The translations under genes were made by a program, and so were the position numbers. From Candidatus Omnitrophota bacterium (GTDB lineage: Bacteria > Omnitrophota > Gorgyraeia > 2-01-FULL-45-10), in the NCBI GenBank assembly GCA_041650805.1, contig JBAZKM010000006.1, positions 17,837 through 81,836 of the forward strand: a DNA stretch of 64,000 nucleotides, written 5' to 3'. The notes beneath the pieces were generated by a model. It searched no databases, was not told the DNA's origin, and saw nothing but the letters and a program-made list of their open reading frames with translations. Below are positions 1 through 64,000 of the stretch, piece after piece. Numbering within the stretch: the first letter of the stretch is position 1; every line of letters starts with the position of its first letter.

Positions 1-2
1 CC

Positions 3-497
3 GTCTCGGCTATGAAGCTCCCCATGGTCATACTGGCGGCGCTATGCGTCGTCTTCGGTATATTCGCGTTCAGCGTGCCGCTTTCGATCCTTATATTGCC
101 TGCCATAGGAGCCCGGGTCTCATACGAAGGGCTCTGGAGCCCCGCCATTGCGACGGCGCTTGTAGGCATAGGAGTATTCGCGGGCTTTCTCATTTACCGT
201 CTTTCCGGCAGAAAGTCGTTCCGTACGGTCTCAACGTTCGTGGGCGGGACAGACCAGGAAGATCTCGGCAGGATATCGGGTACGGAATTCTACGATACCA
301 TCAGGGACCTGAAAGGGCTCGGTGCGATATACAGGAAAGAGGAAGCGAAGACATTCGATATATACGAAATGGGCAGGAAGGCGGTGGGCATATTTACGCG
401 TATGGGGCAATATGCCCACAACGGGGTACTGCCGACATATATGGTGTGGTGCCTGCTGGGCATGGTGGGCATGTTCCTGGTACTCTTTTTAAGGTAG
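3..497 (+). CDS. 5'-partial membrane protein. Most likely the C-terminal part of an MrpA/NuoL-family antiporter subunit. The reading frame is open to the window edge.
   Basis: Frame is open upstream of the Met at 12. Hydrophobic TM segments. Sits at the head of an Mrp B-C-D-E-F-G gene series. Confidence 0.4.
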   Translation, partial: VSAMKLPMVILAALCVVFGIFAFSVPLSILILPAIGARVSYEGLWSPAIATALVGIGVFAGFLIYRLSGRKSFRTVSTFVGGTDQEDLGRISGTEFYDTIRDLKGLGAIYRKEEAKTFDIYEMGRKAVGIFTRMGQYAHNGVLPTYMVWCLLGMVGMFLVLFLR

Positions 498-504
498 GAT
501 AAAG

Positions 505-1044
505 ATGATAGAGATAAATTTTATACTCTTCTTCATGATCGTAGCCGCCATAGTAGCGGTCGAGGTGAAGGACCTGCTGTCGGGCGTCATCGCCGTAGGC
601 GCCGTAGGCATAGGGCTTTCCATGGCGTTCCTGGTCCTGAAGGCGCCGGACCTGGCCGTAATGCAGCTCGTGGTCGAGATACTCTGCCTTATCATATTGA
701 TACGGGCAACGGTGCGGAAAGACCTCCCGTTCAGCACCTCCGGAAGATGGTTCTTCAATACGCTCTCCACGCTATGCTTTCTGGCCGTATTCCTGGCGCT
801 AGCCTACCTTTCCATAAAAGAGATGCCGCCATTCGGCGAACCCGAGATGAGGGTGGGGAAGATGTATATTGCCGAGGCGCAGGCAAGGACAGGCGCGCTG
901 AACGTGGTGTCGGCCATAGCTTCCAATTTCCGGGTGTACGATACGCTCGGCGAGGTGGCGATAATATTTACGGCAGTCGTAGGAGTGCTCGCGATCGCGC
1001 GCAGCGTAGCTCACAGGAAGGAAGGGTCTCATGATGGGGCGTGA
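505..1044 (+). CDS. Mrp/Mnh antiporter membrane subunit with a DUF4040/MnhB-like domain (MbhD/MrpA-C-terminal-like)
   Basis: Polytopic membrane protein. C-terminal motif NVVSAIASNFRVYDTLGEVAIIFTA is typical of the MnhB domain. Stop overlaps the next gene. Confidence 0.55.
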   Translation: MIEINFILFFMIVAAIVAVEVKDLLSGVIAVGAVGIGLSMAFLVLKAPDLAVMQLVVEILCLIILIRATVRKDLPFSTSGRWFFNTLSTLCFLAVFLALAYLSIKEMPPFGEPEMRVGKMYIAEAQARTGALNVVSAIASNFRVYDTLGEVAIIFTAVVGVLAIARSVAHRKEGSHDGA

Positions 1045-1483
1045 CAGGGAGCCCGGGATGACGGTGATCGTCAAGACGATAACGCGCCTGACGCTGGGGT
1101 TCATCCTGCTTTACGGCATATATATATCGCTTAACGGGCATAACGCCCCGGGAGGCGGCTTCGCGGGCGGGGTCATCGTCGCGCTCTCTTTCGTCCATGT
1201 GATGCTCGCCTTCGGCAAGAAGGTCGCGCTGAAGCGCCTCCATTCATATGTGATGCGCGGGGCGATAAGCCTGGGCGCGCTCGCATTTCTCTATACGGTC
1301 ATGGTCAGCTTCGGCGGCGGATGCGTACCGCTTAACCTTTTATTCGGACAATTTAAGTCGTGCCCGGTCTTCAACAGCGAGGTGACCGTCCCGTTATGCG
1401 AAATGGTCGTTGTAGGCGCGGGGCTCTTCGCCCTGTTTACGGCGCTTGTTCTTCTGTCGAAAACCGATAAGGATTCGGAGTGA
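1031..1483 (+). CDS. mrpB: Na+/H+ antiporter subunit B (MrpB/MnhB domain protein)
   Basis: Signature GHNAPGGGFAGGVIVALSF (GxxxPGGGFxGG) of MrpB/MbhE. Four TM helices. Overlapping start and stop with neighbours. Confidence 0.7.
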   Translation: MMGRDREPGMTVIVKTITRLTLGFILLYGIYISLNGHNAPGGGFAGGVIVALSFVHVMLAFGKKVALKRLHSYVMRGAISLGALAFLYTVMVSFGGGCVPLNLLFGQFKSCPVFNSEVTVPLCEMVVVGAGLFALFTALVLLSKTDKDSE

Positions 1484-1487
1484 TCCT

Positions 1488-1826
1488 ATGACCGCGTATA
1501 TATTATGCCTCGTGCTCTTCTCGGTGGGGTTATACTGTGTCCTCAGGAAGAGGAACCTGATCAAGATAATAATCGGGATAGGTATCATGGAGTACGCGGT
1601 AAACCTCTTCCTGGTCCTGGTCGGTTATTCCTGGAGAGGGCGTTCCCCGATATTTGACCGCGCCCAGGTGATAGACAAGATGGTAGACCCGCTTCCGCAG
1701 GCCCTTGCCCTGACATCCATAGTAATAGGTCTTTCGGTAACGCTTCTCCTGGTGGCGCTCGCCATCCGGATATATGAAAAGTACGGGACATTTGATATAA
1801 CAAAGATAGACAGGCTTAAAGGATGA
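1488..1826 (+). CDS. mrpC: Na+/H+ antiporter subunit C (MrpC / NuoK-like)
   Basis: About 112 aa with three TM helices, matching the NuoK/MnhC pattern. GGAG RBS lies 8 nt upstream of ATG 1488; the ORF-track start at 1446 is probably too early. Confidence 0.65.
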   Translation: MTAYILCLVLFSVGLYCVLRKRNLIKIIIGIGIMEYAVNLFLVLVGYSWRGRSPIFDRAQVIDKMVDPLPQALALTSIVIGLSVTLLLVALAIRIYEKYGTFDITKIDRLKG

Positions 1827-3331
1827 ACTGCCCTAATACAGCATTATTGCCGTTCCTTGTCGCTATCCCGCTCGGGGCGGCGTTTATCATCACGTTCGCA
1901 GGAAAGAGGATAAAGGGAGCCGGCGAGGCAATGGCGACGGCCGCCGCATTCGCCGGACTGCTCATATCTATCAAGATGCTCTTTGCCCCAGGCGCCGGGG
2001 CATCCGCCATAGTATGTAAAGTGGGAAGCTGGGCGCAGCCGCTCGGTATATCCCTCGTAGCGGACGGCCTCTCGGTCTTCATGCTGGTCACGGTGAACCT
2101 GGTCGCCTTTATAGTATCGGTCTATTCGATAGATTACATGGGGCGGTATACGGACAGCTGGAAGTTCTTCGCGCTCTTTTCGATCATGCTCGCCGGCATA
2201 AACGGTGTCCTGGTAGCGGGCGATATATTCAACCTTTATCTATTCCTGGAGATGGCGGCCATATCCGGATATTTCCTCGTGGCTTTCGGGATAGACAGCG
2301 ACGGGCTTGAGGCATCCTTCAAGTACGCCGTCATGGGTTCCGTGGCGTCCTCATTCATACTGATGGGCATAGCTTTCCTTTATAGCTACACATCCACGCT
2401 TAATATGGCCGATATGGCCGGCGTGCTGGCGGTCAAGGGGGGAGGCAGGGTGGTGGATTTTGTGGCTGTACTCTTCCTTATGGGTTTCGGCCTGAAAGGG
2501 GCGCTCGTCCCGTTCCATTCATGGCTTCCGTATGCCCATTCGTCGGCGCCTGCGCCAGTGTCGGCGATGCTCTCGGGCGTTTCCATAAAGGTGCTCGGCA
2601 TATACGCCATCATGAGGATATTCTTCAACGTCTTCTCCATGCCGCCGGGGATATCCGCGATACTTATTACGCTTGCGGTAATGTCGATGGTCGTCGCGAG
2701 CATACTTGCCTTCGGCCAGACCGATATCAAGAGATTGTTCGCATATTCCAGCATCAGCCAGGTAGGTTATATAGCTCTCGGGCTGGGGGTGGCAACGCCG
2801 TTATCCGTCGCGGCCGCGCTGTTCCACCTCTTCAACCACAGTGTATTCAAATCGCTCCTCTTCCTGAATTCCGGTTCGGTGGAACGGGTGACCGGGACAA
2901 GGGACCTCTCAAAGATGTCCGGCATAATATCCGCTTCGCCGGTGGTCGGCTACACCAACCTGGCCGGCTCCCTGTCAATATGCGGCATGCCCCCTCTGGG
3001 AGGTTTCTGGAGCAAACTCCTTATCATACTGGCATGCATCCAGGCGCGCCACCCCATTTTAGCGCTGACAGCGGCGCTTGTGAGCATACTGACATTGGGC
3101 TACTATTTCATCGCGATGACGCCGGCGTTATTCGGCGTGGATCGCGGACCCGCCGCTAAGAAGATATCCTGGTCAACCGCCTGTGCGCTGATAGTGCTTT
3201 CTATAATAACCGTTGCAAGCGGGCTTATCCTCTTACCGGGCGCAGGCCGTTTGGTGATCACGAATACGGCCGCCGTGCTGACTTCCGGAGGGTCCGGATA
3301 CGTAAATGCCATTGCGGGGGCGCTGAAATGA
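1823..3331 (+). CDS. mrpD: Na+/H+ antiporter subunit D (MrpD / NuoN/NuoM-like proton-pumping subunit)
   Basis: 502-aa polytopic protein with NuoN/MnhD-like conserved blocks (WLPxAHSxAPxPVSA, FHLxxHxxFKSLLFL). Start overlaps the mrpC stop (ATGA). Confidence 0.8.
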   Translation: MNCPNTALLPFLVAIPLGAAFIITFAGKRIKGAGEAMATAAAFAGLLISIKMLFAPGAGASAIVCKVGSWAQPLGISLVADGLSVFMLVTVNLVAFIVSVYSIDYMGRYTDSWKFFALFSIMLAGINGVLVAGDIFNLYLFLEMAAISGYFLVAFGIDSDGLEASFKYAVMGSVASSFILMGIAFLYSYTSTLNMADMAGVLAVKGGGRVVDFVAVLFLMGFGLKGALVPFHSWLPYAHSSAPAPVSAMLSGVSIKVLGIYAIMRIFFNVFSMPPGISAILITLAVMSMVVASILAFGQTDIKRLFAYSSISQVGYIALGLGVATPLSVAAALFHLFNHSVFKSLLFLNSGSVERVTGTRDLSKMSGIISASPVVGYTNLAGSLSICGMPPLGGFWSKLLIILACIQARHPILALTAALVSILTLGYYFIAMTPALFGVDRGPAAKKISWSTACALIVLSIITVASGLILLPGAGRLVITNTAAVLTSGGSGYVNAIAGALK

Positions 3332-3825
3332 CCGCAAAGATCGTCCTTTTCATGCTCTGGCTGTTCGTATGGCTCTTCCTGTCATGGCCGCCCGACACTT
3401 CGCAGATAGTGACGGGGATACTCGTATCGCTCTTTGTGACTTTAATGACAGGGGACCTCTTTACACGGCGCGCCCGCGTATCCCGGGGCGCGGGACGGTA
3501 CCTGTGGTTTTTGTACTACGTCGCGGTATTCCTTACCGAGTGCGTCAAGGCCAATATCGATGTCGCATGGCGGGTGATACATCCCGACGTGCCGATAAGG
3601 CCGGGCACCCTGAGGGTCAAATTGGACCTGAAATCGGATACGGGCATCACATTCCTGGCCAATTCGCTTACCCTGACTCCCGGCACCACCAGCGTCGACA
3701 TAGACAGGTCCGGCGGCATTCTCTATATCCACTGTATCTCCATAAAAGAGTCGGCCGACGGTTCATATGCCAAGATGGCTGTGGTAAAGAAGTTTGAGGA
3801 TATTTTGAGGAGGATATTCGAGTGA
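3328..3825 (+). CDS. mrpE: Na+/H+ antiporter subunit E (MrpE)
   Basis: 165 aa with two N-terminal TM helices plus a soluble domain. Positioned after mrpD. Stop overlaps the next start. Confidence 0.6.
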   Translation: MTAKIVLFMLWLFVWLFLSWPPDTSQIVTGILVSLFVTLMTGDLFTRRARVSRGAGRYLWFLYYVAVFLTECVKANIDVAWRVIHPDVPIRPGTLRVKLDLKSDTGITFLANSLTLTPGTTSVDIDRSGGILYIHCISIKESADGSYAKMAVVKKFEDILRRIFE

Positions 3826-4187
3826 AGAACAGGCGCATCAGGTGGTTTGCGGGCGCGGCAGCGACGCTCATATTGCTGGGCGCGATACTCTTATCTCCTC
3901 TTCCCTCGATCCTAAAATGGCAGTCGGAGTTTTTGAGCCGCTCTCTGATGTGGCTGATCCTCTCCGCGTGCCTCTGCCTGTGGCGCATACTGCGCGGGCC
4001 GACCGCGCCTGACAGGGCGGTCGCCGTGGACATGCTCGGCATACTCATAGTCGGGTTCTGCGCCCTGCTGAGCATACCGACCGGAAGGGACTGGTATATC
4101 GATATAGGTATCGCGTGGGCGCTTCAGAGCTTTATCGGTATTATGGCGCTGGCTAAATATCTGGAAGGGAAAGATTTCGATGAATGA
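3822..4187 (+). CDS. mrpF: Na+/H+ antiporter subunit F (MrpF)
   Basis: About 120 aa with three TM helices. Position and size fit MrpF. Confidence 0.55.
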   Translation: MKNRRIRWFAGAAATLILLGAILLSPLPSILKWQSEFLSRSLMWLILSACLCLWRILRGPTAPDRAVAVDMLGILIVGFCALLSIPTGRDWYIDIGIAWALQSFIGIMALAKYLEGKDFDE

Positions 4188-4509
4188 GACGATCGGAAGC
4201 ATATTGATAGTCATAGGACTGGCATTCGATTTTCTGGGATGCCTGGGGCTGATCCGTTTCCCGGATGTCTATAACCGCCTCCAGGCGTCGGCGAAATGCG
4301 TTACGCTCGGCACGTGCGGCATACTGTTCGGGCTCTTCCTCTTTCAGGGGTTTACGGCGACGGGCATAAAGGCGCTCTTATGCCTGGCCTTCATACTGCT
4401 GACGGCGCCGGTATCCGCCCATGCGCTCGCCAGGGGCGCCTATCTCTCCGGCGTGAAGCCGTGGGAGGGGACCGTCGTAGATCAATACGGCGAAGACCTG
4501 AAAAAATAA
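4180..4509 (+). CDS. mrpG: Na+/H+ antiporter subunit G (MrpG)
   Basis: 109 aa with three TM helices. Motif LIRFPDVYNRLQASAK resembles MnhG. Last gene of the series. Confidence 0.6.
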   Translation: MNETIGSILIVIGLAFDFLGCLGLIRFPDVYNRLQASAKCVTLGTCGILFGLFLFQGFTATGIKALLCLAFILLTAPVSAHALARGAYLSGVKPWEGTVVDQYGEDLKK

Positions 4510-4518
4510 GAGGCAGAC

Positions 4519-5118
4519 ATGGATATGAACGGGATGAAAGAAGAGGTCGCAAAGATGGCCGGCACGGTATATTCGATGCTCGGTCTTATAGAGAAGGGTT
4601 TTATGGAGAATAAGCCGGAACCGCTCGCTGCCGCAATGAAGGAAGAGAAGGCGATAAATGGCATGGAGAAGGAGTTGACAGGCAATATCCTCGTCCTTTC
4701 GAAGGCATCGGGCAAATGCAGGGGGGAACTGGCGGTGCTGGCGGGCGTCATCGAGATGCTTGAGAGGATGGGGGACGAAGCGTTGAACCTGGTAGAGCGC
4801 ATAGAGATAAAGGTCGAAGAGCGGCTCCTCTTCAGCGACCTGGGCGTCGCGCAGTTCAATGAGACGTACGACGCCATGAAGCGCTCGGTAGAGATGATGG
4901 TCGAATTCCTGAAGTCGCGGAAGCCGGCGCTTAAAGAACGGGTCATCGATAACGGTTTCCATGTCAAGGACCTAGTTGAGCGTTACCGCAGGGAGCACAT
5001 GGACCGCTTCGTTAAAGGGTTGTGCACACCGATGTCGGCGAACATGTATTTCGACATGCTCGATTTCACGGGAAATCTCGCCAGGCATTCTTCGAATATA
5101 GTCAAACTTTTTGAATAA
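4519..5118 (+). CDS. PhoU/DUF47-like helical repeat protein
   Basis: Soluble, helical, charged-residue repeats reminiscent of the PhoU domain. Weak assignment. Confidence 0.35.
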   Translation: MDMNGMKEEVAKMAGTVYSMLGLIEKGFMENKPEPLAAAMKEEKAINGMEKELTGNILVLSKASGKCRGELAVLAGVIEMLERMGDEALNLVERIEIKVEERLLFSDLGVAQFNETYDAMKRSVEMMVEFLKSRKPALKERVIDNGFHVKDLVERYRREHMDRFVKGLCTPMSANMYFDMLDFTGNLARHSSNIVKLFE

Positions 5119-5740
5119 AATGCGATATCCGAAACTGAGAGAATTGAAAGAAGCGATAACGGCCCTGATATCCGGGCCTTATACTACGAAGTTCCCGCGC
5201 AAACCCCACATACCGGCGAAGAGGTTCAGGGGTAAGCCGGAATATTCGAATGACGGATGCATCGCCTGCGGCGCCTGTTCGCTGGTATGCCCGGCGAGGG
5301 CGATCGAGGCGAGGGATACCGTGACCAGGACGAAGGCCGTGCGGAAGATGATATTGCACCTGGACGAATGCCACTATTGCGGGCAATGCAGCGCCCTCTG
5401 TACCACAAAGGAAGATACCCCGCCGGGTATAAGGCATACCACGGAATTCGACCTTGCCGGTTTTGACAGGGCGACCATGGTCTCCCAGACGGACGAGAAA
5501 GAGCTTGCGCTATGCGAGGTCTGCGGCGATGCGATAACCGCGAAGGCACATCTAGAATGGCTCGCAAAGCGCCTGGGGCCGCTCGCCTTTTCCAACCCCA
5601 ACCTCTTCCTCTCGTCTATGAAGAGCATGAACTTTGCCGGAGACGTATCGAGGATCGCCAAAGAGGATCTCGTCCGGAGCGACCGGATAAAGGTGATCTG
5701 TGCGAAGTGCAGAAGAAGAGCGACGCTTGAAAAATTTTAA
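5111..5740 (+). CDS. 4Fe-4S dicluster ferredoxin-domain protein (NuoI/HycF/MbhN-like) with a C-terminal Cys-rich extension
   Basis: Two CxxCxxCxxxCP-type motifs (CIACGACSLVCP; CHYCGQCSALC). Additional CxxC...CxxC pair at the C-terminus. Confidence 0.65.
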   Translation: MNKMRYPKLRELKEAITALISGPYTTKFPRKPHIPAKRFRGKPEYSNDGCIACGACSLVCPARAIEARDTVTRTKAVRKMILHLDECHYCGQCSALCTTKEDTPPGIRHTTEFDLAGFDRATMVSQTDEKELALCEVCGDAITAKAHLEWLAKRLGPLAFSNPNLFLSSMKSMNFAGDVSRIAKEDLVRSDRIKVICAKCRRRATLEKF

Positions 5741-6224
5741 AGTCCTCTCCTCGCCCGAATTGAGATCGACCCTGAAAGACAGGATAAAAGGAAGGCCCGC
5801 CATAGTAGGGATAGGTAATATAATGCGCGGCGACGACGGCCTCGGGCCGCGCCTGGTGGAGCTCCTTAAGGCGCGGGCGGTCAATGCGCGCCTCTTCGAT
5901 TGCGGCACCGCGCCGGAAAATTATATCTTTCCTATACTATCTACGGATTGTAATACGATCATACTGGTCGACGCGGCCGATTTCAGCGAAAGGGCCGGCG
6001 ACATCAATATCTTTGACCTGGAAGAGATATCAAAAGTGAGCTTCTCGACGCATAATCCTTCTCCCCGTCTCCTGACGGATCTCCTGAGGACTGGAAGGGA
6101 CAATCTTGACATATTTGTCATCTCCGTACAGCCTAAGACGACAACTCTCGGGGAGGGTATAAGCCGGGAGGTCAATGACGGCCTGGATCTCCTGGCAGAC
6201 ATATTCCAGGAGATACTCAAATAG
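5700..6224 (+). CDS. hycI: Hydrogenase maturation protease (HycI/HyaD family)
   Basis: Motif VGIGNIMRGDDGLGPRLVELL, plus ILVDAADF (metal-binding Asp). True start may be the internal TTG near 5759, since ATG 5700 overlaps the ferredoxin by 40 nt. Confidence 0.7.
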   Translation: MRSAEEERRLKNFKVLSSPELRSTLKDRIKGRPAIVGIGNIMRGDDGLGPRLVELLKARAVNARLFDCGTAPENYIFPILSTDCNTIILVDAADFSERAGDINIFDLEEISKVSFSTHNPSPRLLTDLLRTGRDNLDIFVISVQPKTTTLGEGISREVNDGLDLLADIFQEILK

Positions 6225-6263
6225 CTGTCAGCTTTCAGCTTTTTAAATAATAAGACCATCGAA

Positions 6264-7724
6264 ATGAATAAGAGACGCTTCCAGCCGATCATAGAAGATA
6301 TAAAAGATCCTGCCCCGCCGGAAACTCTCTTTGCCGGAATAAAAAATAATCCGTACAGCTTCTTTCTCGACAGCTCATCCGACAGCGGGAAACTGGGGCG
6401 CTTCTCATTTTTCGGGTGTGACCCGTTCCTCATCTTCAGCAGTAAAGGCACTGCCATAACTTTGGAACGGACAGGGATAGGCCGGGAACATTTCAGCGCC
6501 GACCCGTTCATGGCGTTAAGAGATATCCTGAAAAGGTACGAAACGGCCGGGGCGGACGGCCTCCCGTTCACGTCCGGCGGCGTCGGATATTTTGCGTATG
6601 ATATGAAGGAATTTGTCGAGCGCTTACCGGCGAGCTCAGTCGACGACCTCGGCATACCCGACTGCATGATCGGTTTTTATGACAGGGTGGTGATATACGA
6701 TAACCTTGAGGGCAGATGCCGCATAGCGTCTTCCGGGCTGCCGGAGACGGACCAGTCCAGGCGTAACAGGCGTGCCGTAGGCCGGATAAAAGAATTTAAA
6801 GACATTATTGACACGGATGAACACGGATCAAAAACGGATATGCGCGGATCAAGTTACGGGCGCGGCCATCATTCTCCTTTACTGAAGTCGAACTTCTCTT
6901 TCGGATCTTATATCGAGGCGATAAGGAGGGCGAAGGAGTATATAAAGAAGGGCGATATCTACCAGGTGAACCTGTCGCAAAGGTTCGAGGCGGGGCTTGA
7001 TCACGATCCGTTCGAGCTTTATTCGCGGCTCAGGAGAGTAAGCCCGGCCCCCTTTTCCGCATACCTCGGCTTCGGCGGGGTCACTGTGGCGAGCTCATCG
7101 CCGGAGAGGTTCCTGATGAAACGGGGCGGCTATATAGAGACGAGGCCGATAAAGGGGACCCGCCCGCGCGGTGATGACACCGCGGAAGACGCGCGGCTGG
7201 AAGGCGAACTGCTTGCGAGCGCCAAGGACCGCGCAGAGCATGTTATGATCGTGGACCTGGAGCGGAATGACCTGGGTAGGATATGCGAATACGGCTCGAT
7301 AAGGCCGACCGAGTTCGTTATCCTGGAGAAGTACGCCACGGTATCCCATCTTGTATCGACGGTCAGCGGAAGACTGAGGGACGGTATCGACCCGATCGAT
7401 TGCCTCCTGGCAACGTTCCCCGGCGGTTCCATAACCGGCGCGCCCAAGATACGGTCCATGGAGATAATAGATGAGCTCGAACCGGTGAGGCGTTCGGTCT
7501 ATACCGGCTCGATAGGTTACATATCATTCGACGGGAATATGGATACATCGATAGCCATACGGACCTTTCTCATCAAGGGCGATAAGGCCTACTTCCAGGT
7601 AGGCGGCGGGATAGTCGCCGATTCCGACCCGGAGAGCGAATACCTCGAGACGCTCGACAAGGCGAAGGGGATGTTCCGGGCCCTCGGGGTCGCCATGCCT
7701 AAACGGGAGCATCTATGCGTATGA
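6264..7724 (+). CDS. pabB: Aminodeoxychorismate synthase component I (chorismate-binding enzyme, PabB/TrpE family)
   Basis: Chorismate-binding domain motifs (GDIYQVNLSQRF, SSSPERFL, TRPIKGT, VDLERNDL, GGGIVADSDPESEY). PabB is preferred because pabC is adjacent. Confidence 0.8.
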   Translation: MNKRRFQPIIEDIKDPAPPETLFAGIKNNPYSFFLDSSSDSGKLGRFSFFGCDPFLIFSSKGTAITLERTGIGREHFSADPFMALRDILKRYETAGADGLPFTSGGVGYFAYDMKEFVERLPASSVDDLGIPDCMIGFYDRVVIYDNLEGRCRIASSGLPETDQSRRNRRAVGRIKEFKDIIDTDEHGSKTDMRGSSYGRGHHSPLLKSNFSFGSYIEAIRRAKEYIKKGDIYQVNLSQRFEAGLDHDPFELYSRLRRVSPAPFSAYLGFGGVTVASSSPERFLMKRGGYIETRPIKGTRPRGDDTAEDARLEGELLASAKDRAEHVMIVDLERNDLGRICEYGSIRPTEFVILEKYATVSHLVSTVSGRLRDGIDPIDCLLATFPGGSITGAPKIRSMEIIDELEPVRRSVYTGSIGYISFDGNMDTSIAIRTFLIKGDKAYFQVGGGIVADSDPESEYLETLDKAKGMFRALGVAMPKREHLCV

Positions 7725-8590
7725 AGAACGGGATGGTCTGGATGAACGGCCGGTTCGTCGATATCGATAAGGCAAAGGTCCCGATATCCGACAGGGGTTT
7801 CTTATACGGCGACGGGGTCTTCGAGACGATGCGCTCATACGCGGGCGTCATATTCCGGCTCGACCGGCATCTGGACAGGTTATTCGGGGCATTCCGCGTC
7901 ATGAAGATGGACCCGCCGTACGCCAAAAAATATCTCCGCGGCATAGCTTACAGGGTGCTGAAGGCGAACAACCTGAAGAGCGCATATATACGCATGGCGG
8001 TGACCAGGGGGGAAGGCCGGTTCGGCATAGGATACAGGGACATCTTCACGCCCAACACGGTCGTCGTAGCAAAAGAGTTCGAAGAGTACCCGCGCTGGAT
8101 GCACAAAAGAGGCATAAGCGCGAAGGTGGTCGATCTCAGGCAGAACGAGCTCTCCCCGCTATCCGGCATAAAGTCGCTCAACTTCATGCCCTACATACTC
8201 GCGCGCCTACACGCAAAGGAAGAGGGTTTCGACGAAGCTATCCTGGCAAATACAAAAGGGCATATCGCCGAGGCGGCGACGAGCAATATCTTCATTGTCA
8301 GAGGATACTGCCTCATAACGCCTTCCCTCGAAAGCGGGATACTCCCGGGCATAACCCGCGGCGCAGTGATCGAGATAGCGAAACGGCTTAAGATGCGCGT
8401 CATAGAGAAGCCCGTGACGAGGGGCGAGCTCCTTGGCGCCGACGAGGTCTTTCTCACAAATTCGCTCGCCGAGGTCCTGCCCGTCCGTGCCGTCGATTCG
8501 AAGCGGATAGGGAAGGGCGCCCCCGGCGACGTCACCCGCCTCCTCCGCATCGCTTACCAGAAGCAGGTCATCGCAGAGACGGTGCTGTAG
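7715..8590 (+). CDS. pabC: Aminodeoxychorismate lyase / class IV (branched-chain/D-amino acid) aminotransferase
   Basis: Fold-type IV PLP enzyme motifs (GDGVFET, MAVTRGEG, EVFLTNS). Overlaps the pabB stop. Confidence 0.7.
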   Translation: MRMKNGMVWMNGRFVDIDKAKVPISDRGFLYGDGVFETMRSYAGVIFRLDRHLDRLFGAFRVMKMDPPYAKKYLRGIAYRVLKANNLKSAYIRMAVTRGEGRFGIGYRDIFTPNTVVVAKEFEEYPRWMHKRGISAKVVDLRQNELSPLSGIKSLNFMPYILARLHAKEEGFDEAILANTKGHIAEAATSNIFIVRGYCLITPSLESGILPGITRGAVIEIAKRLKMRVIEKPVTRGELLGADEVFLTNSLAEVLPVRAVDSKRIGKGAPGDVTRLLRIAYQKQVIAETVL

Positions 8591-8644
8591 AATTACGCCG
8601 GTCCTCCACGTCAATGTCAAATTTCCGATTCCAGATTTGATATT

Positions 8645-10465
8645 TCAAAACTCGAAACGGGCGCCGGAGCGAAACTCGCGGCCTGGCATGGGGATGTCGG
8701 ACTGCTCGGAGTAAGTGACATCGAAGAGGTTTGCTACGCTCAGGAATGCTTTCAGGGAGAGACCCTTCTTACGGAATATCTCCCTCTCGAACTTGGTATC
8801 GACGACTATATAGCCGGAATCGCCGGTACGCTTCTTGTAATTGAGCGTCCAATAGTTTTTAAAATCCAAGAGTGTATACTCAAGGCCGCAGGTGATATGC
8901 TGTTTCAGGTAATCGAGGGCATATTTTGAAAGATAGTCATGTTTCCTGCAGGAATCGACCGTTGTGTAGTCAAAGTATATCCTGTCGACCGGGATCGATC
9001 TGATGATCGCTTTGGGCATTATCTCGAGAGAGAACTCAACCCCGTTCGTTTCTATAGAACCGATATTGGAGACACGCCACGGCTCTTTCGATGAAGCGCG
9101 GGTCCAATCGATAGTATCTTGTGAGTCACGGTGGAAGAACGTGGCCGAACATTTTATTGCACCGTTTACATAGTCAGCACCGGCTTCGTATGACCATGCG
9201 TGTTCCGGGGTCAGGTCGGCACTGCCGATATTCGCCGCATCGCTGTAATAGAGGTCCGTGAATGTAGGGACCCTGTATGCCTTTCCGACGGAAGACCTCA
9301 CGCTGAGATCTTCGAAAAAACGGTAGATCACGCTCATGTACGGAGAGCACTCCCAGCCAAAATCAGAAAACCGGTCCTCCCTCATCCCTGCGATAAATGA
9401 TAGGTCGTCGGCGAGATGCGGCGAGGCCTCTATGTATATACCGTCTTTGGTCCGCCTGTGCCGCTGGATATTGGTAGAATCTATCGTGTCCCGCGAAAGC
9501 TCGAATCCGTAGGAGACGTCGCAGAAATCGTTTTCAAGGACGAACCCGAGCTCTCCGCCGTAATTATATGTGGTATGGTAATTCGTCTGCCATCCGGGCC
9601 TGTTCCTGTCGAGCGCAAATTTATCCTTGTGCCTTCTTAAGAAGAGTTTAGGCGCTATCTTTAAACTGCCGGTTTCGATAGAATAATCTGCCTTAAAGAA
9701 CCTCGTGTCGGTATCTTCCTCCTCGTTAGGATATAAGTTCGAATAGAAGCTGTCGGCGCCGAAGTCCTTTTTGGTATACCCGAAGAAGAAGCCGGCCGTC
9801 CCCTCGCCTATTTTCATGACGGCGCTGTCCGACAATGACAGTATATTATATTCTGTCTCCGGCATATACCCCGTCGAACGGCTCTCCTCGAACGAAAAAC
9901 GGTTGGCGATGGTCCCGAGATCCTGAGAGACGGAGACCACTCCGGAAAAATAGTCGAAGGACCCGCCTTGTGCCTCAGCCATGATCTTTCTTCCCCGGGG
10001 CTTTTTGGTTATTATATTTATGACGCCGCCGAAGGCGTTCGGGCCGTATAGACCCGACGCAGGGCCTTTCAGTATCTCTATCCTCTCTATATCTGCCCCG
10101 GTCACGGGGAGGTCCATATTGTAGTGGCCGGTCTGCGGGTCGTTAACCTTTATGCCGTCTATCATGACCGTATTCTGCTCAAACGTCGTGCCGCGTATAT
10201 TGACATCTGACTGGACACCGCCGACACCGCGCCTGCGCAGATCGATCCCGCCCAGGTCGCCTAACATATCCGGGATCGAGCTGTAGACGCAGCTGCCCAT
10301 AGCATCTTCATCCAGGATAGTGACGGAGCGGCCTGAACCGGTCGGCGAATATTCGAGACGGGAGGGGGTGACGACGATCTTTTCGAGAGTGCGCGCTTCT
10401 TCGGCACGCGCGGCAACTCCGGAGCATAACGAAACCAGTAATATAAGTGCGCCAATACGCCGCAT
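8645..10465 (-). CDS. TonB-dependent outer-membrane receptor
   Basis: N-terminal signal peptide. Plug domain (TPSRLEY, VDIRG, GTTFEQNTVMIDGIKVNDP). Beta-barrel with C-terminal aromatic residue (…RFEF). Confidence 0.85.
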   Translation of the reverse strand: MRRIGALILLVSLCSGVAARAEEARTLEKIVVTPSRLEYSPTGSGRSVTILDEDAMGSCVYSSIPDMLGDLGGIDLRRRGVGGVQSDVNIRGTTFEQNTVMIDGIKVNDPQTGHYNMDLPVTGADIERIEILKGPASGLYGPNAFGGVINIITKKPRGRKIMAEAQGGSFDYFSGVVSVSQDLGTIANRFSFEESRSTGYMPETEYNILSLSDSAVMKIGEGTAGFFFGYTKKDFGADSFYSNLYPNEEEDTDTRFFKADYSIETGSLKIAPKLFLRRHKDKFALDRNRPGWQTNYHTTYNYGGELGFVLENDFCDVSYGFELSRDTIDSTNIQRHRRTKDGIYIEASPHLADDLSFIAGMREDRFSDFGWECSPYMSVIYRFFEDLSVRSSVGKAYRVPTFTDLYYSDAANIGSADLTPEHAWSYEAGADYVNGAIKCSATFFHRDSQDTIDWTRASSKEPWRVSNIGSIETNGVEFSLEIMPKAIIRSIPVDRIYFDYTTVDSCRKHDYLSKYALDYLKQHITCGLEYTLLDFKNYWTLNYKKRTGDSGYIVVDTKFEREIFRKKGLSLKAFLSVANLFDVTYSEQSDIPMPGREFRSGARFEF

Positions 10466-10585
10466 CTCCGCATTTTAGCTCAAGAGCTGTCAATTGTCAA
10501 CCTATAATATACATATAAGTTTACAATGACAATAAAAGTGGTCAGGCACCTTTTTAGTTAGGGAGGAAAAAGGTAGCCGAGTTTC

Positions 10586-10636
10586 TGTTGACTTAACACC
10601 ATTATATGATATCATAATTGCTACTTTGCTAAAATT
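10586..10636 (+). promoter_or_regulatory. Candidate sigma70 promoter and RBS for the giant gene
   Basis: TTGACT, 17-nt spacer, then TATGATATCATAAT extended -10 in the AT-rich divergent intergenic region. Confidence 0.3.
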
Positions 10637-13600
10637 ATGAACTACATAATGACCAGCAGGATATATTTCCGGGCAATTGCTATCCTTATAGCATCATCGA
10701 TGCTCTTACAGGACGCTGCCTTTGCGCTCTCTCCCGCGTCCAGGTTTAAACCGATAGCGTCTGCCGGAGAAGAGGCGGCCCTTCGAGGATCATTCAGGGA
10801 AGGCGCCTCAACCGCGATAATTTTGACTACGATCGCCCACCACCTAAAACTCGGCGTATCCCAGCACACCCTTATCCCCGAACTGAAGAAGATCATATCC
10901 GCATCGGACCTTGCGGCGATAAAGGCGAAAGACCCTGTCCTTGCAGGCTGCGAGATCGATGAGCTTTCTTACGATGGCCCAAATAAGATCTACTCTCTTC
11001 CGATATACCGTGACGGAATAAAGTCCTTGCAATATAGATTCTACCTTGCCGAGAAGCCGCTGGAGAAGCGCGACAGCCGTATCCTCGCCGCGAGCGGCGA
11101 AGGGGAGCTTAGCGTTTATATGACGATCGAGCCGGCCGGAGCTGCGAGCCCCGGGCCACAAGCTGCTACGGAAGAAGACGACCTGGCAGATCTCAAAACA
11201 TGGCTTAAGGGAAGATCCGGCTTAGAGCTTGCGGTTGGATTATTGAAGATAGAGTCGGGAGGATTTACGGAAGATGAGCGCGTCCGCGCTATAGTGGACG
11301 GTATATACGAAGCCGGCGCGTGGCCGGAAGAGGCATTCCCGGGGCCCGGGAGAGAATTGACGGCGGAATATCTGCCCTTAATGGAAGAGAACGAGTCATT
11401 CGCTTCAAATATCCCGGCGATCCTGAATGGCGAAGAGAATTATTCCGTCCCCCTGCATCATTTTATCCCTGAAGGGAAATTGGGAAAGGTCCTGAAGAGG
11501 ATAACAAATGCCATGCGCATGACACCGCGCCACCTCTTCATCCCGCGCCCTATGCAGTTATTGGCTTATAAAGACAATGCGCAGCCTATAGGATATTCCC
11601 AGACGATCTCACAGCCGTCGCTTGTGGCGATGATCCTGGCGTTCCTCGATATAAAAGAAGACGAAAGGGTCCTTGAGGTAGGCGCCGGGAGCGGTTGGCT
11701 CTCTGCAGTGATGGCCCGCCTTGCCCGCGATGTGAAAGCGGTCGAGATAATACCTCAGCTTACCGCGCGCGCAAGGAGGACGATAAAAGCACTGGGCTTA
11801 AAAAATGTAGAGATCATGCAGGCCGGCGGGACGCTGGGCTATCCTCCCGGGGGCCCGTATGATGTCATAGTCGTTTCGGCCGGCGCGGGAAGCGAAGATG
11901 CGCCCGAGGTCCTGGCGGACCAGCTGGCCGTGAACGGCCGTATGATAATCCCCGTTTACAATAAGGAGATGTCGGCTGAACGCAATGAGACGATCTACGA
12001 CCTGACATTATTCACCAGGAAGAAGGCCCGGCTCTGGGGCGATCCGAGGTTGGTCAAGATCGGAGTTGTGCAGTACAGCTACTTCGTTCCGCTGATAGAG
12101 AAGACGCCCGGCGAGCCGAAGCCCCGCTCCCTCGGCGCGGCCGCGGCGGACGGGCCGGAGTTTGGGGATAAGATACCGGTCGTAGAGTCCCCGGTCGACG
12201 GTCCAAGGTCCACAAAATCGTCAGGTCCCGAGGGTGAGTTGCCCAAGCCCCCGCCCTTTATGGAAGAGACGATCTCCGCGCTGGAGAGGGCAGGCGGTAA
12301 ATGGACGAAGGCGGCCGATGATCTTGGCATAAGCAGACAGGACTTTTCTAAAAGGATAAAGGCGATAGGAAGGGCCGCTTACGAATTGGGCGACGAGGCC
12401 ACATTTGCCCGGCTCGATAGGGCGCACATATCATTGCCGTCCTTTACGGAAGAGACGATCTCCGCGCTGGAGAGGACGGGCGGTAACATGACCAGGGCCG
12501 CCGGGATCCTTAGCGTATCCGAGTCAGACGTCTCATACAGGGTAAAGACGATAAGAAATACCGCTTCCAGATCGGGCGACAAAGCCACGCTTGCCCGCCT
12601 CAATAGGGCGCTCGTATCATTACCGTCCTATACGGAAGATACGATAGCCGCACTGGATAGGGCAGACGGTAACCAGACGAAGGCGGCCGGTTACCTTGGT
12701 ATAAGAAGAGAGGCCTTTTTTAAAAGGATGGTAACGATCAGAAAGGCCGCTTCCAAATTGGGCGACGAGGCCACACTTGCCCGCCTCAATAAGGCGCGCA
12801 TATCATTACCGCCCTTTACGGAAGAGACGATCTCCGCGCTGGAGACGGCAGGCGGTAGTCAGGCAAAGGCCGTCGGCACCCTTGGCGTATCCGATTCAGA
12901 CGTATCCTACAGGACAAAGGTTATAAGAAAGGCCGCTTCCGAGAAAGGCGATGAGGCCACGCTTGCCCGCCTCAATAGGGCGCTCGTATCATTACCGTCC
13001 TATACGGAAGATACGATAGCTGCGCTGGAAAAGACAGACGGTAACATGACCAGGGCCGCCGCCGTTCTCGACATATCCAAGGTGGCCCTCACATACAGGG
13101 TCGGAAAGATAATAAAGGCCGCTTCCGGGAAAGGCGATGAGGCCACGCTTGCGCGGCTTAATGGGGTGCTCAAAAAGCGTAAAGGACCCGGGCGGCGTCC
13201 CCGCTCCCTCGGCGCGGCCGCGGCGGACGGACCGGAGTCCGGAGGCACGGCCATGGGCCGGATGCTTGCGCCGACAACATTCAGCTATCCCGGCGAGGCC
13301 GCCGGAGTTTATATTGTGGTGACAGAGGAAGCCGATAAGGCGGCCAACGAAGGGCTTCACTACATGAAAGTCGAAATTGACTATAACGATTATGCGAGGC
13401 CTGTCATTCTTAAGATGGAAGAACCGGCAGGGGTGAGCGGTAAGAATGTCCGTGATCTGATAGTTCAATTCATCGAACAAAAAGGCACCGAGTTTGAGGA
13501 TGGGCAGTTGAGCCACGATTATTTTAAGTCAGGGCTTCGGGAAGATATCGCGAATATTCTAAAGAGAAATTCCGCCGCAACAGGCATACAACGCATTATC

Positions 13601-16600
13601 GTGAGCGGCAACTACGAGGTGTATGAAGAGATCGTGCTGGAGGATGACCGGTCGAGCGAGGAAGAGAGGAAGGCCATTGCCGGGAGGATGGAGAGAGAGA
13701 TGCTTGGCACCTATTTCCTAATCTTCCACAAACACCTTAAGGATGAGGCGGGGTCGGATATCGTAAAACATGAGGTCTATGAGTTCAGGCATAGGGACCG
13801 CCAGATCGTGGAGAGGGCTATCGTATGGCGGGACAGGTCGGTTCCCGCGGAAGAAGATCTGGCCGCGATGATAAAAGATGACAGGACGAATTTCCTGGAT
13901 AATCTGGCGGCCCTTAAAAATGCTCCCATTACTACGCCGGAGAAGCTGCGCGAGAGGCCAGGCAGGATTCCGCCCGAAGCGTCCGGCCAGATAGGAATAC
14001 CGGGGCTATTGGACAGGATACGGAATTCGGTCTCTGCGGAAGATATCGAGATGCGGATACTGGAGGCAAGGTCGGAGATAGAGCTCGGGAAGATGACCGT
14101 AGAGGAATTTGCGGAAGCGCTCCTGGAGTTTGCAAATAGCGATGGCAGAGTTACGGAAAAGGCATATAGAGTTCTCGGCTCATTGCCATTACCGGATGAA
14201 ATGAAGACAAGATTTTTCTTCGTGAATTCGCTTTTGGAATGGGCGAGACAGACCGAAGAGGGCAAGGAGGCATTCCCGGTCCAACCGGTATGGAATGCGG
14301 ATGACACTATGCTCGGCAAACCCGATGAAAGAGGTGAGGTCGTTTCTCTGACCCCGGAAGTGGCGGTACTGCTTGACAGGGCGATGCATTATCCGGTCGA
14401 CATCTTTATGGAGGCGGTCCGAAGGCGTACAAATATCAGGCGGATGTCATCAGAATGGCAGTTTATCCGGAAGCTGCGGTGCGTAAGCGGATTTATCGTG
14501 TCGGAAGAGGCCGCCCAGGAATTCACTGCGCTGACAGATGACGGCAGGAGAAAGATCATGGGCGTATATGAGGAATATTCGAAAGCGGCGCTGCCGTTAC
14601 AATACGAGGCAGACCTTATCTCATATGATAACCTAACGCCGGCAGGTCATGACAGGTATGGTGATCTATTTGACCAATCTTTCTTCGGAAAGGCATCGGG
14701 TTCTCTGTTCTATTTTGCTGCCCGGGATTGTGCTGCTATGCGGGACGAGATCAAGGCGATCGATATGAGAATAGGCTATGAATCTTTCAATGCATCACGC
14801 ATGGCCGCCGCTATGGCCAATATAAAAAAGGGTCGTGCCGATATCGCGATAGGGCAATACAGGGCGGTTCTTGAGAAAGTGCCGTATTTTGCGGCAAAAG
14901 TGGCCAGGGATCTCGCGGATCTTATCATCGCGGAGGGAGAACGGCAGCTCGGGCCGGATGTGACCGTAGCCGGTGTGGTACGTCTGGTTGCGCTTGCCCT
15001 GCAGAAAGAAGGCGTCACCGATGAGTTCGACAGGTTACGGGCTCAGAGCCCTCAGGAGAAATGGCTCGCCGGCCTCGAAGACGAAGTCAGGAGGACGGGA
15101 GGACGCGTTAAGCTTACGATACCCCTGCGCACGCCAAAAGGGACGATAGATTCGCTGCTGGTGCATGACAGAGTATTCGCCCCGGACCATACGAGCGAAT
15201 ATCTGATAGCTGCTCTCGATGAGAATAACTTTATCAGAGAGGGGATGGAGGTCGGCGTGATCGGCGCCGGTTCCGGATATGATACGATCTTTGCGGCGAA
15301 CGACGTCGGTCCTAACGGGCACGTCGAGGCGACAGACAGAGGTGAGGGTTGGGCGGTCGCAAATGCCAGGGCCAATGTGAAGGATAGCGGTTTAAGTGAA
15401 CGGGCCAATATCTCCGTAAGAGACGGGTTGAATGGCCTGGGCAGATTTGACGTCATCATATCCAATTGTCCCGAAGTGTTGGAAGACGAAGTACCGATAG
15501 ATTCCATTATGAGCGCCGGTTTCATCTACCGCGCCGGTTTTGAAAGGATAATGAGATCTATGCGAGAGCACCTGAAGCCGGGCGGATTCGCCCTGGTCAG
15601 GCTCTTCAAGTCCGGTTATTATGACGAATTCTTTGATGAGGCAGGGTTTGATATAGAAGAGATAACGGTCCCGCGGCTCGATGAAAAGGCGGAAGAGGAG
15701 TATAGAGGGCAGGTCGTCTATAAACTTACGCCGAGGCCCACGGAGAGTGATGCGATAGCCGCATTCAATGCCTTCGATTCAGGCTTGGCGGCCACGGCGG
15801 ACAATTGCGAGATAGAGCGCGACTATACAGGCCATATCAATGTGACGTGGCGCCTCACGGATAAGGCGGCCGGCAGGAGATTCATCGTACAGAAACTGAA
15901 TACCATATTCGATATAGACGCCATAGGCCACAACCTGACGGTCCTGGAAGATACCCAGGCCAGGGCCGGCGAATTCCTGCCGGATCACTGGCAAAAGGTG
16001 AGTTACCTTGACAGAAAAGACGGAGGAGGCAAGATCTATTACGACGGGGCTGGCATGGCATGGCGCGTCATGGACTTCATACCGGGTGATATACTTATAT
16101 ATAGCTCATTCAGCGAGGTGCCCGAAGCAGACAGACAGTACGCAGCCCGTTCCCTGGGCGAGGCGATAGCCATATTCGGCAGGATGGTCGCGGACGTCCC
16201 GCAGGATTCGTGGCGAAACCCGCTTCCCAACTTTCACAATGCCGGATATCACCGCGGTTATCTTGACGCCATTCTGCGGGGAGAGGAGACGGTATTAAGT
16301 TTAAGCCACGATACCTCCAGAAAAGTAAGATTACAGGGCGCCTTCATGGCGAGATATAAAGACCGTGTAGACGCGCTCATGGCCAAGGTGCGGGAGAGAG
16401 ACGGACTTGCGGCATCCCTGAACGACCTCGGTAAGGCGCTGACCCATGGCGACACCAAGATAAATAATGCCGTCTTCGCCCGTGACGCGCAGGGCCGGAT
16501 ACGCTGTATATCACTGATAGACCTCGATACCATACAGGTGGGCGGCCTCCTGGACGATCTCGGTGACGCCTTACGTTCGGCCGGCAACCCGGCCGGCGAA

Positions 16601-17629
16601 GCGCCCGAGGATATAAATAGCGTGACCATAGATATGGAGGTAGTGAATGACATAATAGACGGATATCTGGATAAGACAGGAGAATTTTACGGCGCGGATA
16701 GGGCCGCAGAATTGCGGGGAGAGGCCGTAACGGCGTTCAAACAATTCCTCTATGTCCAATGTATCAGGTTCTTCGCGGATTCTCTCGTTGGTAACAGATA
16801 CTTTAAACCGGGGCCCGGCCAATCGGAAGATATTAACCTCTACAGGGCGGAGGTGCAGATGCGCGCCCTCGAGGAACTCGAGAAGATAGAGGGACGAAGG
16901 ATGAGGGATGAAAAACGACCGGAGGAAGCCCGGGAAGCGACGATGCTGACCGATAGGATACGGCTAATGGCGCATGCGGCGGAGGAGAAGAACGAGACTA
17001 TAGTGATAGGCCTTGAATCGAATGAGTGGATCCCTCCGCTCCAGCGGAAGCAAAACCTCATCCAGCCGCTCGTGAACGAGTTCACCAACCGCCTGGAGGC
17101 GGAATTGAAGAAGGCCGGTCATGATAACGTCAAGATAGTCGGCGGCGCAGGAGATGACCTGGCCCAGAACGTCCTGGCCAAGATCGCAGAATATAATGTG
17201 AAACCGCATAACGCTTTTGTAATAGCAAGCGAGGTGACCGTAAACAATAAAGATCTTGAGAAATTTAAAGAATTGATCGGCAGGGCGTTCATCGCAGGCA
17301 TGGATACTTCAAAACTGCAGGCGGAGTCGGGGGAGGAGCTTAATTACATACGGCTCTGTGAGATGGTCCGCATGGCGATGGAGCTTGCCGAATTCGTATC
17401 TAAGGCAAAAGAGAGAAGAGAGAGAGGTGAGCTGGCCCAGGAAGAGCTTGCCGGGGTAGTCAGCGAAATGCTCCGGGCGTTCAGAAAGAACCATCCCCAT
17501 ATAGGTATCGACGATAAAGAGATGCTCGAAAATGGCATGGTACTCTTCATGCCGGATATAGAGCCCAAAGATCCCGGTGAACTGAAAATTATCTACGACT
17601 CGCAGCAGACGGCGCTCATCGCCGCGTAA
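10637..17629 (+). CDS. Giant (2,330 aa) multidomain protein. Domain order: signal peptide; PCMT-like methyltransferase; 5 tandem Fis-type HTH-like repeats; class I SAM methyltransferase (HemK-like); APH/protein-kinase-like phosphotransferase domain; unassigned C-terminal region.
   Basis: Hydrophobic N-terminus. PCMT motifs (ISQPSLVA, LEVGAGSGWLSAVMA, DVIVVSAG) at about nt 11505-11960. Five 60-aa repeats (TEETISALERxGGNxTxAAxxLGxSxxDxSYRxKxIRKAAS) at about 12244-13150. MTase motif I/IV (VIGAGSGYD; ISNCP) at about 15180-15620. Kinase-like HGDTKINNAVF ... LIDLD at about 16440-16530. Confidence 0.75.
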   Translation: MNYIMTSRIYFRAIAILIASSMLLQDAAFALSPASRFKPIASAGEEAALRGSFREGASTAIILTTIAHHLKLGVSQHTLIPELKKIISASDLAAIKAKDPVLAGCEIDELSYDGPNKIYSLPIYRDGIKSLQYRFYLAEKPLEKRDSRILAASGEGELSVYMTIEPAGAASPGPQAATEEDDLADLKTWLKGRSGLELAVGLLKIESGGFTEDERVRAIVDGIYEAGAWPEEAFPGPGRELTAEYLPLMEENESFASNIPAILNGEENYSVPLHHFIPEGKLGKVLKRITNAMRMTPRHLFIPRPMQLLAYKDNAQPIGYSQTISQPSLVAMILAFLDIKEDERVLEVGAGSGWLSAVMARLARDVKAVEIIPQLTARARRTIKALGLKNVEIMQAGGTLGYPPGGPYDVIVVSAGAGSEDAPEVLADQLAVNGRMIIPVYNKEMSAERNETIYDLTLFTRKKARLWGDPRLVKIGVVQYSYFVPLIEKTPGEPKPRSLGAAAADGPEFGDKIPVVESPVDGPRSTKSSGPEGELPKPPPFMEETISALERAGGKWTKAADDLGISRQDFSKRIKAIGRAAYELGDEATFARLDRAHISLPSFTEETISALERTGGNMTRAAGILSVSESDVSYRVKTIRNTASRSGDKATLARLNRALVSLPSYTEDTIAALDRADGNQTKAAGYLGIRREAFFKRMVTIRKAASKLGDEATLARLNKARISLPPFTEETISALETAGGSQAKAVGTLGVSDSDVSYRTKVIRKAASEKGDEATLARLNRALVSLPSYTEDTIAALEKTDGNMTRAAAVLDISKVALTYRVGKIIKAASGKGDEATLARLNGVLKKRKGPGRRPRSLGAAAADGPESGGTAMGRMLAPTTFSYPGEAAGVYIVVTEEADKAANEGLHYMKVEIDYNDYARPVILKMEEPAGVSGKNVRDLIVQFIEQKGTEFEDGQLSHDYFKSGLREDIANILKRNSAATGIQRIIVSGNYEVYEEIVLEDDRSSEEERKAIAGRMEREMLGTYFLIFHKHLKDEAGSDIVKHEVYEFRHRDRQIVERAIVWRDRSVPAEEDLAAMIKDDRTNFLDNLAALKNAPITTPEKLRERPGRIPPEASGQIGIPGLLDRIRNSVSAEDIEMRILEARSEIELGKMTVEEFAEALLEFANSDGRVTEKAYRVLGSLPLPDEMKTRFFFVNSLLEWARQTEEGKEAFPVQPVWNADDTMLGKPDERGEVVSLTPEVAVLLDRAMHYPVDIFMEAVRRRTNIRRMSSEWQFIRKLRCVSGFIVSEEAAQEFTALTDDGRRKIMGVYEEYSKAALPLQYEADLISYDNLTPAGHDRYGDLFDQSFFGKASGSLFYFAARDCAAMRDEIKAIDMRIGYESFNASRMAAAMANIKKGRADIAIGQYRAVLEKVPYFAAKVARDLADLIIAEGERQLGPDVTVAGVVRLVALALQKEGVTDEFDRLRAQSPQEKWLAGLEDEVRRTGGRVKLTIPLRTPKGTIDSLLVHDRVFAPDHTSEYLIAALDENNFIREGMEVGVIGAGSGYDTIFAANDVGPNGHVEATDRGEGWAVANARANVKDSGLSERANISVRDGLNGLGRFDVIISNCPEVLEDEVPIDSIMSAGFIYRAGFERIMRSMREHLKPGGFALVRLFKSGYYDEFFDEAGFDIEEITVPRLDEKAEEEYRGQVVYKLTPRPTESDAIAAFNAFDSGLAATADNCEIERDYTGHINVTWRLTDKAAGRRFIVQKLNTIFDIDAIGHNLTVLEDTQARAGEFLPDHWQKVSYLDRKDGGGKIYYDGAGMAWRVMDFIPGDILIYSSFSEVPEADRQYAARSLGEAIAIFGRMVADVPQDSWRNPLPNFHNAGYHRGYLDAILRGEETVLSLSHDTSRKVRLQGAFMARYKDRVDALMAKVRERDGLAASLNDLGKALTHGDTKINNAVFARDAQGRIRCISLIDLDTIQVGGLLDDLGDALRSAGNPAGEAPEDINSVTIDMEVVNDIIDGYLDKTGEFYGADRAAELRGEAVTAFKQFLYVQCIRFFADSLVGNRYFKPGPGQSEDINLYRAEVQMRALEELEKIEGRRMRDEKRPEEAREATMLTDRIRLMAHAAEEKNETIVIGLESNEWIPPLQRKQNLIQPLVNEFTNRLEAELKKAGHDNVKIVGGAGDDLAQNVLAKIAEYNVKPHNAFVIASEVTVNNKDLEKFKELIGRAFIAGMDTSKLQAESGEELNYIRLCEMVRMAMELAEFVSKAKERRERGELAQEELAGVVSEMLRAFRKNHPHIGIDDKEMLENGMVLFMPDIEPKDPGELKIIYDSQQTALIAA
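12244..13150 (+). repeat. Five in-frame tandem 180-bp repeats inside the giant gene. They are bracketed by 40-nt near-identical direct repeats at 12121-12161 and 13199-13239.
   Basis: Stretches of about 65 nt are identical between repeat units (e.g. 12583-12650 vs 12958-13023). The flanking sequence ccccgctccctcggcgcggccgcggcggacgg(g/a)ccggagt occurs on both sides. Confidence 0.85.
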
Positions 17630-17648
17630 GATCTCAAACCAGAAATGG

Positions 17649-17677
17649 TTGACACTGCCCGCCATTTATAGTAATCT
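17649..17677 (+). promoter_or_regulatory. Candidate sigma70 promoter upstream of bioY
   Basis: TTGACA (17649-17654), 17-nt spacer, TAATCT (17672-17677). Confidence 0.35.
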
Positions 17678-17731
17678 TATAACAATATCAGGGTATATAA
17701 ACATATATAGTATATATAGGAGGCATTACAG

Positions 17732-18322
17732 ATGGGACATTCGCACACATTGGCTCTGGGCAGGGAAGTGATCTATAGTCGTCCAGCGAGCGCAGCGTTG
17801 GGGGTCGCATTCTTCATACTTGCCATGGTGCTTGGGGCTTATGTTCGGATACCGTTACCCGGGACGCCTGTCCCGATAACCCTGCAGACATTCTTTGTCG
17901 TCCTTTCAGGCGCCGTGCTCGGAAAGCGGCTGGGCCTCTACAGTCAGGCCGGATACCTCTTGCTCGGGGTTGTCGGCCTCCCGGTCTTCCAGGGGTACTC
18001 TTCCGGCATAAGCCATTTTATGGGTTCCACTGGCGGATATCTCATAGGGTTCGTCTTCGCGTCGTATATCGCCGGCCGTCTGACAGAGACAGCAGGACGA
18101 CCCGCGATATGGCGGATCATACTCGGATTCATTCTGGGAAATGCGGTTATCTATACATGCGGCATCGCATGGCTCATCTATCTATATCGCATACCATTAG
18201 AAAGCGCTTTCCTTATCGGTCTCCTGCCTTTCATCCCGGGCGAAGCGTTGAAGATATTGTGCGCGGCTTCCGTGTTTTCCGGGATATCATCCCGCACAAG
18301 CCGCATCTTCTCTGTAAAATAA
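17732..18322 (+). CDS. bioY: Biotin transporter BioY (ECF-type S component)
   Basis: Motif YVRIPLPGTPVPITLQTFFVVLSGAVLG, characteristic of BioY. Six TM helices. Confidence 0.8.
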   Translation: MGHSHTLALGREVIYSRPASAALGVAFFILAMVLGAYVRIPLPGTPVPITLQTFFVVLSGAVLGKRLGLYSQAGYLLLGVVGLPVFQGYSSGISHFMGSTGGYLIGFVFASYIAGRLTETAGRPAIWRIILGFILGNAVIYTCGIAWLIYLYRIPLESAFLIGLLPFIPGEALKILCAASVFSGISSRTSRIFSVK

Positions 18323-18333
18323 AAGTCACTGTT

Positions 18334-19992
18334 ATGAAACGACTATTAGAGCATCCGGCTACGTCCATATTCCTTCTTCTCATACTCTCAGGGTATCTCT
18401 TCTTCTTCCACCTGGGCGGCATGGCCCTATCCGACCCGGACGAGACGTTCTATGCACAGACCGCGAAGGAGATGCTGGAGAGGGGCGAATGGCTCACCCC
18501 GTATCTCTTCGGCAAACCGCAATTCGAAAAACCTATCCTCTTATACTGGTTCGTCGAGTCCTCTTATAAGCTATTCGGCGTGAACGAATTTGCCGCGCGC
18601 TTCCCTTCGGCCGTCTTCGGTTTTTTGGGCCTCGTTGCTGTATATCTCCTCGGCATGCTCTTATTCAATAAACGCGTCGGTATCCTCTCGGCCCTCATAC
18701 TTGCGACGAATGTCGAATATGTGATGCTCTCCCGGGCCTGTGTGACGGACATGATCCTGGCTACACTGATAGCGTACGGATTTCTCTTCTTCCTATACGG
18801 CCGCATGCGGGGGAAAGGCTATTTTTATATCTTATCGGCATCCTTCTTCGCCCTTGCAACGCTTACGAAAGGGCCTATAGGTGTCCTGTTGCCGGGCGTT
18901 GTCCTTCTGGTCTACCTGATACTCTTCAGGGACCTGAAGTCGGTCCTTAGGATACCCGTCATACCATGCCTTGCGGTATTCTTCGCGATAGCCCTCCCGT
19001 GGTATCTTGTCGAATACCGGCTCCACGGCATGAAGTTCGTAGACGCCTTCTTCGGGTTCCATAACGTGACGAGGTTCCTCGAATCCGAGCACGCGATAGG
19101 GTCCCAGTTCTACTATAACATCCCCATAATACTGGGCGGATTCTTCCCGTGGAGCGTCTTTCTGCCTTTCGGCTTCTGGTATATATTCACGAAGGCCTTT
19201 ACGAGATCCTCGGAATACAGGGGTCCCATCCTCTTCGTTCTTTCATGGTTTTTCGTGATATTCATCTTCTTCTCCATATCGAGCACTAAGCTGCCCACTT
19301 ACGTATTCCCGTTATTCCCGGCGCTTGCCCTGATAGTAGCCGTCGTCTGGGATAAATTCCTGAAGGACGGAGATCCGGGAGGTATATGGAAGGGCATGAG
19401 GATATCGTACTATATCCTCGATATCGCGGTGCTGGCGGGCGTGATAACTCTCTACATCCTCATCAAGATGAAGTTCCCCATGGTCCTGGGCGGGGCGGTC
19501 GTGTCGGCATCCTTCCTTGTCCTCGGGTTCGGCATGTCGCTCATCGCATTCAAGGCCAGGAATTTTATATTCGCTTTCTTCTTTATCGTGTTTTCGGTCG
19601 TGCTCTTCATATACCCCCTGAATAAGCTCGTTCTCGACGATATCGAGCGATATGAGACGAGCAAAGAGGTCGCGTTGAAACTCGCCTCGCTTATGAAGCC
19701 CCTGGAGAAGGTCGCCTGCGAGAGCAACTACCTTTCGGGGGTAGCCTTCTATACCGGCAAATTTCCCGACGATATAGACAAGCATGACAGGTTCGTAAAG
19801 TTCCTGGATGTCGAGGAAAGGGTATGGTGTGTGCTGAAAGAGAAGAACCATATACAGCTATATACGCTCGATACCAAGCCCTATTGCATGAGGCCTACAT
19901 ACATGGTCTACAAGATCGGCAAGCGGTGTATCATAACTAACAAGGTACCGGACGACGGCGTCTACCTGGTGAAGAGGGAGAGGAAGGAATGA
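18334..19992 (+). CDS. ArnT/PMT-like (GT39/GT83 family) membrane glycosyltransferase
   Basis: N-terminal DE motif (SDPDETFYAQTAKEM). Polytopic membrane protein. ATG 18334 has upstream context and is preferred over the long in-frame extension from 18109. Confidence 0.7.
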   Translation: MKRLLEHPATSIFLLLILSGYLFFFHLGGMALSDPDETFYAQTAKEMLERGEWLTPYLFGKPQFEKPILLYWFVESSYKLFGVNEFAARFPSAVFGFLGLVAVYLLGMLLFNKRVGILSALILATNVEYVMLSRACVTDMILATLIAYGFLFFLYGRMRGKGYFYILSASFFALATLTKGPIGVLLPGVVLLVYLILFRDLKSVLRIPVIPCLAVFFAIALPWYLVEYRLHGMKFVDAFFGFHNVTRFLESEHAIGSQFYYNIPIILGGFFPWSVFLPFGFWYIFTKAFTRSSEYRGPILFVLSWFFVIFIFFSISSTKLPTYVFPLFPALALIVAVVWDKFLKDGDPGGIWKGMRISYYILDIAVLAGVITLYILIKMKFPMVLGGAVVSASFLVLGFGMSLIAFKARNFIFAFFFIVFSVVLFIYPLNKLVLDDIERYETSKEVALKLASLMKPLEKVACESNYLSGVAFYTGKFPDDIDKHDRFVKFLDVEERVWCVLKEKNHIQLYTLDTKPYCMRPTYMVYKIGKRCIITNKVPDDGVYLVKRERKE

Positions 19993-20684
19993 GGAGCGTA
20001 TCGTTCGTCTTTCCCATGTTCAACGAGGCCGACAATATCAGGACGACGATAAAGCGGGCGTCGGACCTTGCCGGCAAGATGCGCGTCGATTACGAGATCA
20101 TAGTCGTCGATGATGCCTCCACCGATGGAAGCGCCGATATGGTGAGCGCCATTGCCGGGGCCGACCGGCACATAAGATTGATACGGCTTAAAAAGAATAC
20201 GAAGTTCGGCGGGGCTCTCAGGGAGGGGCTGAAGAACGCCTCGAAGGATGCCGTCCTGTACACGGATTCCGATCTCCCGGCGCGGGAAGAGGATATGAAG
20301 AAGGCCGTGGAGCTCCTGGATGAAGCGGATATAGTAACGGCGTATAGCCTGGTACTCAAGGACGCAAGCTTGAAACGCATCATCATGTCCAAGGTATACA
20401 ACTTCCTCGTCCGCGTTCTGTTCCATCTCGATATACGGGATATCAATTCAGGCCTCAAGGTATATAAGAGAGAGGCGATCTCGGGCCTCGACCTCAGGTC
20501 CAAGAGCCCGTTCATAGACGTTGAGATATTCGCCGAAGCGATCAAGAAAAATTACAGGATAAGGCAATTCGGCCTCATCTTCGAACTCCGTACCGGCGGC
20601 AGGTCCACCATATCGCGTCCCGCCATCGTGGCGCGCACGTTCTGGGATATGCTGGCATATAAATTCTCCTCCAAAAGGTCATGA
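19989..20684 (+). CDS. Family 2 glycosyltransferase (polyprenyl-phosphate sugar synthase, DPM1/ArnC-like)
   Basis: GT-A motifs FPMFNEADNI and IIVVDDASTDGS. Overlaps the previous stop. Confidence 0.75.
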   Translation: MRSVSFVFPMFNEADNIRTTIKRASDLAGKMRVDYEIIVVDDASTDGSADMVSAIAGADRHIRLIRLKKNTKFGGALREGLKNASKDAVLYTDSDLPAREEDMKKAVELLDEADIVTAYSLVLKDASLKRIIMSKVYNFLVRVLFHLDIRDINSGLKVYKREAISGLDLRSKSPFIDVEIFAEAIKKNYRIRQFGLIFELRTGGRSTISRPAIVARTFWDMLAYKFSSKRS

Positions 20685-21535
20685 AACGACTTATAGTCAC
20701 AGCCGACGATTTCGGGCTCACCAGGAGCATAAACGAAGGTATCGTAAAGGCCTGCCGGGAGGGCATAGTCACCAATATAAACGTCCTACCCTCGGGCGGC
20801 GCTTTCGGCGATGCCGTGCGGTTGTTGCAGGAGCTGAAGCCGAAGGATATAGGGGCCCATCTCTCTTTGACCGAGACGGATGCCGTCTCCGACCCCGGCA
20901 AGATACCCGCCCTTGTCACAAGGGGCAGCAGGTTCCATAAAGACCACAACCTATTTTTTATGAAGTTCAAGCTGGGGATGATACACCGCCACGATATATG
21001 CACCGAGCTTGAGCGGCAGCTCCGTATGGCTGAGAGCATAGGCATACCGATCTCGAACCTCAGCAGTCACGAGCATATCCACATGATGCCGAAACTTTTC
21101 GATATCTTTGTCGCCCTGGCGAAGGAGCACGGCATACCGGCGCTGAGGATGCCCGCCGACGATACATATGCGGCCGGGTTATCACCCGCGAAGATAGCCA
21201 AACGTATGATCGTCGCCTGTTTCGCCCCGGGCATGGAGAGACGGCTCAGGGCCGGAGGCATCCGTTACGCGGAGCACTTTGCAGGATTTCTCGATTCGGG
21301 CCGTCTGCGCGAAGAGGCGCTCCTCGGCATCCTGGCGTCCCTTAAAGACGGGACGACCGAGCTTGTTACGCATCCCGGTTTCATAGGCCCGGAAGTCATA
21401 TCTCGGTATAGGTTCCATCTCAACAGCGAATATGAACTTTATGCGCTCACCGGTAAACGCGCAAAGGATGCCTTAAAGACGGAAGGGATAAAGCTGAGCA
21501 CGTATGGCGAATTCGTTTCAGGGACCGGCGCCTAA
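20681..21535 (+). CDS. YdjC/ChbG-family carbohydrate deacetylase (HpnK-like)
   Basis: N-terminal ITADDFGLTRSINEGIV; His-rich motifs characteristic of the YdjC family. Confidence 0.7.
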   Translation: MKRLIVTADDFGLTRSINEGIVKACREGIVTNINVLPSGGAFGDAVRLLQELKPKDIGAHLSLTETDAVSDPGKIPALVTRGSRFHKDHNLFFMKFKLGMIHRHDICTELERQLRMAESIGIPISNLSSHEHIHMMPKLFDIFVALAKEHGIPALRMPADDTYAAGLSPAKIAKRMIVACFAPGMERRLRAGGIRYAEHFAGFLDSGRLREEALLGILASLKDGTTELVTHPGFIGPEVISRYRFHLNSEYELYALTGKRAKDALKTEGIKLSTYGEFVSGTGA

Positions 21536-23330
21536 ATTCCTGAAGGCGTTGATACTGCTTGCCTTCATATCCATCATCATCTATTCCAACTCTCTCGGCG
21601 GCGAGTTCATATGGGATGATGAGCTCTTCGTTGTGCGGAATATCTCCATAAGGAAGCTCGAAAATATCCCGTCCTTCTTCACCGACCCGTCTACCGTTGC
21701 CCTGGGCGCCCTGGCGAAAGACGTCTACAGGCCGTTCACCACCGTATCTTACTCGCTGGACTATTTCTTATGGAGGTTGAACGCGTTCGGTTATCACCTC
21801 TCCAATGTGCTCTTGCATTCGTGTAACGGCATACTCGTATGTGTCCTCCTCTGGCTCATATCCGGCAATTTTCTGGTCGCCTTCTTCAGCGCGCTCCTGT
21901 TCCTGGCGCATCCCGTTCAGACGGAGGTCGTTTCGTGGGTATCGGGCCGCTCGAGCGTCCTCTTCACCTTCTTTTATCTGGCCTCGCTCATCTCTTATGT
22001 CAGGTATTCGGCTTCTTCGAAGAAGAGGTTCCTGGCCCTGTCGATCGCATCCTGCGCAATAGCCCTCTTCTCGAAAGAGATGGCCGTTACGCTGCCCCTT
22101 GCCATCATCCTGTACGACGTCCATTTTGCCGGGAAGAAGGGATGGAAGCCGAGGGCCCTCGTATATGCGCCTTACTTTGCCCTGGCCGCTTTCTACGTCA
22201 TAACGAGGTCCGCCATGCTCGGACGGGTGAGCCAGATGGGGTGGTGGGGAGAGAGCCCGTACTACACATTCCTTACGATGCTCAAGGTCGTCGTCGATTA
22301 TGTGAGGGTGCTCTTCCTCCCGACGAAGTTGTATGCCGTATTCTACCTGATGCCGCTCTCCACATCCGTCGTGGAGAAGGACGTCCTGGTCGCCATAGCC
22401 CTCCTAGTCCTCGCCTGCGCGGCGCTCCTGGCGGCATACAGGCGCGAGCGGCTGATATCGTTTGCAATGGGATGGTTCTTCATATCGCTCCTGCCGGTGC
22501 TTAACATAGTCCCTCTCAAGGCGCTCGAGGCGGAGCGTTTCCTGTATCTGCCGTCGATAGGGTTCTGTATATTCCTTGCGGCCATGATGGAAAAGTTCAC
22601 CCGCGGCAGTGACGGCCGGGCCGGCCGGAGACGGCTTATCGCTATCGTCGCGGCAGTGCTCATAGCGTCGGCGTACTCCGTCAGGACGATGGAGAGGAAC
22701 GAGGACTGGAAGAATGCCGTTGCGATATGCGAGAAGAATATAGAGGTGACACCGCTCAACTCCTGGGTCTTCAATTCGCTGGGCACATATCTGACCGAAA
22801 AGGGCGATTACGAAAAGGCGCTCAGGTACCTGAAGAAGGCGGAGGTCATATCGGGCGGTTTCTATATAACGTACAATAACCTGGGCCACTGCTATCTGAA
22901 GATGGGAAAGGTCGACCGGGCGATAGAAGAGTTCAGGGTATCGATATCGTTAAAGCCGGATTTCGTGGAGTCGAGGAACGCCCTCGGCGTCGCCTACGCG
23001 AGCGCCGGAAGGTACGATGAGGCGGCCGCGGAATTCGAGGAAGCCCGTAAGATAAACCCGGAATTCCTGAATACCTACCTCAACATAGGGCGCATCTGGG
23101 AGAAGAGGGGCGAATACGATAAGGCGCGCGCCCAGTATTACCGGATCATAGCAAAGGCAAAGGAGAAGAGGGAGGCCGCGGTGGCGTACATGCGTATCGG
23201 CGATACCTACGCCGAGACAAAAGACGCCATAAGTGCTCTCGATCACTATAAGAGATCGCTTGCGGTATGCGACCGTTCCTCCGAAGACATACGGCAGGTG
23301 GTGGAGGGGAAGATGAGAGAACTGAAGTAG
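21504..23330 (+). CDS. Polytopic membrane protein with C-terminal TPR repeats (PMT_2/TMTC-like glycosyltransferase architecture)
   Basis: About 11 TM helices, then at least 5 TPR units (e.g. YNNLGHCYLKMGKVDRAIEEFRVSISLKPDF). Confidence 0.6.
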   Translation: MANSFQGPAPKFLKALILLAFISIIIYSNSLGGEFIWDDELFVVRNISIRKLENIPSFFTDPSTVALGALAKDVYRPFTTVSYSLDYFLWRLNAFGYHLSNVLLHSCNGILVCVLLWLISGNFLVAFFSALLFLAHPVQTEVVSWVSGRSSVLFTFFYLASLISYVRYSASSKKRFLALSIASCAIALFSKEMAVTLPLAIILYDVHFAGKKGWKPRALVYAPYFALAAFYVITRSAMLGRVSQMGWWGESPYYTFLTMLKVVVDYVRVLFLPTKLYAVFYLMPLSTSVVEKDVLVAIALLVLACAALLAAYRRERLISFAMGWFFISLLPVLNIVPLKALEAERFLYLPSIGFCIFLAAMMEKFTRGSDGRAGRRRLIAIVAAVLIASAYSVRTMERNEDWKNAVAICEKNIEVTPLNSWVFNSLGTYLTEKGDYEKALRYLKKAEVISGGFYITYNNLGHCYLKMGKVDRAIEEFRVSISLKPDFVESRNALGVAYASAGRYDEAAAEFEEARKINPEFLNTYLNIGRIWEKRGEYDKARAQYYRIIAKAKEKREAAVAYMRIGDTYAETKDAISALDHYKRSLAVCDRSSEDIRQVVEGKMRELK

Positions 23331-23365
23331 GGTATGGGGGTTAGGGTATAGGGTATAGAGATTGA

Positions 23366-23400
23366 AAAACCCGTCTCAAGAAATCGAGACGGGTTTTTTA
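23366..23400. terminator. Rho-independent terminator (bidirectional hairpin between the TPR gene and the convergent tRNA-Leu)
   Basis: aaaaacccgtctc-aagaaatc-gagacgggttttttaa: an 8-bp GC-rich stem followed by a T-run. Confidence 0.8.
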
Positions 23401-23402
23401 AT

Positions 23403-23487
23403 TGGTGCGGACGGAGAGAGTTGAACTCTCAAGGGTTGCCCCATACGGTCCTGAGCCGTACGCGTATGCCAGTTCCGCCACGTCCGC
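23403..23487 (-). tRNA. tRNA-Leu (anticodon CAG), class II with long variable arm, CCA encoded
   Basis: Reverse complement is GCGGACGTGGCGGAACTGGCATACGCG...CTCAGGA...GGTTCAACTCTCTCCGTCCGCACCA. The 7-bp acceptor stem pairs. Anticodon loop CUCAGGA. Confidence 0.85.
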
Positions 23488-23619
23488 CTGTGGAAAAGCG
23501 TATTTTTAAGAAATAAAAACGCTTATATATCCAAATAAGTTTATTTAGTATACAATAAAACGTTATAGGTGTCAATCTATGTTGATTTTATAACAAAATT
23601 ATGATATATATGACTTACA

Positions 23620-24072
23620 ATGGCGGATAAGGTCGTCGCAACAAACAGACAGGCGCGGTATAATTATACCATCCTGGAGAGCTTTGAGGCGGGGCTTGAA
23701 CTTAAGGGTACCGAGGTAAAGTCCCTAAGGTCGGGCCAGGCGGCCCTGAAGGACAGTTTCGCCAGGGTTGAAGGTAATGAACTTTTCCTGTATAATATGC
23801 ATATACCGCCTTACGAATTCGGCAACAGGGCCAACGTCGATCCGGTAAGGCCCAGGAAACTCCTTCTGCATAAAAGCCAAATAAGGCGGCTCATCGGGGA
23901 TATTGCCTCTAAACGCGTTGCATTGATACCTCTGAAATTATACTTTACGCGCGGTATCGCCAAGGTGGAGCTTGCCGTCGCAAAAGGGAAGAAAACGTAC
24001 GATAAACGCGAAACGATACGCCGCCGCGAGACAGAACGCGAGCTGCGGCGGGCTATGCACGATAAGGTCTAA
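23620..24072 (+). CDS. smpB: SsrA-binding protein SmpB
   Basis: Conserved N-terminus NRQARYNYTILESFEAGLELKGTEVKSLR; 150 aa. Confidence 0.9.
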   Translation: MADKVVATNRQARYNYTILESFEAGLELKGTEVKSLRSGQAALKDSFARVEGNELFLYNMHIPPYEFGNRANVDPVRPRKLLLHKSQIRRLIGDIASKRVALIPLKLYFTRGIAKVELAVAKGKKTYDKRETIRRRETERELRRAMHDKV

Positions 24073-24075
24073 CGT

Positions 24076-24487
24076 GGGGGTGACAGGCATCGACCTAGGT
24101 AAATACGGTAAGGGTGGCATGTAGAGGTTGCTAGGAGGCCTCTTTAAACACCTGGCAAAAATCAAATGCTGACAACGTAAAAGTGCCAGCTACGGTAAAC
24201 GAGCTTCTGGCTACCATGCAAGTGGTACCGGGGCCCGTTCTACCACAAGCGTTACCTTTATAAGGTAACCCGTTAACCGGCCTCTTCCTGCGGGGCCGGA
24301 TTAGCGTCGCTAGCAGGATGGTCTCTCCGGTTTATCCTTCGGCCGGTGAGATGAGATCGTCAAAGGATACCTTCGCGAAATTCCTCCTATTGAAGTTCGG
24401 GAAGGGAACTCAAAGATTAGGATAAACATGTAGATGCCTTTATTGTGGTATCTGGGGACGCGAGTTCGAATCTCGCCACCTCCACCA
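24076..24487 (+). ncRNA. ssrA: tmRNA (SsrA), one-piece
   Basis: Starts GGGGGUGACAGG...CGAC. Ends with a tRNA-like T-arm/acceptor: GGACGCGAGUUCGAAUCUCGCCACCUCCACCA. Lies immediately downstream of smpB. Confidence 0.85.
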
Positions 24488-24517
24488 TTATATTACGGGC
24501 TATCATAATATTATTTC

Positions 24518-25630
24518 ATGCTAAAGCATTCGAGACATAGCGCAGCGCTCATGATCTGCGGACTTATCGCCCTGGCCGGGTGCGCCGGGCCGTCATCATA
24601 TATCAGGCTCGACCCATCCCTGTCGAAAGATATACGGACATTCGACAGCATCCAGTATGTCCCGCTAACGCGGCTGTGCGATACCTACGGGCTTAGGTGC
24701 GCGTGGGACCAGTTCACCTCTACCGCCGTCATCGAGAGGAACGGCAAACGGGTCGTGGTGCGGGCAGGCAGTAAGGTCGGTCTCGTCAACGGGGAGGAGA
24801 GGTCGCTCGAAAAGCCGGTGCTGATCACCGGCGGCACGGCCTTCGTCCCGGTCTCGTTCGTGAAGAGCAGCTTCGGCGAGATAATATCGGTCCAGCCGCC
24901 ACCGCCTGTCGAGGTCCGAAGAAAATTTTCGATAAGGACTGTAGTGGTGGACGCGGGCCACGGCGGGAAGGACAGGGGGGCGACGGGCCGGAGGTTACGC
25001 CTCAAGGAGAAGGACCTTACGCTGGCCATGGCCAAAAAGCTGAGAGACAGGCTGGAGGCGAACGGCATACGGGTGATCATGACAAGGAGCGACGATACAT
25101 TTATACCGCTCCCGCGCAGGGCCGAGATAGCCAACAGGGCGGGCGCCGACCTCTTCGTCAGCGTCCATGTGAACGCATCGCGCTCGCGCTCGCTCAGGGG
25201 GTTCGAATGTTATTATCTGTCGAACGCGACCGACGATAACGCGCGGGCCGTGGCGGCGCTGGAGAACGCGCCTCTCAGCATGGAAGAGGGGACGATGCTG
25301 GCCCACTCGAAGGCCCTCGACAAGACGTTGTGGGATATGGCGCTGACCGAGAACAGGCAGGAATCGGCCGAGCTCGCCGGATACATATGCAAAGCCGTCG
25401 GTGACAGTCTGGCGATGAAGGACAGGGGGACGAGGTCGGCGAGATTTTATGTGCTGAAGGGTACGCGGATGCCGGCGGTGCTGGTAGAGATGGGATATAT
25501 CAGCAACAGGTATGAGGAGCTGAAGCTGAAGGACGGGCAGTATGTCGACAAGATGATCGACGCCGTCACGCAGGGTATATTGTCGTACAAGAGAGAGTTC
25601 GAACGGACGGAAGGATTTACGGAGATATGA
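24518..25630 (+). CDS. N-acetylmuramoyl-L-alanine amidase (Amidase_3, AmiC-like), probable lipoprotein
   Basis: Lipobox LIALAGCAG. Amidase_3 motifs VVVDAGHGGKDRGA and DLFVSVHVNAS. Confidence 0.85.
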   Translation: MLKHSRHSAALMICGLIALAGCAGPSSYIRLDPSLSKDIRTFDSIQYVPLTRLCDTYGLRCAWDQFTSTAVIERNGKRVVVRAGSKVGLVNGEERSLEKPVLITGGTAFVPVSFVKSSFGEIISVQPPPPVEVRRKFSIRTVVVDAGHGGKDRGATGRRLRLKEKDLTLAMAKKLRDRLEANGIRVIMTRSDDTFIPLPRRAEIANRAGADLFVSVHVNASRSRSLRGFECYYLSNATDDNARAVAALENAPLSMEEGTMLAHSKALDKTLWDMALTENRQESAELAGYICKAVGDSLAMKDRGTRSARFYVLKGTRMPAVLVEMGYISNRYEELKLKDGQYVDKMIDAVTQGILSYKREFERTEGFTEI

Positions 25631-26424
25631 GCGATCCCAGGCCCATAGGCGTCTTTGATTCGGGTGTAGGCGGACTTACGGTCGTGGCTGGGCTCGAGCG
25701 GATATTGCCGGGAGAGGATATCATATATTTCGGCGACACGGCACGCGTGCCGTACGGGACCAAATCGAAAGAGACGGTGACGAAGTTCTCGGTCGAGAAT
25801 GTTGAGTTCCTGATGGAGCATAACGTAAAGCTCGTCGTGGTGGCCTGCAATACGGCTTCGTCGCTCTCGCTCGATTTTCTAAAACGGTGTTTCAAGGTCC
25901 CGGTCACAGGCGTGATAGAACCCGGCGCCAGGGGCGCGGCCAGCGTTACCAGGAATAACAGGGTGGGTGTCATAGGGACTAATGCGACGGTATCGTCCGG
26001 CTCTTACGAGAAGGCGATACGGCGGATCAACCCGCGAATATCGTTCTACGGCCAGAGCTGCCCTCTCTTCGTCCCCCTGGTAGAAGAGGGATGGACGGGC
26101 AAAAAGGTGACCCGGGAGATAGCGGCATTATATCTCAGCGCATTAAGGAAGAAGGGGATAGATACTCTCATACTCGGCTGTACGCATTACCCGCTCCTCA
26201 AGGATGTGATAAAGGACGTCATGGGTAAAGGCGTCCTCCTTATCGATTCCGCGAGGGAGGTCGCCATGGAGGCGAAGGATATACTAGACGCGGGCGGGAT
26301 ACTTAACCGGTCCGGGAAGACCGGGCGGTACAAATTCTTTGTCAGCGATGAGCCGGCGCGTTTTGTGAAGATGGGCGAGAGGTTCCTGAGAAAGCGGATC
26401 GAGTGCGCGAAGAGGGCGGTTTGA
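25627..26424 (+). CDS. murI: Glutamate racemase
   Basis: IGVFDSGVGGLTV and VVACNTAS (catalytic Cys) motifs. Confidence 0.9.
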   Translation: MSDPRPIGVFDSGVGGLTVVAGLERILPGEDIIYFGDTARVPYGTKSKETVTKFSVENVEFLMEHNVKLVVVACNTASSLSLDFLKRCFKVPVTGVIEPGARGAASVTRNNRVGVIGTNATVSSGSYEKAIRRINPRISFYGQSCPLFVPLVEEGWTGKKVTREIAALYLSALRKKGIDTLILGCTHYPLLKDVIKDVMGKGVLLIDSAREVAMEAKDILDAGGILNRSGKTGRYKFFVSDEPARFVKMGERFLRKRIECAKRAV

Positions 26425-26461
26425 GCCTGGGGCCTGGAGCCGGGAGCTTGGAGGAAAAGAG

Positions 26462-26821
26462 ATGTACGAGATAAAAGTGAAGACGACGTTCAGCGCGGCG
26501 CACAACCTCAGGAATTACCGCGGCAAGTGCGAACTGCTCCACGGCCACAACTGGCAGGTGGAGGCGGTCTTCGCGTACGAGACGCTCGGCAAAGACGGAC
26601 TTGCGGTGGATTTCAGGGAAGCGAAGAAAGTCCTGCGCGGCGTAACGGAGAGACTTGACCACGGATATCTGAACAGGGCGCCGTTCTTCAAGAAGACGAA
26701 TCCCACGTCGGAAAATATAGCCCGTTTCATATACGGACGCGTGAAGGCCAAAAACGGCAATATCAGATCGGTCTCCGTATGGGAGAACGAGAACTCCTGT
26801 GCTACATACAGCGAGACATGA
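26462..26821 (+). CDS. queD: 6-carboxy-5,6,7,8-tetrahydropterin synthase QueD
   Basis: 119 aa. Motifs FSAAHNL, CELLHGHNWQVE (zinc-binding His) and the characteristic C-terminus. Confidence 0.85.
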   Translation: MYEIKVKTTFSAAHNLRNYRGKCELLHGHNWQVEAVFAYETLGKDGLAVDFREAKKVLRGVTERLDHGYLNRAPFFKKTNPTSENIARFIYGRVKAKNGNIRSVSVWENENSCATYSET

Positions 26822-26828
26822 GGGCTAT

Positions 26829-27500
26829 ATGAAGCGCAAGGCGGTAGTCCTTTTGTCGGGCGGGCTCGATTCGGCTGTGACGCTCTTTTATGCGGCGAAG
26901 AAAGGTTACGGGTGCCGTGCGCTCGCCTTCGATTACGGCCAGCGCCATAATAAGGAGCTGCTATCCGCTAAACGGCTGGCAGGGAGGGCCGGGGCGAAGC
27001 TCTTTATCGTGAAACTGGCCCTGCCGTGGAAGGGGTCGAGCCTTGTGGACAGCCGGATCCCCCTCCCGAAAGACAGGAGCTTAACGGAGATCGAAAAGGG
27101 GATACCGAGCACTTATGTCCCGGCCAGGAATACGATATTCCTGAGCATAGCCGTCTCTTATGCCGAAGCCATCGGGGCGGAGGCGATATTCATAGGCGCC
27201 CATTTTGAGGATTCGAGCGGTTATCCGGATTGCCGGCCGGAGTATCTCAAGGCGTTCGATAATGCGGCGCGGCTTGGTACGAGGGCAGGGCTCGAGGGAA
27301 GATTGCGGATAAAGTCTCCGCTTATCCGTAAGACGAAGAGAGAGATCATAAAACTCGGCGCGAGCCTGGGGGTACCGTTCCAGAGCACGTGGTCCTGTTA
27401 CAGCGGCGGACGCCTGCCGTGCATGCGGTGTGATTCCTGCCTCCTGAGGGCAAAGGGGTTCAGCGCGGCCGGGATGAAGGACCCGCTCATAAACCGGTAG
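26829..27500 (+). CDS. queC: 7-cyano-7-deazaguanine synthase QueC
   Basis: PP-loop motif VVLLSGGLDS. C-terminal Zn Cys cluster CxxC...CxxC. ATG 26829 has a GAGGG RBS and is preferred over 26799. Confidence 0.85.
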   Translation: MKRKAVVLLSGGLDSAVTLFYAAKKGYGCRALAFDYGQRHNKELLSAKRLAGRAGAKLFIVKLALPWKGSSLVDSRIPLPKDRSLTEIEKGIPSTYVPARNTIFLSIAVSYAEAIGAEAIFIGAHFEDSSGYPDCRPEYLKAFDNAARLGTRAGLEGRLRIKSPLIRKTKREIIKLGASLGVPFQSTWSCYSGGRLPCMRCDSCLLRAKGFSAAGMKDPLINR

Positions 27501-27506
27501 GTCACT

Positions 27507-28211
27507 ATGAGGATACGTACGGCGCATATCAAGGAGGTTTTTTCATCTATACAGGGCGAAGGTATATTCGTCGGCGCCAGGCAGATATTCGTCAGGTTCA
27601 GGGACTGCAATTTGCGCTGTATATTCTGCGACGAGCGCGATAATATGGATTCGCGGGACTATTCTCCGCAGGAGCTATTCGCAGAGGTGGGGCGCCTCGA
27701 GAGGATGAAGAGGCCGCACCACTCGGTATCCCTTACGGGAGGAGAGCCGCTTCTCTATACGCCGTTCCTTAAAGATTTTTTGGGGTTCCTTAAGAGGGGC
27801 GGCATCAAATCATACCTGGAGACGAACGGTACGCTGCCGGATAAGCTTGCCGATATAGTGGACCAGGTCGATATCATAGCGATGGATTTCAAATTGCCTT
27901 CGTCAACGGGTGACCGCCCTTACTGGGATGAACACAGGGAGTTCCTGAATATAGCCCTCAAGAGGAAGGTCTTCGTGAAGGCCGTCGTCACTCCCACGAC
28001 CAGGACGGAGGATATCGAAATGTCGCTCGATATAATAAAGAAGACGGGCGAAAAGATACCTTTCATAATACAGCCGGTGACGCCTCTCAGCAGTTCCGAG
28101 AAGAAGGTGGAGAAGACGGAGCTCCTCGGGTTTCTCGAATTTGCGCTGAAGAATAAATTTGAAGACGTTAGGATCGTGCCGCAGATGCATAAGACGTGGG
28201 GTATTAAATAA
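27507..28211 (+). CDS. queE: 7-carboxy-7-deazaguanine synthase QueE (radical SAM)
   Basis: FSSIQGEG ... CNLRCIFCDE radical-SAM cluster motif typical of QueE. Confidence 0.8.
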   Translation: MRIRTAHIKEVFSSIQGEGIFVGARQIFVRFRDCNLRCIFCDERDNMDSRDYSPQELFAEVGRLERMKRPHHSVSLTGGEPLLYTPFLKDFLGFLKRGGIKSYLETNGTLPDKLADIVDQVDIIAMDFKLPSSTGDRPYWDEHREFLNIALKRKVFVKAVVTPTTRTEDIEMSLDIIKKTGEKIPFIIQPVTPLSSSEKKVEKTELLGFLEFALKNKFEDVRIVPQMHKTWGIK

Positions 28212-28262
28212 GAAGGGTTTAGGTGTTAGGGTTTAGGGATTAGAAAAAAGAAAAAGAAAAAA

Positions 28263-28685
28263 ATGAAGAGATCGGAATACGAGGGATTGCAGGATAAGAT
28301 ACGGCACTTGAAGACGCCGAAGATAGAGGTCTGGAAGAACAGTTACCCCGACAGGGATTATGTCATAACGATAGACATACCCGAGTTCACATGTATATGC
28401 CCTAAGACGGGTCTTCCGGATTTTGCTACCATAGTCATACGTTATATACCGGACAGGTGGTGTCTCGAGTTGAAATCGCTGAAATATTACACCATATTCT
28501 ACAGGGATATCGGCATATTCAACGAAAATGCGGTCAATAAAATCCTCGATGATATTGTGAAGGCATCAGGACCTAGGTGGATCGAGGTGATCGGAGAATT
28601 CAATGCGCGCGGGGGGATAAAGACGACGGTGAAGGCAGAATACGGGAATCCTCCAAGCCCCAGGCCCCGAGCTCCAAGCCTATGA
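28263..28685 (+). CDS. queF: NADPH-dependent 7-cyano-7-deazaguanine reductase QueF (unimodular type)
   Basis: Motifs EFTCICPKTGLPDF (catalytic Cys) and QueF motif CLELKSLKYY. Confidence 0.85.
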   Translation: MKRSEYEGLQDKIRHLKTPKIEVWKNSYPDRDYVITIDIPEFTCICPKTGLPDFATIVIRYIPDRWCLELKSLKYYTIFYRDIGIFNENAVNKILDDIVKASGPRWIEVIGEFNARGGIKTTVKAEYGNPPSPRPRAPSL

Positions 28686-29524
28686 GAGAGATAAACGTTG
28701 CAAAAATACGCGACACGGTGCGGGACCTTTGCCTGAAGGCGAATTTCGAGCTGAGGCAGGATATCGTTCGTGCCCTTAAGGCCGCTCTCAAAAAGGAGAC
28801 GGACGGGCGCGCAAAGGGTATCCTGAAGACGATCATTGAGAACGCAAAGCTGGCCGGGAAGAGACGGATCGCAATATGCCAGGATACGGGCATGGCGGTC
28901 GTGTTCGTCGAGGTGGGGCAGGGTGCCGTCATAGCGGGCGGCGACCTTGAGAAGGCGGTCGATGAAGGCGTAGAGGAGGCTTACCGTAAAGGATATCTCA
29001 GGAAGTCGGTAGTGGACGACCCCATCCTGAGGAACAATACACGGACCAATGCCCCGGCCGTACTTATCACCGACATAGTGCGCGGAGATAATATAAGGAT
29101 AACGGTCGCGCCCAAAGGATTCGGCAGCGAGAATAAGAGCGCGATAAAGATGCTCAGGCCCATGGCGTCAACGGCCGATATAAAGGAGTTCGTTAAGGAT
29201 GTGGTGCGGCAGGCCGGTCCGGATGCGTGTCCGCCGCTCGTCCTGGGCATAGGGATCGGCGGGACGTTCGATGGGGCAGCCCATCTCGCGAAGAAGGCCC
29301 TCCTCCGCCCCATAGATGTCAGGAACGGCAAGGGTCACATAGCCAGGCTGGAGAGGGAGCTCCTGAAAGAGATAAACGGTATGGGGATAGGGCCCATGGG
29401 CTTAGGAGGCGATGCCACCGTTCTCGGTGTCAATATCATCGAGTCGCCGACCCATATCGCGGGCCTTCCGGTGGCCGTCAACGTCAGCTGTCACGCGACG
29501 AGGAGCGCGAGCGCGGTATTATGA
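28682..29524 (+). CDS. Class I (Fe-S) fumarate hydratase / tartrate dehydratase, alpha subunit
   Basis: N-terminal catalytic domain of the Fe-S hydro-lyase family (CQDTGMAVVFVEVGQ). ATG overlaps the queF stop (ATGA). Confidence 0.75.
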   Translation: MREINVAKIRDTVRDLCLKANFELRQDIVRALKAALKKETDGRAKGILKTIIENAKLAGKRRIAICQDTGMAVVFVEVGQGAVIAGGDLEKAVDEGVEEAYRKGYLRKSVVDDPILRNNTRTNAPAVLITDIVRGDNIRITVAPKGFGSENKSAIKMLRPMASTADIKEFVKDVVRQAGPDACPPLVLGIGIGGTFDGAAHLAKKALLRPIDVRNGKGHIARLERELLKEINGMGIGPMGLGGDATVLGVNIIESPTHIAGLPVAVNVSCHATRSASAVL

Positions 29525-30069
29525 AGACGATAAGACTGCAAACCCCTCTGGACGCAAAGACATTGAAAGGGCTGAAGGCCGGAGACGAAGTCCTGCTGAG
29601 CGGCACGATATTTACCGCGCGCGACGCGGCGCACAAAAGGATGGCGGATCTTGTAAAAAAAGGGAAGCGCATCCCGCTGAACCTGAAGGATGCCGTAATA
29701 TATTATGCCGGCCCGACCCCGGCCCGGCCGGGCCGCGCGATCGGCTCATGCGGCCCGACGACGAGCTCGCGGATGGACGCGTTCACGCCTTCTCTCCTTG
29801 ATCTGGGCGTGAGGGGCATGATAGGAAAGGGCGACAGGTCGGGAGAGGTGAAGAAGGCGATACGGAAGCACGGATGTGTATATTTTCTGGCGACCGGCGG
29901 CATAGGCGCGCTCCTCTCCGCGAGAGTCAAGTCCGCGAAGGTCGTATTGTACGGGGATCTCGGTCCCGAGGCTGTCCATAAGCTCGAGGTCAGCGATTTT
30001 CCTCTCATAGTGGGGATAGATACGAAAGGTAAAGATGTATATGGCGAGATCAAACGGAAGAAAAAGTAA
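29521..30069 (+). CDS. Class I (Fe-S) fumarate hydratase / tartrate dehydratase, beta subunit
   Basis: C-terminal domain of the family ([26 protein letters not shown]). ATGA overlap with the alpha subunit. Confidence 0.75.
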
Positions 30070-30769
30070 CGAGTTACGTGATGTTAAGATAACCAGGGAC
30101 TATATAGAATATGCCGAGGGCTCATGCCTCATCGAAGTGGGTTCCACCAGGGTCATATGCACGGCGTCGATCGAGAATACGGTCCCGCCGTTCCTGAAGA
30201 ATACCGGGACCGGCTGGGTCACGGCCGAATACGGCATGCTGCCGCGTTCGTGCAAGACGCGCGTCCAGAGAGAGGCCGCCAAGGGACGGCTTGGGGGCAG
30301 GACCCAGGAGATACAGCGCCTGATAGGCAGGGCCATGAGGGCAGTCGTCGACATGACCAAGCTGGGCGAAAGGACTATCATGCTCGACTGCGATGTAATG
30401 CAGGCTGACGGCGGCACGAGGTGCGCGAGCATCACGGGGAGCTTTATATCTCTCGCCCTTGCCCTGGAGAAGATGAAGAAGGACAGGATAGTCGAGAAGG
30501 TGCCGATCGCCGATTACGTGGCGGCCATAAGCGTCGGCATGATAAAGGGCGAACCGGTCCTGGACCTCGATTATTCGGAGGATTCGAGGGCGGAAGTGGA
30601 CATGAACGTAGTGATGACCGGCGCCGGGAAATTCATCGAGGTCCAGGGGACGGCAGAGAGGGAGCCGTTCAGCAAGAGTGAGATGGACCACCTCCTGGGG
30701 CTTGCCAAAAAAGGCACGGAGGAACTGATCGCTCACCAGAAGAAGGTCATTAAAGGTATAATGCGGTGA
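30035..30769 (+). CDS. rph: Ribonuclease PH
   Basis: RNase PH motifs (RxDGR-like N-terminus, [35 protein letters not shown]). Confidence 0.85.
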
Positions 30770-31362
30770 AGCGCGAACTTATCATAGCGACCAGGAATAA
30801 GAAGAAACTGGTCGAATTGAAGAAGTACCTGAAGGGTGTTAAGGCGGAGGTCCGTTCGCTCCTCGATCTGAAAGGCGCGCCGCGGATAGTGGAGAACGGC
30901 GATACGTTCAGGGAGAATGCCGTCAAGAAGGCGGCGGCCATTTCGAAATTTACAGGCGGCCTTGTCCTGGCGGACGACTCCGGCCTCTGTGTAGATATTC
31001 TCGGGGGCAGACCGGGCGTAAGGTCAGCAAGGTTCGCGGGGCCGGGCAAGCGGGACCCGGACAATAATCTTAAGCTCTTGAAACTGCTGGCTAAGACGCC
31101 CCTCCGGATGCGTAAAGCGCGTTTCATCTGCGCCATAGCCATAGCGGACAGGGGCAGGCCGGTCAGGGTCATAGAGAAGGATTGCAGGGGCCTCATCGCC
31201 TTTTCGACGCGCGGCGCTTACGGGTTCGGATACGATCCGCTCTTCCTCATACCGAAGCACGGTAAGACGTTCGGTGAGCTGGGGCCGAGGGTGAAGGACA
31301 GGATGAGCCATCGCTCGAAGGCGCTTAAGGAAGCCCGGAAGTTCCTGAGGCGATATATTTAG
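30766..31362 (+). CDS. rdgB: Non-canonical purine NTP pyrophosphatase (RdgB/HAM1 family)
   Basis: Motifs [20 protein letters not shown] near the C-terminus. Confidence 0.8.
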
Positions 31363-31376
31363 TTCTGTGATATAAT

Positions 31377-31453
31377 CGGGGCGTAGCGCAGTTGGCTAGC
31401 GCGCTTGGTTTGGGACCAAGAGGTCCTCGGTTCGAATCCGAGCGCCCCGACCA
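31377..31453 (+). tRNA. tRNA-Pro (anticodon TGG), CCA encoded
   Basis: CGGGGCG acceptor pairs with CGCCCCG. Anticodon stem-loop CUUGG-UUUGGGA-CCAAG. T-loop GGTTCGAATCC. Confidence 0.85.
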
Positions 31454-31761
31454 TAAGCCTGCCATTTGTTTACGTGTAGGCAGGCTATCCCCGCGAGTAT
31501 ATCGGAAATTTCGGAGAAATTTCCGATATGATTACGAGCGGGGATGATCTCACCGGCTGATGACGGTGATGAAAGTCACCTTCATCTTCTGGTCAGACGG
31601 ATTTCGAAGAAATCCGGCAGCCGCTTAGAAGATGGGGAAGCAGAGCCGGTAGGAAGTAGTCTTGTTCTTCCGAAAGCACTCTGCGAATTTCGTATATCGC
31701 AGGGCGATATCCGAAATTCAATGTTTCGCTTTCGGAAGGAAATTTGCAGAGCAAATTTCAC
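31454..31761 (+). other. 308-nt highly structured intergenic region between tRNA-Pro and tRNA-Arg (unassigned ncRNA or recombination/regulatory element)
   Basis: Several long hairpins. One has a perfect 13-bp palindrome (ATATCGGAAATTT-cggag-AAATTTCCGATAT) nested inside an ATCCCCGC/GCGGGGAT stem. Others include AGCCTGCC/GGCAGGCT and CGGATTTC/GAAATCCG. Confidence 0.4.
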
Positions 31762-31838
31762 GTCCCTGTAGCTCAGCTGGATAGAGCATCTGCCTTCTAA
31801 GCAGAGGGTCGCCTGTTCGAATCAGGCCAGGGACGCCA
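31762..31838 (+). tRNA. tRNA-Arg (anticodon TCT), CCA encoded
   Basis: GTCCCTG/CAGGGAC acceptor. Anticodon loop CUUCUAA. T-loop GTTCGAATC. Confidence 0.85.
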
Positions 31839-31986
31839 TCCGCCTTCGCAATCAACGCGGAAAGCGGCAAGGTGCTTCGGCGGATTTTATCCGCCATAGC
31901 CATCATGCTATAATATGCTGAAGGCGACGGCGGATGTGCCCGCCGAAGCATTCTGTTGCGCTCCGTTGAATGCGAAGGCGGGCCAC
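31839..31986 (+). repeat. Copy A of a ~148-nt MITE-like structured repeat with imperfect terminal inverted repeats, abutting the tRNA-Arg CCA end
   Basis: About 95% identical to 58920-59067. Termini TCCGCCTTCGCAATCAACG ... CGTTGAATGCGAAGGCGG are inverted. Internal long stem GCTTCGGCGG...CCGCCGAAGC. Contains TATAAT. Confidence 0.8.
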
Positions 31987-31996
31987 AAATAGGTGT

Positions 31997-32242
31997 ATGC
32001 ACTACGTTTACATCCTAAAAAGCCTTAAAGTAAGAGATAAAATATACGTTGGTATGACCAATAACCTGAACCGTCGTCTCAAAGAGCACGATGAAGCAGC
32101 AAGTGATAATTACACATATCGCCATCGTCCCTGGAAACTCGAAACATATATTTCATTTCAAAGTAATTTGGCTGCTAAGGAATTCGAAGCTTATTTAAAA
32201 ACAGGCTCAGGTAGAGCATTTATTAGACGACATCTTGTTTAA
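31997..32242 (+). CDS. Small GIY-YIG nuclease-domain protein (UPF0213/YhbQ-like)
   Basis: Motifs YVYILKS...YVGMTNNLNRRLKEH (GIY...YIG...R...H/E). Starts 10 nt after repeat copy A. Confidence 0.7.
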   Translation: MHYVYILKSLKVRDKIYVGMTNNLNRRLKEHDEAASDNYTYRHRPWKLETYISFQSNLAAKEFEAYLKTGSGRAFIRRHLV

Positions 32243-32410
32243 GTGTTTGAGGTACCTGTTAGTCTTCTGTTTTTATTCTTTCGCAAAAATCTTGCTAATA
32301 CTAGGCAATGACTATATAATAACGCTATCGAAATTGAAAAGACGACTATTAGAGAGTTTCGCTCATAATTCGAACCGATATACTTGTCTATAACAAAAAG
32401 CGAGGTGGGT

Positions 32411-33418
32411 ATGAGATTACGAAAATTGAAGTATGCTTTGGTTGCTTTAGCGGTGCTCTTCATATGCGGAGACGTCTGCGCGTTCACGTTCACGAAAGTC
32501 GACAAGGAGGAGCGCAAAAAGCAGGAGATAGACGATCTCCAGAAGAGGTTCGAATGGTGGCCGACCGACGCCCAGCCGCAACCGGTGAAGGACGAGAAGC
32601 GCGGCGGATACTGGTGGATGCCGCGCACCCCGGGCACGACGAGACCGTGGGGTAACCGCGGTTATATTTACGTATATAAGATCATATACGATTACAAAGA
32701 GGAAGAGCTACCGCCGGCTAAGGCCTCGGAGCCGCGCCCGTCGCTCCTCATCAAGAAGATCATAAAGAACGTCAAGGTCTACTTCGATTTCGATAAGGCG
32801 GAACTTCGCGACGATGCCGTATCGGTGCTGGAAGGGGCCGTCGCCTCTTTGCGCCGGAACCCGGAGACGAGCATCCTGATCACCGGTAACTGCGATATCC
32901 GCGGATCCGAACAGTATAACGAGAAACTCGGCCGGCGCCGCGGCGACAGCGTAAAGAAGTTCATGCTCGACAGCGGTGTCCCGGAGAAGAGGGTGATGAT
33001 CGTAAGCCGCGGTAAGCTCGATGCCATAGCGCCGGTGACGGACCTCGCCGGCATGGCAAAAGACAGGAATGCCCAGTTCATGATAGCAGAGGTGGAAGAG
33101 GTCATGATCCCTGCGCCGAGCACGCAGGGTGAGGCCGAAGGGGCCGTCCCGTCCCAGGAGGCGGAACAGATCCCCGAAGGTGCGACGCAGATCGAGGAAG
33201 GGAAGTATCTCATAGAAAAGGAAGAGATAGTCGAGTCGGAGGTCAAGGTCTCCACTAAGACGTACGTCACGAAGAAGGGCGATACGCTCTGGAAGATCGC
33301 AGAGAGGGAGCTCGGCGAGGGCAGAAGGTGGAATACAATATACGAGCTCAATAAGGATAAGATCAAGAACCCGAATAAGCTGAGCGCAGGGAAGAGGCTC
33401 GTTATTCCGGTCGAATAG
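32411..33418 (+). CDS. OmpA-family peptidoglycan-binding protein with C-terminal LysM domain, secreted
   Basis: Signal peptide. OmpA_C-like motif (YFDFDKAELRDDAVSVLE...NCDIRGSEQYNEKLGRRRGDSV). LysM (YVTKKGDTLWKIAE...GKRLVIP). GAGGTGGG RBS. Confidence 0.75.
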   Translation: MRLRKLKYALVALAVLFICGDVCAFTFTKVDKEERKKQEIDDLQKRFEWWPTDAQPQPVKDEKRGGYWWMPRTPGTTRPWGNRGYIYVYKIIYDYKEEELPPAKASEPRPSLLIKKIIKNVKVYFDFDKAELRDDAVSVLEGAVASLRRNPETSILITGNCDIRGSEQYNEKLGRRRGDSVKKFMLDSGVPEKRVMIVSRGKLDAIAPVTDLAGMAKDRNAQFMIAEVEEVMIPAPSTQGEAEGAVPSQEAEQIPEGATQIEEGKYLIEKEEIVESEVKVSTKTYVTKKGDTLWKIAERELGEGRRWNTIYELNKDKIKNPNKLSAGKRLVIPVE

Positions 33419-33424
33419 TTTTGC

Positions 33425-33497
33425 GGTGGGCGTAGCTCAGTCCGCCTTCGCAATCAACGCGTAATAGATTAGGTGCTTCGGCGGATTTCGCACGAAT
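33425..33497 (+). repeat. 16-nt duplicate of the tRNA-His 5' end (33425-33440) followed by a ~57-nt 5' fragment of the MITE-like repeat (partial copy B)
   Basis: ggtgggcgtagctcag is identical to tRNA-His positions 1-16. It is followed by tccgccttcgcaatcaacgcg...ggtgcttcggcggattt, matching the first part of copies A and C. Confidence 0.7.
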
Positions 33498-33505
33498 AGT
33501 TTTAT

Positions 33506-33584
33506 GGTGGGCGTAGCTCAGCTTGGATAGAGCACCTGGCTGTGGCCCAGGGTGTCGCCGGTTCAAATCCGGTCGCCTACCCCA
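33506..33584 (+). tRNA. tRNA-His (anticodon GTG) with G-1 and discriminator C, CCA encoded
   Basis: G-1 followed by GTGGGCG paired with CGCCTAC (one G-U). Anticodon loop CUGUGGC. T-loop GGTTCAAATCC. Confidence 0.8.
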
Positions 33585-33621
33585 ATCATTAACCTCTAAT
33601 AGACATAGGTTAGAGGTTCTA

Positions 33622-33657
33622 GGCTATGATCAGTAACCCTGATCATAGCCTTTTTTA
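33622..33657 (+). terminator. Rho-independent terminator after tRNA-His
   Basis: GGCTATGATCAG-taacc-CTGATCATAGCC 12-bp perfect stem, then TTTTTT. Confidence 0.8.
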
Positions 33658-33887
33658 TCTCTCGATGTCCCTAGGACTTAGGGCATTATTAAATTCCTAG
33701 GAACTTACAAATTTCGGCTTCGGTTTTGTGTGTATATAAACTCGCCTATTCCGCGCCACTATAGACCAAAATCGCCCAATTCCTATCTTATATACTGACG
33801 GCTATATAATGCGAATATCGTCGGTATTTGGAGTATTACTGCGGGGCTGAAAGGTCATTATATAGGACTAGAGACGAGAGGAGAGCT

Positions 33888-35489
33888 TTAGGCGAGCCCT
33901 GCGGTTAATGTCTGCCACATCTTTTTCTGCTTATTCCAGGATATTTCTCTGGTGATCTCATTCATTTTGTATTCGGGGATCAGTTGGATGATGTTATTAT
34001 CTGAAAAGAGAATCTCTTCCTGTATGCTAGGCGCGAGCATCAGCATATTTAGAAGAAGATACATTTTAGTGTGCGTTATATTGAGCCAATCAGCCACCTG
34101 TTTTAAATCTTTAGCCTTGCCGTCTTCAAGTAATCCTTGTATTTGATACGCTAATATTAAAAATTGGCGCAGCTTAGGCTCCTTTAGGATCGCCACAGCT
34201 TTAGGTGTCTCACGTACAAGGCTTGTTGCCAAATCTACATTGAATTCGTAAATTTTAGTAGAGCTTTGCAGTGTTATAAAGACCTTTTTACTCTCGGCTT
34301 CATAAAGTACAACTTTTACTAAGGCGAGAATCGTTTCACGTTGCCTCTCAAATGGCAGGTTCTCCCACGTTCCTGTAGCTATGTTTCTGTTGTCGGAGAT
34401 CTGGCGCAGACACAGCATGATCTGATTCTCGAATCTTAATGCGTTAACGGTCTTTGAAGGGCAATTCTCATAGCCTCGCTTTTGCGCGTTTAAACAAACG
34501 TAGTAAAAGTATTTCCATTTATGATTTTTGGTAGAGTATGCGTATATCATAGAGCTATCGCATGGCTTGCAGCGGACTATTTGGCTTAATAGGCCGATGT
34601 TTTTATGCGGTTTTACTTTTTTCTCGCGTCTATTCTCGTCCAAAATAGTTTGGACCTTATTAAAGACTTCTTCGCTGATTATCGCTTCATGCTGTCCCTG
34701 GTACACCTGCTTGCCTTTGTAGTTAATCTTGCCGATATAGAGCATATTACGCAGCATTAGCTGCATGCTCGTAGCCTTAAATGGAACACCGCCTGACATC
34801 TTACCCTTCCTTAGGTATTGTTTGGTTCGATAACCCCTTTTGTTGAGGATCATGGCTACGGAAAGGAGGGAGCGTTCCTTGGTATAAAGGTCAAACATTT
34901 CTCGGATAATTCGAGCCTCAGCCTCATTGATTACGATCTTATGATTTTCCTTATCGAGGTTATAGCCTAAGGCTGGCCTACCGCCCATCCACTGGCCTTT
35001 CTTGCGCGCAGCGCCCATTTTGTCGCGTGTGCGCTCGGATATGATCTCACGCTCGAACTGTGCGAAAGAGAGCAGAATATTGAGCGTAAGTCGTCCCATT
35101 GACGTATTTGTGTTAAAATGCTGCGTTACGGATACGAAGGCTACGTTATTTTGATCAAAAAATTCCAGCAGCTTACTAAAATCGAGCAATGAGCGCGATA
35201 GTCTGTCTACTTTGTAGACCACCACGCATCCTATTTTCCCAGACTTGATGTCTATTATCAGTTTTTGCAGCGAAGGACGTTCAGTAGTTGCGCCTGAAAA
35301 CCCTGCATCGTCATAGTGATCAGCTAACGTGATCAATCCTTCGGATTTTTGGCTTAGTATATAGCTTTCTGCTGCCTCGCGCTGCGCGTCAAGCGAGGTG
35401 AATTCCTGCTCCATGCCGTCATTCGTAGAAACACGCGTATAGATGGCGCAGGGGATAGGCTTCTTATCTTGTGTTAATTTGTCATCCAT
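33888..35489 (-). CDS. Large serine recombinase (resolvase/invertase N-terminal domain, recombinase domain, zinc-ribbon)
   Basis: Catalytic N-terminus (CAIYTRVSTNDG ... YKVDRLSRSL). 533 aa. C-terminal Cys cluster (CKPCDS...C). Confidence 0.85.
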   Translation of the reverse strand: MDDKLTQDKKPIPCAIYTRVSTNDGMEQEFTSLDAQREAAESYILSQKSEGLITLADHYDDAGFSGATTERPSLQKLIIDIKSGKIGCVVVYKVDRLSRSLLDFSKLLEFFDQNNVAFVSVTQHFNTNTSMGRLTLNILLSFAQFEREIISERTRDKMGAARKKGQWMGGRPALGYNLDKENHKIVINEAEARIIREMFDLYTKERSLLSVAMILNKRGYRTKQYLRKGKMSGGVPFKATSMQLMLRNMLYIGKINYKGKQVYQGQHEAIISEEVFNKVQTILDENRREKKVKPHKNIGLLSQIVRCKPCDSSMIYAYSTKNHKWKYFYYVCLNAQKRGYENCPSKTVNALRFENQIMLCLRQISDNRNIATGTWENLPFERQRETILALVKVVLYEAESKKVFITLQSSTKIYEFNVDLATSLVRETPKAVAILKEPKLRQFLILAYQIQGLLEDGKAKDLKQVADWLNITHTKMYLLLNMLMLAPSIQEEILFSDNNIIQLIPEYKMNEITREISWNKQKKMWQTLTAGLA

Positions 35490-35498
35490 AGTTTTCTC

Positions 35499-35969
35499 TT
35501 ATAGTTTAAAGAAATCAAACGCATTCCAATTTGTACCTGTTATAACCAAGGTAACGGCAGATATGGACTTATAAATCTTACCCTCATACTCAAAGCCTCG
35601 TTCAAGCACTTTTACCTCGAGTTTTTTGCCCTTATACATCCTTATGATTTTGCTTCCCGGGATAGGTAGCCTTTTATCTCTAAATGGCCTGTATGAATAG
35701 TTCTGATTAGCGGCTTCTGGGTCAGGCCGGAGAACCTTATTATTAATGGGATCATACTTAGCAATAAGTTCCTTAATGCGTTTTTGCGCCTTTTCTGATA
35801 TGCTGCCATATTCGAGCTCCTGAAGCCTGTAAGCTATCCGCCTGATCAGATATCTTCTGTTATGCGAGAACTCACCCGGCTCCTTAAAGAGGCCCTTATA
35901 GGCCTCTTGCAGCTCGTAGGCATTCAGCTTAGTTATGGCTGCAATTTTGGCTTCTATTGGCTTTTCCAT
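35499..35969 (-). CDS. Small recombinase-associated protein (DUF2924-like)
   Basis: 156 aa. Located immediately upstream of, and co-oriented with, the large serine recombinase, the arrangement typical for DUF2924. Confidence 0.45.
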   Translation of the reverse strand: MEKPIEAKIAAITKLNAYELQEAYKGLFKEPGEFSHNRRYLIRRIAYRLQELEYGSISEKAQKRIKELIAKYDPINNKVLRPDPEAANQNYSYRPFRDKRLPIPGSKIIRMYKGKKLEVKVLERGFEYEGKIYKSISAVTLVITGTNWNAFDFFKL

Positions 35970-36111
35970 AGGTATCTACCCTCAGTCATATATAGGCATA
36001 GGTTTCGAGGTATAGCAAGTCATATAGAGAGGTATTTTTGATTGTTAAAAGGGGTCAAAAGTAATATAATAAACTACGAGTTACTACATTTTGTTATAAG
36101 AGAGGGCGATT

Positions 36112-36288
36112 ATGGAAACTTTTACCGTAGAAGATTTAGCGAAATATCTTAAACTGCATACATTCACTGTCCGGCGCCTAGCCAGAGAAGGGAAGATACC
36201 ATCTTTCAAGGCTGGTGGGCAATGGCGGTTCCGCAAAGATGAGATAGAAAATTGGTCTCGAAATAACAGATCAGAAGGAAGTAAATGA
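36112..36288 (+). CDS. Excisionase-family helix-turn-helix DNA-binding protein (58 aa)
   Basis: METFTVEDLAKYLKLHTFTVRRLAREGKIPSFKAGGQWRFRKDEIENW matches the excisionase/MerR-like HTH pattern (…KVGGxWRFRKxDI). Stop overlaps the SNF2 start (ATGA). Not in the ORF track because it is under 60 aa. Confidence 0.7.
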   Translation: METFTVEDLAKYLKLHTFTVRRLAREGKIPSFKAGGQWRFRKDEIENWSRNNRSEGSK

Positions 36289-39227
36289 TCACCGATTATC
36301 ACGCTAAATATTTTGCATATGAATTAACAAAACGATGCGCTTCGGATAGCCTGGAAAAGCTTTCGTCCACGCTTTCTAACGCGCAAGTTGACCTTAATCC
36401 CCATCAAATCGAAGCTGCTCTTTTTGCTTTTCGCTCACCACTCTCAAAAGGCGCAATTCTGGCTGATGAGGTAGGTCTTGGTAAAACCATTGAAGCAGGA
36501 ATCGTTCTGTCTCAGAAATGGGCAGAAAGAAAACGTAAGATATTACTTATTGTTCCATCGAGTTTACGTAAACAGTGGAATGCAGAACTCCAAGAGAAGT
36601 TTTTTCTACCATCGATAATATTAGAAACGAAATCCTTTAATCGATATATTAAGGATGGTAATCTTAACCCCTTTGATCAGAAAGACGTAATAATTATTAG
36701 TTCTTATCATTTTGCACGGGCAAAGGCGTCATATTTAAAACAGACTAAATGGGATCTTGTAGTTATCGATGAAGCGCATCATTTGCGTAATGTCTATAAA
36801 AGTAGCAACAAGATTGCAAGAGAGATAAAAGATGCATTGAGTGAAATACCAAAGGTCTTATTAACAGCTACTCCTCTCCAGAATTCGTTGCTTGAATTGT
36901 ATGGTCTTACCAGCGTTCTTGATGAACATCTCTTTGGTGATTTGAAAAGTTTCAAAGCGAAATATGCTCGCGTTTCGCGTGAACAGGATATTTATGAGAG
37001 CGAATTAGGTTTAGTCGAACCCAAGCAGGAGATGTTTACAGAGCTTAGGAATCGTCTTAAACCGGTATGCACTCGTACATTACGTCGTCAGGTACTAGAG
37101 TATATAAAATATACAAAGCGTATTCCTCTGACACAGGACTATATTCCAACAGAGCAGGAAATCGAACTCTACAATGGTATGTCCGAATATCTGCAGCGCC
37201 CAAGACTCTTTGCATTACCTACAAGCCAGCGTCAATTAATTACACTTGTTTTGCGTAAACTCCTGGCCTCTTCGTCATTCGCTATTGCTAGCACTCTCGA
37301 CAGCTTAGTTTATAAGCTTAAGAGGCTTATAGAAGAAGCTGAGAAGCAGCAAGCTACACAGGAAGAAGGTATCCCTGGGCTTGAACAAAACTTTGAGGAA
37401 TATGACGAGCTATCGGATGAATGGAATGATAACGAAGAGGAGGATGAAGAGAAGGCCGATGAGAAAAAGAAATATACTAAAGAAGATATTGATTTAATGA
37501 AGCAGGAAAAGATCGATCTTGAGAAATTTCGTGAACTGGCTAAGAAGATATGGAAAAACTCAAAGGGGGAAGCCCTGCTTATTGCACTTAAAAAAGGTTT
37601 TGAGATGACGGCAGAGCTTGGGGCACAAAAGAAAGCCGTCATTTTTACAGAATCTACAGTTACCCAAAGTTATCTGTTAAAGTTGCTTTCGGAAAACGGA
37701 TATGAAGGTAAGATAGTTTTATTCAATGGCTCTAATAATGATGCTCGTTCAAAAGAAATCTATCAGGAGTGGATTAAGAAGAACAAAGATACAGATAAAA
37801 TTACGGGCTCTAAAACAGCGGATCTACGTGCGGCCCTAATAGAATACTTTAAAAATGATGCAGAAATAATGATTGCTACTGAAGCGGGTGCTGAGGGCGT
37901 TAATCTACAATTCAGCTCACTAGTTATTAATTATGATTTACCCTGGAACCCTCAAAGAATTGAGCAGCGCATTGGTCGCTGTCATCGATACGGCCAGAAG
38001 CACGATGTTGTGGTAATAAACTTTGTGAATCGAAAGAATGCAGCCGATCAACGTGTATATGAGCTATTGGATCAAAAGTTTAACTTATTCAAGGGTGTAT
38101 TCGGTGCAAGCGATGAGATCCTCGGTAGTATAGAATCTGGGGTAGACTTTGAGAAACGGATCGCAGCTATCTACCAGACTTGTCGAAGTGAAGAAGAAAT
38201 TAACTCTGCTTTTGATTCTCTTCAAGAAGAGATGGATGATAGTATAAAAAATAATCTTAGAGAAACACGCCAAAAACTTTTAGAAAACTTTGACGCAGAA
38301 GTTCATGAAAAACTCAAAGTCAATATTAGAGAAAGCCAGGCTTATCTGGACATTTACGAGCATTGGCTATGGGATACGACAAGACACTATCTTGGTGATG
38401 CTGCAGAGTTTTCAGAGCATGAATATTCTTTCTTACTTAAAAGGAACCCATTCCCTGGAGAAAGTAGCATAGATTCTGGCCCATACAAAATTGGGAAGAA
38501 CATAGAAGATGCACATATATATCGCCCAGGGCATCCTTTGGCACAAAGAATACTTGGCGAGGTCAAAAAAAAAGAATTAGAAGATGCCGAAGTAGTTTTT
38601 GATTACTCCAAGAATTCAACTATAATATCAGTTCTGAAGCCTCTTATAGGAAGATCTGGAATTTTAAAAGTGAGCAATTATACTTTAGAGGCGCTTGAAG
38701 CAGAAGATAGGGTATTGGTAATGGCTTTAGATGATAAGGATGATGTAATTCCTCAGGATGTTGCAAAGAAGCTATTCTCTCTCACTGCTGAATCTATCAT
38801 AGCTAAGAATAGCATTTCTGATGATGGAAATAAGAAATTAGATATACTTGAACAAGAATCTGTAGATCTTATCACTACGCGTTGTGCTGAGCGCAACAGT
38901 GAATTTTTTGACAGTGAAGTCGATAAGTTGGACAGGTGGGCAGATGATATGAAGACAGCCCTTGAATTGGAATTAAAAAAGTTGGATATCGATATCAAAG
39001 CTGCTAAGACATTGGCAAAGAAGAATGTGAATTTGGATGAAAAACTTAAAGCGCAACGCGCAGTCAAAGATATGGAAAAGAAGCGCAACGAGATGCGTAA
39101 AAAACTCTATGAAGCGCAAGATGAAGTCGATAATAGAAAAGAAGATTTGATTGCGCGTGTAGAGTCTCAGCTCAAACAAACAACGAGTTTAACCACGCTT
39201 TTTACAATTCGCTGGAAAGTAATATAA
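36285..39227 (+). CDS. SNF2-family helicase (DEAD/DEAH-box ATPase with helicase C domain)
   Basis: Helicase motifs I LADEVGLGKTIEAG, II DEAHHLRN, III TATPLQN, VI QRIGRCHRYGQ. 980 aa with a long coiled-coil C-terminus. Confidence 0.85.
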   Translation: MITDYHAKYFAYELTKRCASDSLEKLSSTLSNAQVDLNPHQIEAALFAFRSPLSKGAILADEVGLGKTIEAGIVLSQKWAERKRKILLIVPSSLRKQWNAELQEKFFLPSIILETKSFNRYIKDGNLNPFDQKDVIIISSYHFARAKASYLKQTKWDLVVIDEAHHLRNVYKSSNKIAREIKDALSEIPKVLLTATPLQNSLLELYGLTSVLDEHLFGDLKSFKAKYARVSREQDIYESELGLVEPKQEMFTELRNRLKPVCTRTLRRQVLEYIKYTKRIPLTQDYIPTEQEIELYNGMSEYLQRPRLFALPTSQRQLITLVLRKLLASSSFAIASTLDSLVYKLKRLIEEAEKQQATQEEGIPGLEQNFEEYDELSDEWNDNEEEDEEKADEKKKYTKEDIDLMKQEKIDLEKFRELAKKIWKNSKGEALLIALKKGFEMTAELGAQKKAVIFTESTVTQSYLLKLLSENGYEGKIVLFNGSNNDARSKEIYQEWIKKNKDTDKITGSKTADLRAALIEYFKNDAEIMIATEAGAEGVNLQFSSLVINYDLPWNPQRIEQRIGRCHRYGQKHDVVVINFVNRKNAADQRVYELLDQKFNLFKGVFGASDEILGSIESGVDFEKRIAAIYQTCRSEEEINSAFDSLQEEMDDSIKNNLRETRQKLLENFDAEVHEKLKVNIRESQAYLDIYEHWLWDTTRHYLGDAAEFSEHEYSFLLKRNPFPGESSIDSGPYKIGKNIEDAHIYRPGHPLAQRILGEVKKKELEDAEVVFDYSKNSTIISVLKPLIGRSGILKVSNYTLEALEAEDRVLVMALDDKDDVIPQDVAKKLFSLTAESIIAKNSISDDGNKKLDILEQESVDLITTRCAERNSEFFDSEVDKLDRWADDMKTALELELKKLDIDIKAAKTLAKKNVNLDEKLKAQRAVKDMEKKRNEMRKKLYEAQDEVDNRKEDLIARVESQLKQTTSLTTLFTIRWKVI

Positions 39228-39235
39228 GGAGTCCT

Positions 39236-40924
39236 ATGAACGGAAGAAAACAAAAATTAGAATTAACATGGATTGGAAAAGAAGAAGAGTTAAGGCTAGA
39301 GCCTAGAATATTAATTGAAGATCCAAAAAAATCTTATGGAGATCCGAAATCAGAAAACGTACTTATTCATGGCGATAATCTTCTAGCGCTTAAGGCACTA
39401 GAACAAGATTTTGCAGACAAAATTAAGTGTATTTATGTCGATCCACCCTTTAACACCGGAGCAGCTTTTGAGCATTATGATGATAGCATTGAACATTCAA
39501 TTTGGCTTCAGTTAATGCGACATCGCTTGGGGTTGTTACGTAATTTACTTAGAGACGATGGATGTATATTTATTCAGCTTGATGATAGCGAGGCATCTTA
39601 TTGTAAAGTCATGATGGATGAAATATTTGGAAGAAATAATTATCTCAATCAAATTTCCGTATCAACGAATAAGCCATTTGGATACAAAAGTACTGCCGCA
39701 TCATTATTTCAACAAGCGAACCAGTTACTTTTTTATGCAAAAAACAAGGATAGTTTTGTTCTAAACGAAAATAAACTATTTATTGAGCGCGAATACGATA
39801 CACAGTATAAATGGGTATTTGATAATATAACTAAACCTGAAAATCAATGGACTTGGAGAAGCATTAATGAAGTTGTTTCTGAAAAACTTGGTTTTTCTTC
39901 ATATGCAGAGGCCAAGAAAAAAATATCAAAGCAGGAAATTGAAACTGAAATTGCTATATTTGCTTTAAACAATGCTAACAAGGTGTTTAGGACTGCATCC
40001 GTAACGGGTGGGGCATTTCTAAAAAGAAAAGATACAATAAAACTATCAAAAGAAAATAAGGCAAAAATTATTAGACATCCAGGCGACGATATGAACTACA
40101 TATTTATTGGTGGAGAAAGAGTTATTTACTATTCAGAGAGATTAATTGAGATTGAAGGTAACCATGTGCCAGGAGAGCTTATTACAGATATGTGGACGGA
40201 TATATCTGTAGAAGGATTAGCAGCCGAAGGAGGGGTTGATTTTCCAAAAGGTAAAAAACCAGAAAAGTTGATTCAAAGATGTATTGAGCTAACGTCATCC
40301 ATAGGAGATTATGTGCTTGATAGTTTTTTGGGATCTGGCACAACATCTGCTGTCGCTCATAAAATAAATCGTCGTTGGATTGGCATAGAGTTAGGAAGCC
40401 AAGCCAATACTCATTGTTTGCCACGTCTGAAGTCGGTAGTTAATGGCTCGGATCAAAGCGGAATTTCAAAAGCAGTAATTTGGAAGGGCGGTGGCGGGTT
40501 TAAATTTTATGAACTTGCGCCAAGTTTACTTCGCAAAGACCAGCATGGAAACTGGGTTATCGATGAAAAATACAACGCCAATATGTTGGCTGCCGCAATG
40601 TGCAAGCATGAGGGGTTTAAATTCTTTCCCGATGAAACCGTATATTGGAAACAAGGTAAATCTACAGAGACTGATCATATTTTTGTTACAACTTCTTTCG
40701 TAACTGTTGAGCAACTGGATAAAATTCATGAAGAAATGAAACGTGGCGAAAGCCTGCTCATATGCGCAAAGTCATTTGCTCCGCCCTGTAAAGATAGACA
40801 TAATAACATTACAATCAAAAAGATTCCTCAGATGATTTTAGGAAGATGTGAATTCGGTAAAGATAACTACGATTTAAATATCATAAATATGTCTAAGGAT
40901 AGCTCTAAAGAATCCGAGGATTGA
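39236..40924 (+). CDS. mod: DNA methyltransferase (N6-adenine/N4-cytosine, beta-class), type III Mod-like
   Basis: Motif IV YVDPPFNTG precedes motif I DSFLGSGTTSAVA (circularly permuted beta order). A central variable region suggests a target-recognition domain. Confidence 0.8.
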   Translation: MNGRKQKLELTWIGKEEELRLEPRILIEDPKKSYGDPKSENVLIHGDNLLALKALEQDFADKIKCIYVDPPFNTGAAFEHYDDSIEHSIWLQLMRHRLGLLRNLLRDDGCIFIQLDDSEASYCKVMMDEIFGRNNYLNQISVSTNKPFGYKSTAASLFQQANQLLFYAKNKDSFVLNENKLFIEREYDTQYKWVFDNITKPENQWTWRSINEVVSEKLGFSSYAEAKKKISKQEIETEIAIFALNNANKVFRTASVTGGAFLKRKDTIKLSKENKAKIIRHPGDDMNYIFIGGERVIYYSERLIEIEGNHVPGELITDMWTDISVEGLAAEGGVDFPKGKKPEKLIQRCIELTSSIGDYVLDSFLGSGTTSAVAHKINRRWIGIELGSQANTHCLPRLKSVVNGSDQSGISKAVIWKGGGGFKFYELAPSLLRKDQHGNWVIDEKYNANMLAAAMCKHEGFKFFPDETVYWKQGKSTETDHIFVTTSFVTVEQLDKIHEEMKRGESLLICAKSFAPPCKDRHNNITIKKIPQMILGRCEFGKDNYDLNIINMSKDSSKESED

Positions 40925-40925
40925 T

Positions 40926-43601
40926 ATGGATCAAAAAGCACAAGCAATTAAGAATAGATTGAGTTTAAGAAAGCCACAAGCTGATAGCTTGGAGATATTG
41001 GCAAAGCTAGCGGATATGTTGGAACTCAAGAAATCTATTGATGTCAATGGTGAGCTAAGTAAAGTACGGGCGTTATACCCCACTTGTACTGATTTTGAAC
41101 GAGATTTTCCTTCCTTATGCTTCTCTTTGGCTACGGGTGTTGGTAAAACACGTCTTATGGGTGCATTTATTAGTTATTTATATGTGTCCAAGGGTATCCA
41201 GAATTTCTTTGTTTTGGCGCCCAACCTTACCATTTATAATAAACTAATTGATGATTTATCTAATCCCAGCAGTCCTAAATATGTTTTTAAGGGTATTGCT
41301 GAATTTACGGCTACGCCACCGCGCATAGTTACTGGGGATAATTACCAGGAGGTGCGTCAAGGGCAAGGGCTACTATTTAAGTCAGTAAATATTAATATAT
41401 TTAATATCTCTAAGATTAATTCTGAAGTACGCGGCGGGCGCGAGCCACGTATCAAGCGGTTATCAGAATATCTTGGGGAGTCTTATTTTAATTATCTGGC
41501 ATCTTTGCCTGATCTAGTTTTATTAATGGATGAATCTCACCACTATCGTGCCGATGCCGGATTACGTGCAATCAATGAATTGAAACCGATTATAGGTTTA
41601 GAATTAACTGCTACTCCGATTGATACGCACTCCAATAAATTCAAAAATGTTGTTTTTGACTATCCCTTAGCGTTAGCACTTCGTGATGGGTTCGTAAAAG
41701 AGCCTGCAGTAGCTACGCGTAAGAATTTTAACCCCGATCAATATCGCAGAGATCCAAAAGAGCTCGATCTAATAAAACTTGAAGATGGCGTACGTATTCA
41801 TGAAGATACAAAGGTTGCCCTTGATATTTATGCCCGCGACACGGGAAATAAGCTTGTGAGGCCTTTTGTATTAGTAGTTGCGCGAGATACGGATCATGCC
41901 AAAGAAATTAGAGCATTGATTGAATCCGATCGGTTTTTTGAAGGTCGATATCGTGGAAAGGTTATGGAGATTCACTCTAATCAACGTGGAGAAGAAAAGG
42001 AAGAAAATGTTCAGCGGCTCCTGGAGCTAGAAAAACCAGGCAATCCAATCGAGCTAGTAATTCACGTTAACATGCTTAAAGAAGGATGGGACGTTACCAA
42101 TCTGTATACTATAATTCCTTTACGTGCGGCAAATTCTCAGATTTTAACCGAACAAACAATAGGGCGTGGATTACGGCTTCCTTATGGTGCAAGAACCGGT
42201 GTTAGCAAGGTTGATAAACTCACTATTATTGCTCATGATCGTTTTCAAGCCATCGTAGATGCTGCCAATGACCCAAATTCCATCATTCGTAAGGAGAACA
42301 TCATTGAGATAGAACCAGAATCTTTACCTCCTTCCCAAGAAGTAGTTACGGCAAGTTCAACTATGGAAAGCGAACTTATTCAAAAGCGTCAAGAAATTTG
42401 CGACATAAAAAATGAAATCGAACGCCAAAAGGCGATTTTTACTCTTGACGCCCGGCAAACAATCGTGGAAACAGTAAATGCTCTTGGTGGGGAGGTTAAA
42501 AACTTAAACGATTTAAAGAGCGATGAAGGTCGTAAGATAGCTCTTGCTAGGATGGCTGAGCGTATTGAGAGTGCTCCCCAGCAAGATCTATTTAAAGGTG
42601 AAATGCTCGAAGCAATTAAAAAAGAGTATGAAGCGGTTATTGAAGAATTAATCGATAAGACTATTCCCATTCCTCGCGTTCTTATTCAGCAGAAAAATAC
42701 TGTTGAATGCGGATTCCATGATTTTGATTTGGATGTAGGTGGATTAAATTATCAACCAGTTTCAGAAGAGATAGTTAGAAGGACCTTACGTACTAATGAA
42801 AGTGAGACGTTAGCAAGTGATGGTGTTGGAGTAGTACGTGACACCGCAGAGAATATAATCGTTAACGAACTTATTAATTATTCGGATGTGGAGTATGATC
42901 GCGAAGCAGAGCTGCTCTATAAATTAACTAGGCAAGCAATCACCAGGCTCGGACAAGGGAAAAGGGAAGAGGATTTACGAAACATTGTGCTATATCATAA
43001 GCGCGAAATAGGTCAATATATCTATGTGCAGCTACAGAAAAATTTCTATCTAAAAAGCGCTGGATTTGAAGAGCCAGTCATTTATCCATTTACAAAGATT
43101 GAACCACATAACTTCTCAAAATATTCTGCAGATAGTGTGCATCATTTTACAGAGACCATTACACCAACGCATTCTATACCGACAAAGGTGTTTGGTGGCT
43201 TTAAGAAGGCTTGCCACAATTTATATAAGTTTGATTCCAAGGCAGAGAAGGACTTCTCAATGATTCTGGAGCAGGATAAAGACGTGATTAAATGGTTGCG
43301 CCCAGCTCAGGCGCAGTTTGCTATATACTGGAAACATAATTCTCATCGATATACACCAGATTTTGTGGTTGAAATGAACGAATCGATTTATCTAGTAGAG
43401 ATTAAGGCCGAGATAGACATTGATGAAGCTGATGTTAAGGAGAAAGCGCAGGCTGGCAACGAATATTGTAATATTGTCACCACATACTACAGAAGCAATA
43501 GAGGAAAGCAATGGAAGTATTCTCTAATTCCTCATACAGCAGTGACGCTTAGCATGAGCGCGCTCGGATTGCTTGAGGGAAATGTTATCAGGCTTCGATA
43601 A
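40926..43601 (+). CDS. res: Type III restriction endonuclease Res subunit (helicase plus PD-(D/E)xK nuclease)
   Basis: Walker A TGVGKTRLM, DEAH box LLMDESHHY, helicase C motifs. C-terminal PD-ExK (TPDFVV...YLVEIKAE). Separated from mod by 1 nt. Confidence 0.75.
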   Translation: MDQKAQAIKNRLSLRKPQADSLEILAKLADMLELKKSIDVNGELSKVRALYPTCTDFERDFPSLCFSLATGVGKTRLMGAFISYLYVSKGIQNFFVLAPNLTIYNKLIDDLSNPSSPKYVFKGIAEFTATPPRIVTGDNYQEVRQGQGLLFKSVNINIFNISKINSEVRGGREPRIKRLSEYLGESYFNYLASLPDLVLLMDESHHYRADAGLRAINELKPIIGLELTATPIDTHSNKFKNVVFDYPLALALRDGFVKEPAVATRKNFNPDQYRRDPKELDLIKLEDGVRIHEDTKVALDIYARDTGNKLVRPFVLVVARDTDHAKEIRALIESDRFFEGRYRGKVMEIHSNQRGEEKEENVQRLLELEKPGNPIELVIHVNMLKEGWDVTNLYTIIPLRAANSQILTEQTIGRGLRLPYGARTGVSKVDKLTIIAHDRFQAIVDAANDPNSIIRKENIIEIEPESLPPSQEVVTASSTMESELIQKRQEICDIKNEIERQKAIFTLDARQTIVETVNALGGEVKNLNDLKSDEGRKIALARMAERIESAPQQDLFKGEMLEAIKKEYEAVIEELIDKTIPIPRVLIQQKNTVECGFHDFDLDVGGLNYQPVSEEIVRRTLRTNESETLASDGVGVVRDTAENIIVNELINYSDVEYDREAELLYKLTRQAITRLGQGKREEDLRNIVLYHKREIGQYIYVQLQKNFYLKSAGFEEPVIYPFTKIEPHNFSKYSADSVHHFTETITPTHSIPTKVFGGFKKACHNLYKFDSKAEKDFSMILEQDKDVIKWLRPAQAQFAIYWKHNSHRYTPDFVVEMNESIYLVEIKAEIDIDEADVKEKAQAGNEYCNIVTTYYRSNRGKQWKYSLIPHTAVTLSMSALGLLEGNVIRLR

Positions 43602-43664
43602 TCTAATAAGTAATGAATATTTCCGAGAAATATATGAAAACAATAACTGTTAAAGAATGTTAGT

Positions 43665-44771
43665 ATGTCAAAAATTACTTCTACAATCTGGGAAATAGAG
43701 CCGCATACGGAAGCTAAGCATGCAATTTTAAGAAAATATTTAGATGCATGGTTGCCCATAATTAGCAGGTGGAATGGAAGGGTTGTTTACATTGATGGTT
43801 TCGCAGGGCCTGGCGAATATATAGGTGGTAAAGAAGGTTCCCCCATAATTGCAATTAAAGCCGTAATGGAGCATAGACTAAAGCTTCGGATGACCGCAGA
43901 ATTTATGTTTATTTTTATAGAAGCTGATACTGAAAGATGCGAGTATTTACAAACAAAACTTAGTGCGTTAAAATTGCCTTCTAATTTAAAATATGAATGT
44001 GTCTGTAAAAAATTTGAAGACGTAATAAAGAGTACGTTAAATAAGTTAGATGAGCAAAAAACGAGGCTTGCCCCCTCCTTTGTTTTTATTGATCCGTTTG
44101 GTTATTCAGGCATCCCATTTGTATTAATAAAACGTATTATGGAAAATCCTAATTGTGAAGTTTTAATTACTTTTATGTATGAAGAAATTAATAGATTTGC
44201 GCAAGATACCAGGTCTGACAATATTTTAGATGAGACTTTCGGGACTGATAAGTGGCGCGAGGTACGAAAAGAAACAGATCCGAATAAGCGCTGTTATTAT
44301 CTTCACGATCTTTACAAAGGTCAATTACAGCATGAAGCTGGAATAAAGTTTGTTCGTTCATTTAAGATGATTAATAGTATGAATAAACCAGATTACTTTC
44401 TTTTCTTTGGCACTAATGAAATTACAGGATTGAAGAAAATGAAGGAAGCAATGTGGAGAGTTGATGAAACGGGCTCATTTCAATTTTCAGATGCTACGTA
44501 TGACCCTAATCAAGCCTTTTTGTTTGAGTTAGAACCAAATTATGTTAAGCTGAAAAATATTATCGTAAAGAATTTTAAAGGTAAAACAGTTAGCGTGGAA
44601 GAGCTTGAGAATTTTATTCTCACAGAAACGCCTTTTACTCAGAATCATTATAAGCGAGCAATTTTAGCAAAAATGGAAAAAACTGATCCTCCAGAAATTA
44701 AGGTTCAAAGTAAAGGCGCTAAAAGAAAAAAGGGGACATTCCCAGGTCAAACTACTATACAGTTTATTTAG
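43665..44771 (+). CDS. TcmP-like protein (three-Cys-motif partner protein family), with SAM-MTase-like motifs
   Basis: N-terminal TIWEIEPHTEAKHAILRKYLDAWLPI...YIDGFAGPGEY and FVFIDPFGYSG resemble the TcmP family (motif I/IV-like). Assignment from memory of the family signature. Confidence 0.45.
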   Translation: MSKITSTIWEIEPHTEAKHAILRKYLDAWLPIISRWNGRVVYIDGFAGPGEYIGGKEGSPIIAIKAVMEHRLKLRMTAEFMFIFIEADTERCEYLQTKLSALKLPSNLKYECVCKKFEDVIKSTLNKLDEQKTRLAPSFVFIDPFGYSGIPFVLIKRIMENPNCEVLITFMYEEINRFAQDTRSDNILDETFGTDKWREVRKETDPNKRCYYLHDLYKGQLQHEAGIKFVRSFKMINSMNKPDYFLFFGTNEITGLKKMKEAMWRVDETGSFQFSDATYDPNQAFLFELEPNYVKLKNIIVKNFKGKTVSVEELENFILTETPFTQNHYKRAILAKMEKTDPPEIKVQSKGAKRKKGTFPGQTTIQFI

Positions 44772-44783
44772 GTGAATTAAACA

Positions 44784-45569
44784 ATGCAAACCATAGACAG
44801 AAAAACATTGCTGTACAAAAGTGGCGTAGAATATGCCGACTTTTGCTTAAACCATGTGGAAGGGTGTTCTCACGGCTGTAAATACCCCTGCTATGCGTAC
44901 ATGATGAAGAGACGCTGTGGCATTGTTAAAACATATGATGAATGGTGCAAGCCAAAACTAGTGGCTAATGCATTAGAACTCTTGGATAAAGAGATACCTA
45001 AATATAAAGATACTATAAAATATGTCCATATGTGCTTTTCTACAGACCCATTTATGTATCAACAGGAACGGGTATGTGATCTAAGTTTAAAAATAATAGA
45101 TAAGCTTAACTTAAATGAAATCAGATGCACCGTATTGACCAAAGGTATTTTCCCAAGAGAAATTGCCAAAATAAATGGTTTTAGTAGAAATAATGAGTAT
45201 GGCGTTACATTAGTTTCTTTGGATGAAAAATTCCGCCAGAGTTATGAACCGAATGCAGCTCCATTTAGGAATAGGATTCAATCGCTCAAATATCTTCATG
45301 ATAAAGGATATAAAACATGGGTAAGCATGGAGCCGTACCCAACGCCTAATTTTATTGAACAAGATTTGAGAGAGATTTTAGATGCCGTATCATTTGTCGA
45401 TAAAATTATATTCGGACGTATAAACTACAATGCCAAGGCGTCGGAGTTTAAACATACGAAGGAATTCTATAATAACCTAGCCTGTTCAGTGGTAAAATTT
45501 TGTAAGCATCATAAAATTAATTATCATATCAAGCAAGGAACTCATACTGAAAATGAGAACCCATTCTAA
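44784..45569 (+). CDS. Three-Cys-motif (CxxxCxxxC) radical-SAM/SPL-like protein, partner of the TcmP-like protein
   Basis: NHVEGCSHGCKYPCYAY gives a Cys triad with 3-residue spacing instead of the canonical CxxxCxxC. 13 nt downstream of the TcmP-like gene. Confidence 0.45.
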   Translation: MQTIDRKTLLYKSGVEYADFCLNHVEGCSHGCKYPCYAYMMKRRCGIVKTYDEWCKPKLVANALELLDKEIPKYKDTIKYVHMCFSTDPFMYQQERVCDLSLKIIDKLNLNEIRCTVLTKGIFPREIAKINGFSRNNEYGVTLVSLDEKFRQSYEPNAAPFRNRIQSLKYLHDKGYKTWVSMEPYPTPNFIEQDLREILDAVSFVDKIIFGRINYNAKASEFKHTKEFYNNLACSVVKFCKHHKINYHIKQGTHTENENPF

Positions 45570-47136
45570 TCATATAAATATCTATAGACTCAAGCATGAG
45601 ATATCTAAAATCCCAGGGATATCGCTCGCGAGTATTGAACAGTCATATGAGATAGAAAAAGAAGCAACCGTGAATGGTATAAAATATAGGTTATATATTC
45701 AGCGAAGTTTTCCGCATACACCAAAGTGGTGCAGATTTCTCGATCAATTAATTGACAAATCTAAGCCTAAAATTAGATCAAGCACTTCTAGTTTTATATT
45801 ATTCGCAGAATATAATAGCAGGGCTTACGCTCTAACGGGCGGTTTTGGCCATACAAAAATAAAAGATCTTATTGATGAAGAGTTTGGGCTACATATGGCG
45901 CTTAGGTTAATAGACCCAAAATTGATAACTGGCATTTTCCAGAAATCGATGAAAGGCGATACGCGTCAAATTTATAGAGCTGTTATAGGCTACAAGCCGG
46001 AGCTAGATCTCGAGAATTTCAATAGAATTTTGAGGGCAGTTGAAGGTAAAACATCCGATAGATTTTTTGGCATGCGAGTTTCTGGGAGGGCATCCCTCTC
46101 TTTCAATTGTATGGTACCACTTTCTGAATTAAGCGTTTTATTTGATAAGTTAGAAGAGGTGTATAAAAAAGACAGCCCAATTTATTTCCCAAAATCTTAC
46201 GAACTGATTACAGACGATAAGCTTCTAAGTAAACTGGACAATATGTTAATTAAAGAGACCAATGATTTTATGGCAGCCAGAGAAGATAGGGACAGGCTTT
46301 ATATTGAATTAAAAGATATTAATTTGCAATTTAGAAGCACAAGATTTGAGCTTAAGGTGAAAAGGACTAAAAATGAATTCAAATATTTCAGTTTAGAAGA
46401 TATTCGCGATGCCCTAGCCAAAAATCAAACGACGCATTTTAACAAATGCGATGATATGTTGCACATTAAAATTAGCGGATTTGATGAGTCAAATAATGTT
46501 GTATTTGAAGATGAGCCGTTGTTGAAAATGTTAGTGTTTGAAGTCGATCATAACAATAGATCCTACTTTTTTATTGATAAAAAATGGTATCACATTTACC
46601 CAGATTTCAAGAACCATGTAGATTCAGACATTGCTCGTATTAGTGTGGATCGTCGTCTTATGCCTGCATGGGACGACAGTAAGTTAGGCGTGGGCAAGGG
46701 GGAAAGAGAATATAACATATATACAAGCGGATTGAAGGGATGGAACAACTTAGATAGGGATTGCGTGCGAATGACGGATGAAACCCCTATAGAGGTTTGC
46801 GATTTATACAATAAGATAAATCGTCAATTAATTCATGTTAAAAAAGTATGGGGATCAAAGACAAGTTATTTATTTGCTCAAGGTGCCGTGTCAGCGGAGG
46901 TGCTCTATCAGTCGCAGGAATTCAGGGATGCGTGCATAACAAAATGGCCCTCATTATTTGATCATACGTTACCGCAAGGGCATAGAGTAGTCTATGCGAT
47001 TGCTGATAATAAAACCCAAGACGCAAGTTTTCCCAGAAATTTAACTTTTTTTTCAAAAGTTAATTTAATGCAAACAGTATCACGATTAGAGATACTAGGG
47101 TATGATGTTATTTTAGCATCGATACGGGTTGACTAA
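45553..47136 (+). CDS. Hypothetical 527-aa protein in the defence cluster
   Basis: Long ORF with AT-rich codon usage like its neighbours. No motif recognised. Overlaps the previous gene's stop. Confidence 0.5.
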   Translation: MRTHSNHINIYRLKHEISKIPGISLASIEQSYEIEKEATVNGIKYRLYIQRSFPHTPKWCRFLDQLIDKSKPKIRSSTSSFILFAEYNSRAYALTGGFGHTKIKDLIDEEFGLHMALRLIDPKLITGIFQKSMKGDTRQIYRAVIGYKPELDLENFNRILRAVEGKTSDRFFGMRVSGRASLSFNCMVPLSELSVLFDKLEEVYKKDSPIYFPKSYELITDDKLLSKLDNMLIKETNDFMAAREDRDRLYIELKDINLQFRSTRFELKVKRTKNEFKYFSLEDIRDALAKNQTTHFNKCDDMLHIKISGFDESNNVVFEDEPLLKMLVFEVDHNNRSYFFIDKKWYHIYPDFKNHVDSDIARISVDRRLMPAWDDSKLGVGKGEREYNIYTSGLKGWNNLDRDCVRMTDETPIEVCDLYNKINRQLIHVKKVWGSKTSYLFAQGAVSAEVLYQSQEFRDACITKWPSLFDHTLPQGHRVVYAIADNKTQDASFPRNLTFFSKVNLMQTVSRLEILGYDVILASIRVD

Positions 47137-47188
47137 ACGTTGTAACAGATAGATATATGTTAAAGAGTTCCGGCATAAGGAAGTAGCC

Positions 47189-47734
47189 ATGGTAAAACAT
47201 ATCGATCCTAATAAGATAAGGGTTGGGGATGTAATTCTTGTCGCGACCAAAACAAAAGTCACCATTGAAACTCAGCAAAAGCTTGGTTACGGTGAAAGTA
47301 GCAAATGGACTCACGTTGCTGGCAGTATTGGTGCTTATGATTTAGTGGAAGGGCAAATTCCAAAAGCGAGAGTTTGTGATCTGCAGAAAGACTATGTCGA
47401 AGCTGGATTTGAAATAAGAGTTATGCGTAGGAGTTATGAAAATGATGGGGACCGCATAAAAGTTGCGCTATGGTGGGCTACCATGAATAATATTCCTTAT
47501 GATTACCTTCAGTTATTATGGTTTCCAATAGCTGGGTACATCGGGAAAGCATTATTGACTATGAGGAATGTATTTAATGCAAAAAAACGACTGATCTGCT
47601 CTGAGTTAATAACCAACGGGTTTTATAAACAAGGCTATAATTTATTTAATAGACTAGCAGAAGGCGTTCTTCCAGCTGATTTCGACAATAATAAATTGTT
47701 TGATGAAATAACCGATATCTGGCTTAGCGAGTAA
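47189..47734 (+). CDS. Permuted papain-like (YiiX/DUF830-type, NlpC/P60 superfamily) putative amidase
   Basis: His (WTHVAG) precedes Cys (RLICSELI) in a small ~180-aa protein, the permuted arrangement. Confidence 0.35.
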   Translation: MVKHIDPNKIRVGDVILVATKTKVTIETQQKLGYGESSKWTHVAGSIGAYDLVEGQIPKARVCDLQKDYVEAGFEIRVMRRSYENDGDRIKVALWWATMNNIPYDYLQLLWFPIAGYIGKALLTMRNVFNAKKRLICSELITNGFYKQGYNLFNRLAEGVLPADFDNNKLFDEITDIWLSE

Positions 47735-47834
47735 GTAATCCTATACAGCCTCTAAATACGGTGCTAGCTCCCAGGAGTGAAAATTAGATTGACAAGATAT
47801 ACATGATATGTTATACAGTATACATGGTGAATGA

Positions 47835-48257
47835 ATGGCACTAATATTTGATAAGAGTGAATATACCCCTGCGCAACTTGCTAAAATCCTGAGCGAAGAA
47901 TACGGCCATAAAGTTACAGCTGCCGTAATTCGCAAATGGGATAACGAGATTTTTGATGGGATCTCAAGCAGGACAAGGGGGGAGGCTGAGGCGCGATCTT
48001 ATAGTGGCAGCGATATTCATTTCTTTAATGCAATTGCAGTATTAAGAAATTTGGGATATAGCGTCAATGACGTAAAGAATATTCTATTTCAAGTTGCTGC
48101 TTACGGAGCTAATAAAGACAGCAAAATGGCTAAACCGGACATAGTTATTGATACAGGCAAGCAAAGAATAGTTATAGAGATCAAAGGGCAGATGGAAAAG
48201 CAAAAGAAGGCTTTTAACGACCTTGAGAAGTATATTGAGATAGTAAAAAATAAATAG
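47835..48257 (+). CDS. MerR-family HTH transcriptional regulator-like protein
   Basis: N-terminal YTPAQLAKILSEEYGHKVTAAVIRKWDNE is a MerR-type HTH. Confidence 0.5.
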   Translation: MALIFDKSEYTPAQLAKILSEEYGHKVTAAVIRKWDNEIFDGISSRTRGEAEARSYSGSDIHFFNAIAVLRNLGYSVNDVKNILFQVAAYGANKDSKMAKPDIVIDTGKQRIVIEIKGQMEKQKKAFNDLEKYIEIVKNK

Positions 48258-48358
48258 GAATTTTTTTTGTCTAGTGGGTTATACGCTGTGTAACATGGTA
48301 TGTATAAGGTATACCTATCTTATACTCACCATATAACAACAAAATCTAAAAAAAGGGG

Positions 48359-48541
48359 GTGATTCGAGTGGAGCCTATGATTAAGGTCGAATGCGTTGAG
48401 TGTAATAGCAGGTACTACGTTCTCGCTGGCGATAGAAATTTACTGTTGCCAGGGGATATTAAGCAGGGCGAGGCATTTCCGAATAGATGTCCGCTATGCA
48501 AGGAAGGCGCATATGCAGTGTTAGCAGAAGAAGCGAAGTAG
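48359..48541 (+). CDS. Small zinc-ribbon protein
   Basis: CVEC...CPLC pair in 60 aa; GGGGG RBS upstream. Confidence 0.4.
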   Translation: MIRVEPMIKVECVECNSRYYVLAGDRNLLLPGDIKQGEAFPNRCPLCKEGAYAVLAEEAK

Positions 48542-48609
48542 CAGAGATTGATCGGCCCCGGGCGTCTATATTCCCGGGGCTGGTCAGCATAACATTAAAG
48601 GAGGTAGCA

Positions 48610-48939
48610 ATGTCACATTATTTCTTATGTGGATTGGAGTACAAGTGGGACTTGATTAGAGAAACATCCTCTAGCCAAAAGTTTATTGTTGATGTTGGCG
48701 ATTATTGGGGACTTAAAGCCACGTTCGATATCCATTACACAAAGCCTGAAATAGCGTATGTAACCGTATGTCTTATCGGGCCAAAGGAGTATTTTACTGA
48801 TGGGCTAAGCCATTGGTTGTTTGCTGATTTAGAAAAAATAATCGAAAAGCACGGTGACTATGGCGTCATAGATTATGCTCTCGTTTTCAGTGATCATTTG
48901 TGTAATGGAAATTACAGTATGGAGTCATTTTCAGCATAA
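48610..48939 (+). CDS. Hypothetical protein (109 aa)
   Basis: GGAGG RBS 7 nt upstream of ATG 48610. The long ORF-track start at 48487 is probably an upstream extension. Confidence 0.4.
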   Translation: MSHYFLCGLEYKWDLIRETSSSQKFIVDVGDYWGLKATFDIHYTKPEIAYVTVCLIGPKEYFTDGLSHWLFADLEKIIEKHGDYGVIDYALVFSDHLCNGNYSMESFSA

Positions 48940-48952
48940 AAAGGAGGACAAA

Positions 48953-50224
48953 ATGATAATAAGAAAAGTACCTGTGTCAGAGATCAATCCCGCTACTTAC
49001 AATCCGCGCGTGGATCTCAAGCCGAGCGATCCAGAGTACCAAAAGCTTAAAAAAAGCATAGATACTTTTGGATATATCGATCCGATTGTCTGGAATGAAA
49101 AGACAGGAAATTTGGTAGGGGGGCATCAAAGATTAAAAATTCTTATTGCATACGGCTTAAAGGAGATCGAGGCAAGCATAGTAAGCTTAGGTCTGGAGAA
49201 AGAGAAGTTGCTCAATCTCGCTTTAAACAAAGCATCCGGCCTATGGGATGAGGATAAACTTGCAGCGTTATTGGATGAGCTTATGAAGATGCCGGACTTG
49301 GATATTTCTATATCCGGTTTTGATTTGCCGGAAATCAGCCACTATATTGACCAGGCGCGTGATTTGGCAGATGACGATGACCTGGACTATCAGAAAGAGG
49401 CTGAGGCTATCATAACGCCTGAAACAAAAGAGGGGGAGCTGATTATTTTGGGTCCGCACAGGATATTATGTGGAGACTCAGCGAACCCGGAAGACCTAGC
49501 AAGGCTTATGAACGGTGAAAAGGCGGATATGGTCGATACAGACTATCCTTATAATGTGAACTATGGCGGAGGGGATAAGCCTGATCCTAATACGCGTCCC
49601 AAAGACTCGCGGAAATGGCCTCAGATCTATGCTGATAACATGCCTCAGGCAGAATATGAGATATGGATGAAGAAGGTGCTTACCAATATCAAGCACTGTG
49701 TAAGACCAGGGGCTGCGTTTTACATTTGGCAGGGATTACGCCAAATACCACCATTATGCCAAAGTCTAATTGACCTAAACTTTCACGTTTCGTGCATCAT
49801 CTGCTGGTTGAAGGAGTCGCCGGCAATCACATATGCAGATTACTGCTACAGGACGGAACAGTGTTTGTACGGATGGCTTGAGGGAGCGCCTCACTATTGG
49901 GCAGGTAAGCCTGCCGAAAGCAATGTCTGGGAGGTGCATAGAGACTCAACTAAGGCTTATAGCCATCCTACGCAAAAACCTGTGCAGTTAGGTCAGCACG
50001 CCATCAGAAATAGCTCCAAGATTAACGATATTGTCTTGGATGTATTTCTCGGAGGCGGAGGGATCCTTTTGGCAGCGGAAAGCCTTGGCAGGCGCTGTTA
50101 CGGCTGCGATAGAGATGCACGCTACATTGACGTCTGCGTAAAAAGGTATGGAAACCTAGTAAACATCGATAAGCTTTCACCTGAAATCCGTGAACGCTAC
50201 TTTTCTAAGGAGGTTACAAAATGA
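48953..50224 (+). CDS. ParB-like nuclease domain fused to a DNA (N6-adenine/N4-cytosine) methyltransferase (phage-type)
   Basis: ParB/Srx motif VGGHQRLKIL at the N-terminus. MTase motifs DTDYPYNV (DPPY-like) and SHPTQKPVQL. AAGGAGG RBS before ATG 48953. Confidence 0.75.
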   Translation: MIIRKVPVSEINPATYNPRVDLKPSDPEYQKLKKSIDTFGYIDPIVWNEKTGNLVGGHQRLKILIAYGLKEIEASIVSLGLEKEKLLNLALNKASGLWDEDKLAALLDELMKMPDLDISISGFDLPEISHYIDQARDLADDDDLDYQKEAEAIITPETKEGELIILGPHRILCGDSANPEDLARLMNGEKADMVDTDYPYNVNYGGGDKPDPNTRPKDSRKWPQIYADNMPQAEYEIWMKKVLTNIKHCVRPGAAFYIWQGLRQIPPLCQSLIDLNFHVSCIICWLKESPAITYADYCYRTEQCLYGWLEGAPHYWAGKPAESNVWEVHRDSTKAYSHPTQKPVQLGQHAIRNSSKINDIVLDVFLGGGGILLAAESLGRRCYGCDRDARYIDVCVKRYGNLVNIDKLSPEIRERYFSKEVTK

Positions 50225-50907
50225 CTTCAGAAACCGTAAATCAAAATCCTGATGAGCAGCCAATACTGGCGCTTATTCAACGCATTAAGGACGGTCTCTT
50301 TGATCCGAAGTTTCTTGCTAAGGATCAAAGAATTCAGTGTGTTGAGGTCTTGTCGGGCGAAGCAATGACAGAAGCTGTTATCGCGCAGTACCTAAAGGTC
50401 AGTATAAAAACGGTTACTCGAGATATCCAGGCTATCAGAGAACGGAACGCTCTGACACCGAATGTTAATTTTGCGAAGCAGATTATTGGTGAGCTTGTTC
50501 ACAAGGCGCGTTTACATCATGGACATCTCATGCGCCTTGCACGCAATAAAGAAACTTCAGCTGTAGCGAAGGTTCAGGCCGAGTTTTCCGCTTGGAGGGT
50601 CCTAAACGAAATGATCGAGCGACTGCAAACATTAGGTTATCTTCCGCAGCGTCCTACGGAAATCACCGGAGATCTATACCATCATCTTTCTGATGATTCT
50701 GAGAAGTCTATTGAGGAAATCAAAAAGATGATAATTGAGATTGAGGTGGTAAGTAAGGAAGCCGGTCAAGCGTCTCCAGAGGTAGAAGAGGAGCTTAAGC
50801 GCCTCAAGGATAAGATTGAGAAAGCAGAGATTATACAGCAGGTAAATAAATTATCTCAAAAGCAGCAGGAACCCAAACAAGACAAGGAGAATCAAAATGA
50901 CAAATAA
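50221..50907 (+). CDS. Putative terminase small subunit / HTH DNA-binding protein
   Basis: HTH (AQYLKVSIKTVTRDI), coiled-coil C-terminus. Immediately precedes and overlaps the large terminase. Confidence 0.45.
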   Translation: MTSETVNQNPDEQPILALIQRIKDGLFDPKFLAKDQRIQCVEVLSGEAMTEAVIAQYLKVSIKTVTRDIQAIRERNALTPNVNFAKQIIGELVHKARLHHGHLMRLARNKETSAVAKVQAEFSAWRVLNEMIERLQTLGYLPQRPTEITGDLYHHLSDDSEKSIEEIKKMIIEIEVVSKEAGQASPEVEEELKRLKDKIEKAEIIQQVNKLSQKQQEPKQDKENQNDK

Positions 50908-52522
50908 TCTATTTAATGATACATATTCTGTGATGCGTAAGGCAGGGGAGAAATCTATATATGCTTTTGCTAAGTATTTCATGCCGGAACATTTAAAGTA
51001 CCCACCTTCCCGGGCCCACCATGAGATATATGACTTGCTTCAGGAAATTACTCAGAAGCGTAACTGTAAGCTCGCCATAGCAGCGCCTAGAGATTTTGGT
51101 AAGTCGACTCTAATTACCCTCATCTATGTAATTTACACTATCTGCTATGCAAAAGAAAAGTTTATCGTGATATTAAGCAATACCTCATCGCAGGCAAAGC
51201 AGATTCTTGAGAACATCAGAAAGGAGCTAACCGAGAATGAGCGCTTGAAGGCTGCTTTTCCTAATATATTCGAGGCAGATGGCAGGCCTAAGCCACCGCG
51301 CTGGAGACAGGATGATATTATCACCAGAAATGGAGTTGAAATATTAGCTTTAGGTAGTGGCCAGCAGATCAGAGGAAGAAGATATGGCTCTGCCAGGCCT
51401 ACGCTTATTGTCGCTGATGACGTGGAAAGCCCTGAGAATACATTCTCATCTGAATCAAGAGACAAGCTAAAGGATTGGTTTAGTAAGTCGGTATTGCGAG
51501 CAGGCTCGGAATCAACCAATATCCTATATATAGGTAATTTGTACCACCCATACTGCCTTTTGAGCGAATATGTTAACCCCGAACTAAACCCGGGGTGGGT
51601 AAGTAAGGTTTATAAGGCACTTATTGCCTGGCCTACTCGCATAGATCTCTGGGAGAAGTGGCGTAATATCTATAACAACCGTGAGAAGGTCGACAATATA
51701 AGCGGTATAGAGGCAGCGCTAAAGTATTATCAGGCTAATACGCAGGCTATGGATGAAGGAGCTGTGCTTCTTTGGCCTGAGCGTCACTCGCTGCATAATC
51801 TCATGATTGCACGTGAGGAGAACGAGATTTCCTTCATGAGCGAGCTAATGAACAGCCCACTTGACTCGAAGCTATGTATCTTTAATGCCGATGATCTTCA
51901 CTATTGGGACGGCATATACCATAGCGTTGAGAATCTACTACATGCTTTGGGTGATAATGCGGAATTTTATGGAGCGTGCGATCCGTCTCTAGGGGGTCAA
52001 AACTTTAAAGGTGATTACTCGGCAATTGTTATTGTGGTTCGAGACAAACGAGATGGTATTTTGTACGTTATCGAAGCGGATATCAAGCGCCGGACTCCAA
52101 CCGAGACAATAGATGACATCCTGGCCTATTGCCAGCGTTATAAATTCGTACGTTTCGCAGTTGAAATAAATCAGTTTCAGAAGATGTTGTATGACCAGCT
52201 CGTTGAGAGCGCAAGAAAGCAGAGCAAGTATGCACCATTTGAGCAAGTGACTAACACAAGCGACAAGGTAAAGCGCATACAAGCGTTGCAGCCGTTAGTG
52301 AAGAATGGTACGATCAAATTCGCTAAGTTCTTAAGGCTTTTGCTTGAGCAGATGAGATACTTTCCAAAAGGAAAGTATGATGACGGATTAGATGCGCTTG
52401 AGATGGCCGTACAGGTAGCTGCGGAGAAACCAAGGACGATAACTATGACAATAGTTGGAGGTGACAGAGACGATTGGTATGGCGACTACCATAGAAATCT
52501 TGGGTGGCCAAAAATATTCTAA
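50897..52522 (+). CDS. Phage terminase large subunit
   Basis: Walker A AAPRDFGKST and Walker B LIVADDVE ATPase motifs. C-terminal nuclease-like region. 541 aa. Confidence 0.75.
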   Translation: MTNNLFNDTYSVMRKAGEKSIYAFAKYFMPEHLKYPPSRAHHEIYDLLQEITQKRNCKLAIAAPRDFGKSTLITLIYVIYTICYAKEKFIVILSNTSSQAKQILENIRKELTENERLKAAFPNIFEADGRPKPPRWRQDDIITRNGVEILALGSGQQIRGRRYGSARPTLIVADDVESPENTFSSESRDKLKDWFSKSVLRAGSESTNILYIGNLYHPYCLLSEYVNPELNPGWVSKVYKALIAWPTRIDLWEKWRNIYNNREKVDNISGIEAALKYYQANTQAMDEGAVLLWPERHSLHNLMIAREENEISFMSELMNSPLDSKLCIFNADDLHYWDGIYHSVENLLHALGDNAEFYGACDPSLGGQNFKGDYSAIVIVVRDKRDGILYVIEADIKRRTPTETIDDILAYCQRYKFVRFAVEINQFQKMLYDQLVESARKQSKYAPFEQVTNTSDKVKRIQALQPLVKNGTIKFAKFLRLLLEQMRYFPKGKYDDGLDALEMAVQVAAEKPRTITMTIVGGDRDDWYGDYHRNLGWPKIF

Positions 52523-52534
52523 GCCACGAAAAAT

Positions 52535-52563
52535 ATTGACAAATGATACAAGCGTGGTATACT
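52535..52563 (+). promoter_or_regulatory. Candidate sigma70 promoter
   Basis: TTGACA, 16-nt spacer, then TATACT. Confidence 0.35.
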
Positions 52564-52871
52564 TATATCCACAGATAGAAGTCGTCCCGATGTTGGAAGG
52601 GGTAAATCCCGGACGTTAAAAAAGAAAAACCTTCGAGTGGGTAAGTATGCCACCGAGGGTTTTTGTGTTTTATAAGACATATACGGCTTGTAGTTTAAGC
52701 CGATAACATAATTTCACAAGTTTTTGCACCTGGCGGATTGTTTCAATGGACAGTTTCATTTGTAGTAGCAGTCCTGTGTTTCAAGGGGGAACCTGGACTT
52801 TAAAAAAGTAAAACCTTCGCTAGCCATAATTTTGTGGCTGGCGGAGGTTTTTCTATTTTGAGGAGGGCGAT

Positions 52872-53330
52872 ATGGGAAGAATAGCAGGCATAACATTAGT
52901 TATGGTATTAGCTTGTTCATTAGCTTTTGCCGAAGAAAAGTATTTGGGAAGATTAAGTACAAACAAGATTGCCTCAGATTCTACAAGTAATCCTGTTGGT
53001 CAATACGGCAGCACTGTATCGCCAACTAGTATAAATAATCCTGTAGGCCAATTTGGAAGCTCTGTAAGCCCGAATAGCGCCCGTAATTCGCTTGCTACAG
53101 ATACACCTAAGCTATATAGTCAGGATGGGCACTATTTAGGTAAGGTGAGCAGTAATACGCTAGATCCAGACTCGATAAGTAATCCTGTGGGAAGATATGG
53201 CAGTTCCGTATCTCCCGATAGCGTACATAATCCAGTAGGTCGTTATGGAAGCAGCGTCAGTTCTGAAAGCGCTAATAACCCATTAGCTACTAACGCACCG
53301 AAGATAATCTATGGAGGAAATGATGAGTAA
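52872..53330 (+). CDS. Secreted repeat protein (4 x S-NPVGxYGSSVSP-S units)
   Basis: Signal peptide, then four ~30-aa repeats with core NPVG(Q/R)YGS(T/S)VSP. Confidence 0.55.
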   Translation: MGRIAGITLVMVLACSLAFAEEKYLGRLSTNKIASDSTSNPVGQYGSTVSPTSINNPVGQFGSSVSPNSARNSLATDTPKLYSQDGHYLGKVSSNTLDPDSISNPVGRYGSSVSPDSVHNPVGRYGSSVSSESANNPLATNAPKIIYGGNDE

Positions 53331-54300
53331 AAGTAAAGACGTGTATATGAAGATAATGGCGTTGGTTGTATTGGGGGTCATGGTTGCAGTTCCGATGTAT
53401 GCTCAAAACGCTGCAATCGATCAGGAGTTAGACGCGATTTATCAAAAAGCGTCGCATGCAATTGCCGAAAACAACATTGAGAAATCAGATTTTTATCTTG
53501 CTCGATATATGGGCCTCGCATTTACCAATGAAGATTCAAAGCATGGCTATAACGATCTAATTCCGCTATTTAAGCAGAGGAAAGATTTGGCCGGGTCAAC
53601 CGCATTCATATCAGGTCAGTATACCGATGAATTCTTAGACTTCTATTTTCGCGCGCCGGGTTTAATGTGGAGCATTCCAGATGAAGGAGTCGATGAGAAC
53701 ACTCTTGAGTTTGAGGTAAACGCTAGTTCTGATGGCAAATATTTCGCATCGCTTGTTATTTCACCACGCCTTGAGACTTGGTCGGTAATAAAAAAAGATA
53801 TCATGATTTCCGTAGTGCCTCTGGGCTCTAGTGTAAAACAGCCACGCATTGTTTCAGGCATTCTGAAGGACAATAAACCCTTAAGGCGGTTTCCGATAGT
53901 TGACCTTAATACTGATGATCACTTTTTGCATTATGTATGGCCTATTGAATTTTATGATTTGGATGGTGATGGTATCCCCGAAATATGGCTACGATATAAT
54001 CTCGCATGGGCGGATGGTTTTTCTCAGCGCCTTGATATTTATAAGATCATAAACGATAGCAAGCTAGTGTTATTGAAACGATTTGAGGGGGAAGCTGAAG
54101 GTATTGCGCGAAGACTGCCTGATAATAAAGTTGAAGTCGGATATGGGTTTTCTGATAAACCTGGCGGGCATTTGTACTTTGACCAATACCATTTTGATAT
54201 ATTTGAATATAAAAATGGAGATTTTGTGAAGGCCTCCGAAAGGAACGAGCCCCACATACTGAGAAGCGATAGCTGGCATAAATATTATGGCTTTGATTAA
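53311..54300 (+). CDS. Secreted hypothetical protein
   Basis: N-terminal signal peptide (VLGVMVAVPMYAQNA); 329 aa. Confidence 0.5.
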   Translation: MEEMMSKSKDVYMKIMALVVLGVMVAVPMYAQNAAIDQELDAIYQKASHAIAENNIEKSDFYLARYMGLAFTNEDSKHGYNDLIPLFKQRKDLAGSTAFISGQYTDEFLDFYFRAPGLMWSIPDEGVDENTLEFEVNASSDGKYFASLVISPRLETWSVIKKDIMISVVPLGSSVKQPRIVSGILKDNKPLRRFPIVDLNTDDHFLHYVWPIEFYDLDGDGIPEIWLRYNLAWADGFSQRLDIYKIINDSKLVLLKRFEGEAEGIARRLPDNKVEVGYGFSDKPGGHLYFDQYHFDIFEYKNGDFVKASERNEPHILRSDSWHKYYGFD

Positions 54301-54319
54301 ACGGAGGAAAGGAAACAAT

Positions 54320-55339
54320 ATGCGTAATGTATTATTGATTTTAATAATTGTAAGCTGTATCGCGTCAAACTCATTTGCTAGTGGCATGAGTAGTATGGAG
54401 AAAGGGATCATTAGGCTTGAATATATAGGTAGGCAAGTTCAAGCAATAGAGAATGAACTGCGCTTATACTACATGGCTAAAATTGAGGACCGCCCTGACG
54501 TTGAGCCTGTTGATGATGTTAACCAATTAATTAAATTAAAGCAGGAACTAAGTGCGCTGGATTTGCCTCAAGAAATCGCCGATTTAAAACCAGACCTATT
54601 AGGGGTTATTGATAAGTTAATAGATAATTGTAATGGCATTCTAAAGAAGGATGAGAAAGCGCGAGACAAAGAATTTGATGATTTTTGGAAGGAGGTAGGC
54701 GCTTTTAATGACAAGCTGAAGTCGAAAATTGATAAGTACCTATCTATCCCGGAGCTCGGCATAGATTTTAGTTTGGCAAATGAAGAAACGCGGCTTTTTA
54801 CTGATAGCAAAGACCAGACTGCATTTAAGCAGGCACTATCATATATTGACAAGAAAAAATATCAAGATGCTGTTAAGATCTTGGAGCCTCTTTTAAGCAA
54901 ATATAAAAACAAGCCTGCCGAAGGCAGTATCATTGTTAGAATTGCTGATTGTTATATTGTTAAGGATAGCCCTTTGAGCCAGCGTGGAGGCAATGAAGAA
55001 TATCTAATAGGCCTTCTGATCGATTTTATCAATCGAAAACAATATACTCCACAGATTCAACGCATTTATCTACAGTGGCGTACGCTAGAGCAATCTTATA
55101 ACAACGGTGCTTCGAACTGGTCGACTATGCCAAACGATCATTATAACGAAGTACTATTGGGGGTGGCTGAGGCTATCGAGAGACATATAGACCAGCACCC
55201 AGATGATTATTGGGCAAAATATCAGCTATTATTGCTTATGGATACCCCAATAATCGAAAGGTGGGGTAGGGGTTATCAATATGGTAATACAATGGCCCTA
55301 GACTATGCATTCTTAAATGGAATGCTTAACAAGGAGTGA
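54320..55339 (+). CDS. Secreted hypothetical protein
   Basis: GGAGG RBS before ATG 54320. Signal peptide LLILIIVSCIASNSFASG. Confidence 0.5.
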   Translation: MRNVLLILIIVSCIASNSFASGMSSMEKGIIRLEYIGRQVQAIENELRLYYMAKIEDRPDVEPVDDVNQLIKLKQELSALDLPQEIADLKPDLLGVIDKLIDNCNGILKKDEKARDKEFDDFWKEVGAFNDKLKSKIDKYLSIPELGIDFSLANEETRLFTDSKDQTAFKQALSYIDKKKYQDAVKILEPLLSKYKNKPAEGSIIVRIADCYIVKDSPLSQRGGNEEYLIGLLIDFINRKQYTPQIQRIYLQWRTLEQSYNNGASNWSTMPNDHYNEVLLGVAEAIERHIDQHPDDYWAKYQLLLLMDTPIIERWGRGYQYGNTMALDYAFLNGMLNKE

Positions 55340-55346
55340 GTGAACA

Positions 55347-56114
55347 ATGCCTATATTAAGAAAGATGTGCGCTGCTATGGCTTTAGCGAGTCTGTTGATT
55401 TGTGCAGAGGTTTATGCAGCGTCTGTTAGTGTTAAAGACGGCAACATTTTTTATATTAATAATGGAAAGAGCATGCAAATCACATCAAGTAATCATGATA
55501 ATAACCCTATGCTACATCCAGATGGCAGGTGGATATACTTCATTCGTGGCTCTGAAGGTAAATGGGTTGGGGAAAAGTTCTATCCACGCGAAGGGGCAGT
55601 AGTTAAAGATGGGTTACTTCATGATGAGCTCTGGCGCGTTAAAACTGATGGTACCGGCGCAATTATGTTGTTTCGCTCAGAGCACGCAGCTATTGACGGT
55701 CCGGATCCAGACTACTCTGTTGCGCATATAAATAGTATGCAGCTTTCACCAGATGGCGATAAGGTATATTTCGAAGCCTCTGAGTGGGTGACATCAGATG
55801 CTTTATATGTAATGAACGCAGACGGTTCAAATGCAAAGATGTTAGGCCCTGGTAATGATACAAAGATAATTTTATCAGCTAGAACATTCGATGATCGAGA
55901 GAGTGACTATAAGGGGTACATTATCACAAATCAACACAGATATTTCCTATACGGTGGTTCTTATGATTGGTATTATTTGTTCACGCCTGACCTAAAAAAA
56001 GAAATAGCGCCTTTGGGAGATGATTTTGATTATTTTACAGAAATGGGTGATATAATATATACAGATCATAGTGAAAAGACCATTCAAAGAAGCGAAAAGA
56101 TAAAGGGCTTATGA
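55347..56114 (+). CDS. Secreted TolB-like beta-propeller (PD40-repeat) protein
   Basis: Signal peptide. Repeated DG(R/D)xxYF / SPDGDKVYF / MNADGSNAKML motifs typical of PD40 repeats. Confidence 0.5.
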   Translation: MPILRKMCAAMALASLLICAEVYAASVSVKDGNIFYINNGKSMQITSSNHDNNPMLHPDGRWIYFIRGSEGKWVGEKFYPREGAVVKDGLLHDELWRVKTDGTGAIMLFRSEHAAIDGPDPDYSVAHINSMQLSPDGDKVYFEASEWVTSDALYVMNADGSNAKMLGPGNDTKIILSARTFDDRESDYKGYIITNQHRYFLYGGSYDWYYLFTPDLKKEIAPLGDDFDYFTEMGDIIYTDHSEKTIQRSEKIKGL

Positions 56115-56584
56115 AAGAATATTGTCACTATCGGATGATTCTTTTAAATAGAAAAATATCATTCCTAGAATACAAAACCAAGGGCGAGGCATTTGCTAAA
56201 ACCGAAACATTTCTACGGCCAGTTACATCCAAAAGCTTACCCAAGATTTATATTATAAAAAATCGCGGTGAAATCATATATATAGGGATTGCGTCACAAA
56301 GCATTGCAAACCGGCTGCGTTATGGGTTTAGTGCTAAGGGGAGAGGTGGATACCACGGATATCGATGGAGGGATTTAGTCGATAAAATTGATCTTCTGGT
56401 GTGGTGTTTTCCAGGCCAATCTATGCATTATGTAGAATCGATTGAAGCAGAAATAGTTTTTGCATTGCGTCGCGATACTGGTAAATGGCCAGCATTTCAG
56501 ACAGAGATCCATTTTCATAATGTGACAGATGAAGAAAAGAAGCTGGCTTCTTCAATTTATAGTGAAGCGTCCAAAACTGCGTAG
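56111..56584 (+). CDS. Hypothetical protein with a GIY-YIG-like motif
   Basis: KIYIIKNRGEIIYIGIASQSIANRLRYGF resembles the GIY...YIG...R core. Weak. Confidence 0.35.
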   Translation: MKEYCHYRMILLNRKISFLEYKTKGEAFAKTETFLRPVTSKSLPKIYIIKNRGEIIYIGIASQSIANRLRYGFSAKGRGGYHGYRWRDLVDKIDLLVWCFPGQSMHYVESIEAEIVFALRRDTGKWPAFQTEIHFHNVTDEEKKLASSIYSEASKTA

Positions 56585-56592
56585 AAAATCTT

Positions 56593-57609
56593 ATGCTAAC
56601 CGACAATATATTCAAGTTGCTAAAGAAAGTAAGCAAAGACGAAGATCAGCTTTCCGCGGCTTTTGGTTTTTTGCTTAAAGAGGATAGTGAGATTCTGCGT
56701 CATTTCTTAAGCAAATTAGGGATTCAGCTTAATAAACAGGAACTAAAAAGAGTTGATATCGAAACGCTAGTTCCATATGTGTTTAAATCAAAAACTAGTA
56801 TTATTGATCTCCAGTTAGAGATACCGGGCAAATATCTTATTTTTCTTGAGTCGAAAATAGTTCCAACCAAGACCGAGAGAATCATAGCTCAAATTAAGCC
56901 TTATAACGATATTCTCAGGCATAAAGAAGATGGGTACGAAGGCGGTACGCACTTAGTATATGTGGCGAAGGATTCGATAGATAAGCGGCAAATAGATAGC
57001 ATACAAAGAAGCTTGTGTAGAAGCGCTAATGAATTTGAATTCTTTTCATGGGAAAATCTGTTAGCGCTAGTGGTGAGTTGTAAAAGAAAAAATAGGCGAC
57101 TAATAGAATTATTTAGTGATTACATAGGAGACGCTATGCATAGTAAAAAAGTTATAAATGAGCAAAAAATCAAAAACATATCAGACGTTCTCGTCGTATT
57201 TACAAATCCCGCATTCTGGCAAATGACTCTCCAAAGAAATATAGTAGTGCAAAGCCGAAGTGGTCCTGATGCTCGCTACATAGCATTCCTTAGAACGCAT
57301 TTACCTCGGGAAAGAAGCGGGATTACACATATAGCCGAAGTTGATTATACAGAATTAAGGCCAAGAAATGAGATGTTTGAAAAGGTAGACAAGGAAACAA
57401 GGTGTCAACTCGAGCAGCATATGAAAGCTCGAGATATCGATCTTGAAGGCCTACACAAAGCTTATATCCTAAAGCCAGGCTCATTAAAAAAGCTGCATCA
57501 TAAAATTGATCATTACGGATCGGGGCCAATGGTTAAGTTTAGCGCAAAGATGGGTGACTTACTATGCGCGAAAACCACCAAAGATATCAAAAAAGGTAAA
57601 AAAGTATAA
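56593..57609 (+). CDS. Hypothetical protein with a PD-(D/E)xK-like nuclease motif
   Basis: SIIDLQLEIPGKYLIFLESKIV fits the D...E-x-K pattern. Confidence 0.35.
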   Translation: MLTDNIFKLLKKVSKDEDQLSAAFGFLLKEDSEILRHFLSKLGIQLNKQELKRVDIETLVPYVFKSKTSIIDLQLEIPGKYLIFLESKIVPTKTERIIAQIKPYNDILRHKEDGYEGGTHLVYVAKDSIDKRQIDSIQRSLCRSANEFEFFSWENLLALVVSCKRKNRRLIELFSDYIGDAMHSKKVINEQKIKNISDVLVVFTNPAFWQMTLQRNIVVQSRSGPDARYIAFLRTHLPRERSGITHIAEVDYTELRPRNEMFEKVDKETRCQLEQHMKARDIDLEGLHKAYILKPGSLKKLHHKIDHYGSGPMVKFSAKMGDLLCAKTTKDIKKGKKV

Positions 57610-57615
57610 ATTCCT

Positions 57616-58695
57616 ATGTCGATGAATAAAATAGCATGTTTCATAGCTATGGCTTTCGACCATCCTGATACAGACAAAATCTACGATAGTATTTTGTTAC
57701 CCATGTTAAAAAGCAAGAATATTGCTGCTCGAAGGATTGATCGCATACAGCATAATGATGATATTACTACTCGAATTATAGAAGAAATTAATTCTGCAGA
57801 CTTTTGTATTGCAGACTTAACATTCGCGCGACCAAGCGTGTATTATGAGGCTGGGTATGCAGAGAGAGGCATACCCGTTATCTATATTATGCGAAAAGAT
57901 CATTTTAAGCATAAGCCGGAGGATGAGCACGGTAATTTTAGAGCGCATTTTGACGTACAGGTAAAGAATATTATACCGTGGGTTAGTTACAATGACGCTG
58001 TCTTTAAAAAGAAGCTCAGGAAAAGAATAGAATACATAATGAGGCCCATTGAGAAGATGCGGAAAGAAATAGCAGTTCTAGATAACGAAAAACTTCATTT
58101 TGCTTCTTTATCGTTATTCGAAAAAGTTCAATATTGTAAGACAGAATTAGAAAGTTATTTTAGGAAATATAAATTTCATAAGTTTCCTAGAGAAAGGGAA
58201 GGGGATAGGCATAGTACTAGAGAAGAGAAAAGAGATGCGCAGTATTTAGTCAAAGGGCAAACTGGTTTTTATTCCGATAATCTGGTTTTTTGGAAACCAT
58301 CCAAAAGTATTCTTCGCAATATTGGGTCTCACTATACCTACTGGTTTGGTGTAGGGAGTATTTATAAAACAATCCTAGAGAAATGCAGGAAGAATATCAC
58401 TGGTCTCATATATTTTAGTGTAATAGTTTCTCCTAACAAGGTTTTAGCTAGTAGTATCGCAGAAGCCCTGAGTGGATATAGAAATGCAGCCTATAAAGAT
58501 CTAAAGTACTTTTTTGTTGATGTTCGTAAAGAGCCGATCGAAATATCGAAAAATAAGACAGTCAAACTGAAAATAACCTCTCTATTCATTGTAATAGATA
58601 ATGTTCAGTCCAAGCGAGATTTATCGCTAAAATATAACCAAATATTTGATTTTGTTGTTGATCAATCCGATAGGCTATTATCGAGAAGGTATTAG
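57616..58695 (+). CDS. Nucleoside 2-deoxyribosyltransferase-like / TIR-like (SLOG-type) domain protein with unknown C-terminal domain
   Basis: N-terminal CFIAMAFDHP...ADFCIADLTFARPSVYYEAGYAERGIPVIYI matches the PF05014-like pattern (DLS...NV.fElGyA...KPvi). Confidence 0.4.
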   Translation: MSMNKIACFIAMAFDHPDTDKIYDSILLPMLKSKNIAARRIDRIQHNDDITTRIIEEINSADFCIADLTFARPSVYYEAGYAERGIPVIYIMRKDHFKHKPEDEHGNFRAHFDVQVKNIIPWVSYNDAVFKKKLRKRIEYIMRPIEKMRKEIAVLDNEKLHFASLSLFEKVQYCKTELESYFRKYKFHKFPREREGDRHSTREEKRDAQYLVKGQTGFYSDNLVFWKPSKSILRNIGSHYTYWFGVGSIYKTILEKCRKNITGLIYFSVIVSPNKVLASSIAEALSGYRNAAYKDLKYFFVDVRKEPIEISKNKTVKLKITSLFIVIDNVQSKRDLSLKYNQIFDFVVDQSDRLLSRRY

Positions 58696-58919
58696 TATGT
58701 TGAAATGTCCACCTATTTGAAGAGGACATTAGCTATCAATTTGTATCTAAAAGAGTTGCATCATTCCTGGACAAAAAAGACAGGACAAATCGGACATTTT
58801 TCATAGGGACCATACTATGAGAATAGCGGAATTTCATTGATAACAAGGGTATTTCGGCTATAATAGATACTTGAGGATTTACATAGGTCTGTCCCCAGGT
58901 GAGAAGGGGAGCGACCCCA

Positions 58920-59067
58920 TCCGCCTTCGCATTCAAGGCGTAAAGTGACAGAATGCTTCGGCGGATTTTATCCGCCATAGCCATCATGCTATAATATGCT
59001 GAAGGCGACGGCGGATGAGCCCGCCGAAGCATTCTGTTGCGCTCCGTTGAATGCGAAGGCGGGCCAC
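58920..59067 (+). repeat. Copy C of the ~148-nt MITE-like structured repeat
   Basis: Near-identical to 31839-31986 with about 6 substitutions. Same terminal inverted repeats. Confidence 0.8.
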
Positions 59068-59070
59068 TAA

Positions 59071-59141
59071 ACTTCGTCGGATTGACTAATAATCTCGATC
59101 GACGCATCGAAGAACACGACAAAACCTCGAGCGCACATTAA
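59071..59141 (+). pseudogene. 5'-truncated remnant of a GIY-YIG gene (homologue of 31997-32242)
   Basis: Translates to FVGLTNNLDRRIEEHDKTSSAH*, matching YVGMTNNLNRRLKEHDEAAS of the intact copy. The first ~25 codons and the start codon are absent. Confidence 0.6.
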
Positions 59142-59212
59142 CTCATGCGAGTGGGACCCCAATTTTAAGAACCCGTTTAATTCAACCGGATAATTAAGAA
59201 GGGAGGGTTGTT

Positions 59213-59716
59213 ATGCAGGCAACGTTAGATAAGGTATATGGCTATATAATACAGTATGGCTTAAGCTTATTAGCGGCCATATTGATCTTTGTGATCGGTA
59301 AATGGGTCGCTAAAATTGTCGCCGGCCTTATCGAGAAAACGATGCAGAAATCAAAGGTGGAAACTACCCTCGCCTCGTTTGCAAAAAATATGATTTACTA
59401 TGCAATACTGATATTTGTGATAATTGCCGCTCTCGGCAAGCTCGGTATACAGACTAGTTCCTTTGTCGCAATTATCGGCGCGGCAGGCTTGGCTGTAGGT
59501 TTGGCGCTTCAGGGATCACTTGCGAATTTTGCGGCGGGAGTTATGATCATCATGTTTGAACCATTTAAAGCGGGCGATGCTATAGAAGCAGGAGGGGCAA
59601 GTGGTACGGTCAAGGAGATTCAGATATTCAGCACGATCCTGACAGCCGAAGATAAGAAGATCATCGTGCCGAATTCCAAAATTACCGGCGATAAGATAGT
59701 AGTACACAAAAAATAA
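59213..59716 (+). CDS. Small MscS-family mechanosensitive channel-like protein
   Basis: TM3-like GAAGLAVGLALQGSLANFAAGVMII, followed by the beginning of the beta domain. 167 aa, shorter than canonical MscS. Confidence 0.5.
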   Translation: MQATLDKVYGYIIQYGLSLLAAILIFVIGKWVAKIVAGLIEKTMQKSKVETTLASFAKNMIYYAILIFVIIAALGKLGIQTSSFVAIIGAAGLAVGLALQGSLANFAAGVMIIMFEPFKAGDAIEAGGASGTVKEIQIFSTILTAEDKKIIVPNSKITGDKIVVHKK

Positions 59717-59742
59717 AATTCGGTAACAGAAAGGAGGCAACC

Positions 59743-60066
59743 ATGATGAAAAGGATAGCCGTATGGATCATAGCAGTTATGTTTTTTGCCGGCACGACGC
59801 CGATATTTGCTGCAGATGAAAGCAAAGGCGGCCCCGATCCCAACAAAGAAGCATATGAACACGCCAGTGAAAAAGCAAGATTTAAGAGAACTGAAGATTT
59901 GAAGGATAAAGATGCTATAAAAGCCGCAAAGAAAGCAGAGAAGGAAGCGGAAAGAGCCAAGAGGGAAGCCGAGAAGGCAAAAAGAAAGGCCGAGAAAGAA
60001 GCGAAGAAAAAACAAAAAGAGATGGAAAGAAAAGCTAAGAAGACGAAGAAAGAATTTGGTAAATAA
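59743..60066 (+). CDS. Secreted Lys/Glu/Ala-rich low-complexity protein
   Basis: Signal peptide. KAEKEAERAKREAEKAKRKAEKEAKKK charged repeats. Confidence 0.4.
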   Translation: MMKRIAVWIIAVMFFAGTTPIFAADESKGGPDPNKEAYEHASEKARFKRTEDLKDKDAIKAAKKAEKEAERAKREAEKAKRKAEKEAKKKQKEMERKAKKTKKEFGK

Positions 60067-60215
60067 AATTTTCATGGAGGGCATCAGGAAGCGCGCGCAT
60101 TGCTCGAGAAGGCAAAGAACGCATTAGCTGCGCAGGCGAAAGCTAAGATGGAAGATGTGAAGAAACAGCTCGGCAGTTTTGGTAAGTAACATCCGAAATC
60201 GAAGAGGAGGTAGCT

Positions 60216-60383
60216 ATGGGGGCATTGATAGGGCTTGTTGTATTGGTATTGGATATTATTGCTATCGTTGATGTCGCGAAGAGCTCCGTAGATACAGGGA
60301 AAAAAGCGTTATGGATCATATTGGTGCTCGTATTGCCTGTTATAGGCATGGTCCTCTACTTCCTGATCGGAAAGAAGAAATAG
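60216..60383 (+). CDS. Small membrane protein with a PLD-nuclease N-terminal (PLDc_N/YxlE-like) domain, 55 aa
   Basis: GAGGAGG RBS. MGALIGLVVLVLDIIAIVDVAKSS...KKALWIILVLVLPVIGMVLYFLIGKKK matches the PLDc_N pattern. Below the ORF-track size cutoff. Confidence 0.5.
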   Translation: MGALIGLVVLVLDIIAIVDVAKSSVDTGKKALWIILVLVLPVIGMVLYFLIGKKK

Positions 60384-60485
60384 TTTAGGATCGTTTTAGT
60401 AGAATGGCAAAATGTCCGCCTATATATCCAAAATTTTTTGCTGCTTGAAATAAAAATGATTTCGTGATTTAATAGGAACGTTGTT

Positions 60486-60690
60486 ATGTGGGGAGGTCGT
60501 AAAGCGGCCTGAGAGTTCCGCACGCGCTCTTCAAGCGCAGAGCGGATTACCCGATGAACCTGATTCTGCTATGCCCGTCACCGGTTAGGCGGTGGTAGGG
60601 CTTCGCAGGAATCATTACTACGAAGCTCAAAGCCGGATGGCTTTGAGCGAAGTAGAATGATCTGGATAATACCAGCGGAGGGAGAGGGGG
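60486..60690 (+). ncRNA. TPP (THI-box) riboswitch with a ~95-nt insertion, upstream of thi4
   Basis: Contains GGGGAGG...CUGAGA (J3-2), ACCCGAUGAACCUGAU and AUCUGGAUAAUACCAGCGGAGGGA. A long internal hairpin interrupts the P4/P5 region. Confidence 0.6.
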
Positions 60691-60779
60691 CATGAGAACT
60701 GATAACCTTTATGCGATCGGCATAAGGGTTTTTTATTTTTCCGCAGCTATTCTCCGGATCTACTGAAATAGGGGGGGAT

Positions 60780-61550
60780 ATGTTTAAGAAGATAACGGAG
60801 TCTCAGGTAAGCAGGGCTATCGTAGGTGAGTTTACCAAGTGGTTTAATGAGTATATCGTTTCTGACGTTATGGTGGTAGGTGGCGGCCCCAGCGGCCTTA
60901 TCGCAGCGCGCGATTTAGCTAATGCAGGCCTCAAAACGCTTATCATAGAAAGTAACAACTATATAGGAGGCGGCTTCTGGATCGGTGGTTATTTTATGAA
61001 TACCCTGACCTTCAGGGCTCCGTCAGACACTATCCTTGATGAATTAAAGATAACTTATAAAGAGGTAGAGGACGGCTTATTCGTTGCGGATGGTCCTACC
61101 GCTTGCTCAAAGCTTATCTCCGCGACTTGCGATTCAGGCGCTAAAATACTGAACCTGACCAAGTTTGACGATGTTGTCCATCGCAATAACAGGGTTGAGG
61201 GTGCGGTCATTAACTGGTCGCCGGTCTCAGCCCTGCCAAGGCAGATCACCTGCGTAGATCCTATCGCCTTGGAGTCAAAGGTTGTGATTGATGCCACAGG
61301 CCACGATGCCTGGGTAGCCAAGAGCCTTGAGAAGAGAGGGCTCTTAAAGATCCAGACATACGGGCCTATGGATGTGTGTACATCGGAAGATCTCGTGGTC
61401 GAAAAGACAGGCGAAGTATATCCGGGCTTATATGTCATGGGTATGGCCGCGGCCACCGTTTATGGCATACCCCGCATGGGTCCCACGTTTGGAGGGATGC
61501 TCTTCTCCGGCAGGAAGGCGGCAGGAGAGATAATAAAAAGATTGACCTAA
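60780..61550 (+). CDS. thi4: Thiazole synthase, Thi4 family
   Basis: FAD-binding VVVGGGPSGL. Thi4 motifs (catalytic Cys region MDVCTSEDLVVEKTGEVYPGLYVMGMAA). Downstream of the TPP riboswitch. Confidence 0.8.
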   Translation: MFKKITESQVSRAIVGEFTKWFNEYIVSDVMVVGGGPSGLIAARDLANAGLKTLIIESNNYIGGGFWIGGYFMNTLTFRAPSDTILDELKITYKEVEDGLFVADGPTACSKLISATCDSGAKILNLTKFDDVVHRNNRVEGAVINWSPVSALPRQITCVDPIALESKVVIDATGHDAWVAKSLEKRGLLKIQTYGPMDVCTSEDLVVEKTGEVYPGLYVMGMAAATVYGIPRMGPTFGGMLFSGRKAAGEIIKRLT

Positions 61551-61578
61551 TCCCGAACAAAATATTTTAAATAAAGAG

Positions 61579-61624
61579 TTGACATATCTCAAAAATGGTG
61601 TATACTCTACTATGTTAGTAGAGA
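61579..61624 (+). promoter_or_regulatory. Candidate sigma70 promoter with an overlapping palindromic operator upstream of the Rrf2 regulator
   Basis: TTGACA (61579-84), 16-nt spacer, TATACT (61601-06). Perfect palindrome CTCTACTA-tgt-TAGTAGAG at 61605-61623, overlapping the -10 and +1. Confidence 0.5.
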
Positions 61625-61645
61625 TAGTAGATATGGGAGGTTACT

Positions 61646-62086
61646 ATGCGAGTAACATATAGAGGAGATTATGCCCTTAAGGCAGTTCTCGATTTGGCCC
61701 TGAACTATGGCAAAGATGTAGTGACGATCCATGAGTTGGCCAAACACATAGACGCGCCTATCAAGTTCCTGGAACAGGTCCTGCTGGATCTGAAGAAGGG
61801 CGGTTTTGTGGAGTCCAGGCGCGGCAGTGTAGGCGGCTATTTATTATCCAGGCCGCCCGGTAAGATAACGGTGGGAGAGGTGATAAGATTTATCGATGGT
61901 CCCATAGAGCCCGTTTCATGCGCAAGACAGGGATATTCCAACTGTGGCGATATGCATAAATGTGCGTTTAGAAAGGTGTGGCAGGATGTCACTAAGGCGA
62001 CTTCAGATATTATCGACAACGTGACTTTTGAAGCCCTGGCTTTCGAGGTCAGTATGGCCCAACAAATACCGGCTTATTCTATTTAG
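61646..62086 (+). CDS. Rrf2-family transcriptional regulator (IscR/CymR-like, with Cys ligands)
   Basis: Rrf2 HTH (MRVTYRGDYALKAVLDLA...TIHELAK). Cys residues (C92, C101, C107) suggest an Fe-S cluster. Confidence 0.8.
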   Translation: MRVTYRGDYALKAVLDLALNYGKDVVTIHELAKHIDAPIKFLEQVLLDLKKGGFVESRRGSVGGYLLSRPPGKITVGEVIRFIDGPIEPVSCARQGYSNCGDMHKCAFRKVWQDVTKATSDIIDNVTFEALAFEVSMAQQIPAYSI

Positions 62087-62207
62087 AGGAACAGCGAGAT
62101 GACAGTTTATTCTTACAGTATGATGATGTGTAGTATGGACATGCGATGCCCTCGCGGCGCGGAGGGACATTTTATGCGATAGAGTGTATTATCACATAGG
62201 AATGATC

Positions 62208-62250
62208 AACCCGCTGCTTGAGGGCAAATTGTAAAGCAGCGGGTTTTTTG
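62208..62250 (+). terminator. Rho-independent terminator
   Basis: AACCCGCTGCTT-gagggcaaattgta-AAGCAGCGGGTT 12-bp stem, then TTTTT. Confidence 0.7.
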
Positions 62251-62301
62251 TTGAAAATAAATGATATAGATTGTGAGCAGTAGAAATGAGGAGGGCTTTT
62301 C

Positions 62302-62526
62302 GTGATTTTTGATAAGCATTGGCGCAGCATAGCTAAAGCCGCATCCTGGAGGTTGACCGGTACAATCGATACAATAGTTGTATCGTGGATTATTACAGGT
62401 CATTTCAAGATGGCGCTTTCGATCGGGTTCGTCGAAGTTTTTACGAAGATAACCTTGTATTATCTCCATGAGCGGTTCTGGAACAGGGTGAAGGCTGGAC
62501 GTGTCGTTGCCGACTATCAAATATAA
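62302..62526 (+). CDS. DUF2061 small membrane protein
   Basis: SWRLTGTIDT...GFVEVFTKITLYYLHERFW matches the DUF2061 signature. This family is frequently linked to sulfate-assimilation genes. Confidence 0.55.
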   Translation: MIFDKHWRSIAKAASWRLTGTIDTIVVSWIITGHFKMALSIGFVEVFTKITLYYLHERFWNRVKAGRVVADYQI

Positions 62527-62539
62527 AAAGGAGGATAAG

Positions 62540-63250
62540 ATGAGTATTTTGGACAATAAATATGATTTGAAGCATCTGGTGGAAACATTGAACTTCAAAG
62601 AAAAGGTGGAAAGATCAAAGCAGTTGATAAAGGAAGCCTATGCGCGTTATGGCGATGGGCTCGTGGTAGCGAATTCGCTAGGAAAGGATTCCGTCGCCGT
62701 ATGGGACCTTGCAAAACGGGTGAATACAAAAATACGAGGGTTTATTGTCACAACAAGGTTTAAGCCTAAAGAAACAGTGCGGTTCATGGATGAGATCGTA
62801 AAAAAATACCCTGAGACGAAGGTGTATAAGAACGATCTTCCGATTGCGGATAAGCTCTACGAAACCGATCCGGACAGGTGTTGCGATATATTGAAAGTAG
62901 AACCGGTAAAACGCGCAATAGAGGAGATGGGTGTCAATTGTTGGGTTACGGGCCTTCGTTGCACCGAGGGAAGGACGCGCACCGATTTCCAGGAGGTAGA
63001 GGAGAGAGATAAGGGGTTGATAAAGCTCAATCCGATACTGATCTGGAAAGAACGGGAGGTCTGGCAGTATCTGGCTCTCTACAGGGTGCCCGTTAATCAG
63101 CTTTACGCGGAAGGCTACCGGTCACTCGGCTGCTCTCCGTGTACCAAGATCACGAACGACGACAACGAGCGCGCCGGCCGCTGGATAGGTACATCGAAGT
63201 GCGGTGGCGAGTGCGGTATACATACTAGACCTTTGAAATCAAGGAAATGA
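62540..63250 (+). CDS. cysH: Phosphoadenosine phosphosulfate (PAPS/APS) reductase family protein
   Basis: PP-loop-like VVANSLGKDSVAVWDL. C-terminal Cys pairs (CS..C; CGGEC). AAGGAGG RBS before ATG 62540. Confidence 0.7.
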   Translation: MSILDNKYDLKHLVETLNFKEKVERSKQLIKEAYARYGDGLVVANSLGKDSVAVWDLAKRVNTKIRGFIVTTRFKPKETVRFMDEIVKKYPETKVYKNDLPIADKLYETDPDRCCDILKVEPVKRAIEEMGVNCWVTGLRCTEGRTRTDFQEVEERDKGLIKLNPILIWKEREVWQYLALYRVPVNQLYAEGYRSLGCSPCTKITNDDNERAGRWIGTSKCGGECGIHTRPLKSRK

Positions 63251-63254
63251 TTGA

Positions 63255-63743
63255 ATGAAATGCTATCCGATAGCGGTAAAGATAAACGATAAGAAAGCTA
63301 TAGTGGCCGGAGGAGGAAAGATCGCGACACGCAAAGCCTTGTCACTGATAAGTGCCGGCGCTTGCGTTACGGTAATCGCGCCCGAAACAACGGAAAGACT
63401 GCGCGGTCTGGTAAAAATGGGCCGTATCAAATGGGTAAGACGGCTGGTCAAGAGACAGGACGTGAAAAGTGCGTATATGGTGATAGCGGCCACGTCGGAC
63501 AAACTTGTTAACAGAGAAGTGAGCGCATGGGCGCGCGAAGAAAGAATGCTGGTAAATGCAGTGGACGATCCGAAGTGGAGCAATTTCGTATCACCGGCCG
63601 TGTTAAAGAAAAAGAGAGCGATAGTAGCTGTTTATACTGATGGGAGGGATCCGGTATTGAGCCGGGATCTCAAAAATTTTCTGAAGGAGCACTGGGATGT
63701 ATTTCTATCTTATAGGAATAGACCACAAAATAGCGCCCATTGA
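63255..63743 (+). CDS. Precorrin-2 dehydrogenase / sirohydrochlorin ferrochelatase (SirC/Met8/CysG N-terminal domain-like)
   Basis: Rossmann GGGKIATRK motif. Size and context (siroheme synthesis next to sulfite-reduction genes and hemA). Confidence 0.6.
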   Translation: MKCYPIAVKINDKKAIVAGGGKIATRKALSLISAGACVTVIAPETTERLRGLVKMGRIKWVRRLVKRQDVKSAYMVIAATSDKLVNREVSAWAREERMLVNAVDDPKWSNFVSPAVLKKKRAIVAVYTDGRDPVLSRDLKNFLKEHWDVFLSYRNRPQNSAH

Positions 63744-64000
63744 TATACGGGAAGCCGTATACTGGAAACGGGCAGAGATAAACGGATTTTTGGCGGAACA
63801 TACCAAGGGCCGCGCAGAAACATTTTCTACCTGCAACCGTTTTGAGGTCTACGGCACTGCCGAGAACGCCGCTGATGTAGAAAAGACGGCCAATGCTTTA
63901 AAAAGCCGCTTCGCTCCGCTCTTTAAAAGGGCCTATGTTTCCTATGGCGAAAATAACGTTTTAAGGCATTTGGTGCGTCTTGCCGCAGGCCTTGAGTCCG
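63697..64000 (+). CDS. hemA: Glutamyl-tRNA reductase HemA (3'-partial; runs off the window)
   Basis: N-terminus MYFYLIGIDHKIAPIDIREAV...TCNRFEVY matches HemA (GxxHKxAPxxxRE; catalytic Cys in TCNR). Frame open to the window end. Confidence 0.6.
   Translation, partial: MYFYLIGIDHKIAPIDIREAVYWKRAEINGFLAEHTKGRAETFSTCNRFEVYGTAENAADVEKTANALKSRFAPLFKRAYVSYGENNVLRHLVRLAAGLES

What the first reader, a model, noticed from the sequence alone, without database searches (positions are those of the whole stretch)
10637..17629. 2,330-aa giant protein combining two methyltransferase domains, DNA-binding-type HTH repeats and a kinase-like domain
One ORF with a hydrophobic N-terminus encodes, in order:
- a protein-L-isoaspartate O-methyltransferase-like domain;
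- five tandem units resembling the Fis-type HTH of sigma-54 activators (TEETISALERTGGNMTRAA...LGxS...YRxK);
- a second class-I SAM methyltransferase with an ISNCP motif (NPPY-like);
- an APH/protein-kinase-like domain (HGDTKINN ... IDLD).

I know of no characterised protein with this architecture. PCMT-like plus kinase-like domains echo RiPP/lanthipeptide tailoring logic (phosphorylation, then isoAsp/O-methylation). The HTH-like repeats suggest nucleic-acid or repeat-scaffold binding. Giant genes like this often mark lineage-specific surface or effector systems.
Basis: partly seen in the sequence, partly recalled or inferred. Interest (0 to 1): 0.8.

Follow-up and report, generated by a model that had tools for sequence, protein, structure and literature searches.

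The report
Exported mosaic multi-enzyme protein of Omnitrophota
The 2,330-residue gene is real, and it is a small, one-of-a-kind example of the patchwork multi-enzyme proteins already known from Omnitrophota bacteria; its "kinase" is a sugar kinase, not a protein kinase, and its overall function remains unknown.

Summary
One uninterrupted ORF (10637-17629, +) encodes 2,330 aa with:
- a signal-peptide-like N-terminus;
- a complete PCMT domain;
- five 62-aa Fis-type HTH repeats;
- a generic class-I methyltransferase (MT2);
- an APH-fold domain.

- The APH-fold domain aligns end to end with N-acetylhexosamine 1-kinase (NahK), an anomeric sugar kinase. It is not a protein kinase.
- The PCMT domain scores as canonical Pcm. 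It does not score as a RiPP-type O-methyltransferase, and no RiPP genes lie nearby.
- "ISNCP" is not an NPPY motif.

The gene comes from a Candidatus Omnitrophota MAG (NCBI MFA5146774.1, a singleton cluster). No full-length homologue was found, but its modules recur in other long mosaic proteins:
- PCMT in P0002;
- an all-alpha domain of no known fold ("X") in about 10 proteins, including a 5,128-aa archaeovorin-like one;
- the MT2-NahK pair, 54% identical, in a second Omnitrophota protein;
- the C-terminal domain in P0003.

Most relatives with intact N-termini also start with Sec-type leaders.

My best reading is a Sec-exported member of the known Omnitrophota class of mosaic multi-enzyme proteins. 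What it acts on, and where it gets ATP and SAM, is unresolved. Interest is moderate.

The parts
10588..10615 (+). Sigma-70-like promoter match (TTGACT-16-TATCAT, with TG) about 20 nt upstream of the ATG. This implies a very short leader.
   Evidence: sequence
10637..17629 (+). The whole ORF: 2,330 codons plus stop.
   Evidence: identical to NCBI MFA5146774.1, Candidatus Omnitrophota MAG
10637..10726 (+). aa 1-30, a Sec-type signal-peptide-like leader. It has a basic n-region (R8, R12), a 12-residue h-region (AIAILIASSMLL) and a c-region QDAAFA|LS.
   Evidence: Sequence. It is the only hydrophobic segment. Similar leaders start seven relatives. No signal-peptide predictor was available.
10727..11428 (+). 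aa 31-264, an N-terminal region with no detectable relatives.
   Evidence: no hits
11429..12115 (+). aa about 265-493, a complete protein-L-isoaspartate O-methyltransferase (PCMT) domain. Motifs present: TISQP, LEVGAGSG, DVIVVSAGA, NGRMIIPV and FVPL.
   Evidence: 40% identical to the embedded PCMT of P0002
12122..12161 (+). First copy of a 40-nt direct repeat, encoding PRSLGAAAADGPE.
12254..13183 (+). aa 540-849, five tandem 62-aa repeats. Each is a Fis-type HTH (HTH_8) plus one extra helix.
13199..13238 (+). Second copy of the 40-nt direct repeat (39/40 identical). It lies 1,077 nt, or 359 codons, downstream of the first, in frame.
13274..13951 (+). aa 880-1105, dark module M1. aa 983-1103 resemble the 398-aa signal-peptide-bearing protein P0008.
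13955..14224 (+). aa 1107-1196, short module M2 (PPEASGQ...EIE-GK-T-EEFAE). It is shared with the long proteins P0012 and P0013.
14201..14956 (+). aa 1189-1440, all-alpha 'domain X', ending in a TPR-like helix pair. It recurs in about 10 mostly long or signal-peptide-bearing proteins and has no solved structural relative.
14999..15736 (+). aa 1455-1700, generic class-I SAM methyltransferase (MT2). GAGSGYD is the SAM-binding motif. The NCPEV motif is conserved in P0013.
15782..16885 (+). aa 1716-2083, NahK-like anomeric sugar kinase domain (APH fold). Motifs present: GHINVT, HGDTKINN and IDLDTI.
   Evidence: The junction with MT2 is 68.6% identical to P0013.
16925..17626 (+). aa 2097-2330, C-terminal domain of unknown fold. 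The predicted secondary structure of its first half alternates strands and helices. It resembles the C-terminus of P0003.
   Evidence: pLDDT 53; z 9.2; BLASTP E 7e-5

Best explanation
This is a genuine single gene of a Candidatus Omnitrophota bacterium. It encodes a small member of that phylum's known class of long mosaic 'multi-enzyme' proteins (archaeovorin-like).

**Shown**
- A Sec-type leader is followed by at least nine independent modules on one chain.
- The modules in order are: an N-terminal region with no detectable relatives, canonical PCMT, a 5x HTH_8 array, dark modules M1 and M2, the all-alpha domain X, a fused MT2-NahK-like pair, and a C-terminal domain.
- The individual modules are shuffled among other long proteins of the same kind.

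**Inferred mechanism**
- The chain is exported through Sec, and the modules act separately rather than as an assembly line.
- PCMT O-methylates isoaspartyl or aspartyl residues of proteins.
- The MT2-NahK pair is one functional unit. It phosphorylates an N-acetylhexosamine-like sugar at C1 and methylates the same or a linked substrate.
- The HTH array binds nucleic acid, or else serves as a helical spacer.
- Domain X and the C-terminal domain are scaffold or sorting modules.

**Open problem**
- SAM and ATP are not available in the periplasm. The enzymes would be active only in a compartment that supplies them, most plausibly the cytoplasm or lysate of a host or prey cell. This step is inference from the published biology of Omnitrophota, not from this sequence.
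For: **One real ORF**
- The ORF is continuous, with uniform GC and GC3 that match the neighbouring genes.
- A promoter-like site lies upstream.
- The source is Omnitrophota.

**Domain calls**
- Pfam, NCBIfam and PDB searches agree.
- The NahK alignment runs end to end. The catalytic loop is kept (HGDTKINN against NahK's HNDTKLNN), as are IDLDTI and GHINxT.

**Module sharing**
- PCMT is embedded in P0002, which also carries GNAT and HEAT domains.
- Domain X occurs in P0003 (HATPase_c), P0005, P0010 (a methyltransferase) and P0011 (GT2). P0005 is 5,128 aa and carries radical SAM, HATPase_c, TPR, Lysine_decarbox and PrmA.
- MT2-NahK is 54% identical over 446 aa in Omnitrophota protein P0013. The domain junction is the best-conserved stretch.
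- The C-terminal domain matches P0003.

**Export**
- The leader has a textbook n/h/c layout with AFA|L, and there is no other hydrophobic segment.
- Seven of nine relatives with intact N-termini start with a Sec-type or lipobox leader. Among them are three short proteins (330, 369 and 398 aa) in which domain X or the M1-like region was the only recognisable part.
- Cys is depleted: 0.34% against about 1.2% in neighbouring genes.

**Literature**
- Long Omnitrophota proteins tile methyltransferases, kinases, GNAT and sugar enzymes behind signal peptides or TM helices, and most are sequence singletons (bioRxiv 10.1101/2023.11.21.568195; 10.64898/2026.06.07.730766).
- The phylum is thought to be largely predatory or parasitic (PMC10066038).
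Against: - At 2,330 aa the protein is far below the 10-30 kaa used to define the published class.
- It has no glycoside hydrolase, peptidase, dockerin or TM-bundle content. It is not next to secretion or pilus genes.
- Export rests on sequence rules and comparison only. No predictor or experiment was available.
- SAM- and ATP-dependent enzymes and an HTH array are typical cytoplasmic content, which argues for cytoplasmic retention.
- HTH repeats 2 and 4 carry acidic residues at the start of the recognition helix (SESD, SDSD), so DNA binding is uncertain.
- No delivery system or target is identified.
- Homologue sampling is thin. The word-index searches failed to return even the query itself.
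Confidence: 0.6

Rival explanations
1. A cytoplasmic or inner-membrane-tethered regulator-enzyme. The N-terminal segment would be an uncleaved anchor or would not function. The bulk of the protein would stay in the cytoplasm. There the HTH array would bind the organism's own DNA, and the PCMT and MT2-NahK modules would use cellular SAM and ATP, for example to link amino-sugar salvage to the adjacent envelope-modification genes.
For: - All recognisable domains are normally cytoplasmic and need cofactors.
- NCBI names it an HTH domain-containing protein.
- Genes for ArnT-like, ArnC-like GT2 and YdjC/HpnK-like deacetylase proteins follow on the same strand. No terminator-like site separates them from the ORF.
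- Such a pathway consumes UDP-GlcNAc, which a GlcNAc 1-kinase could feed.
- In the 2026 preprint, 46% of long Omnitrophota proteins are TM-only with cytoplasmic content.
Against: - The h-region is only 12 residues and is followed by an AxA site. Positive charges lie on its N-terminal side. Together these predict translocation of the C-terminal bulk.
- Relatives carrying domain X or M1 have cleavable-looking leaders or a lipobox.
- Cys is depleted.
- No sigma-54 or other regulatory partner domain is present.
Confidence: 0.22
2. An assembly or annotation artefact. Either several genes were fused by a mis-join or lost stops, or the HTH cassette was spliced in wrongly at the 40-nt repeat.
For: - A 40-nt near-perfect direct repeat brackets the HTH cassette exactly in frame.
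- The protein is a singleton seen on one contig.
- No relative was found in genome or metagenome contig scans.
Against: - There are 2,330 codons without a stop.
- Composition is uniform across all modules and matches the flanks.
- Independent contigs carry PCMT and MT2-NahK inside long ORFs.
- A 40-nt repeat is shorter than the final k-mers assemblers typically use.
- Even if the cassette were misplaced, the rest of the mosaic would stand.
Confidence: 0.07
3. A RiPP or lanthipeptide-style tailoring enzyme. This is the first reader's idea: a kinase phosphorylates a peptide, and a PCMT-like enzyme methylates Asp or isoAsp.
For: PCMT homologues do act in FxLD and graspetide pathways. Weak hits to those models exist.
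Against: - Scores fall far below those models' cut-offs (100 vs 320; 79 vs 380), while the canonical pimt cut-off is passed.
- The kinase is NahK-type.
- No precursor, LanC/LanKC, ATP-grasp or transporter genes lie within about 7 kb either side.
Confidence: 0.03

Closest known systems
Omnitrophota long mosaic proteins: the 'Archaeovorin-type' of West-Roberts et al. 2023 (bioRxiv 10.1101/2023.11.21.568195) and the 'multi-enzyme metabolic cluster' class of the 2026 preprint (10.64898/2026.06.07.730766)
   Same: - Same phylum.
- An N-terminal signal followed by tiling of unrelated enzyme domains (methyltransferases, kinases) separated by stretches with no known domain.
- Sequence-unique, as about 80% of that class are.
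- Shares domain X and an MT2-like domain with a 5,128-aa protein that carries the typical set of radical SAM, HATPase_c, TPR and Lysine_decarbox domains.
   Different: - Five to sixty times shorter than the class definition.
- A single hydrophobic segment.
- No hydrolase, peptidase, dockerin or SecA content.
- Not flanked by secretion or pilus genes.
- Carries PCMT, a 5x HTH_8 array and a NahK-like domain. The text searches of the two preprints found no mention of these.
N-acetylhexosamine 1-kinase NahK/LnpB of Bifidobacterium longum (PDB 4wh1, 4ocj)
   Same: - Alignment over the whole 360-aa enzyme, E 7e-18.
- The catalytic loop H-x-D-T-K-x-N-N, the metal-binding IDLDTI, GHINxT and the C-terminal RF-AD-L-G-YF helix are all conserved.
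   Different: - Low overall identity.
- Fused to a methyltransferase and embedded in a 2,330-aa exported-looking protein.
- No GNB/LNB pathway genes nearby.
- Sugar specificity unknown.
Protein-L-isoaspartate O-methyltransferase Pcm (TIGR00080; PDB 1jg1)
   Same: - Passes the curated equivalog cut-off.
- All SAM-binding and substrate motifs are present.
   Different: - Embedded in a giant protein behind a signal peptide, not a free-standing enzyme.
- Carries an insertion before the C-terminal FVPL strand.
- Scores just below the PRK00312 cut-off (185.4 vs 188).
Fis/NtrC C-terminal HTH (Pfam HTH_8)
   Same: Clear profile match to the E-x-I-x-AL-x3-GGN-x-T-x-AA-x-LG-x-S-x5-YR-x-K pattern.
   Different: - Five tandem copies with an extra helix each, instead of one C-terminal copy.
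- No AAA+ sigma-54 activator or Fis N-terminal domain.
- Acidic residues in the recognition helices of units 2 and 4.

Membership tests
Pcm / PIMT (TIGR00080, PF01135) | Score above the curated family cut-off | tested here: met
   TIGR00080 scores 169.5 against 159.05. PF01135 scores 174.8 against 20.3. PRK00312 narrowly misses at 185.4 against 188.
Pcm / PIMT (TIGR00080, PF01135) | SAM-binding motif I, the TISQP pre-motif, motifs II and III, and the C-terminal FVPL | tested here: met
   QTISQPSLVA, LEVGAGSGW, YDVIVVSAGA, NGRMIIPV and YFVPL are all in the translation. The motif definitions come from my own knowledge.
Pcm / PIMT (TIGR00080, PF01135) | IsoAsp-peptide methyl-esterification activity | not testable with these tools
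   Needs an enzyme assay.
RiPP-associated PCMT-like O-methyltransferases (FxLD TIGR04364; graspetide TIGR04188) | Score above the curated cut-off | tested here: not met
   100.4 against 320, and 79.2 against 380.
RiPP-associated PCMT-like O-methyltransferases (FxLD TIGR04364; graspetide TIGR04188) | Adjacent precursor peptide plus LanKC or ATP-grasp maturase genes | tested here: not met
   The neighbours are a TonB-dependent receptor, pabB-like and aminotransferase IV genes, BioY, an ArnT-like gene, GT2, YdjC and TPR. Short precursor ORFs were not looked for.
NahK (N-acetylhexosamine 1-kinase, APH fold) | Full-length homology to the solved enzyme, with catalytic Asp, Asn and metal-binding Asp conserved | tested here: met
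   Query aa 1725-2083 match chain residues 24-342 of 367, E 7e-18. HGDTKINN and IDLDTI align with HNDTKLNN and IDLDTI.
NahK (N-acetylhexosamine 1-kinase, APH fold) | GlcNAc/GalNAc anomeric phosphorylation; GNB/LNB operon context | tested here: not met
   There is no lnpA, galT or galE context. Activity is not testable here. I therefore call the domain 'NahK-like' and not an orthologue.
Hanks-type or RiPP protein kinases | Match to protein-kinase profiles | tested here: not met
   No Pkinase-type family appears among the Pfam hits at E<=1. Only APH and EcKL do.
HemK/PrmC-type N-methyltransferases | (D/N)PP(Y/F/W) motif IV and the family score | tested here: not met
   The motif reads N-C-P-E. 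TIGR03534 scores 46.7 and 29.6 bits against 199.
Fis/NtrC-type DNA-binding regulators | HTH_8 profile match | tested here: met
   91.1 bits against 22. Five units are seen by alignment.
Fis/NtrC-type DNA-binding regulators | Associated sigma-54 AAA+ activator or Fis dimerisation domain; DNA binding | tested here: not met
   No Sigma54_activat or AAA hit. DNA binding is not testable here.
Omnitrophota long mosaic (archaeovorin-like / multi-enzyme) proteins | Omnitrophota origin, an N-terminal signal or TM segment, and many unrelated enzyme domains on one chain | tested here: met
   The class is described.
Omnitrophota long mosaic (archaeovorin-like / multi-enzyme) proteins | Length of at least 10,000 aa (2026 preprint) or at least 30,000 aa (2023 preprint) | tested here: not met
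   2,330 aa.
Omnitrophota long mosaic (archaeovorin-like / multi-enzyme) proteins | Sequence modules shared with members of the class | tested here: met
   Domain X and an MT2-like domain are shared with P0005 (5,128 aa). MT2-NahK is shared with Omnitrophota protein P0013. P0005 itself is below 10 kaa, so this link is by domain content.
Omnitrophota long mosaic (archaeovorin-like / multi-enzyme) proteins | Glycoside hydrolase or peptidase content and flanking secretion or pilus genes | tested here: not met

The most novel reading that the evidence does not exclude
The protein is a secreted effector of a predatory or parasitic Omnitrophota cell, and it belongs to a wider, undescribed toolkit. 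In that toolkit a Sec leader, shuffled enzyme 'cargo' modules and shared dark modules (domain X, the C-terminal domain, possibly an -ALIAA tail acting as a sorting tag) are recombined as in-frame cassettes. The 40-nt repeats around the HTH array would be a footprint of such a swap. The cofactor-dependent enzymes (PCMT, MT2-NahK) and the five-HTH array would work inside the host or prey cytoplasm, on its proteins, amino sugars and DNA.
Probability: 0.15. Interest if true: 0.75.

Novelty: new member of a known kind. Interest (0 to 1): 0.42.

Why it matters
- This protein is small enough to clone and express. The published Omnitrophota giants of 10-147 kaa are not. It could therefore serve as a tractable model for two open questions about the class: are cytoplasm-type enzymes really exported, and what do they act on?
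- It shows that some dark regions of such proteins are discrete, reusable modules. Domain X gives a confident model with no solved relative. The C-terminal domain is a second such module.
- It shows that a methyltransferase and a NahK-like sugar kinase form a conserved fused unit. That gives a concrete biochemical hypothesis to test.
- The HTH cassette bracketed by repeats hints at how these mosaics are assembled.

Tried and rejected
**Searches that found nothing or failed**
- Word-index homologue searches with the full protein, with aa 1500-2330 and with aa 1-290. The last two did not even return the query, so their silence is not evidence of absence.
- Back-translated pattern scans of GTDB species genomes and JGI metagenomes, once with the protein and once with the MT2-NahK alignment. 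Only the P0013 contig was found.
- Pfam and NCBIfam on the unannotated segments: nothing.
- Exact look-up of the protein's own contig: not on record.
- AFDB Foldseek library: unavailable.
- Rfam scan: no riboswitch or other RNA element near the gene.
- Literature searches for NahK-methyltransferase fusions and for PCMT in Omnitrophota: nothing.

**Structure work with no informative result**

**Ideas tested and dropped**
- A shared C-terminal domain in P0005, P0011 and P0012, which I thought I saw by eye. Shuffle-calibrated Smith-Waterman and a two-sequence profile did not support it. Only P0003 is significant.
- A general 'PxGFG/PRSLG' linker motif across relatives. It is not general.
- RiPP logic and a protein-kinase reading. 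Both are rejected, as set out in the rival explanations.
Full report
**1.

ORF 10637-17629 (+) is an uninterrupted 2,330-codon frame with an ATG start.

Pfam-A finds four kinds of domain:
- PCMT at aa 287-444 (E 2.6e-51);
- HTH_8 (E 3.4e-26);
- a class-I methyltransferase at aa about 1517-1658 (Methyltransf_31 at 47.2 bits, MTS at 43.5 bits);
- APH at aa 1803-1990 (31.8 bits against a 23.2 cut-off).

Tandem Repeats Finder reports a 186-nt period with a 372-nt super-period over 12251-13172. This corresponds to five 62-aa units at aa 540-849, which align without gaps.

The only hydrophobic segment in the protein is aa 13-31. GC and GC3 are even across all modules and resemble the flanking genes, so composition gives no sign of a chimera. 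A sigma-70-like site (TTGACT-16-TATCAT) sits about 20 nt upstream of the ATG. No terminator-like site on the + strand separates the ORF from the next gene.

**2. What the recognisable domains are.**

- **PCMT.** The domain is canonical.
  - It passes the curated pimt equivalog cut-off (TIGR00080, 169.5 against 159.05).
  - It aligns with solved Pcm enzymes (E about 1e-30).
  - It keeps TISQP, LEVGAGSG, the motif II and III strings and the terminal FVPL.
  - The RiPP-linked PCMT-like models fail badly: FxLD at 100 against 320, graspetide at 79 against 380.
- **The 'kinase'.** It aligns over the entire length of Bifidobacterium longum N-acetylhexosamine 1-kinase (4wh1/4ocj, E 7e-18).
  - GHINxT is conserved.
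  - The catalytic loop is conserved (HGDTKINN against HNDTKLNN).
  - IDLDTI and the C-terminal RF-AD-L-G-YF helix are conserved.
  - It is therefore an anomeric sugar kinase of the NahK type, not a protein kinase. No protein-kinase profile matched.
- **The second methyltransferase (MT2).** It is a generic Rossmann-fold enzyme.
  - Its best specific models (PrmC, ArsM, PCMT) lie far below their cut-offs.
  - 'ISNCP' reads N-C-P-E, not (D/N)PP(Y/F).
- **The HTH units.** They fit the Fis/NtrC pattern well, but there is no AAA+ or Fis partner domain. Units 2 and 4 start their recognition helices with SESD and SDSD, so DNA binding is plausible but not assured. The comparison with Fis residues is from my own knowledge.

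**3. Source and relatives.**

The protein is NCBI MFA5146774.1, 'MAG: helix-turn-helix domain-containing protein [Candidatus Omnitrophota bacterium]'. It is a singleton cluster on one 169-kb contig. No full-length relative turned up in any search.

An exhaustive HMMER scan of 1.84 billion representative proteins with aa 880-1505 gave only 13 hits. Together with pairwise comparisons, these show that the protein is a mosaic of modules. Each module recurs separately in other, mostly long, proteins:

| Module | Recurs in | Evidence |
|---|---|---|
| PCMT plus about 65 preceding residues | P0002, 1,661 aa, with GNAT and HEAT domains; 40% identity | |
| M1, aa 983-1103 | P0008 | |
| M2, aa 1107-1196 | P0012 (GNAT) and P0013 | |
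| Domain X, aa 1189-1440 | about 10 proteins (listed below) | |
| MT2 alone | P0005, where it lies upstream of domain X, the reverse of the order here | |
| MT2 plus the NahK N-lobe | P0013; 54% identical over 446 aa up to the end of its contig | |
| C-terminal domain, aa 2097-2252 | the C-terminus of P0003 (BLASTP E 7e-5, shuffle z 9.2) | |

Proteins carrying domain X include:
- P0003 (2,057 aa, HATPase_c);
- P0005 (5,128 aa, with B12-binding, radical SAM, HATPase_c, TPR, Lysine_decarbox and PrmA);
- P0010 (a methyltransferase);
- P0011 (2,671 aa, GT2, 15 hydrophobic segments).

P0013 is NQT22533.1 from Candidatus Omnitrophota bin.93. It has multiple TM segments and a CheB methylesterase domain. 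In the MT2-NahK comparison with P0013, the inter-domain junction is the best-conserved stretch at 68.6%. This argues that MT2 and the kinase form one functional unit.

**4. The dark modules.**

- **C-terminal domain.** It could only be modelled from a single sequence (pLDDT 53). The secondary structure of its first half alternates strands and helices, and no usable fold match was obtained.
- **aa 31-264.** No relative was found in any search.

**5. Where the protein probably goes.**

The leader MNYIMTSRIYFR-AIAILIASSMLL-QDAAFA|LS has the layout of a Sec/SPase I signal peptide: basic n-region, a 12-residue h-region, and small residues at positions -3 and -1. I read this by eye against the standard rules, because no predictor was available.

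Comparison supports the reading. Of nine relatives with intact N-termini, seven begin with a similar leader:
- P0005: ...VNDISWA|Q
- P0007: ...GVALA|A
- P0008: ...GYA|L
- P0009: ...LHA|V
- P0010: ...LVLA|D
- P0011: IIRCIAIILAFTFILQDIVWA|N, which is strikingly like the query
- P0004: a lipobox, LVSC

The other two relatives have internal TM segments. Three of the leader-bearing proteins are short (330, 369 and 398 aa). In them, domain X or the M1-like region was the only recognisable part. These modules are therefore most likely extracytoplasmic.

The giant protein is also Cys-poor: 8 Cys, or 0.34%, against about 1.2% in neighbouring genes.

Against export, every recognisable enzyme here needs SAM or ATP.

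**6. Comparison with what is known.**

Three papers describe long Omnitrophota proteins:
- West-Roberts et al. 2023 (bioRxiv 10.1101/2023.11.21.568195);
- a 2026 preprint (10.64898/2026.06.07.730766);
- Seymour et al. 2023 (PMC10066038).

Together they report the following.
- The proteins tile methyltransferases, GNATs, HATPase_c, kinases and sugar enzymes between unannotated stretches.
- They usually sit behind signal peptides and/or TM helices.
- They are mostly sequence singletons.
- Their function is unresolved, with prey- or host-directed activity the favoured idea.

The present protein fits that description and shares modules with such proteins. It differs in being much shorter and in lacking hydrolase, peptidase or dockerin content. 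It is not flanked by secretion genes. My text searches of the two preprints found no mention of its particular cargo: PCMT, the 5x HTH_8 array and MT2-NahK.

I file it as a new, small member of a known kind and not as a new kind.

**7. Mechanism, with its status.**

- **Shown:** a real ORF; the domain identities; the shuffling of modules; the conserved MT2-NahK fusion.
- **Inferred with moderate support:** Sec export.
- **Inferred weakly:** the modules act independently.
  - PCMT would act on protein isoAsp or Asp.
  - MT2-NahK would act on an N-acetylhexosamine-like sugar.
  - The HTH array would act on nucleic acid, or else as a spacer.
  - The cofactor problem implies activity in a host or prey cytoplasm or lysate.
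- **Cytoplasmic rival (0.22).** This tethered reading draws some support from the same-strand downstream genes. They encode ArnT-like, ArnC-like GT2 and YdjC/HpnK-like deacetylase proteins. I infer an Arn/Lgm-like amino-sugar lipid-modification pathway that would consume UDP-GlcNAc.
- **Artefact (0.07) and RiPP (0.03)** readings are unlikely, for the reasons given in the rival explanations.

**8. An unexplained detail.**

A 40-nt direct repeat (39/40 identical) occurs at 12122-12161 and 13199-13238 and nowhere else in the window. Its copies lie exactly 359 codons apart and bracket the linker plus the whole HTH array. The HTH units themselves are only 74-83% alike at the DNA level.

Three explanations are possible: a recent in-frame cassette insertion, gene conversion, or an assembly join. 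Only the reads can decide. Recombination between the two copies would delete the HTH array cleanly.

**9. Verdict.**

The finding is real and accurately described, but over-interpreted. The architecture is unique, while the phenomenon is known. Interest is moderate (0.42). Its main value is as a tractable representative of an enigmatic protein class, together with the conserved MT2-NahK pair and the recurrent domain X of no known fold.

Noticed in passing
window 12122-12161 and 13199-13238: A 40-nt GC-rich direct repeat (39/40 identical, containing a NotI site) brackets the five-HTH cassette in frame, 1,077 nt apart. It is much better conserved than the HTH repeats it encloses. It could be the footprint of a cassette insertion, a substrate for in-frame deletion, or an assembly join.
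   Followed up: partly
window 33507-64000: GC drops from about 0.55 to about 0.38 immediately after tRNA-His (33507-33584). The low-GC block carries a large serine recombinase, an SNF2 helicase, two N6/N4 DNA methylases, a ResIII plus TnsA-like nuclease, a GMT-wHTH protein, a radical SAM protein, DUF6119 and a terminase-like gene. I read it as an integrated prophage or mobile island with defence-like cargo.
   Followed up: partly
window 17732-23330: Five genes follow on the same strand as the giant ORF: BioY, an ArnT-like GT-C (PMT_2), an ArnC-like GT2, a YdjC/HpnK-like deacetylase and a TPR protein. The last four have overlapping stops and starts. The set looks like an Arn/Lgm-type amino-sugar lipid or glycan modification operon. 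It could be linked to the NahK-like domain through UDP-GlcNAc supply.
   Followed up: partly
N-termini of relatives P0004, P0005, P0007-P0011 and window 10637-10726: Proteins sharing domain X or M1 nearly all begin with Sec-type leaders (one has a lipobox). The leader of P0011 (IIRCIAIILAFTFILQDIVWA) closely resembles that of the giant protein (IYFRAIAILIASSMLLQDAAFA). This suggests a family-specific export leader.
   Followed up: partly
window 17567-17626 (C-terminal tail) and C-termini of P0004, P0005, P0011: Four proteins end alike: ...TALIAA (the giant), ...EALIRA (P0011), ...AALIAQ (P0004) and ...SLLQSA (P0005). No other ORF of at least 150 aa in the window ends this way. It may be a C-terminal sorting tag. 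Pairwise and profile tests did not show a shared domain upstream of it, except in P0003.
   Followed up: partly
L002/L003 (JABMRN010000138.1), protein P0013: The only protein sharing the MT2-NahK pair also carries a CheB methylesterase domain (aa 590-788), an HExxH motif within hydrophobic segments that resembles a site-2 protease, and about 12 hydrophobic segments. The giant protein carries a protein carboxyl methyltransferase, and this relative carries a protein methylesterase. That may point to a shared protein carboxyl-methylation theme.
   Followed up: no
window 24076-24487: A tmRNA gene (Rfam 169 bits) whose predicted tag peptide is unusually long at 31 residues (ADNVKVPATVNELLATMQVVPGPVLPQALPL).
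   Followed up: no
window 8645-10465 (-) and 10466-10636: A BtuB-like TonB-dependent receptor is transcribed divergently from the giant gene. Promoter-like sites for both lie in the 170-nt spacer. No cobalamin riboswitch was detected at Rfam gathering thresholds.
   Followed up: yes
tool behaviour: The word-index homologue search did not return the query's own database entry when given aa 1500-2330 or aa 1-290. Negative results from that tool for this protein carry little weight.
   Followed up: no

Follow-up and report, generated by a model that had tools for sequence, protein, structure and literature searches.

The REP elements of the Proteobacteria occur in tens to hundreds of dispersed copies, carry a GTAG-type tetranucleotide at the 5' end of the unit and, in many genomes, are accompanied by a cognate RAYT transposase (IS200/IS605-type Y1). 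Small palindromic elements of the MITE kind may be nested and may insert within RNA genes or beside them. The transcribed sequences known as 3'ETS-leuZ, the metZWV spacers and the stalks of rRNA operons are, by comparison, conserved among related species and have defined partners, and 3'ETS-leuZ of Escherichia coli is reportedly a tRNA spacer with a regulatory role. It is also general knowledge of tRNA processing that RNase P and RNase III remove the sequences that flank tRNAs and that stable stems act as barriers to exonucleases. Small palindromic repeats of the REP type are reviewed in PMC3184786.

In this study, we describe a spacer packed with hairpins that separates two tRNA genes in an uncultured Candidatus Omnitrophota bacterium, in a window (the whole stretch of DNA analysed) of 64 kb. 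The host operon, tRNA-Pro–tRNA-Arg(–tRNA-His), appears from comparative gene order to be ancient and normally compact. Omnitrophota conserve the succession queC-queE-queF-fumarase-rph-rdgB, then tRNA-Pro(UGG), tRNA-Arg(UCU) and often tRNA-His, and the order rdgB–tRNA-Pro–tRNA-Arg(–tRNA-His) also occurs in Nitrospirota. An earlier note, written from the letters of the window, had described a densely structured 308-nt spacer between tRNA-Pro and tRNA-Arg with at least five strong hairpins. Both statements are borne out, as the tRNA boundaries drawn by ARAGORN and Rfam enclose exactly this interval, and the spacer resolves into five individually significant modules. The operon segment and the modules are as follows.

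31377-31453, plus strand: tRNA-Pro(UGG), the upstream boundary (ARAGORN, tgg; Rfam tRNA, 69.8 bits), with its CCA encoded.
31454-31761, plus strand: the Pro–Arg spacer, 308 nt, non-coding, with five abutting hairpin modules joined by linkers of 0-12 nt.
31456-31486, both strands: H1, an 8-bp G+C-rich stem, AGCCTGCC / GGCAGGCT, with -14.5 kcal/mol on either strand (z = -2.9 on plus, -3.4 on minus).
31487-31545, both strands: H2, two-tier, with an outer 8-bp stem, ATCCCCGC / GCGGGGAT (z = -6.6 on plus, -7.7 on minus).
31499-31529: the inner palindrome of H2, a perfect 14-bp stem with a GGA loop, ATATCGGAAATTTC gga GAAATTTCCGATAT.
31548-31654, plus strand: H3, a branched domain (z = -4.1) with the tip hairpin CGGATTTC gaa GAAATCCG at 31597-31615.
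31667-31738, both strands: H4, two-tier, with an outer 11-bp stem, CTTCCGAAAGC / GCTTTCGGAAG (z = -6.7 on plus, -8.2 on minus).
31685-31719: the inner stem of H4, 16 bp with one mismatch and an AGG loop.
31739-31759, both strands: H5, a perfect 9-bp hairpin, GAAATTTGC aga GCAAATTTC (z = -6.6), 2 nt upstream of tRNA-Arg.
31762-31838, plus strand: tRNA-Arg(UCU), the downstream boundary (ARAGORN, tct; Rfam), with the same sequence as in the relative L084.

The nested element that the earlier note had written out is found in that very form at 31487-31545. The perfect 13-bp palindrome in its description holds when the hairpin is read with a 5-nt loop, whereas the fuller reading gives 14 bp around a loop of 3 nt. 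H2 and H4 have a common plan. The outer stem (8 bp in H2, 11 bp in H4) leads through an asymmetric internal loop to the inner stem (14 and 16 bp), which is capped by a purine triloop. Furthermore, one AAATTTC-type unit of about 23 nt recurs in variant form in four of the five modules, namely in the tips of H2 and H3, the inner stem of H4, and H5, and the changes among the variants are symmetric on both arms. The H2 tip, the H3 tip and all of H5 can be written as variants of GGAAATTT(C/GC)-RRA-(G/GC)AAATTTCC that differ by symmetric loss or gain of base pairs: the H2 unit recurs in shorter form at the H3 tip, which matches the H2 tip at 12 of 13 positions, and H5 is the H2 unit plus a symmetric G:C insertion. 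The inner stem of H4 contains the words of H2 in permuted order. Neither H1 nor the remainder of H3, where a weak terminator-like hairpin lies at 31565-31580, is related to this unit. GAAATTT/AAATTTC occurs 21 times in the 64-kb window, with six of these occurrences inside the 308 nt, and, even with palindromic pairs counted once, such clustering is very unlikely to have arisen by chance. Three GTAG tetranucleotides are also present in the spacer, at positions that are not constant relative to the AAATTTC hairpins.

Recurring words of this type may suggest an array of protein-binding palindromes in the DNA. In such an array, a dimeric DNA-binding protein would recognize the 8-bp word GAAATTTC, which is self-complementary, and its variants as operator-like sites; it might regulate tRNA-Arg(UCU) or the small GIY-YIG gene downstream, or be of the nucleoid or partition type. 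GAAATTTC occurs twice in H2, 11 bp apart, a distance of one helical turn; related half-sites are present in H3, H4 and H5, and the motif is about 40-fold enriched in the spacer. However, the palindromes extend to 14-16 bp and have unrelated outer stems around them, neither of which a binding site needs, and the half-site varies in length through symmetric changes, being shortened in H3 and lengthened in H5. The single other GAAATTTC in the window falls within an ORF, no regulator gene is adjacent, and the sites are absent from the relatives. A binding array is thus the account of the spacer to which we attach the least probability, and we consider it very unlikely.

The spacer as a whole is exceptionally well folded. 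On the plus strand it reaches -137.2 kcal/mol, compared with -87.8 +/- 5.1 in dinucleotide shuffles (z = -9.7; none of 100 shuffles reached this value), and on the minus strand -132.0 kcal/mol (z = -10.5). About 72% of its bases are paired, and among the 111 predicted pairs only seven are G-U, most of them within H3, the rest being Watson-Crick. In a GC-corrected sliding-window fold the spacer ranks among the strongest outliers of the 64-kb window, which contains six perfect hairpins (stem of at least 9 bp, loop of 3-6 nt), two of them inside the spacer. H1, H2, H4 and H5 fold equally well on either strand. H3 alone is weaker on the minus strand (-39.9 kcal/mol vs -44.8 kcal/mol on the plus, or transcribed, strand, a difference of about 5 kcal/mol), which leaves room for some constraint at the RNA level. 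As the fold is symmetric between the strands and G-U pairs are few, the spacer bears the signature of DNA palindromes rather than that of a strand-specific structured RNA.

No known RNA family was recognized in the spacer. At the gathering threshold Rfam placed no family there, and the whole window gave only tRNAs and the tmRNA. The earlier note had seen no hallmark motifs of RNase P, SRP or 6S RNA. When matches with E up to 10 were included, the spacer was hit by microRNA-precursor models only, the best non-tRNA match having 24.6 bits vs a threshold of 82; these were rejected as chance level, as such models fit generic hairpins. The tmRNA gene itself (24076-24487; Rfam, 169 bits) has an ARAGORN-predicted tag of 31 residues, ADNVKVPATVNELLATMQVVPGPVLPQALPL, which is unusually long.

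The spacer is non-coding. All of its ORFs of at least 20 aa were listed, and the 75-aa ORF at 31544-31771, which the earlier note had found unconvincing, does exist but extends into tRNA-Arg and has neither a Pfam match above threshold nor a homologue, with no word-sharing protein among 5.8 billion protein clusters. For a 51-aa ORF that enters the spacer from tRNA-Pro, an exhaustive search of 1.84 billion representatives matched one protein, and only through the first 21 residues, which are derived from the tRNA. For the 75-aa ORF, a resemblance to Hok-like type I toxins was the only Pfam signal and was rejected (Hok/gef, 14 bits vs a cut-off of 22, E = 0.039); it covers 16 residues that are encoded by the H4 palindrome.

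The spacer was compared with the orthologous spacers of relatives. RdgB, whose gene precedes the tRNAs, has its best homologues from other genomes at only about 73% identity, and among the matches listed by a scan of genome contigs with an RdgB alignment, most were from distant phyla. The closest relatives with usable contigs are L082, L084, L087 and L089, with RdgB 68-71% identical to that of the window, and their loci have the que–fumarase–rph–rdgB synteny of the window as well. The Pro–Arg spacers compared are listed here by length.

L082: 7 nt, with the tRNA pair inverted.
L087: 8 nt, compact.
L089: 10 nt, compact.
L084: 68 nt, a single hairpin.
L008: 82 nt.
L047: 268 nt, with the 3' end of tRNA-Pro duplicated.
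The window: 308 nt, five hairpins.
L003: 350 nt (4728-5077), other hairpins, z = -9.1.
L004: 578 nt, a protein-coding ORF with a ribosome-binding site.
L002: 611 nt, an ORF and duplications of tRNA-Arg fragments.

Because the spacers of the closest relatives are short, the ancestral state was compact (about 7-10 nt), and some 300 nt were gained in the lineage of the window. In other genomes the Pro–Arg spacer has expanded independently, with unrelated content. The spacer of L003, a more distant Omnitrophota-like MAG, is unrelated in sequence and has a long-range closing stem and a hairpin of the GTCATTGTGAGGAAGCGAAGC…CTCGCAATGAC type. In L002, the 5' part and the 3' part of tRNA-Arg are duplicated over 20-30 nt (7758-7776 and 8150-8170) around a hairpin-rich insert, and in L047 the 3' end of tRNA-Pro is duplicated at 7271-7293 beside a short hairpin-rich insert. 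These duplications could be relics of integrated elements or of an insertion mechanism that targets tRNAs.

Local alignment of the window spacer with the orthologous spacers of relatives (12 tests) gave no significant similarity. A marginal match to the L002 spacer (p = 0.015 before correction for the 12 tests) was rejected. As a positive control, the non-coding DNA downstream of tRNA-His can be aligned with that of L082 and L089, so the missing conservation of the spacer is not simply a matter of distance. A BLAST search of the window plus 92 loci likewise found no homologue of the spacer. A novel ncRNA co-transcribed with the tRNAs, the lead candidate of the earlier note, was there said to be refuted by a lack of conservation beyond this genome, and this lack is what we observe: the orthologous spacers either measure 7-68 nt or are unrelated, the fold is equally good on both strands, and none of the searches found a homologue.

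A functional RNA could nevertheless be derived from a transcribed spacer. RNase P and RNase III might release the 308-nt RNA, or sub-fragments of it, to act as an sRNA or a protein sponge, or the spacer might be a processing scaffold that keeps the two tRNAs apart. The very strong structure, the tight packing of the helices, which only 0-2 nt separate from one another and from the tRNAs, the slight preference of H3 for the transcribed strand and the existence of a regulatory tRNA spacer in E. coli (3'ETS-leuZ) all fit such a role, as does the probable transcription of the spacer with the tRNAs, given that it has no internal promoter and one weak terminator-like site. Against it are the both-strand symmetry of the fold with its few G-U pairs, the lack of conservation at the orthologous position in every relative examined and the absence of a homologue from the loci and collections searched. 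Moreover, tRNA processing does not require the hairpins, as close relatives do with 7-10 nt. We therefore regard a functional RNA as unlikely, albeit as the least unlikely of the alternatives to the reading given below.

The next question is whether the modules belong to a dispersed or mobile family. A BLAST search of the 64-kb window, together with about 12 kb that adjoins it in the same sample, turned up none of the modules a second time. The spacer had no match in a plasmid collection, and matches in a phage collection were confined to the tRNA-Arg portion. An exact-pattern scan with the H2 palindrome returned 0 matches in viral contigs; its single metagenome match, the marine contig L090, is unrelated and rich in GGAAATTTCC repeats, and was set aside. 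No direct repeat of at least 2 nt that could be a target-site duplication surrounds any of the hairpins or the whole spacer, attC core sites (RYYYAAC … GTTRRRY) are absent from the spacer, and neither tRNA-Pro nor tRNA-Arg nor tRNA-His has significant similarity to it on either strand. Hence the recombinase or att site that the earlier note had offered as a second candidate was not supported, there being no tRNA-fragment duplications, attC cores or target-site duplications in the spacer. The third and weakest candidate of that note, a processing element, is plausible, in that a co-transcribed spacer may either act in processing or simply be removed by it.

Directly downstream of tRNA-Arg is a hairpin of a different kind, which is associated with small GIY-YIG genes.

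31839-31986, plus strand: a near-perfect 148-nt hairpin (z = -9.5), a dispersed repeat that begins right after the CCA of tRNA-Arg.
31997-32242: a small, intact GIY-YIG gene (Pfam, E = 4e-15) downstream of the 148-nt hairpin.
33441-33488: a fragment of the 148-nt hairpin upstream of tRNA-His.
58920-59067: a second full copy of the hairpin, 94% identical and 27 kb away.
59070-59141: a GIY-YIG remnant of 23 codons, without its N-terminus, directly downstream of the second copy.

The left end of the hairpin, TCCGCCTTCGC, is common to all three copies, and its tip carries an extended -10 box, TGCTATAAT. The two full copies have nine differences, all in the left arm. A minus-strand ORF over the hairpin has no homologue and was judged spurious. 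The GIY-YIG remnant is 60% identical in protein sequence to the intact gene, whereas the adjoining hairpins are 94% identical in DNA, and the hairpin thus seems to have reached two already diverged GIY-YIG genes recently. In L084, a GIY-YIG gene with 36% identity (6079-6357) follows tRNA-Arg behind 228 nt of other hairpins. The spacer itself has no similarity to the adjacent 148-nt element.

At tRNA-His, 28 nt are directly duplicated (33413-33440 vs 33495-33522): 12 nt of upstream sequence plus the first 16 nt of the tRNA, GGTGGGCGTAGCTCAG. Between the two copies lies an insert of 54 nt that consists of pieces of the 148-nt hairpin, and the arrangement looks like the scar of an insertion in the D-arm region that kept one tRNA copy intact. 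Beyond tRNA-His and a conserved terminator region, a low-GC block (35-45% vs about 55%) extends from about 33.7 to 59 kb. It opens with a large serine recombinase on the minus strand (33888-35489) and ends in a GC step at about 58.9-59.0 kb, which is the site of the second hairpin copy and the GIY-YIG remnant; the block is probably an integrated island. Upstream of the ORF at 52872, a structured intergenic region contains a 60-nt direct repeat with 78% identity (52576-52635 vs 52763-52819).

These surroundings bear on the possibility that the spacer is the relic of an integrated element, i.e., what was left between attL and attR when an element integrated at tRNA-Pro or tRNA-Arg was deleted, or a set of nested MITEs with the outer stems of H2 and H4 as their inverted repeats. 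The tRNA cluster is clearly a hotspot of integration: a low-GC island with a serine recombinase lies downstream of tRNA-His, the 5' end of tRNA-His is duplicated around a hairpin fragment, and duplicated tRNA fragments occur in the equivalent spacers of L002 and L047. However, the spacer neither contains nor borders on a duplicated fragment of tRNA-Pro or tRNA-Arg, it has no target-site duplications around its hairpins or its ends and no attC cores, it does not resemble the neighbouring 148-nt element, and no further copies of it exist in the window and the adjoining 12 kb. The outer stems of 8 and 11 bp could pass for the inverted repeats of a MITE, but the target-site duplication that should go with them is absent. 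We consider an origin of this type improbable.

A second family of hairpins was recognized through L084, in which the 68-nt Pro–Arg spacer contains a three-tier hairpin (5702-5760) homologous to positions 60558-60618 of the window on the plus strand. A covariance model built from the L084 and window members found an inverted neighbour of the latter at 60608-60661 on the minus strand, so that the two members in the window stand head to head, like a REPIN. The family follows the plan ATTCTGC / 3x3 internal loop / GCC… / inner stem / …GGC / TTC / GCAGGAAT, and compensatory changes occur in its middle and inner stems between the two Omnitrophota genomes. The covariance-model scores are 88.8, 84.3 and 27.1 bits, and no Rfam family matches at the gathering threshold. 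The model had no match in 31454-31761.

The dispersed hairpin repeats of the window and L084 indicate that hairpin-only families do exist and do colonize the Pro–Arg spacer. By sequence comparison, the window spacer belongs to neither the 148-nt nor the ATTCTGC-type family. A more far-reaching proposal is that the spacer, the 148-nt hairpin and the ATTCTGC-type hairpins are families of one undescribed class of gene-less elements in Omnitrophota, whose target sites would be tRNA-gene flanks or the D-arm region, together with the 5' ends of small GIY-YIG genes. Such elements would perhaps be mobilized in trans by those nucleases, and their transcripts would join tRNA precursors. We give this proposal a slight chance and mention it as speculation.

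On balance, the spacer is rather more probably a young, lineage-specific cluster of palindromes, similar to REP/BIME clusters, which was amplified locally or by some other activity within a permissive tRNA-operon spacer. The units would have multiplied in place by duplication, inversion or hairpin-templated repair, or else through a transposition activity. A tRNA spacer would tolerate such insertions, which should be harmless because the spacer is excised from the precursor anyway. The spacer would be co-transcribed with both tRNAs, as we infer from their same orientation, the lack of a convincing promoter inside the spacer and the one terminator-like site found there, which is weak and not above chance. 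RNase P would then remove the spacer at the 5' end of tRNA-Arg, and the long perfect stems would be substrates of RNase III and barriers to 3'-exonucleases. The spacer is probably transcribed and then discarded during tRNA maturation, its sequence having presumably no function of its own.

As to transcription from upstream, an extended -10-like box, TGATATAAT (TGGTATAAT in L089), is present at 31368-31376 in the window, at about 4612-4620 in L087 and at about 4611-4619 in L089, i.e., 0, 2 or 11 nt upstream of the first base of tRNA-Pro in the three genomes. At a distance of 0-2 nt, the box would place a normal start within the tRNA itself, so either the box is not a promoter or the 5' end of tRNA-Pro is formed in an unusual way.

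The importance of the spacer itself is limited, as it is lineage-restricted and shows no sign of a conserved function. The rdgB–tRNA-Pro–tRNA-Arg–tRNA-His locus, on the other hand, is an insertion hotspot across Omnitrophota, where hairpin repeats of unrelated sequence, small ORFs and scars of integration gather. Of greater interest than the spacer is the possibility that hairpin elements collect at the tRNA genes of these bacteria, in some cases in linkage with small GIY-YIG genes. If these hairpin families are mobile and so linked, they would represent a novel kind of non-autonomous element, in a phylum that has been little studied, and they would add an unrecognized load on the processing of tRNA precursors.

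How closely the spacer resembles the known systems depends on the feature compared. With tRNA-operon sequences that have a function, namely 3'ETS-leuZ of E. coli, the sRNA sponges of the metZWV spacers and the RNase III stalks of rRNA operons, it shares a transcribed position beside tRNAs and long stems that RNase III could cleave, but it is absent from all relatives examined. MITEs, the Correia, RUP, BOX and ERIC elements and the Rickettsia palindromic elements are similar in being non-coding, 50-150 nt long and hairpin-forming, with outer inverted repeats. They differ in that the spacer has no target-site duplications, copy family or related autonomous element in the accessible sequence and the public collections. 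The 148-nt and ATTCTGC…GCAGGAAT repeats come from the same organisms, occupy tRNA flanks and spacers and form multi-tier hairpins with small internal loops, yet have no sequence similarity to the 308-nt spacer.

The likeness is greatest with the REP, BIME and REPIN sequences of Proteobacteria. These, too, are palindromes of about 20-40 nt that lie in extragenic positions within transcription units and cluster as related units in both orientations, with hairpins that are equal on either strand and that, as RNA, are exonuclease barriers. The differences are that the spacer units have no second copy in about 76 kb, that no transposase or RAYT gene is known nearby, that their A+T-rich core of the AAATTTC type is unrelated to known REPs, and that a place between two tRNA genes is unusual. 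The first of these is the main weakness of the comparison, as the dispersal that defines REPs and MITEs is thereby unproven for the spacer, as are membership of its units in a dispersed repeat family and their mobility. What the spacer does present is a set of short stem-loop palindromes in an extragenic position between two co-oriented tRNA genes, as expected of a REP/BIME-type cluster, and it is apparently a new and private case within the known broad class of extragenic palindromic repeat clusters.

Follow-up and report, generated by a model that had tools for sequence, protein, structure and literature searches.

A palindromic repeat module and a minimal GIY-YIG nuclease gene linked to tRNA and tmRNA 3' ends

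In a stretch of 64 kb from a Candidatus Omnitrophota bacterium (the whole of which is referred to as the window, with positions counted from its first nucleotide), a 148-nt repeat begins directly after the CCA of a tRNA-Arg gene and is followed, 10 nt past its end, by an intact gene for a small GIY-YIG nuclease (Table 1). The question raised by this locus, and already put in an earlier note on this DNA, is whether repeat and gene form a mobile unit or whether the repeat is a structured leader of the gene. The anatomy of the arrangement, its linkage throughout a family of loci, the covariation of the repeat and the traces left by insertion, duplication and decay are established by the data described below. 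We favour a selfish cassette which targets tRNA 3' ends and is accompanied by non-autonomous palindromic units, although we give this explanation no more than an even chance, the action of the nuclease on the repeat and the mechanism of copying being inferences.

Table 1. Positions of the features discussed, counted along the 64-kb window.
Feature	Position	Strand	Support
tRNA-Arg(TCT), ending in CCA; presumed anchor or target of cassette A	31762..31838	+	ARAGORN; Rfam tRNA 69.2 bits
Unit A, 148-nt composite palindrome (three module-like hairpins or one long hairpin)	31839..31986	+	sequence, folds
Unit A, module 1: inverted copy of the ~30-nt module with a 22-nt P2 extension	31837..31886	-	covariance model R1 23.7 bits, E = 0.0034
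Unit A, central module-like hairpin: P1 TCCGCC/GGCGGA, loops ATA/GAC	31889..31936	+	local fold -23.4 kcal/mol
Unit A, module 3: direct copy, TGCCCGCC-GAA-GC...GC-GAA-GGCGGGCC	31937..31984	+	R1 35.8 bits, E = 1.3e-6; family consensus match
Intact gene for an 81-aa minimal GIY-YIG nuclease, Slx1/UPF0213 lineage	31997..32242	+	Pfam PF01541 E = 4e-15
Left copy of the 29-nt direct repeat flanking copy B	33412..33440	+	27/29 identical to 33492-33520
Copy B, 51-nt insert with one inverted module only (singlet)	33441..33491	-	BLAST 85.7% to first 49 nt of unit A
Right copy of the 29-nt direct repeat, running into the intact tRNA-His gene (33507-33584)	33492..33520	+	
Short CCA-ending fragment GCGACCCCA directly before unit C	58910..58919	+	sequence
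Unit C, second full 148-nt copy	58920..59067	+	92.5% identity to A
GIY-YIG gene remnant after unit C, reading FVGLTNNLDRRIEEHDKTSS, residues ~17-36	59073..59132	+	tblastn 60% identity, E = 9e-6

The two full copies, units A and C, proved to be as similar as the earlier note had described them: they are 92.5% identical over 161 nt (BLASTN, 31829-31989 vs 58910-59070), and the 22-mer GCTTCGGCGGATTTTATCCGCC occurs twice in the window while none would be expected (100 shuffles). The terminal inverted repeats and inner stem reported in that note are likewise evident in the sequence, and unit A folds into one long hairpin (-92.7 kcal/mol, z = -10.7). As the opposite strand folds almost equally well (-87.4 kcal/mol), the unit is a palindrome at the level of DNA. 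It can also be drawn as three local hairpins (-19.8, -23.4 and -25.0 kcal/mol; -92.8 for the whole unit), the first of which adjoins the terminal CA of tRNA-Arg while the third, directly 5' of the gene, is the leader motif common to the family. The loop variant of the central hairpin is present in other loci too; here, it contains TGCTATAAT (31906-31914), which is similar to an extended -10 promoter element. On the right, the likeness to the cassettes of relatives stops about 8 nt past the stop codon (~32250), and neither a direct repeat nor an inverted repeat is found 3' of the gene in cassette A. A reading of the unit as coding sequence, based on a 90-aa ORF starting at 31970, was rejected because all homologues start at MHYVYIL.

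The other copies in the window differ in their state of preservation. Copy B (R1 match at 33439-33487 on the minus strand, 22.1 bits) is enclosed by a direct repeat which comprises 12 nt of upstream sequence and the first 15 nt of tRNA-His. A serine recombinase gene nearby (33888-35489) is part of a separate island. Unit C has an inverted and a direct module (58918-58967 on the minus and 59018-59065 on the plus strand; R1 26.2 and 31.1 bits). Neither ARAGORN nor Rfam detected a tRNA directly upstream of it, but the short fragment at this position resembles a tRNA 3' end (tRNA-His ends with ...CTACCCCA). That unit C is followed by a homologue of the nuclease gene was correctly recognised in the earlier note, whereas its description as truncated only at the 5' end has to be revised: the deletion of about 57 nt, among them the start codon, is accompanied by the loss of the 3' part, and a stop codon is found at 59139-59141. 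A 62-aa version of the GIY-YIG protein is encoded on a Logan contig from the same organism (L081), which begins inside the unit.

With only three copies in 64 kb (2 full, 1 partial), all adjoining tRNA or GIY-YIG sequence, the repeat might be taken for a mere local duplication of a 5' UTR within the source genome. The recurrence of the architecture across loci and phyla refutes this, and we leave it practically no room: the same arrangement, with a conserved and covarying module, is found among 80 loci with homologous GIY-YIG genes from about 15 phyla, and in close relatives, whose proteins are 70-75% identical, a unit of this type stands behind another tRNA-Arg. This subfamily of nuclease genes goes together with a conserved palindromic module and with the 3' ends of tRNA and tmRNA genes, so that both the coupling of repeat and gene and the location at tRNA ends, first suggested for a single genome, hold family-wide. 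In about 70 of the 80 loci, the module immediately precedes the gene. Of the 70 loci for which 400 nt or more of upstream sequence are available, 58 have the end of a tRNA (15 isotypes) or tmRNA gene on the same strand less than 400 nt upstream (58/80 overall), the median spacer being 120 nt, and three further loci have tRNA/tmRNA-type 3' ends that were overlooked by ARAGORN. The palindrome begins at the CCA or within a few nucleotides of it; 45 of the 58 spacers open with a (N0-6)CTTCGC-like sequence, and 18 inverted modules start exactly 4 nt before the tRNA end, with CCAGCC/GGCTGG as P1. Nearest neighbours share the tRNA type in 22 of 46 cases. Lineages which remain specific for a target across phyla are not supported, as the same type was found for only 8 of 56 when neighbours were restricted to other phyla, against about 10% expected.

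The module itself is an imperfect palindrome of about 30 nt, in which a P1 stem of about 7 bp is followed by a 3x3 mismatch (GAA or GTA, hence GWA, opposite GAA) and a P2 stem of variable length. Each cassette has two or three copies in opposite orientations. The first, inverted copy takes in the CCA of the tRNA, the terminal CA or CCA pairing with a downstream TG or TGG, while the last copy is in direct orientation just before the start codon. The motif GCGAAGG is present in 52 of 73 upstream regions but in only 11 of 464 control windows, and GCGAAGGCGG, allowing at most one mismatch, has a density of 3.1/kb in the 400 nt upstream of the gene compared to 0.10/kb elsewhere. Upstream of the genes, covariance model R1 identified 69 copies in direct and 43 in inverted orientation. 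In the module alignment, 90.9% of the cells are paired, and 129 cells carry double changes vs 30.9 in shuffles; covariation, which the earlier note had named as a check, is thus seen for all 9 pairs across the family, with the caveat that the alignment had been fitted to the covariance model.

Strong covariation would also fit a cis-acting RNA leader, the cassette then being a host gene, ordinary or domesticated, which depends on tRNA promoters for its expression. The gene would be co-transcribed with the tRNA gene, and the hairpins would shield the 5' end of the mRNA after tRNA 3' processing; the last module would hide a Shine-Dalgarno-like GAAGGCGG or GAAGGAGG, translation being tuned by pairing with the inverted copy. 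That the gene is on the tRNA strand and close behind the tRNA in the 58 loci agrees with this, as does the interval from tRNA-Arg to the gene, in which no promoter or terminator was matched. The distance from the end of the module's 3' arm to the start codon is 5-12 nt in about a third of the loci; in many others, however, the module is 20-185 nt away and cannot serve as a ribosome-binding site. The 3x3 GUA/GAA loop resembles a loop E or sarcin-ricin-type RNA module, yet the direct copies lack the wobble signature of a sense RNA, G-T (12) being no commoner than A-C (14).

A hairpin of the same kind occurs within a likely TPP riboswitch in the window (60606-60668), which may be counted in favour of an RNA function. 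Against this, no Rfam family matched the repeat (Rfam 15; window, 18 cassette loci and 20 dispersed-module loci; gathering and E-value thresholds), the sole matches at the unit or related loci being chance similarities to miRNA-precursor models. Gene-less copies after stop codons are found in both orientations (10 sense vs 16 antisense in a rough count, which provides no evidence for an orientation bias of dispersed copies relative to genes). For the nuclease, the leader hypothesis assumes a role in repair or in RNA or tRNA metabolism, and a TrmH fusion has indeed been noted among prokaryotic Slx1 homologues (PMC1564403). On the other hand, repeats of tRNA ends, near-identical paralogous cassettes, tandem amplification and decay (see below) would not be expected of a housekeeping leader. 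The covariation, strong as it is, neither proves nor excludes a cis-acting RNA, which we consider rather unlikely while keeping it as a serious alternative.

The protein clearly qualifies as a member of the GIY-YIG superfamily (PF01541, 56.3 bits vs a cut-off of 22.6). Y5, Y17, G19, R27, H31 and E64 are invariant in 41 homologues, all except G19 being catalytic residues. In the PDB, phmmer retrieved Slx1 (4xlg, E = 3.6e-5) and BH0048 (1zg2, 2e-4). The AF2 model (pLDDT 89.6) has its best Foldseek matches to HIGLE and Slx1 (7wme, 7cq2, 6seh; E about 1e-4, TM 0.65-0.75), while UvrC and I-TevI were matched only at E >= 1. Judged by sequence and predicted fold, the protein thus meets the expectation for the Slx1/UPF0213 lineage and is closest to Slx1 and HIGLE, not to I-TevI/UvrC. 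Characterised Slx1-type members cleave branched and hairpin DNA. The 81 residues are taken up entirely by the catalytic domain, without an evident DNA-binding domain, and the choice of the target therefore remains unexplained. A search for small GIY-YIG proteins found 3,291 clusters at 50% identity (E <= 0.001); according to an earlier phylogenomic study, the Slx1-like proteins of prokaryotes are repair enzymes with mostly vertical inheritance (PMC1564403).

Several loci carry footprints of insertion, duplication and decay. One Acidobacteriota genome has two cassettes at different tRNA-Ser genes (L020, L078) which are 94% identical over 610 nt, the shared block consisting of repeat, gene and a 145-nt tail; this supports the co-mobility that the earlier note had inferred. 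The cassettes of L003, L033, L035, L052, L068, L071 and L073 lie between direct repeats of 13-21 nt which correspond to the tRNA 3' end, but such repeats are recognisable in only these 7 of 58 loci. In L035, the terminator that belongs to the tRNA comes after the second repeat, so that an empty site can be reconstructed, if only indirectly. An inverted copy of the left end is present within 300 nt past the stop codon in 9 of 58 loci vs 3 of 100 controls. At one locus sampled six times (L083-L088), the spacer length varies through the number of tandem subunits; two contigs (L081, L082) break inside the unit, and copy C in the window is a decayed copy. No empty site was found in a close relative among the contigs with homologues of the downstream OmpA-LysM gene, a search which remained without conclusion because relatives at 65-72% protein identity have lost synteny. 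Plasmids and phages yielded no homologue at E <= 1e-8. The cassette is present in isolates, among them Thalassospira sp. HJ, Maricaulis salignorans and Pseudaquidulcibacter saccharophilus.

The earlier note had asked whether every copy adjoins a tRNA or GIY-YIG gene. This is the case for the three copies in the window but not in metagenomes, where 91 of 100 consensus modules, sampled without bias, are not near a tRNA and only 1 of 97 evaluable modules has a GIY-YIG gene downstream. The sampled loci contain 28 extra module copies in 593 kb, and no target-site duplications above control level were found at dispersed singlets. There are also gene-less doublets behind tRNAs, such as that at tRNA-Val in L033 or the one in L117, which has a copy of the tRNA-Phe end. 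The module evidently thrives without the gene nearby, since just one in 97 has it, and an enzymatic link between the two is therefore only circumstantial.

These numbers might even mean that module and gene are independent, the modules being REP-like palindromes which are spread by some other host or transposase activity and collect in harmless sites such as tRNA 3' flanks. The nuclease gene would then be a separate selfish gene landing on the module, as some insertion sequences target REPs, and its occurrence with a direct copy of the unit's 3' part on either side (L059) or between inverted ends (L068) could be read in this way. So could a discrepancy within the window, where the adjoining gene sequences of A and C are only 69% identical (31/45 nt) vs 92.5% for the units; as a caveat to any joint movement, the unit has here been spread or homogenised independently of the gene. 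Independence would, however, not account for a module whose position and orientation relative to the start codon are fixed across phyla, nor for the duplication of unit and gene as one block in the Acidobacteriota genome. Moreover, about three quarters (48/66) of the regex-detected modules in GIY-YIG loci are the copy directly upstream of the gene, and no other transposase was associated with modules in the loci examined. We regard independence as distinctly improbable.

According to the selfish-cassette explanation, which we favour, unit and gene (about 31839-32250) would represent one copy of a small element residing at tRNA and tmRNA 3' ends. The nuclease is inferred to cut the palindrome once this is extruded, or else the site where it joins the tRNA end; during recombination-dependent repair, the whole cassette or just the palindromic unit might then be copied to positions behind other tRNA ends. 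Such copying would leave duplications of tRNA ends and tandem amplifications. The gene-less units (copies B and C) would be non-autonomous derivatives which, like MITEs and REPINs, were spread or homogenised either in trans or through gene conversion. For its expression, the gene would probably depend on transcription reading through from the tRNA promoter, or on a weak promoter within the cassette.

Among known systems, the REP/REPIN-RAYT elements share the short imperfect palindromes with a conserved G(T/A)AG tetranucleotide, the inverted doublets which fold into a long hairpin, the small nuclease gene flanked by palindromes and the many gene-less intergenic copies, although the 64-kb window has only tRNA- or gene-linked ones. 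RAYTs, however, are HUH/Y1 (IS200/IS605-like) transposases and REPs are lineage-specific, whereas the cassette has an Slx1-type GIY-YIG protein, a gene that can be multi-copy and a module sequence common to phyla, its gene-linked copies docking on the CCA end of tRNA and tmRNA genes. MITEs are likewise non-coding units of about 150 nt with a long hairpin and terminal inverted repeats (here TCCGCCTTCGCAATCAACG / CGTTGAATGCGAAGGCGG), and as with MITEs the unit is present in several copies, of which one adjoins a related element with a gene, and copy B is flanked by a direct repeat. No known transposase is encoded by the partner gene, though, which lies outside the inverted repeats in most loci (between inverted ends in 9/58). 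The flanking repeats, of 13-29 nt, are long and consist of parts of tRNA genes; they are not short target duplications of fixed length, of which there are none at A or C, while B has the 29-nt repeat.

The occupation of tRNA and tmRNA 3' ends, with direct repeats of the tRNA end in a subset (7/58), is reminiscent of integrase-borne islands, but the cassette measures only about 0.4-0.6 kb, has no integrase or recombinase and has its junction precisely at the CCA, not within the T- or anticodon loop. SegB of phage T4 is encoded by a free-standing GIY-YIG homing endonuclease gene within a phage tRNA gene cluster (PMC13096335), and genes of this type resemble the cassette in being small, situated among tRNA genes, selfish-looking in distribution and subject to segmental or tandem amplification. 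Seg proteins and I-TevI belong to a UvrC-like lineage and have a DNA-binding domain, in contrast to the bare 81-aa Slx1-type domain found here; unlike free-standing homing endonuclease genes, the cassette is chromosomal in bacteria, was not found in phages and has conserved palindromic modules and, in some loci, tRNA-end duplications. A homing mechanism has not been demonstrated. Slx1, At-HIGLE and UPF0213 (YhbQ-like) proteins are the best matches in sequence and fold, with the catalytic Tyr, Tyr, Arg, His and Glu retained, but the cassette protein lacks a RING or partner domain and its subfamily has a C-terminal motif of its own (FExYLKTGSGRAF). A systematic linkage to tRNA ends and palindromes is unreported for the Slx1/UPF0213 family (PMC1564403). 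Full-text literature searches, including one for the module sequence, retrieved no description of the arrangement, and the cassette is thus apparently widespread yet undescribed.

A further, more tentative step, possible in our opinion but not probable, would be to see here a new class of mobile DNA. An Slx1-type GIY-YIG nuclease, and not an HUH or DDE transposase, would maintain and spread the modules in a RAYT/REPIN-like manner; the CCA ends of tRNA and tmRNA genes would be the docking site of gene-carrying master copies, and a module sequence common to about 15 phyla would reflect recognition by a conserved enzyme.

The cassette also explains assembly breaks and spurious N-terminal extensions of GIY-YIG genes in metagenome-assembled genomes. 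To our knowledge, small genes annotated as "GIY-YIG nuclease family protein" in thousands of genomes have no known role and are assumed to encode repair enzymes. Their linkage to tRNA ends and to the module provides a testable function, that of a nuclease which is structure-specific and has a definite candidate substrate. Should the modules be moved by the nuclease, this would represent a new tRNA-targeting element and a second, mechanistically different route to REP-like repeats, and possibly a compact hairpin-specific nuclease of practical use.

The DNA is that of a Candidatus Omnitrophota MAG, as an NCBI entry matches the OmpA-LysM protein encoded nearby at 100% identity. Units A and C, the two copies of the 148-nt palindrome which an earlier note had called near-identical, indeed share 92.5% identity across 161 nt (about 10 nt of upstream flank included), and a diagnostic 22-mer occurs twice in the window against 0 expected occurrences. 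The coordinates and the Pfam match likewise bear out that unit A lies between the CCA end of tRNA-Arg and an intact small GIY-YIG gene. Behind unit C, 20 codons of a homologue of this gene persist (60% amino acid identity); the earlier note's description of that homologue as 5'-truncated is correct in that about 57 nt at the gene start have been deleted but falls short in that the remainder of the gene is lost too. Since the adjoining gene sequences in this window are only 69% identical, we conclude that the unit was copied or homogenised independently of the gene. Copy B lies between two direct repeats of 29 nt (27/29 identical), which take in the first 15 nt of tRNA-His. On folding, the unit forms one long hairpin (-92.7 kcal/mol, z = -10.7), and because the opposite strand folds nearly equally well, we regard it as a DNA palindrome. 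Its three modules can each form a hairpin of their own (-68 kcal/mol for the three) or join in a single long one (-92.8 kcal/mol).

Coordinates of the unit, its modules and associated features
Feature	Position	Remark
tRNA-Arg(TCT)	31762-31838	ends in CCA
Unit A	31839-31986	first base is the base after CCA of tRNA-Arg(TCT)
Unit module 1	31837-31886	inverted
Unit central module	31889-31936	variant with ATA/GAC loops
Unit module 3	31937-31984	direct
GIY-YIG ORF, 81 aa	31997-32242	Pfam E = 4e-15; begins 10 nt past copy A
Copy B	33441-33491	first third of unit only
Unit C	58920-59067	
Spacer examples from L083-L088 (one tRNA-Arg(CCG) locus in six samples)	L084:5689-6000; L086:2302-2414	

The first arms of copies B and C (33441-33464; 58920-58943) are direct repeats, 92% identical over 24 nt and 25,479 nt apart, that bracket tRNA-His and an island of about 25 kb (33585-58900) beginning with a large serine recombinase (33888-35489, minus strand). 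As they do so, and as ACCCCA, the ending of tRNA-His, also closes the flank of copy C, unit C may once have stood directly behind this tRNA. At its far end (56111-58695) the island carries three ORFs that could represent a defence-type gene set: one of 157 aa that is borderline for GIY-YIG (22.2 bits, cut-off 22.6), a PD-(D/E)XK_4 nuclease (23.3 bits), and one of 359 aa weakly matching nucleoside 2-deoxyribosyltransferase; NCBIfam gave no match for any of the three.

The placement of repeat and GIY-YIG gene at tRNA 3' ends, which the earlier note had inferred from this window alone, holds for the family. The sample comprised 80 loci from one-genome-per-species contigs, covering about 15 phyla and encoding protein relatives at 41-56% identity. 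At 58 of them ARAGORN found a same-strand tRNA (15 isotypes) or tmRNA (10 loci) ending <400 nt upstream of the gene, with a median spacer of 120 nt. For 10 of the 22 loci without such a gene, less than 300 nt of upstream sequence was available; the other 12 include three with T-arm...ACCA 3' ends missed by ARAGORN (L005, L022, L045), one with just a short CCA-ending fragment upstream, as at copy C (L039), and one with a second GIY-YIG gene upstream (L041). At this last locus (L041:3800-4001) two genes of the family stand in tandem, the upstream neighbour ending in ...YLKTGSGRSFAKRHL roughly 110-170 nt ahead of the next start. No palindromic unit stands behind the tmRNA of the window (24076-24487), whose predicted tag peptide is unusually long at 30 residues (ADNVKVPATVNELLATMQVVPGPVLPQALPL). 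Between tRNA-Pro and tRNA-Arg, a spacer of 308 nt (31454-31761) contains a palindrome that is nearly perfect (tatcggaaatttcggagaaatttccgata, about 31500-31528) together with related 'atatccgaaatt' pieces, all unrelated to the unit.

After the tRNA end, 45 of the 58 spacers open with (N0-6)CTTCGC or a near variant (consensus GCCTTCGC at +1), and at about 70 loci the motif yyCCGCC-G(A/T)A-GC-loop-GC-GAA-GGCGGrc lies immediately upstream of the gene. GCGAAGG is present in 52 of 73 upstream regions vs 11 of 464 control windows, and the 10-mer GCGAAGGCGG is enriched 30-fold. A covariance model (A1, R1) made from 17 instances gave 157 matches in the window and 86 loci, with 69 direct and 43 inverted copies upstream of genes and 13 copies 0-450 nt downstream. 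Eighteen inverted copies begin exactly 4 nt ahead of the tRNA end, and here the CCA of the tRNA is part of the palindrome, as the P1 stem consists of CCA+GCC paired with GGCTGG; in the TCCGCC type, to which the window's module belongs, the terminal CA can pair with TG after the arm. That the repeat is structured, as the earlier note had proposed, is supported by covariation: in the model-fitted alignment 90.9% of cells are paired, compensatory changes occur at 9/9 pairs, and there are 129 double-change cells vs 30.9 in shuffles, while sliding the partner columns drops pairing to 31-37%.

An apparent TPP riboswitch (60479-60679) upstream of a Thi4-like gene starting at 60781 scores 26.8 bits, below the Rfam threshold of 54.3, with a match that falls into two parts. 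Between AACCUGAU and CUGGAUAAUACCAGCG there is an apparent insertion of about 98 nt, which carries a long hairpin (60606-60668) of module-like design (CUAC-GAA-GC...GC-GAA-GUAG).

The covariation fits either DNA or RNA, and an RNA leader of a host gene remains possible, if doubtful. In about a third of loci, 5-12 nt separate the module from the start codon, and at that distance GAAGGCGG or GAAGGAGG could act as a Shine-Dalgarno sequence; in others the module lies 20-185 nt ahead. Neither a sigma-70-like promoter nor an intrinsic terminator was found between tRNA-Arg and the GIY-YIG gene of the window; the unit centre contains TGCTATAAT. In direct (sense) copies G-T is no commoner than A-C (12 vs 14), and gene-less copies after stop codons occur in both orientations to neighbouring genes (10 vs 16, a rough count). 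On the pair counts, the distances, the orientations and the lack of promoter and terminator, we incline to an element at the DNA level which is transcribed as well, without considering the matter settled.

Scanning metagenome contigs for the consensus GCCGWAGCYTTRGCGAAGGCGG yielded at least 120 loci. Among the matches listed, only 1 of 97 evaluable loci has a GIY-YIG gene downstream. A tRNA lies immediately upstream at 9 of 100, a share that on a rough estimate still looks like a large excess over chance from tRNA flanks. Conservation in these matches is limited to about 32 nt, the copies lie behind stop codons, in 5' regions and occasionally within ORFs, and these loci contain 28 further copies in 593 kb. 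Gene-less doublets also stand behind tRNAs, for example behind tRNA-Val at L033 (a Patescibacteria locus) and, with a tRNA-Phe end copy, at the dispersed-module locus L117. Being gene-less, dispersed and found in further copies and doublets, the module also behaves as a REP-type repeat. It might then be independent, a mere landing site for a separate selfish gene, which we consider improbable; at the GIY-YIG loci about three quarters of the regex-detected copies (48/66) are the gene-proximal one. A purely local duplication can be excluded. At another dispersed-module locus (L137:7504-7533) a consensus module lies in frame within an apparent sulfatase-like coding region (reverse-strand reading ...DPHEPWNPPRHYRDMYTD-PPSPRLRRAGE-DDVADVIW), recalling the Rickettsia palindromic elements that insert into genes.

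Several loci bear signs of mobility. At seven (L003, L033, L035, L052, L068, L071, L073) an exact copy of 13-21 nt of the tRNA 3' end occurs 1-183 nt past the gene, and these direct repeats stop precisely at the tRNA terminus; at L071 and L033 they are longer if mismatches are allowed. Because a terminator follows the second repeat at L035, removal of the cassette and one repeat would leave the tRNA followed by its terminator. The left end recurs in inverted copy <=300 nt past the stop codon at 9 of 58 loci vs 3 of 100 controls (14/14 at L053 and L059, 13/14 at L068), and L068 combines inverted ends with direct repeats in an inverted-ends-plus-duplication layout. In one Acidobacteriota genome, cassettes behind tRNA-Ser(CGA) and tRNA-Ser(GGA) (L020, L078) are 94% identical from the tRNA end through 145 nt beyond the stop codon. 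Over tRNA-Ser, spacer and gene, a Patescibacteria locus is 78% identical in nucleotides to one from Caedibacter, with MAG contamination not excluded. One and the same locus behind tRNA-Arg(CCG) recurs in six samples (L083-L088), with identical genes for a protein related to that of the window at 70% identity and with spacers of 113-312 nt that range from one unit to >3 tandem subunits (about 51 or 100 nt each); from this variation we infer that the unit is a hot spot of tandem amplification in one population. For the closest relatives (L081, L082) the contigs begin inside the unit, and many homologues are on contigs of 0.5-2 kb, as expected for repeated sequence.

At two Patescibacteria loci (L033:3666-3870, L009:320-490) an intact tRNA-Gly and terminator precede a structured stretch of about 170 nt, which ends in a second tRNA-Gly 3'-end copy (..CCGCTCCA), after which the cassette starts; L033 has a third such copy behind the gene. 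This may represent a tRNA gene that was disrupted, or else a tRNA-like element.

Catalytic residues of the GIY-YIG protein are invariant across 41 homologues, and the domain ends with a subfamily motif, FExYLKTGSGRAF. Among solved structures, Slx1 and the UPF0213 proteins come nearest in sequence; the AlphaFold model (pLDDT 89.6) finds its matches in At-HIGLE and Slx1 (E about 1e-4, TM about 0.7), with I-TevI and UvrC reached only at E >= 1. Characterised members of the Slx1/HIGLE lineage cut branched DNA. The family comprises 3,291 clusters at 50% identity (E <= 0.001), and no homologues on plasmids or phages were found at 1e-8. A 2006 phylogenomic survey described the Slx1-like proteins of prokaryotes as minimal putative repair enzymes that are inherited mostly vertically, without mention of a link to tRNA genes (PMC1564403). 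Gene callers often add 25-55 N-terminal residues, so that many cluster representatives match only from residue 25-55, and in the window a 90-aa ORF (31970-32242) starts inside the palindrome; as the frame stays open across the unit, this is probably a systematic start-codon error.

No Rfam family matches, and full-text literature searches, with the module sequence among them, turned up no description. Closest to the cassette are REPIN/RAYT systems, GIY-YIG homing genes of the free-standing kind such as T4 SegB in the phage tRNA cluster (PMC13096335), MITEs, and islands that target tRNA genes; it fails a defining feature of each. The reading we favour as the best supported, and hold to be about as likely as not, is a small selfish cassette of palindromic modules and an Slx1-type nuclease residing on tRNA and tmRNA CCA ends, the gene-less units being its non-autonomous derivatives. 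Recognition or cleavage of the modules by this nuclease is inferred from linkage and enzyme lineage.
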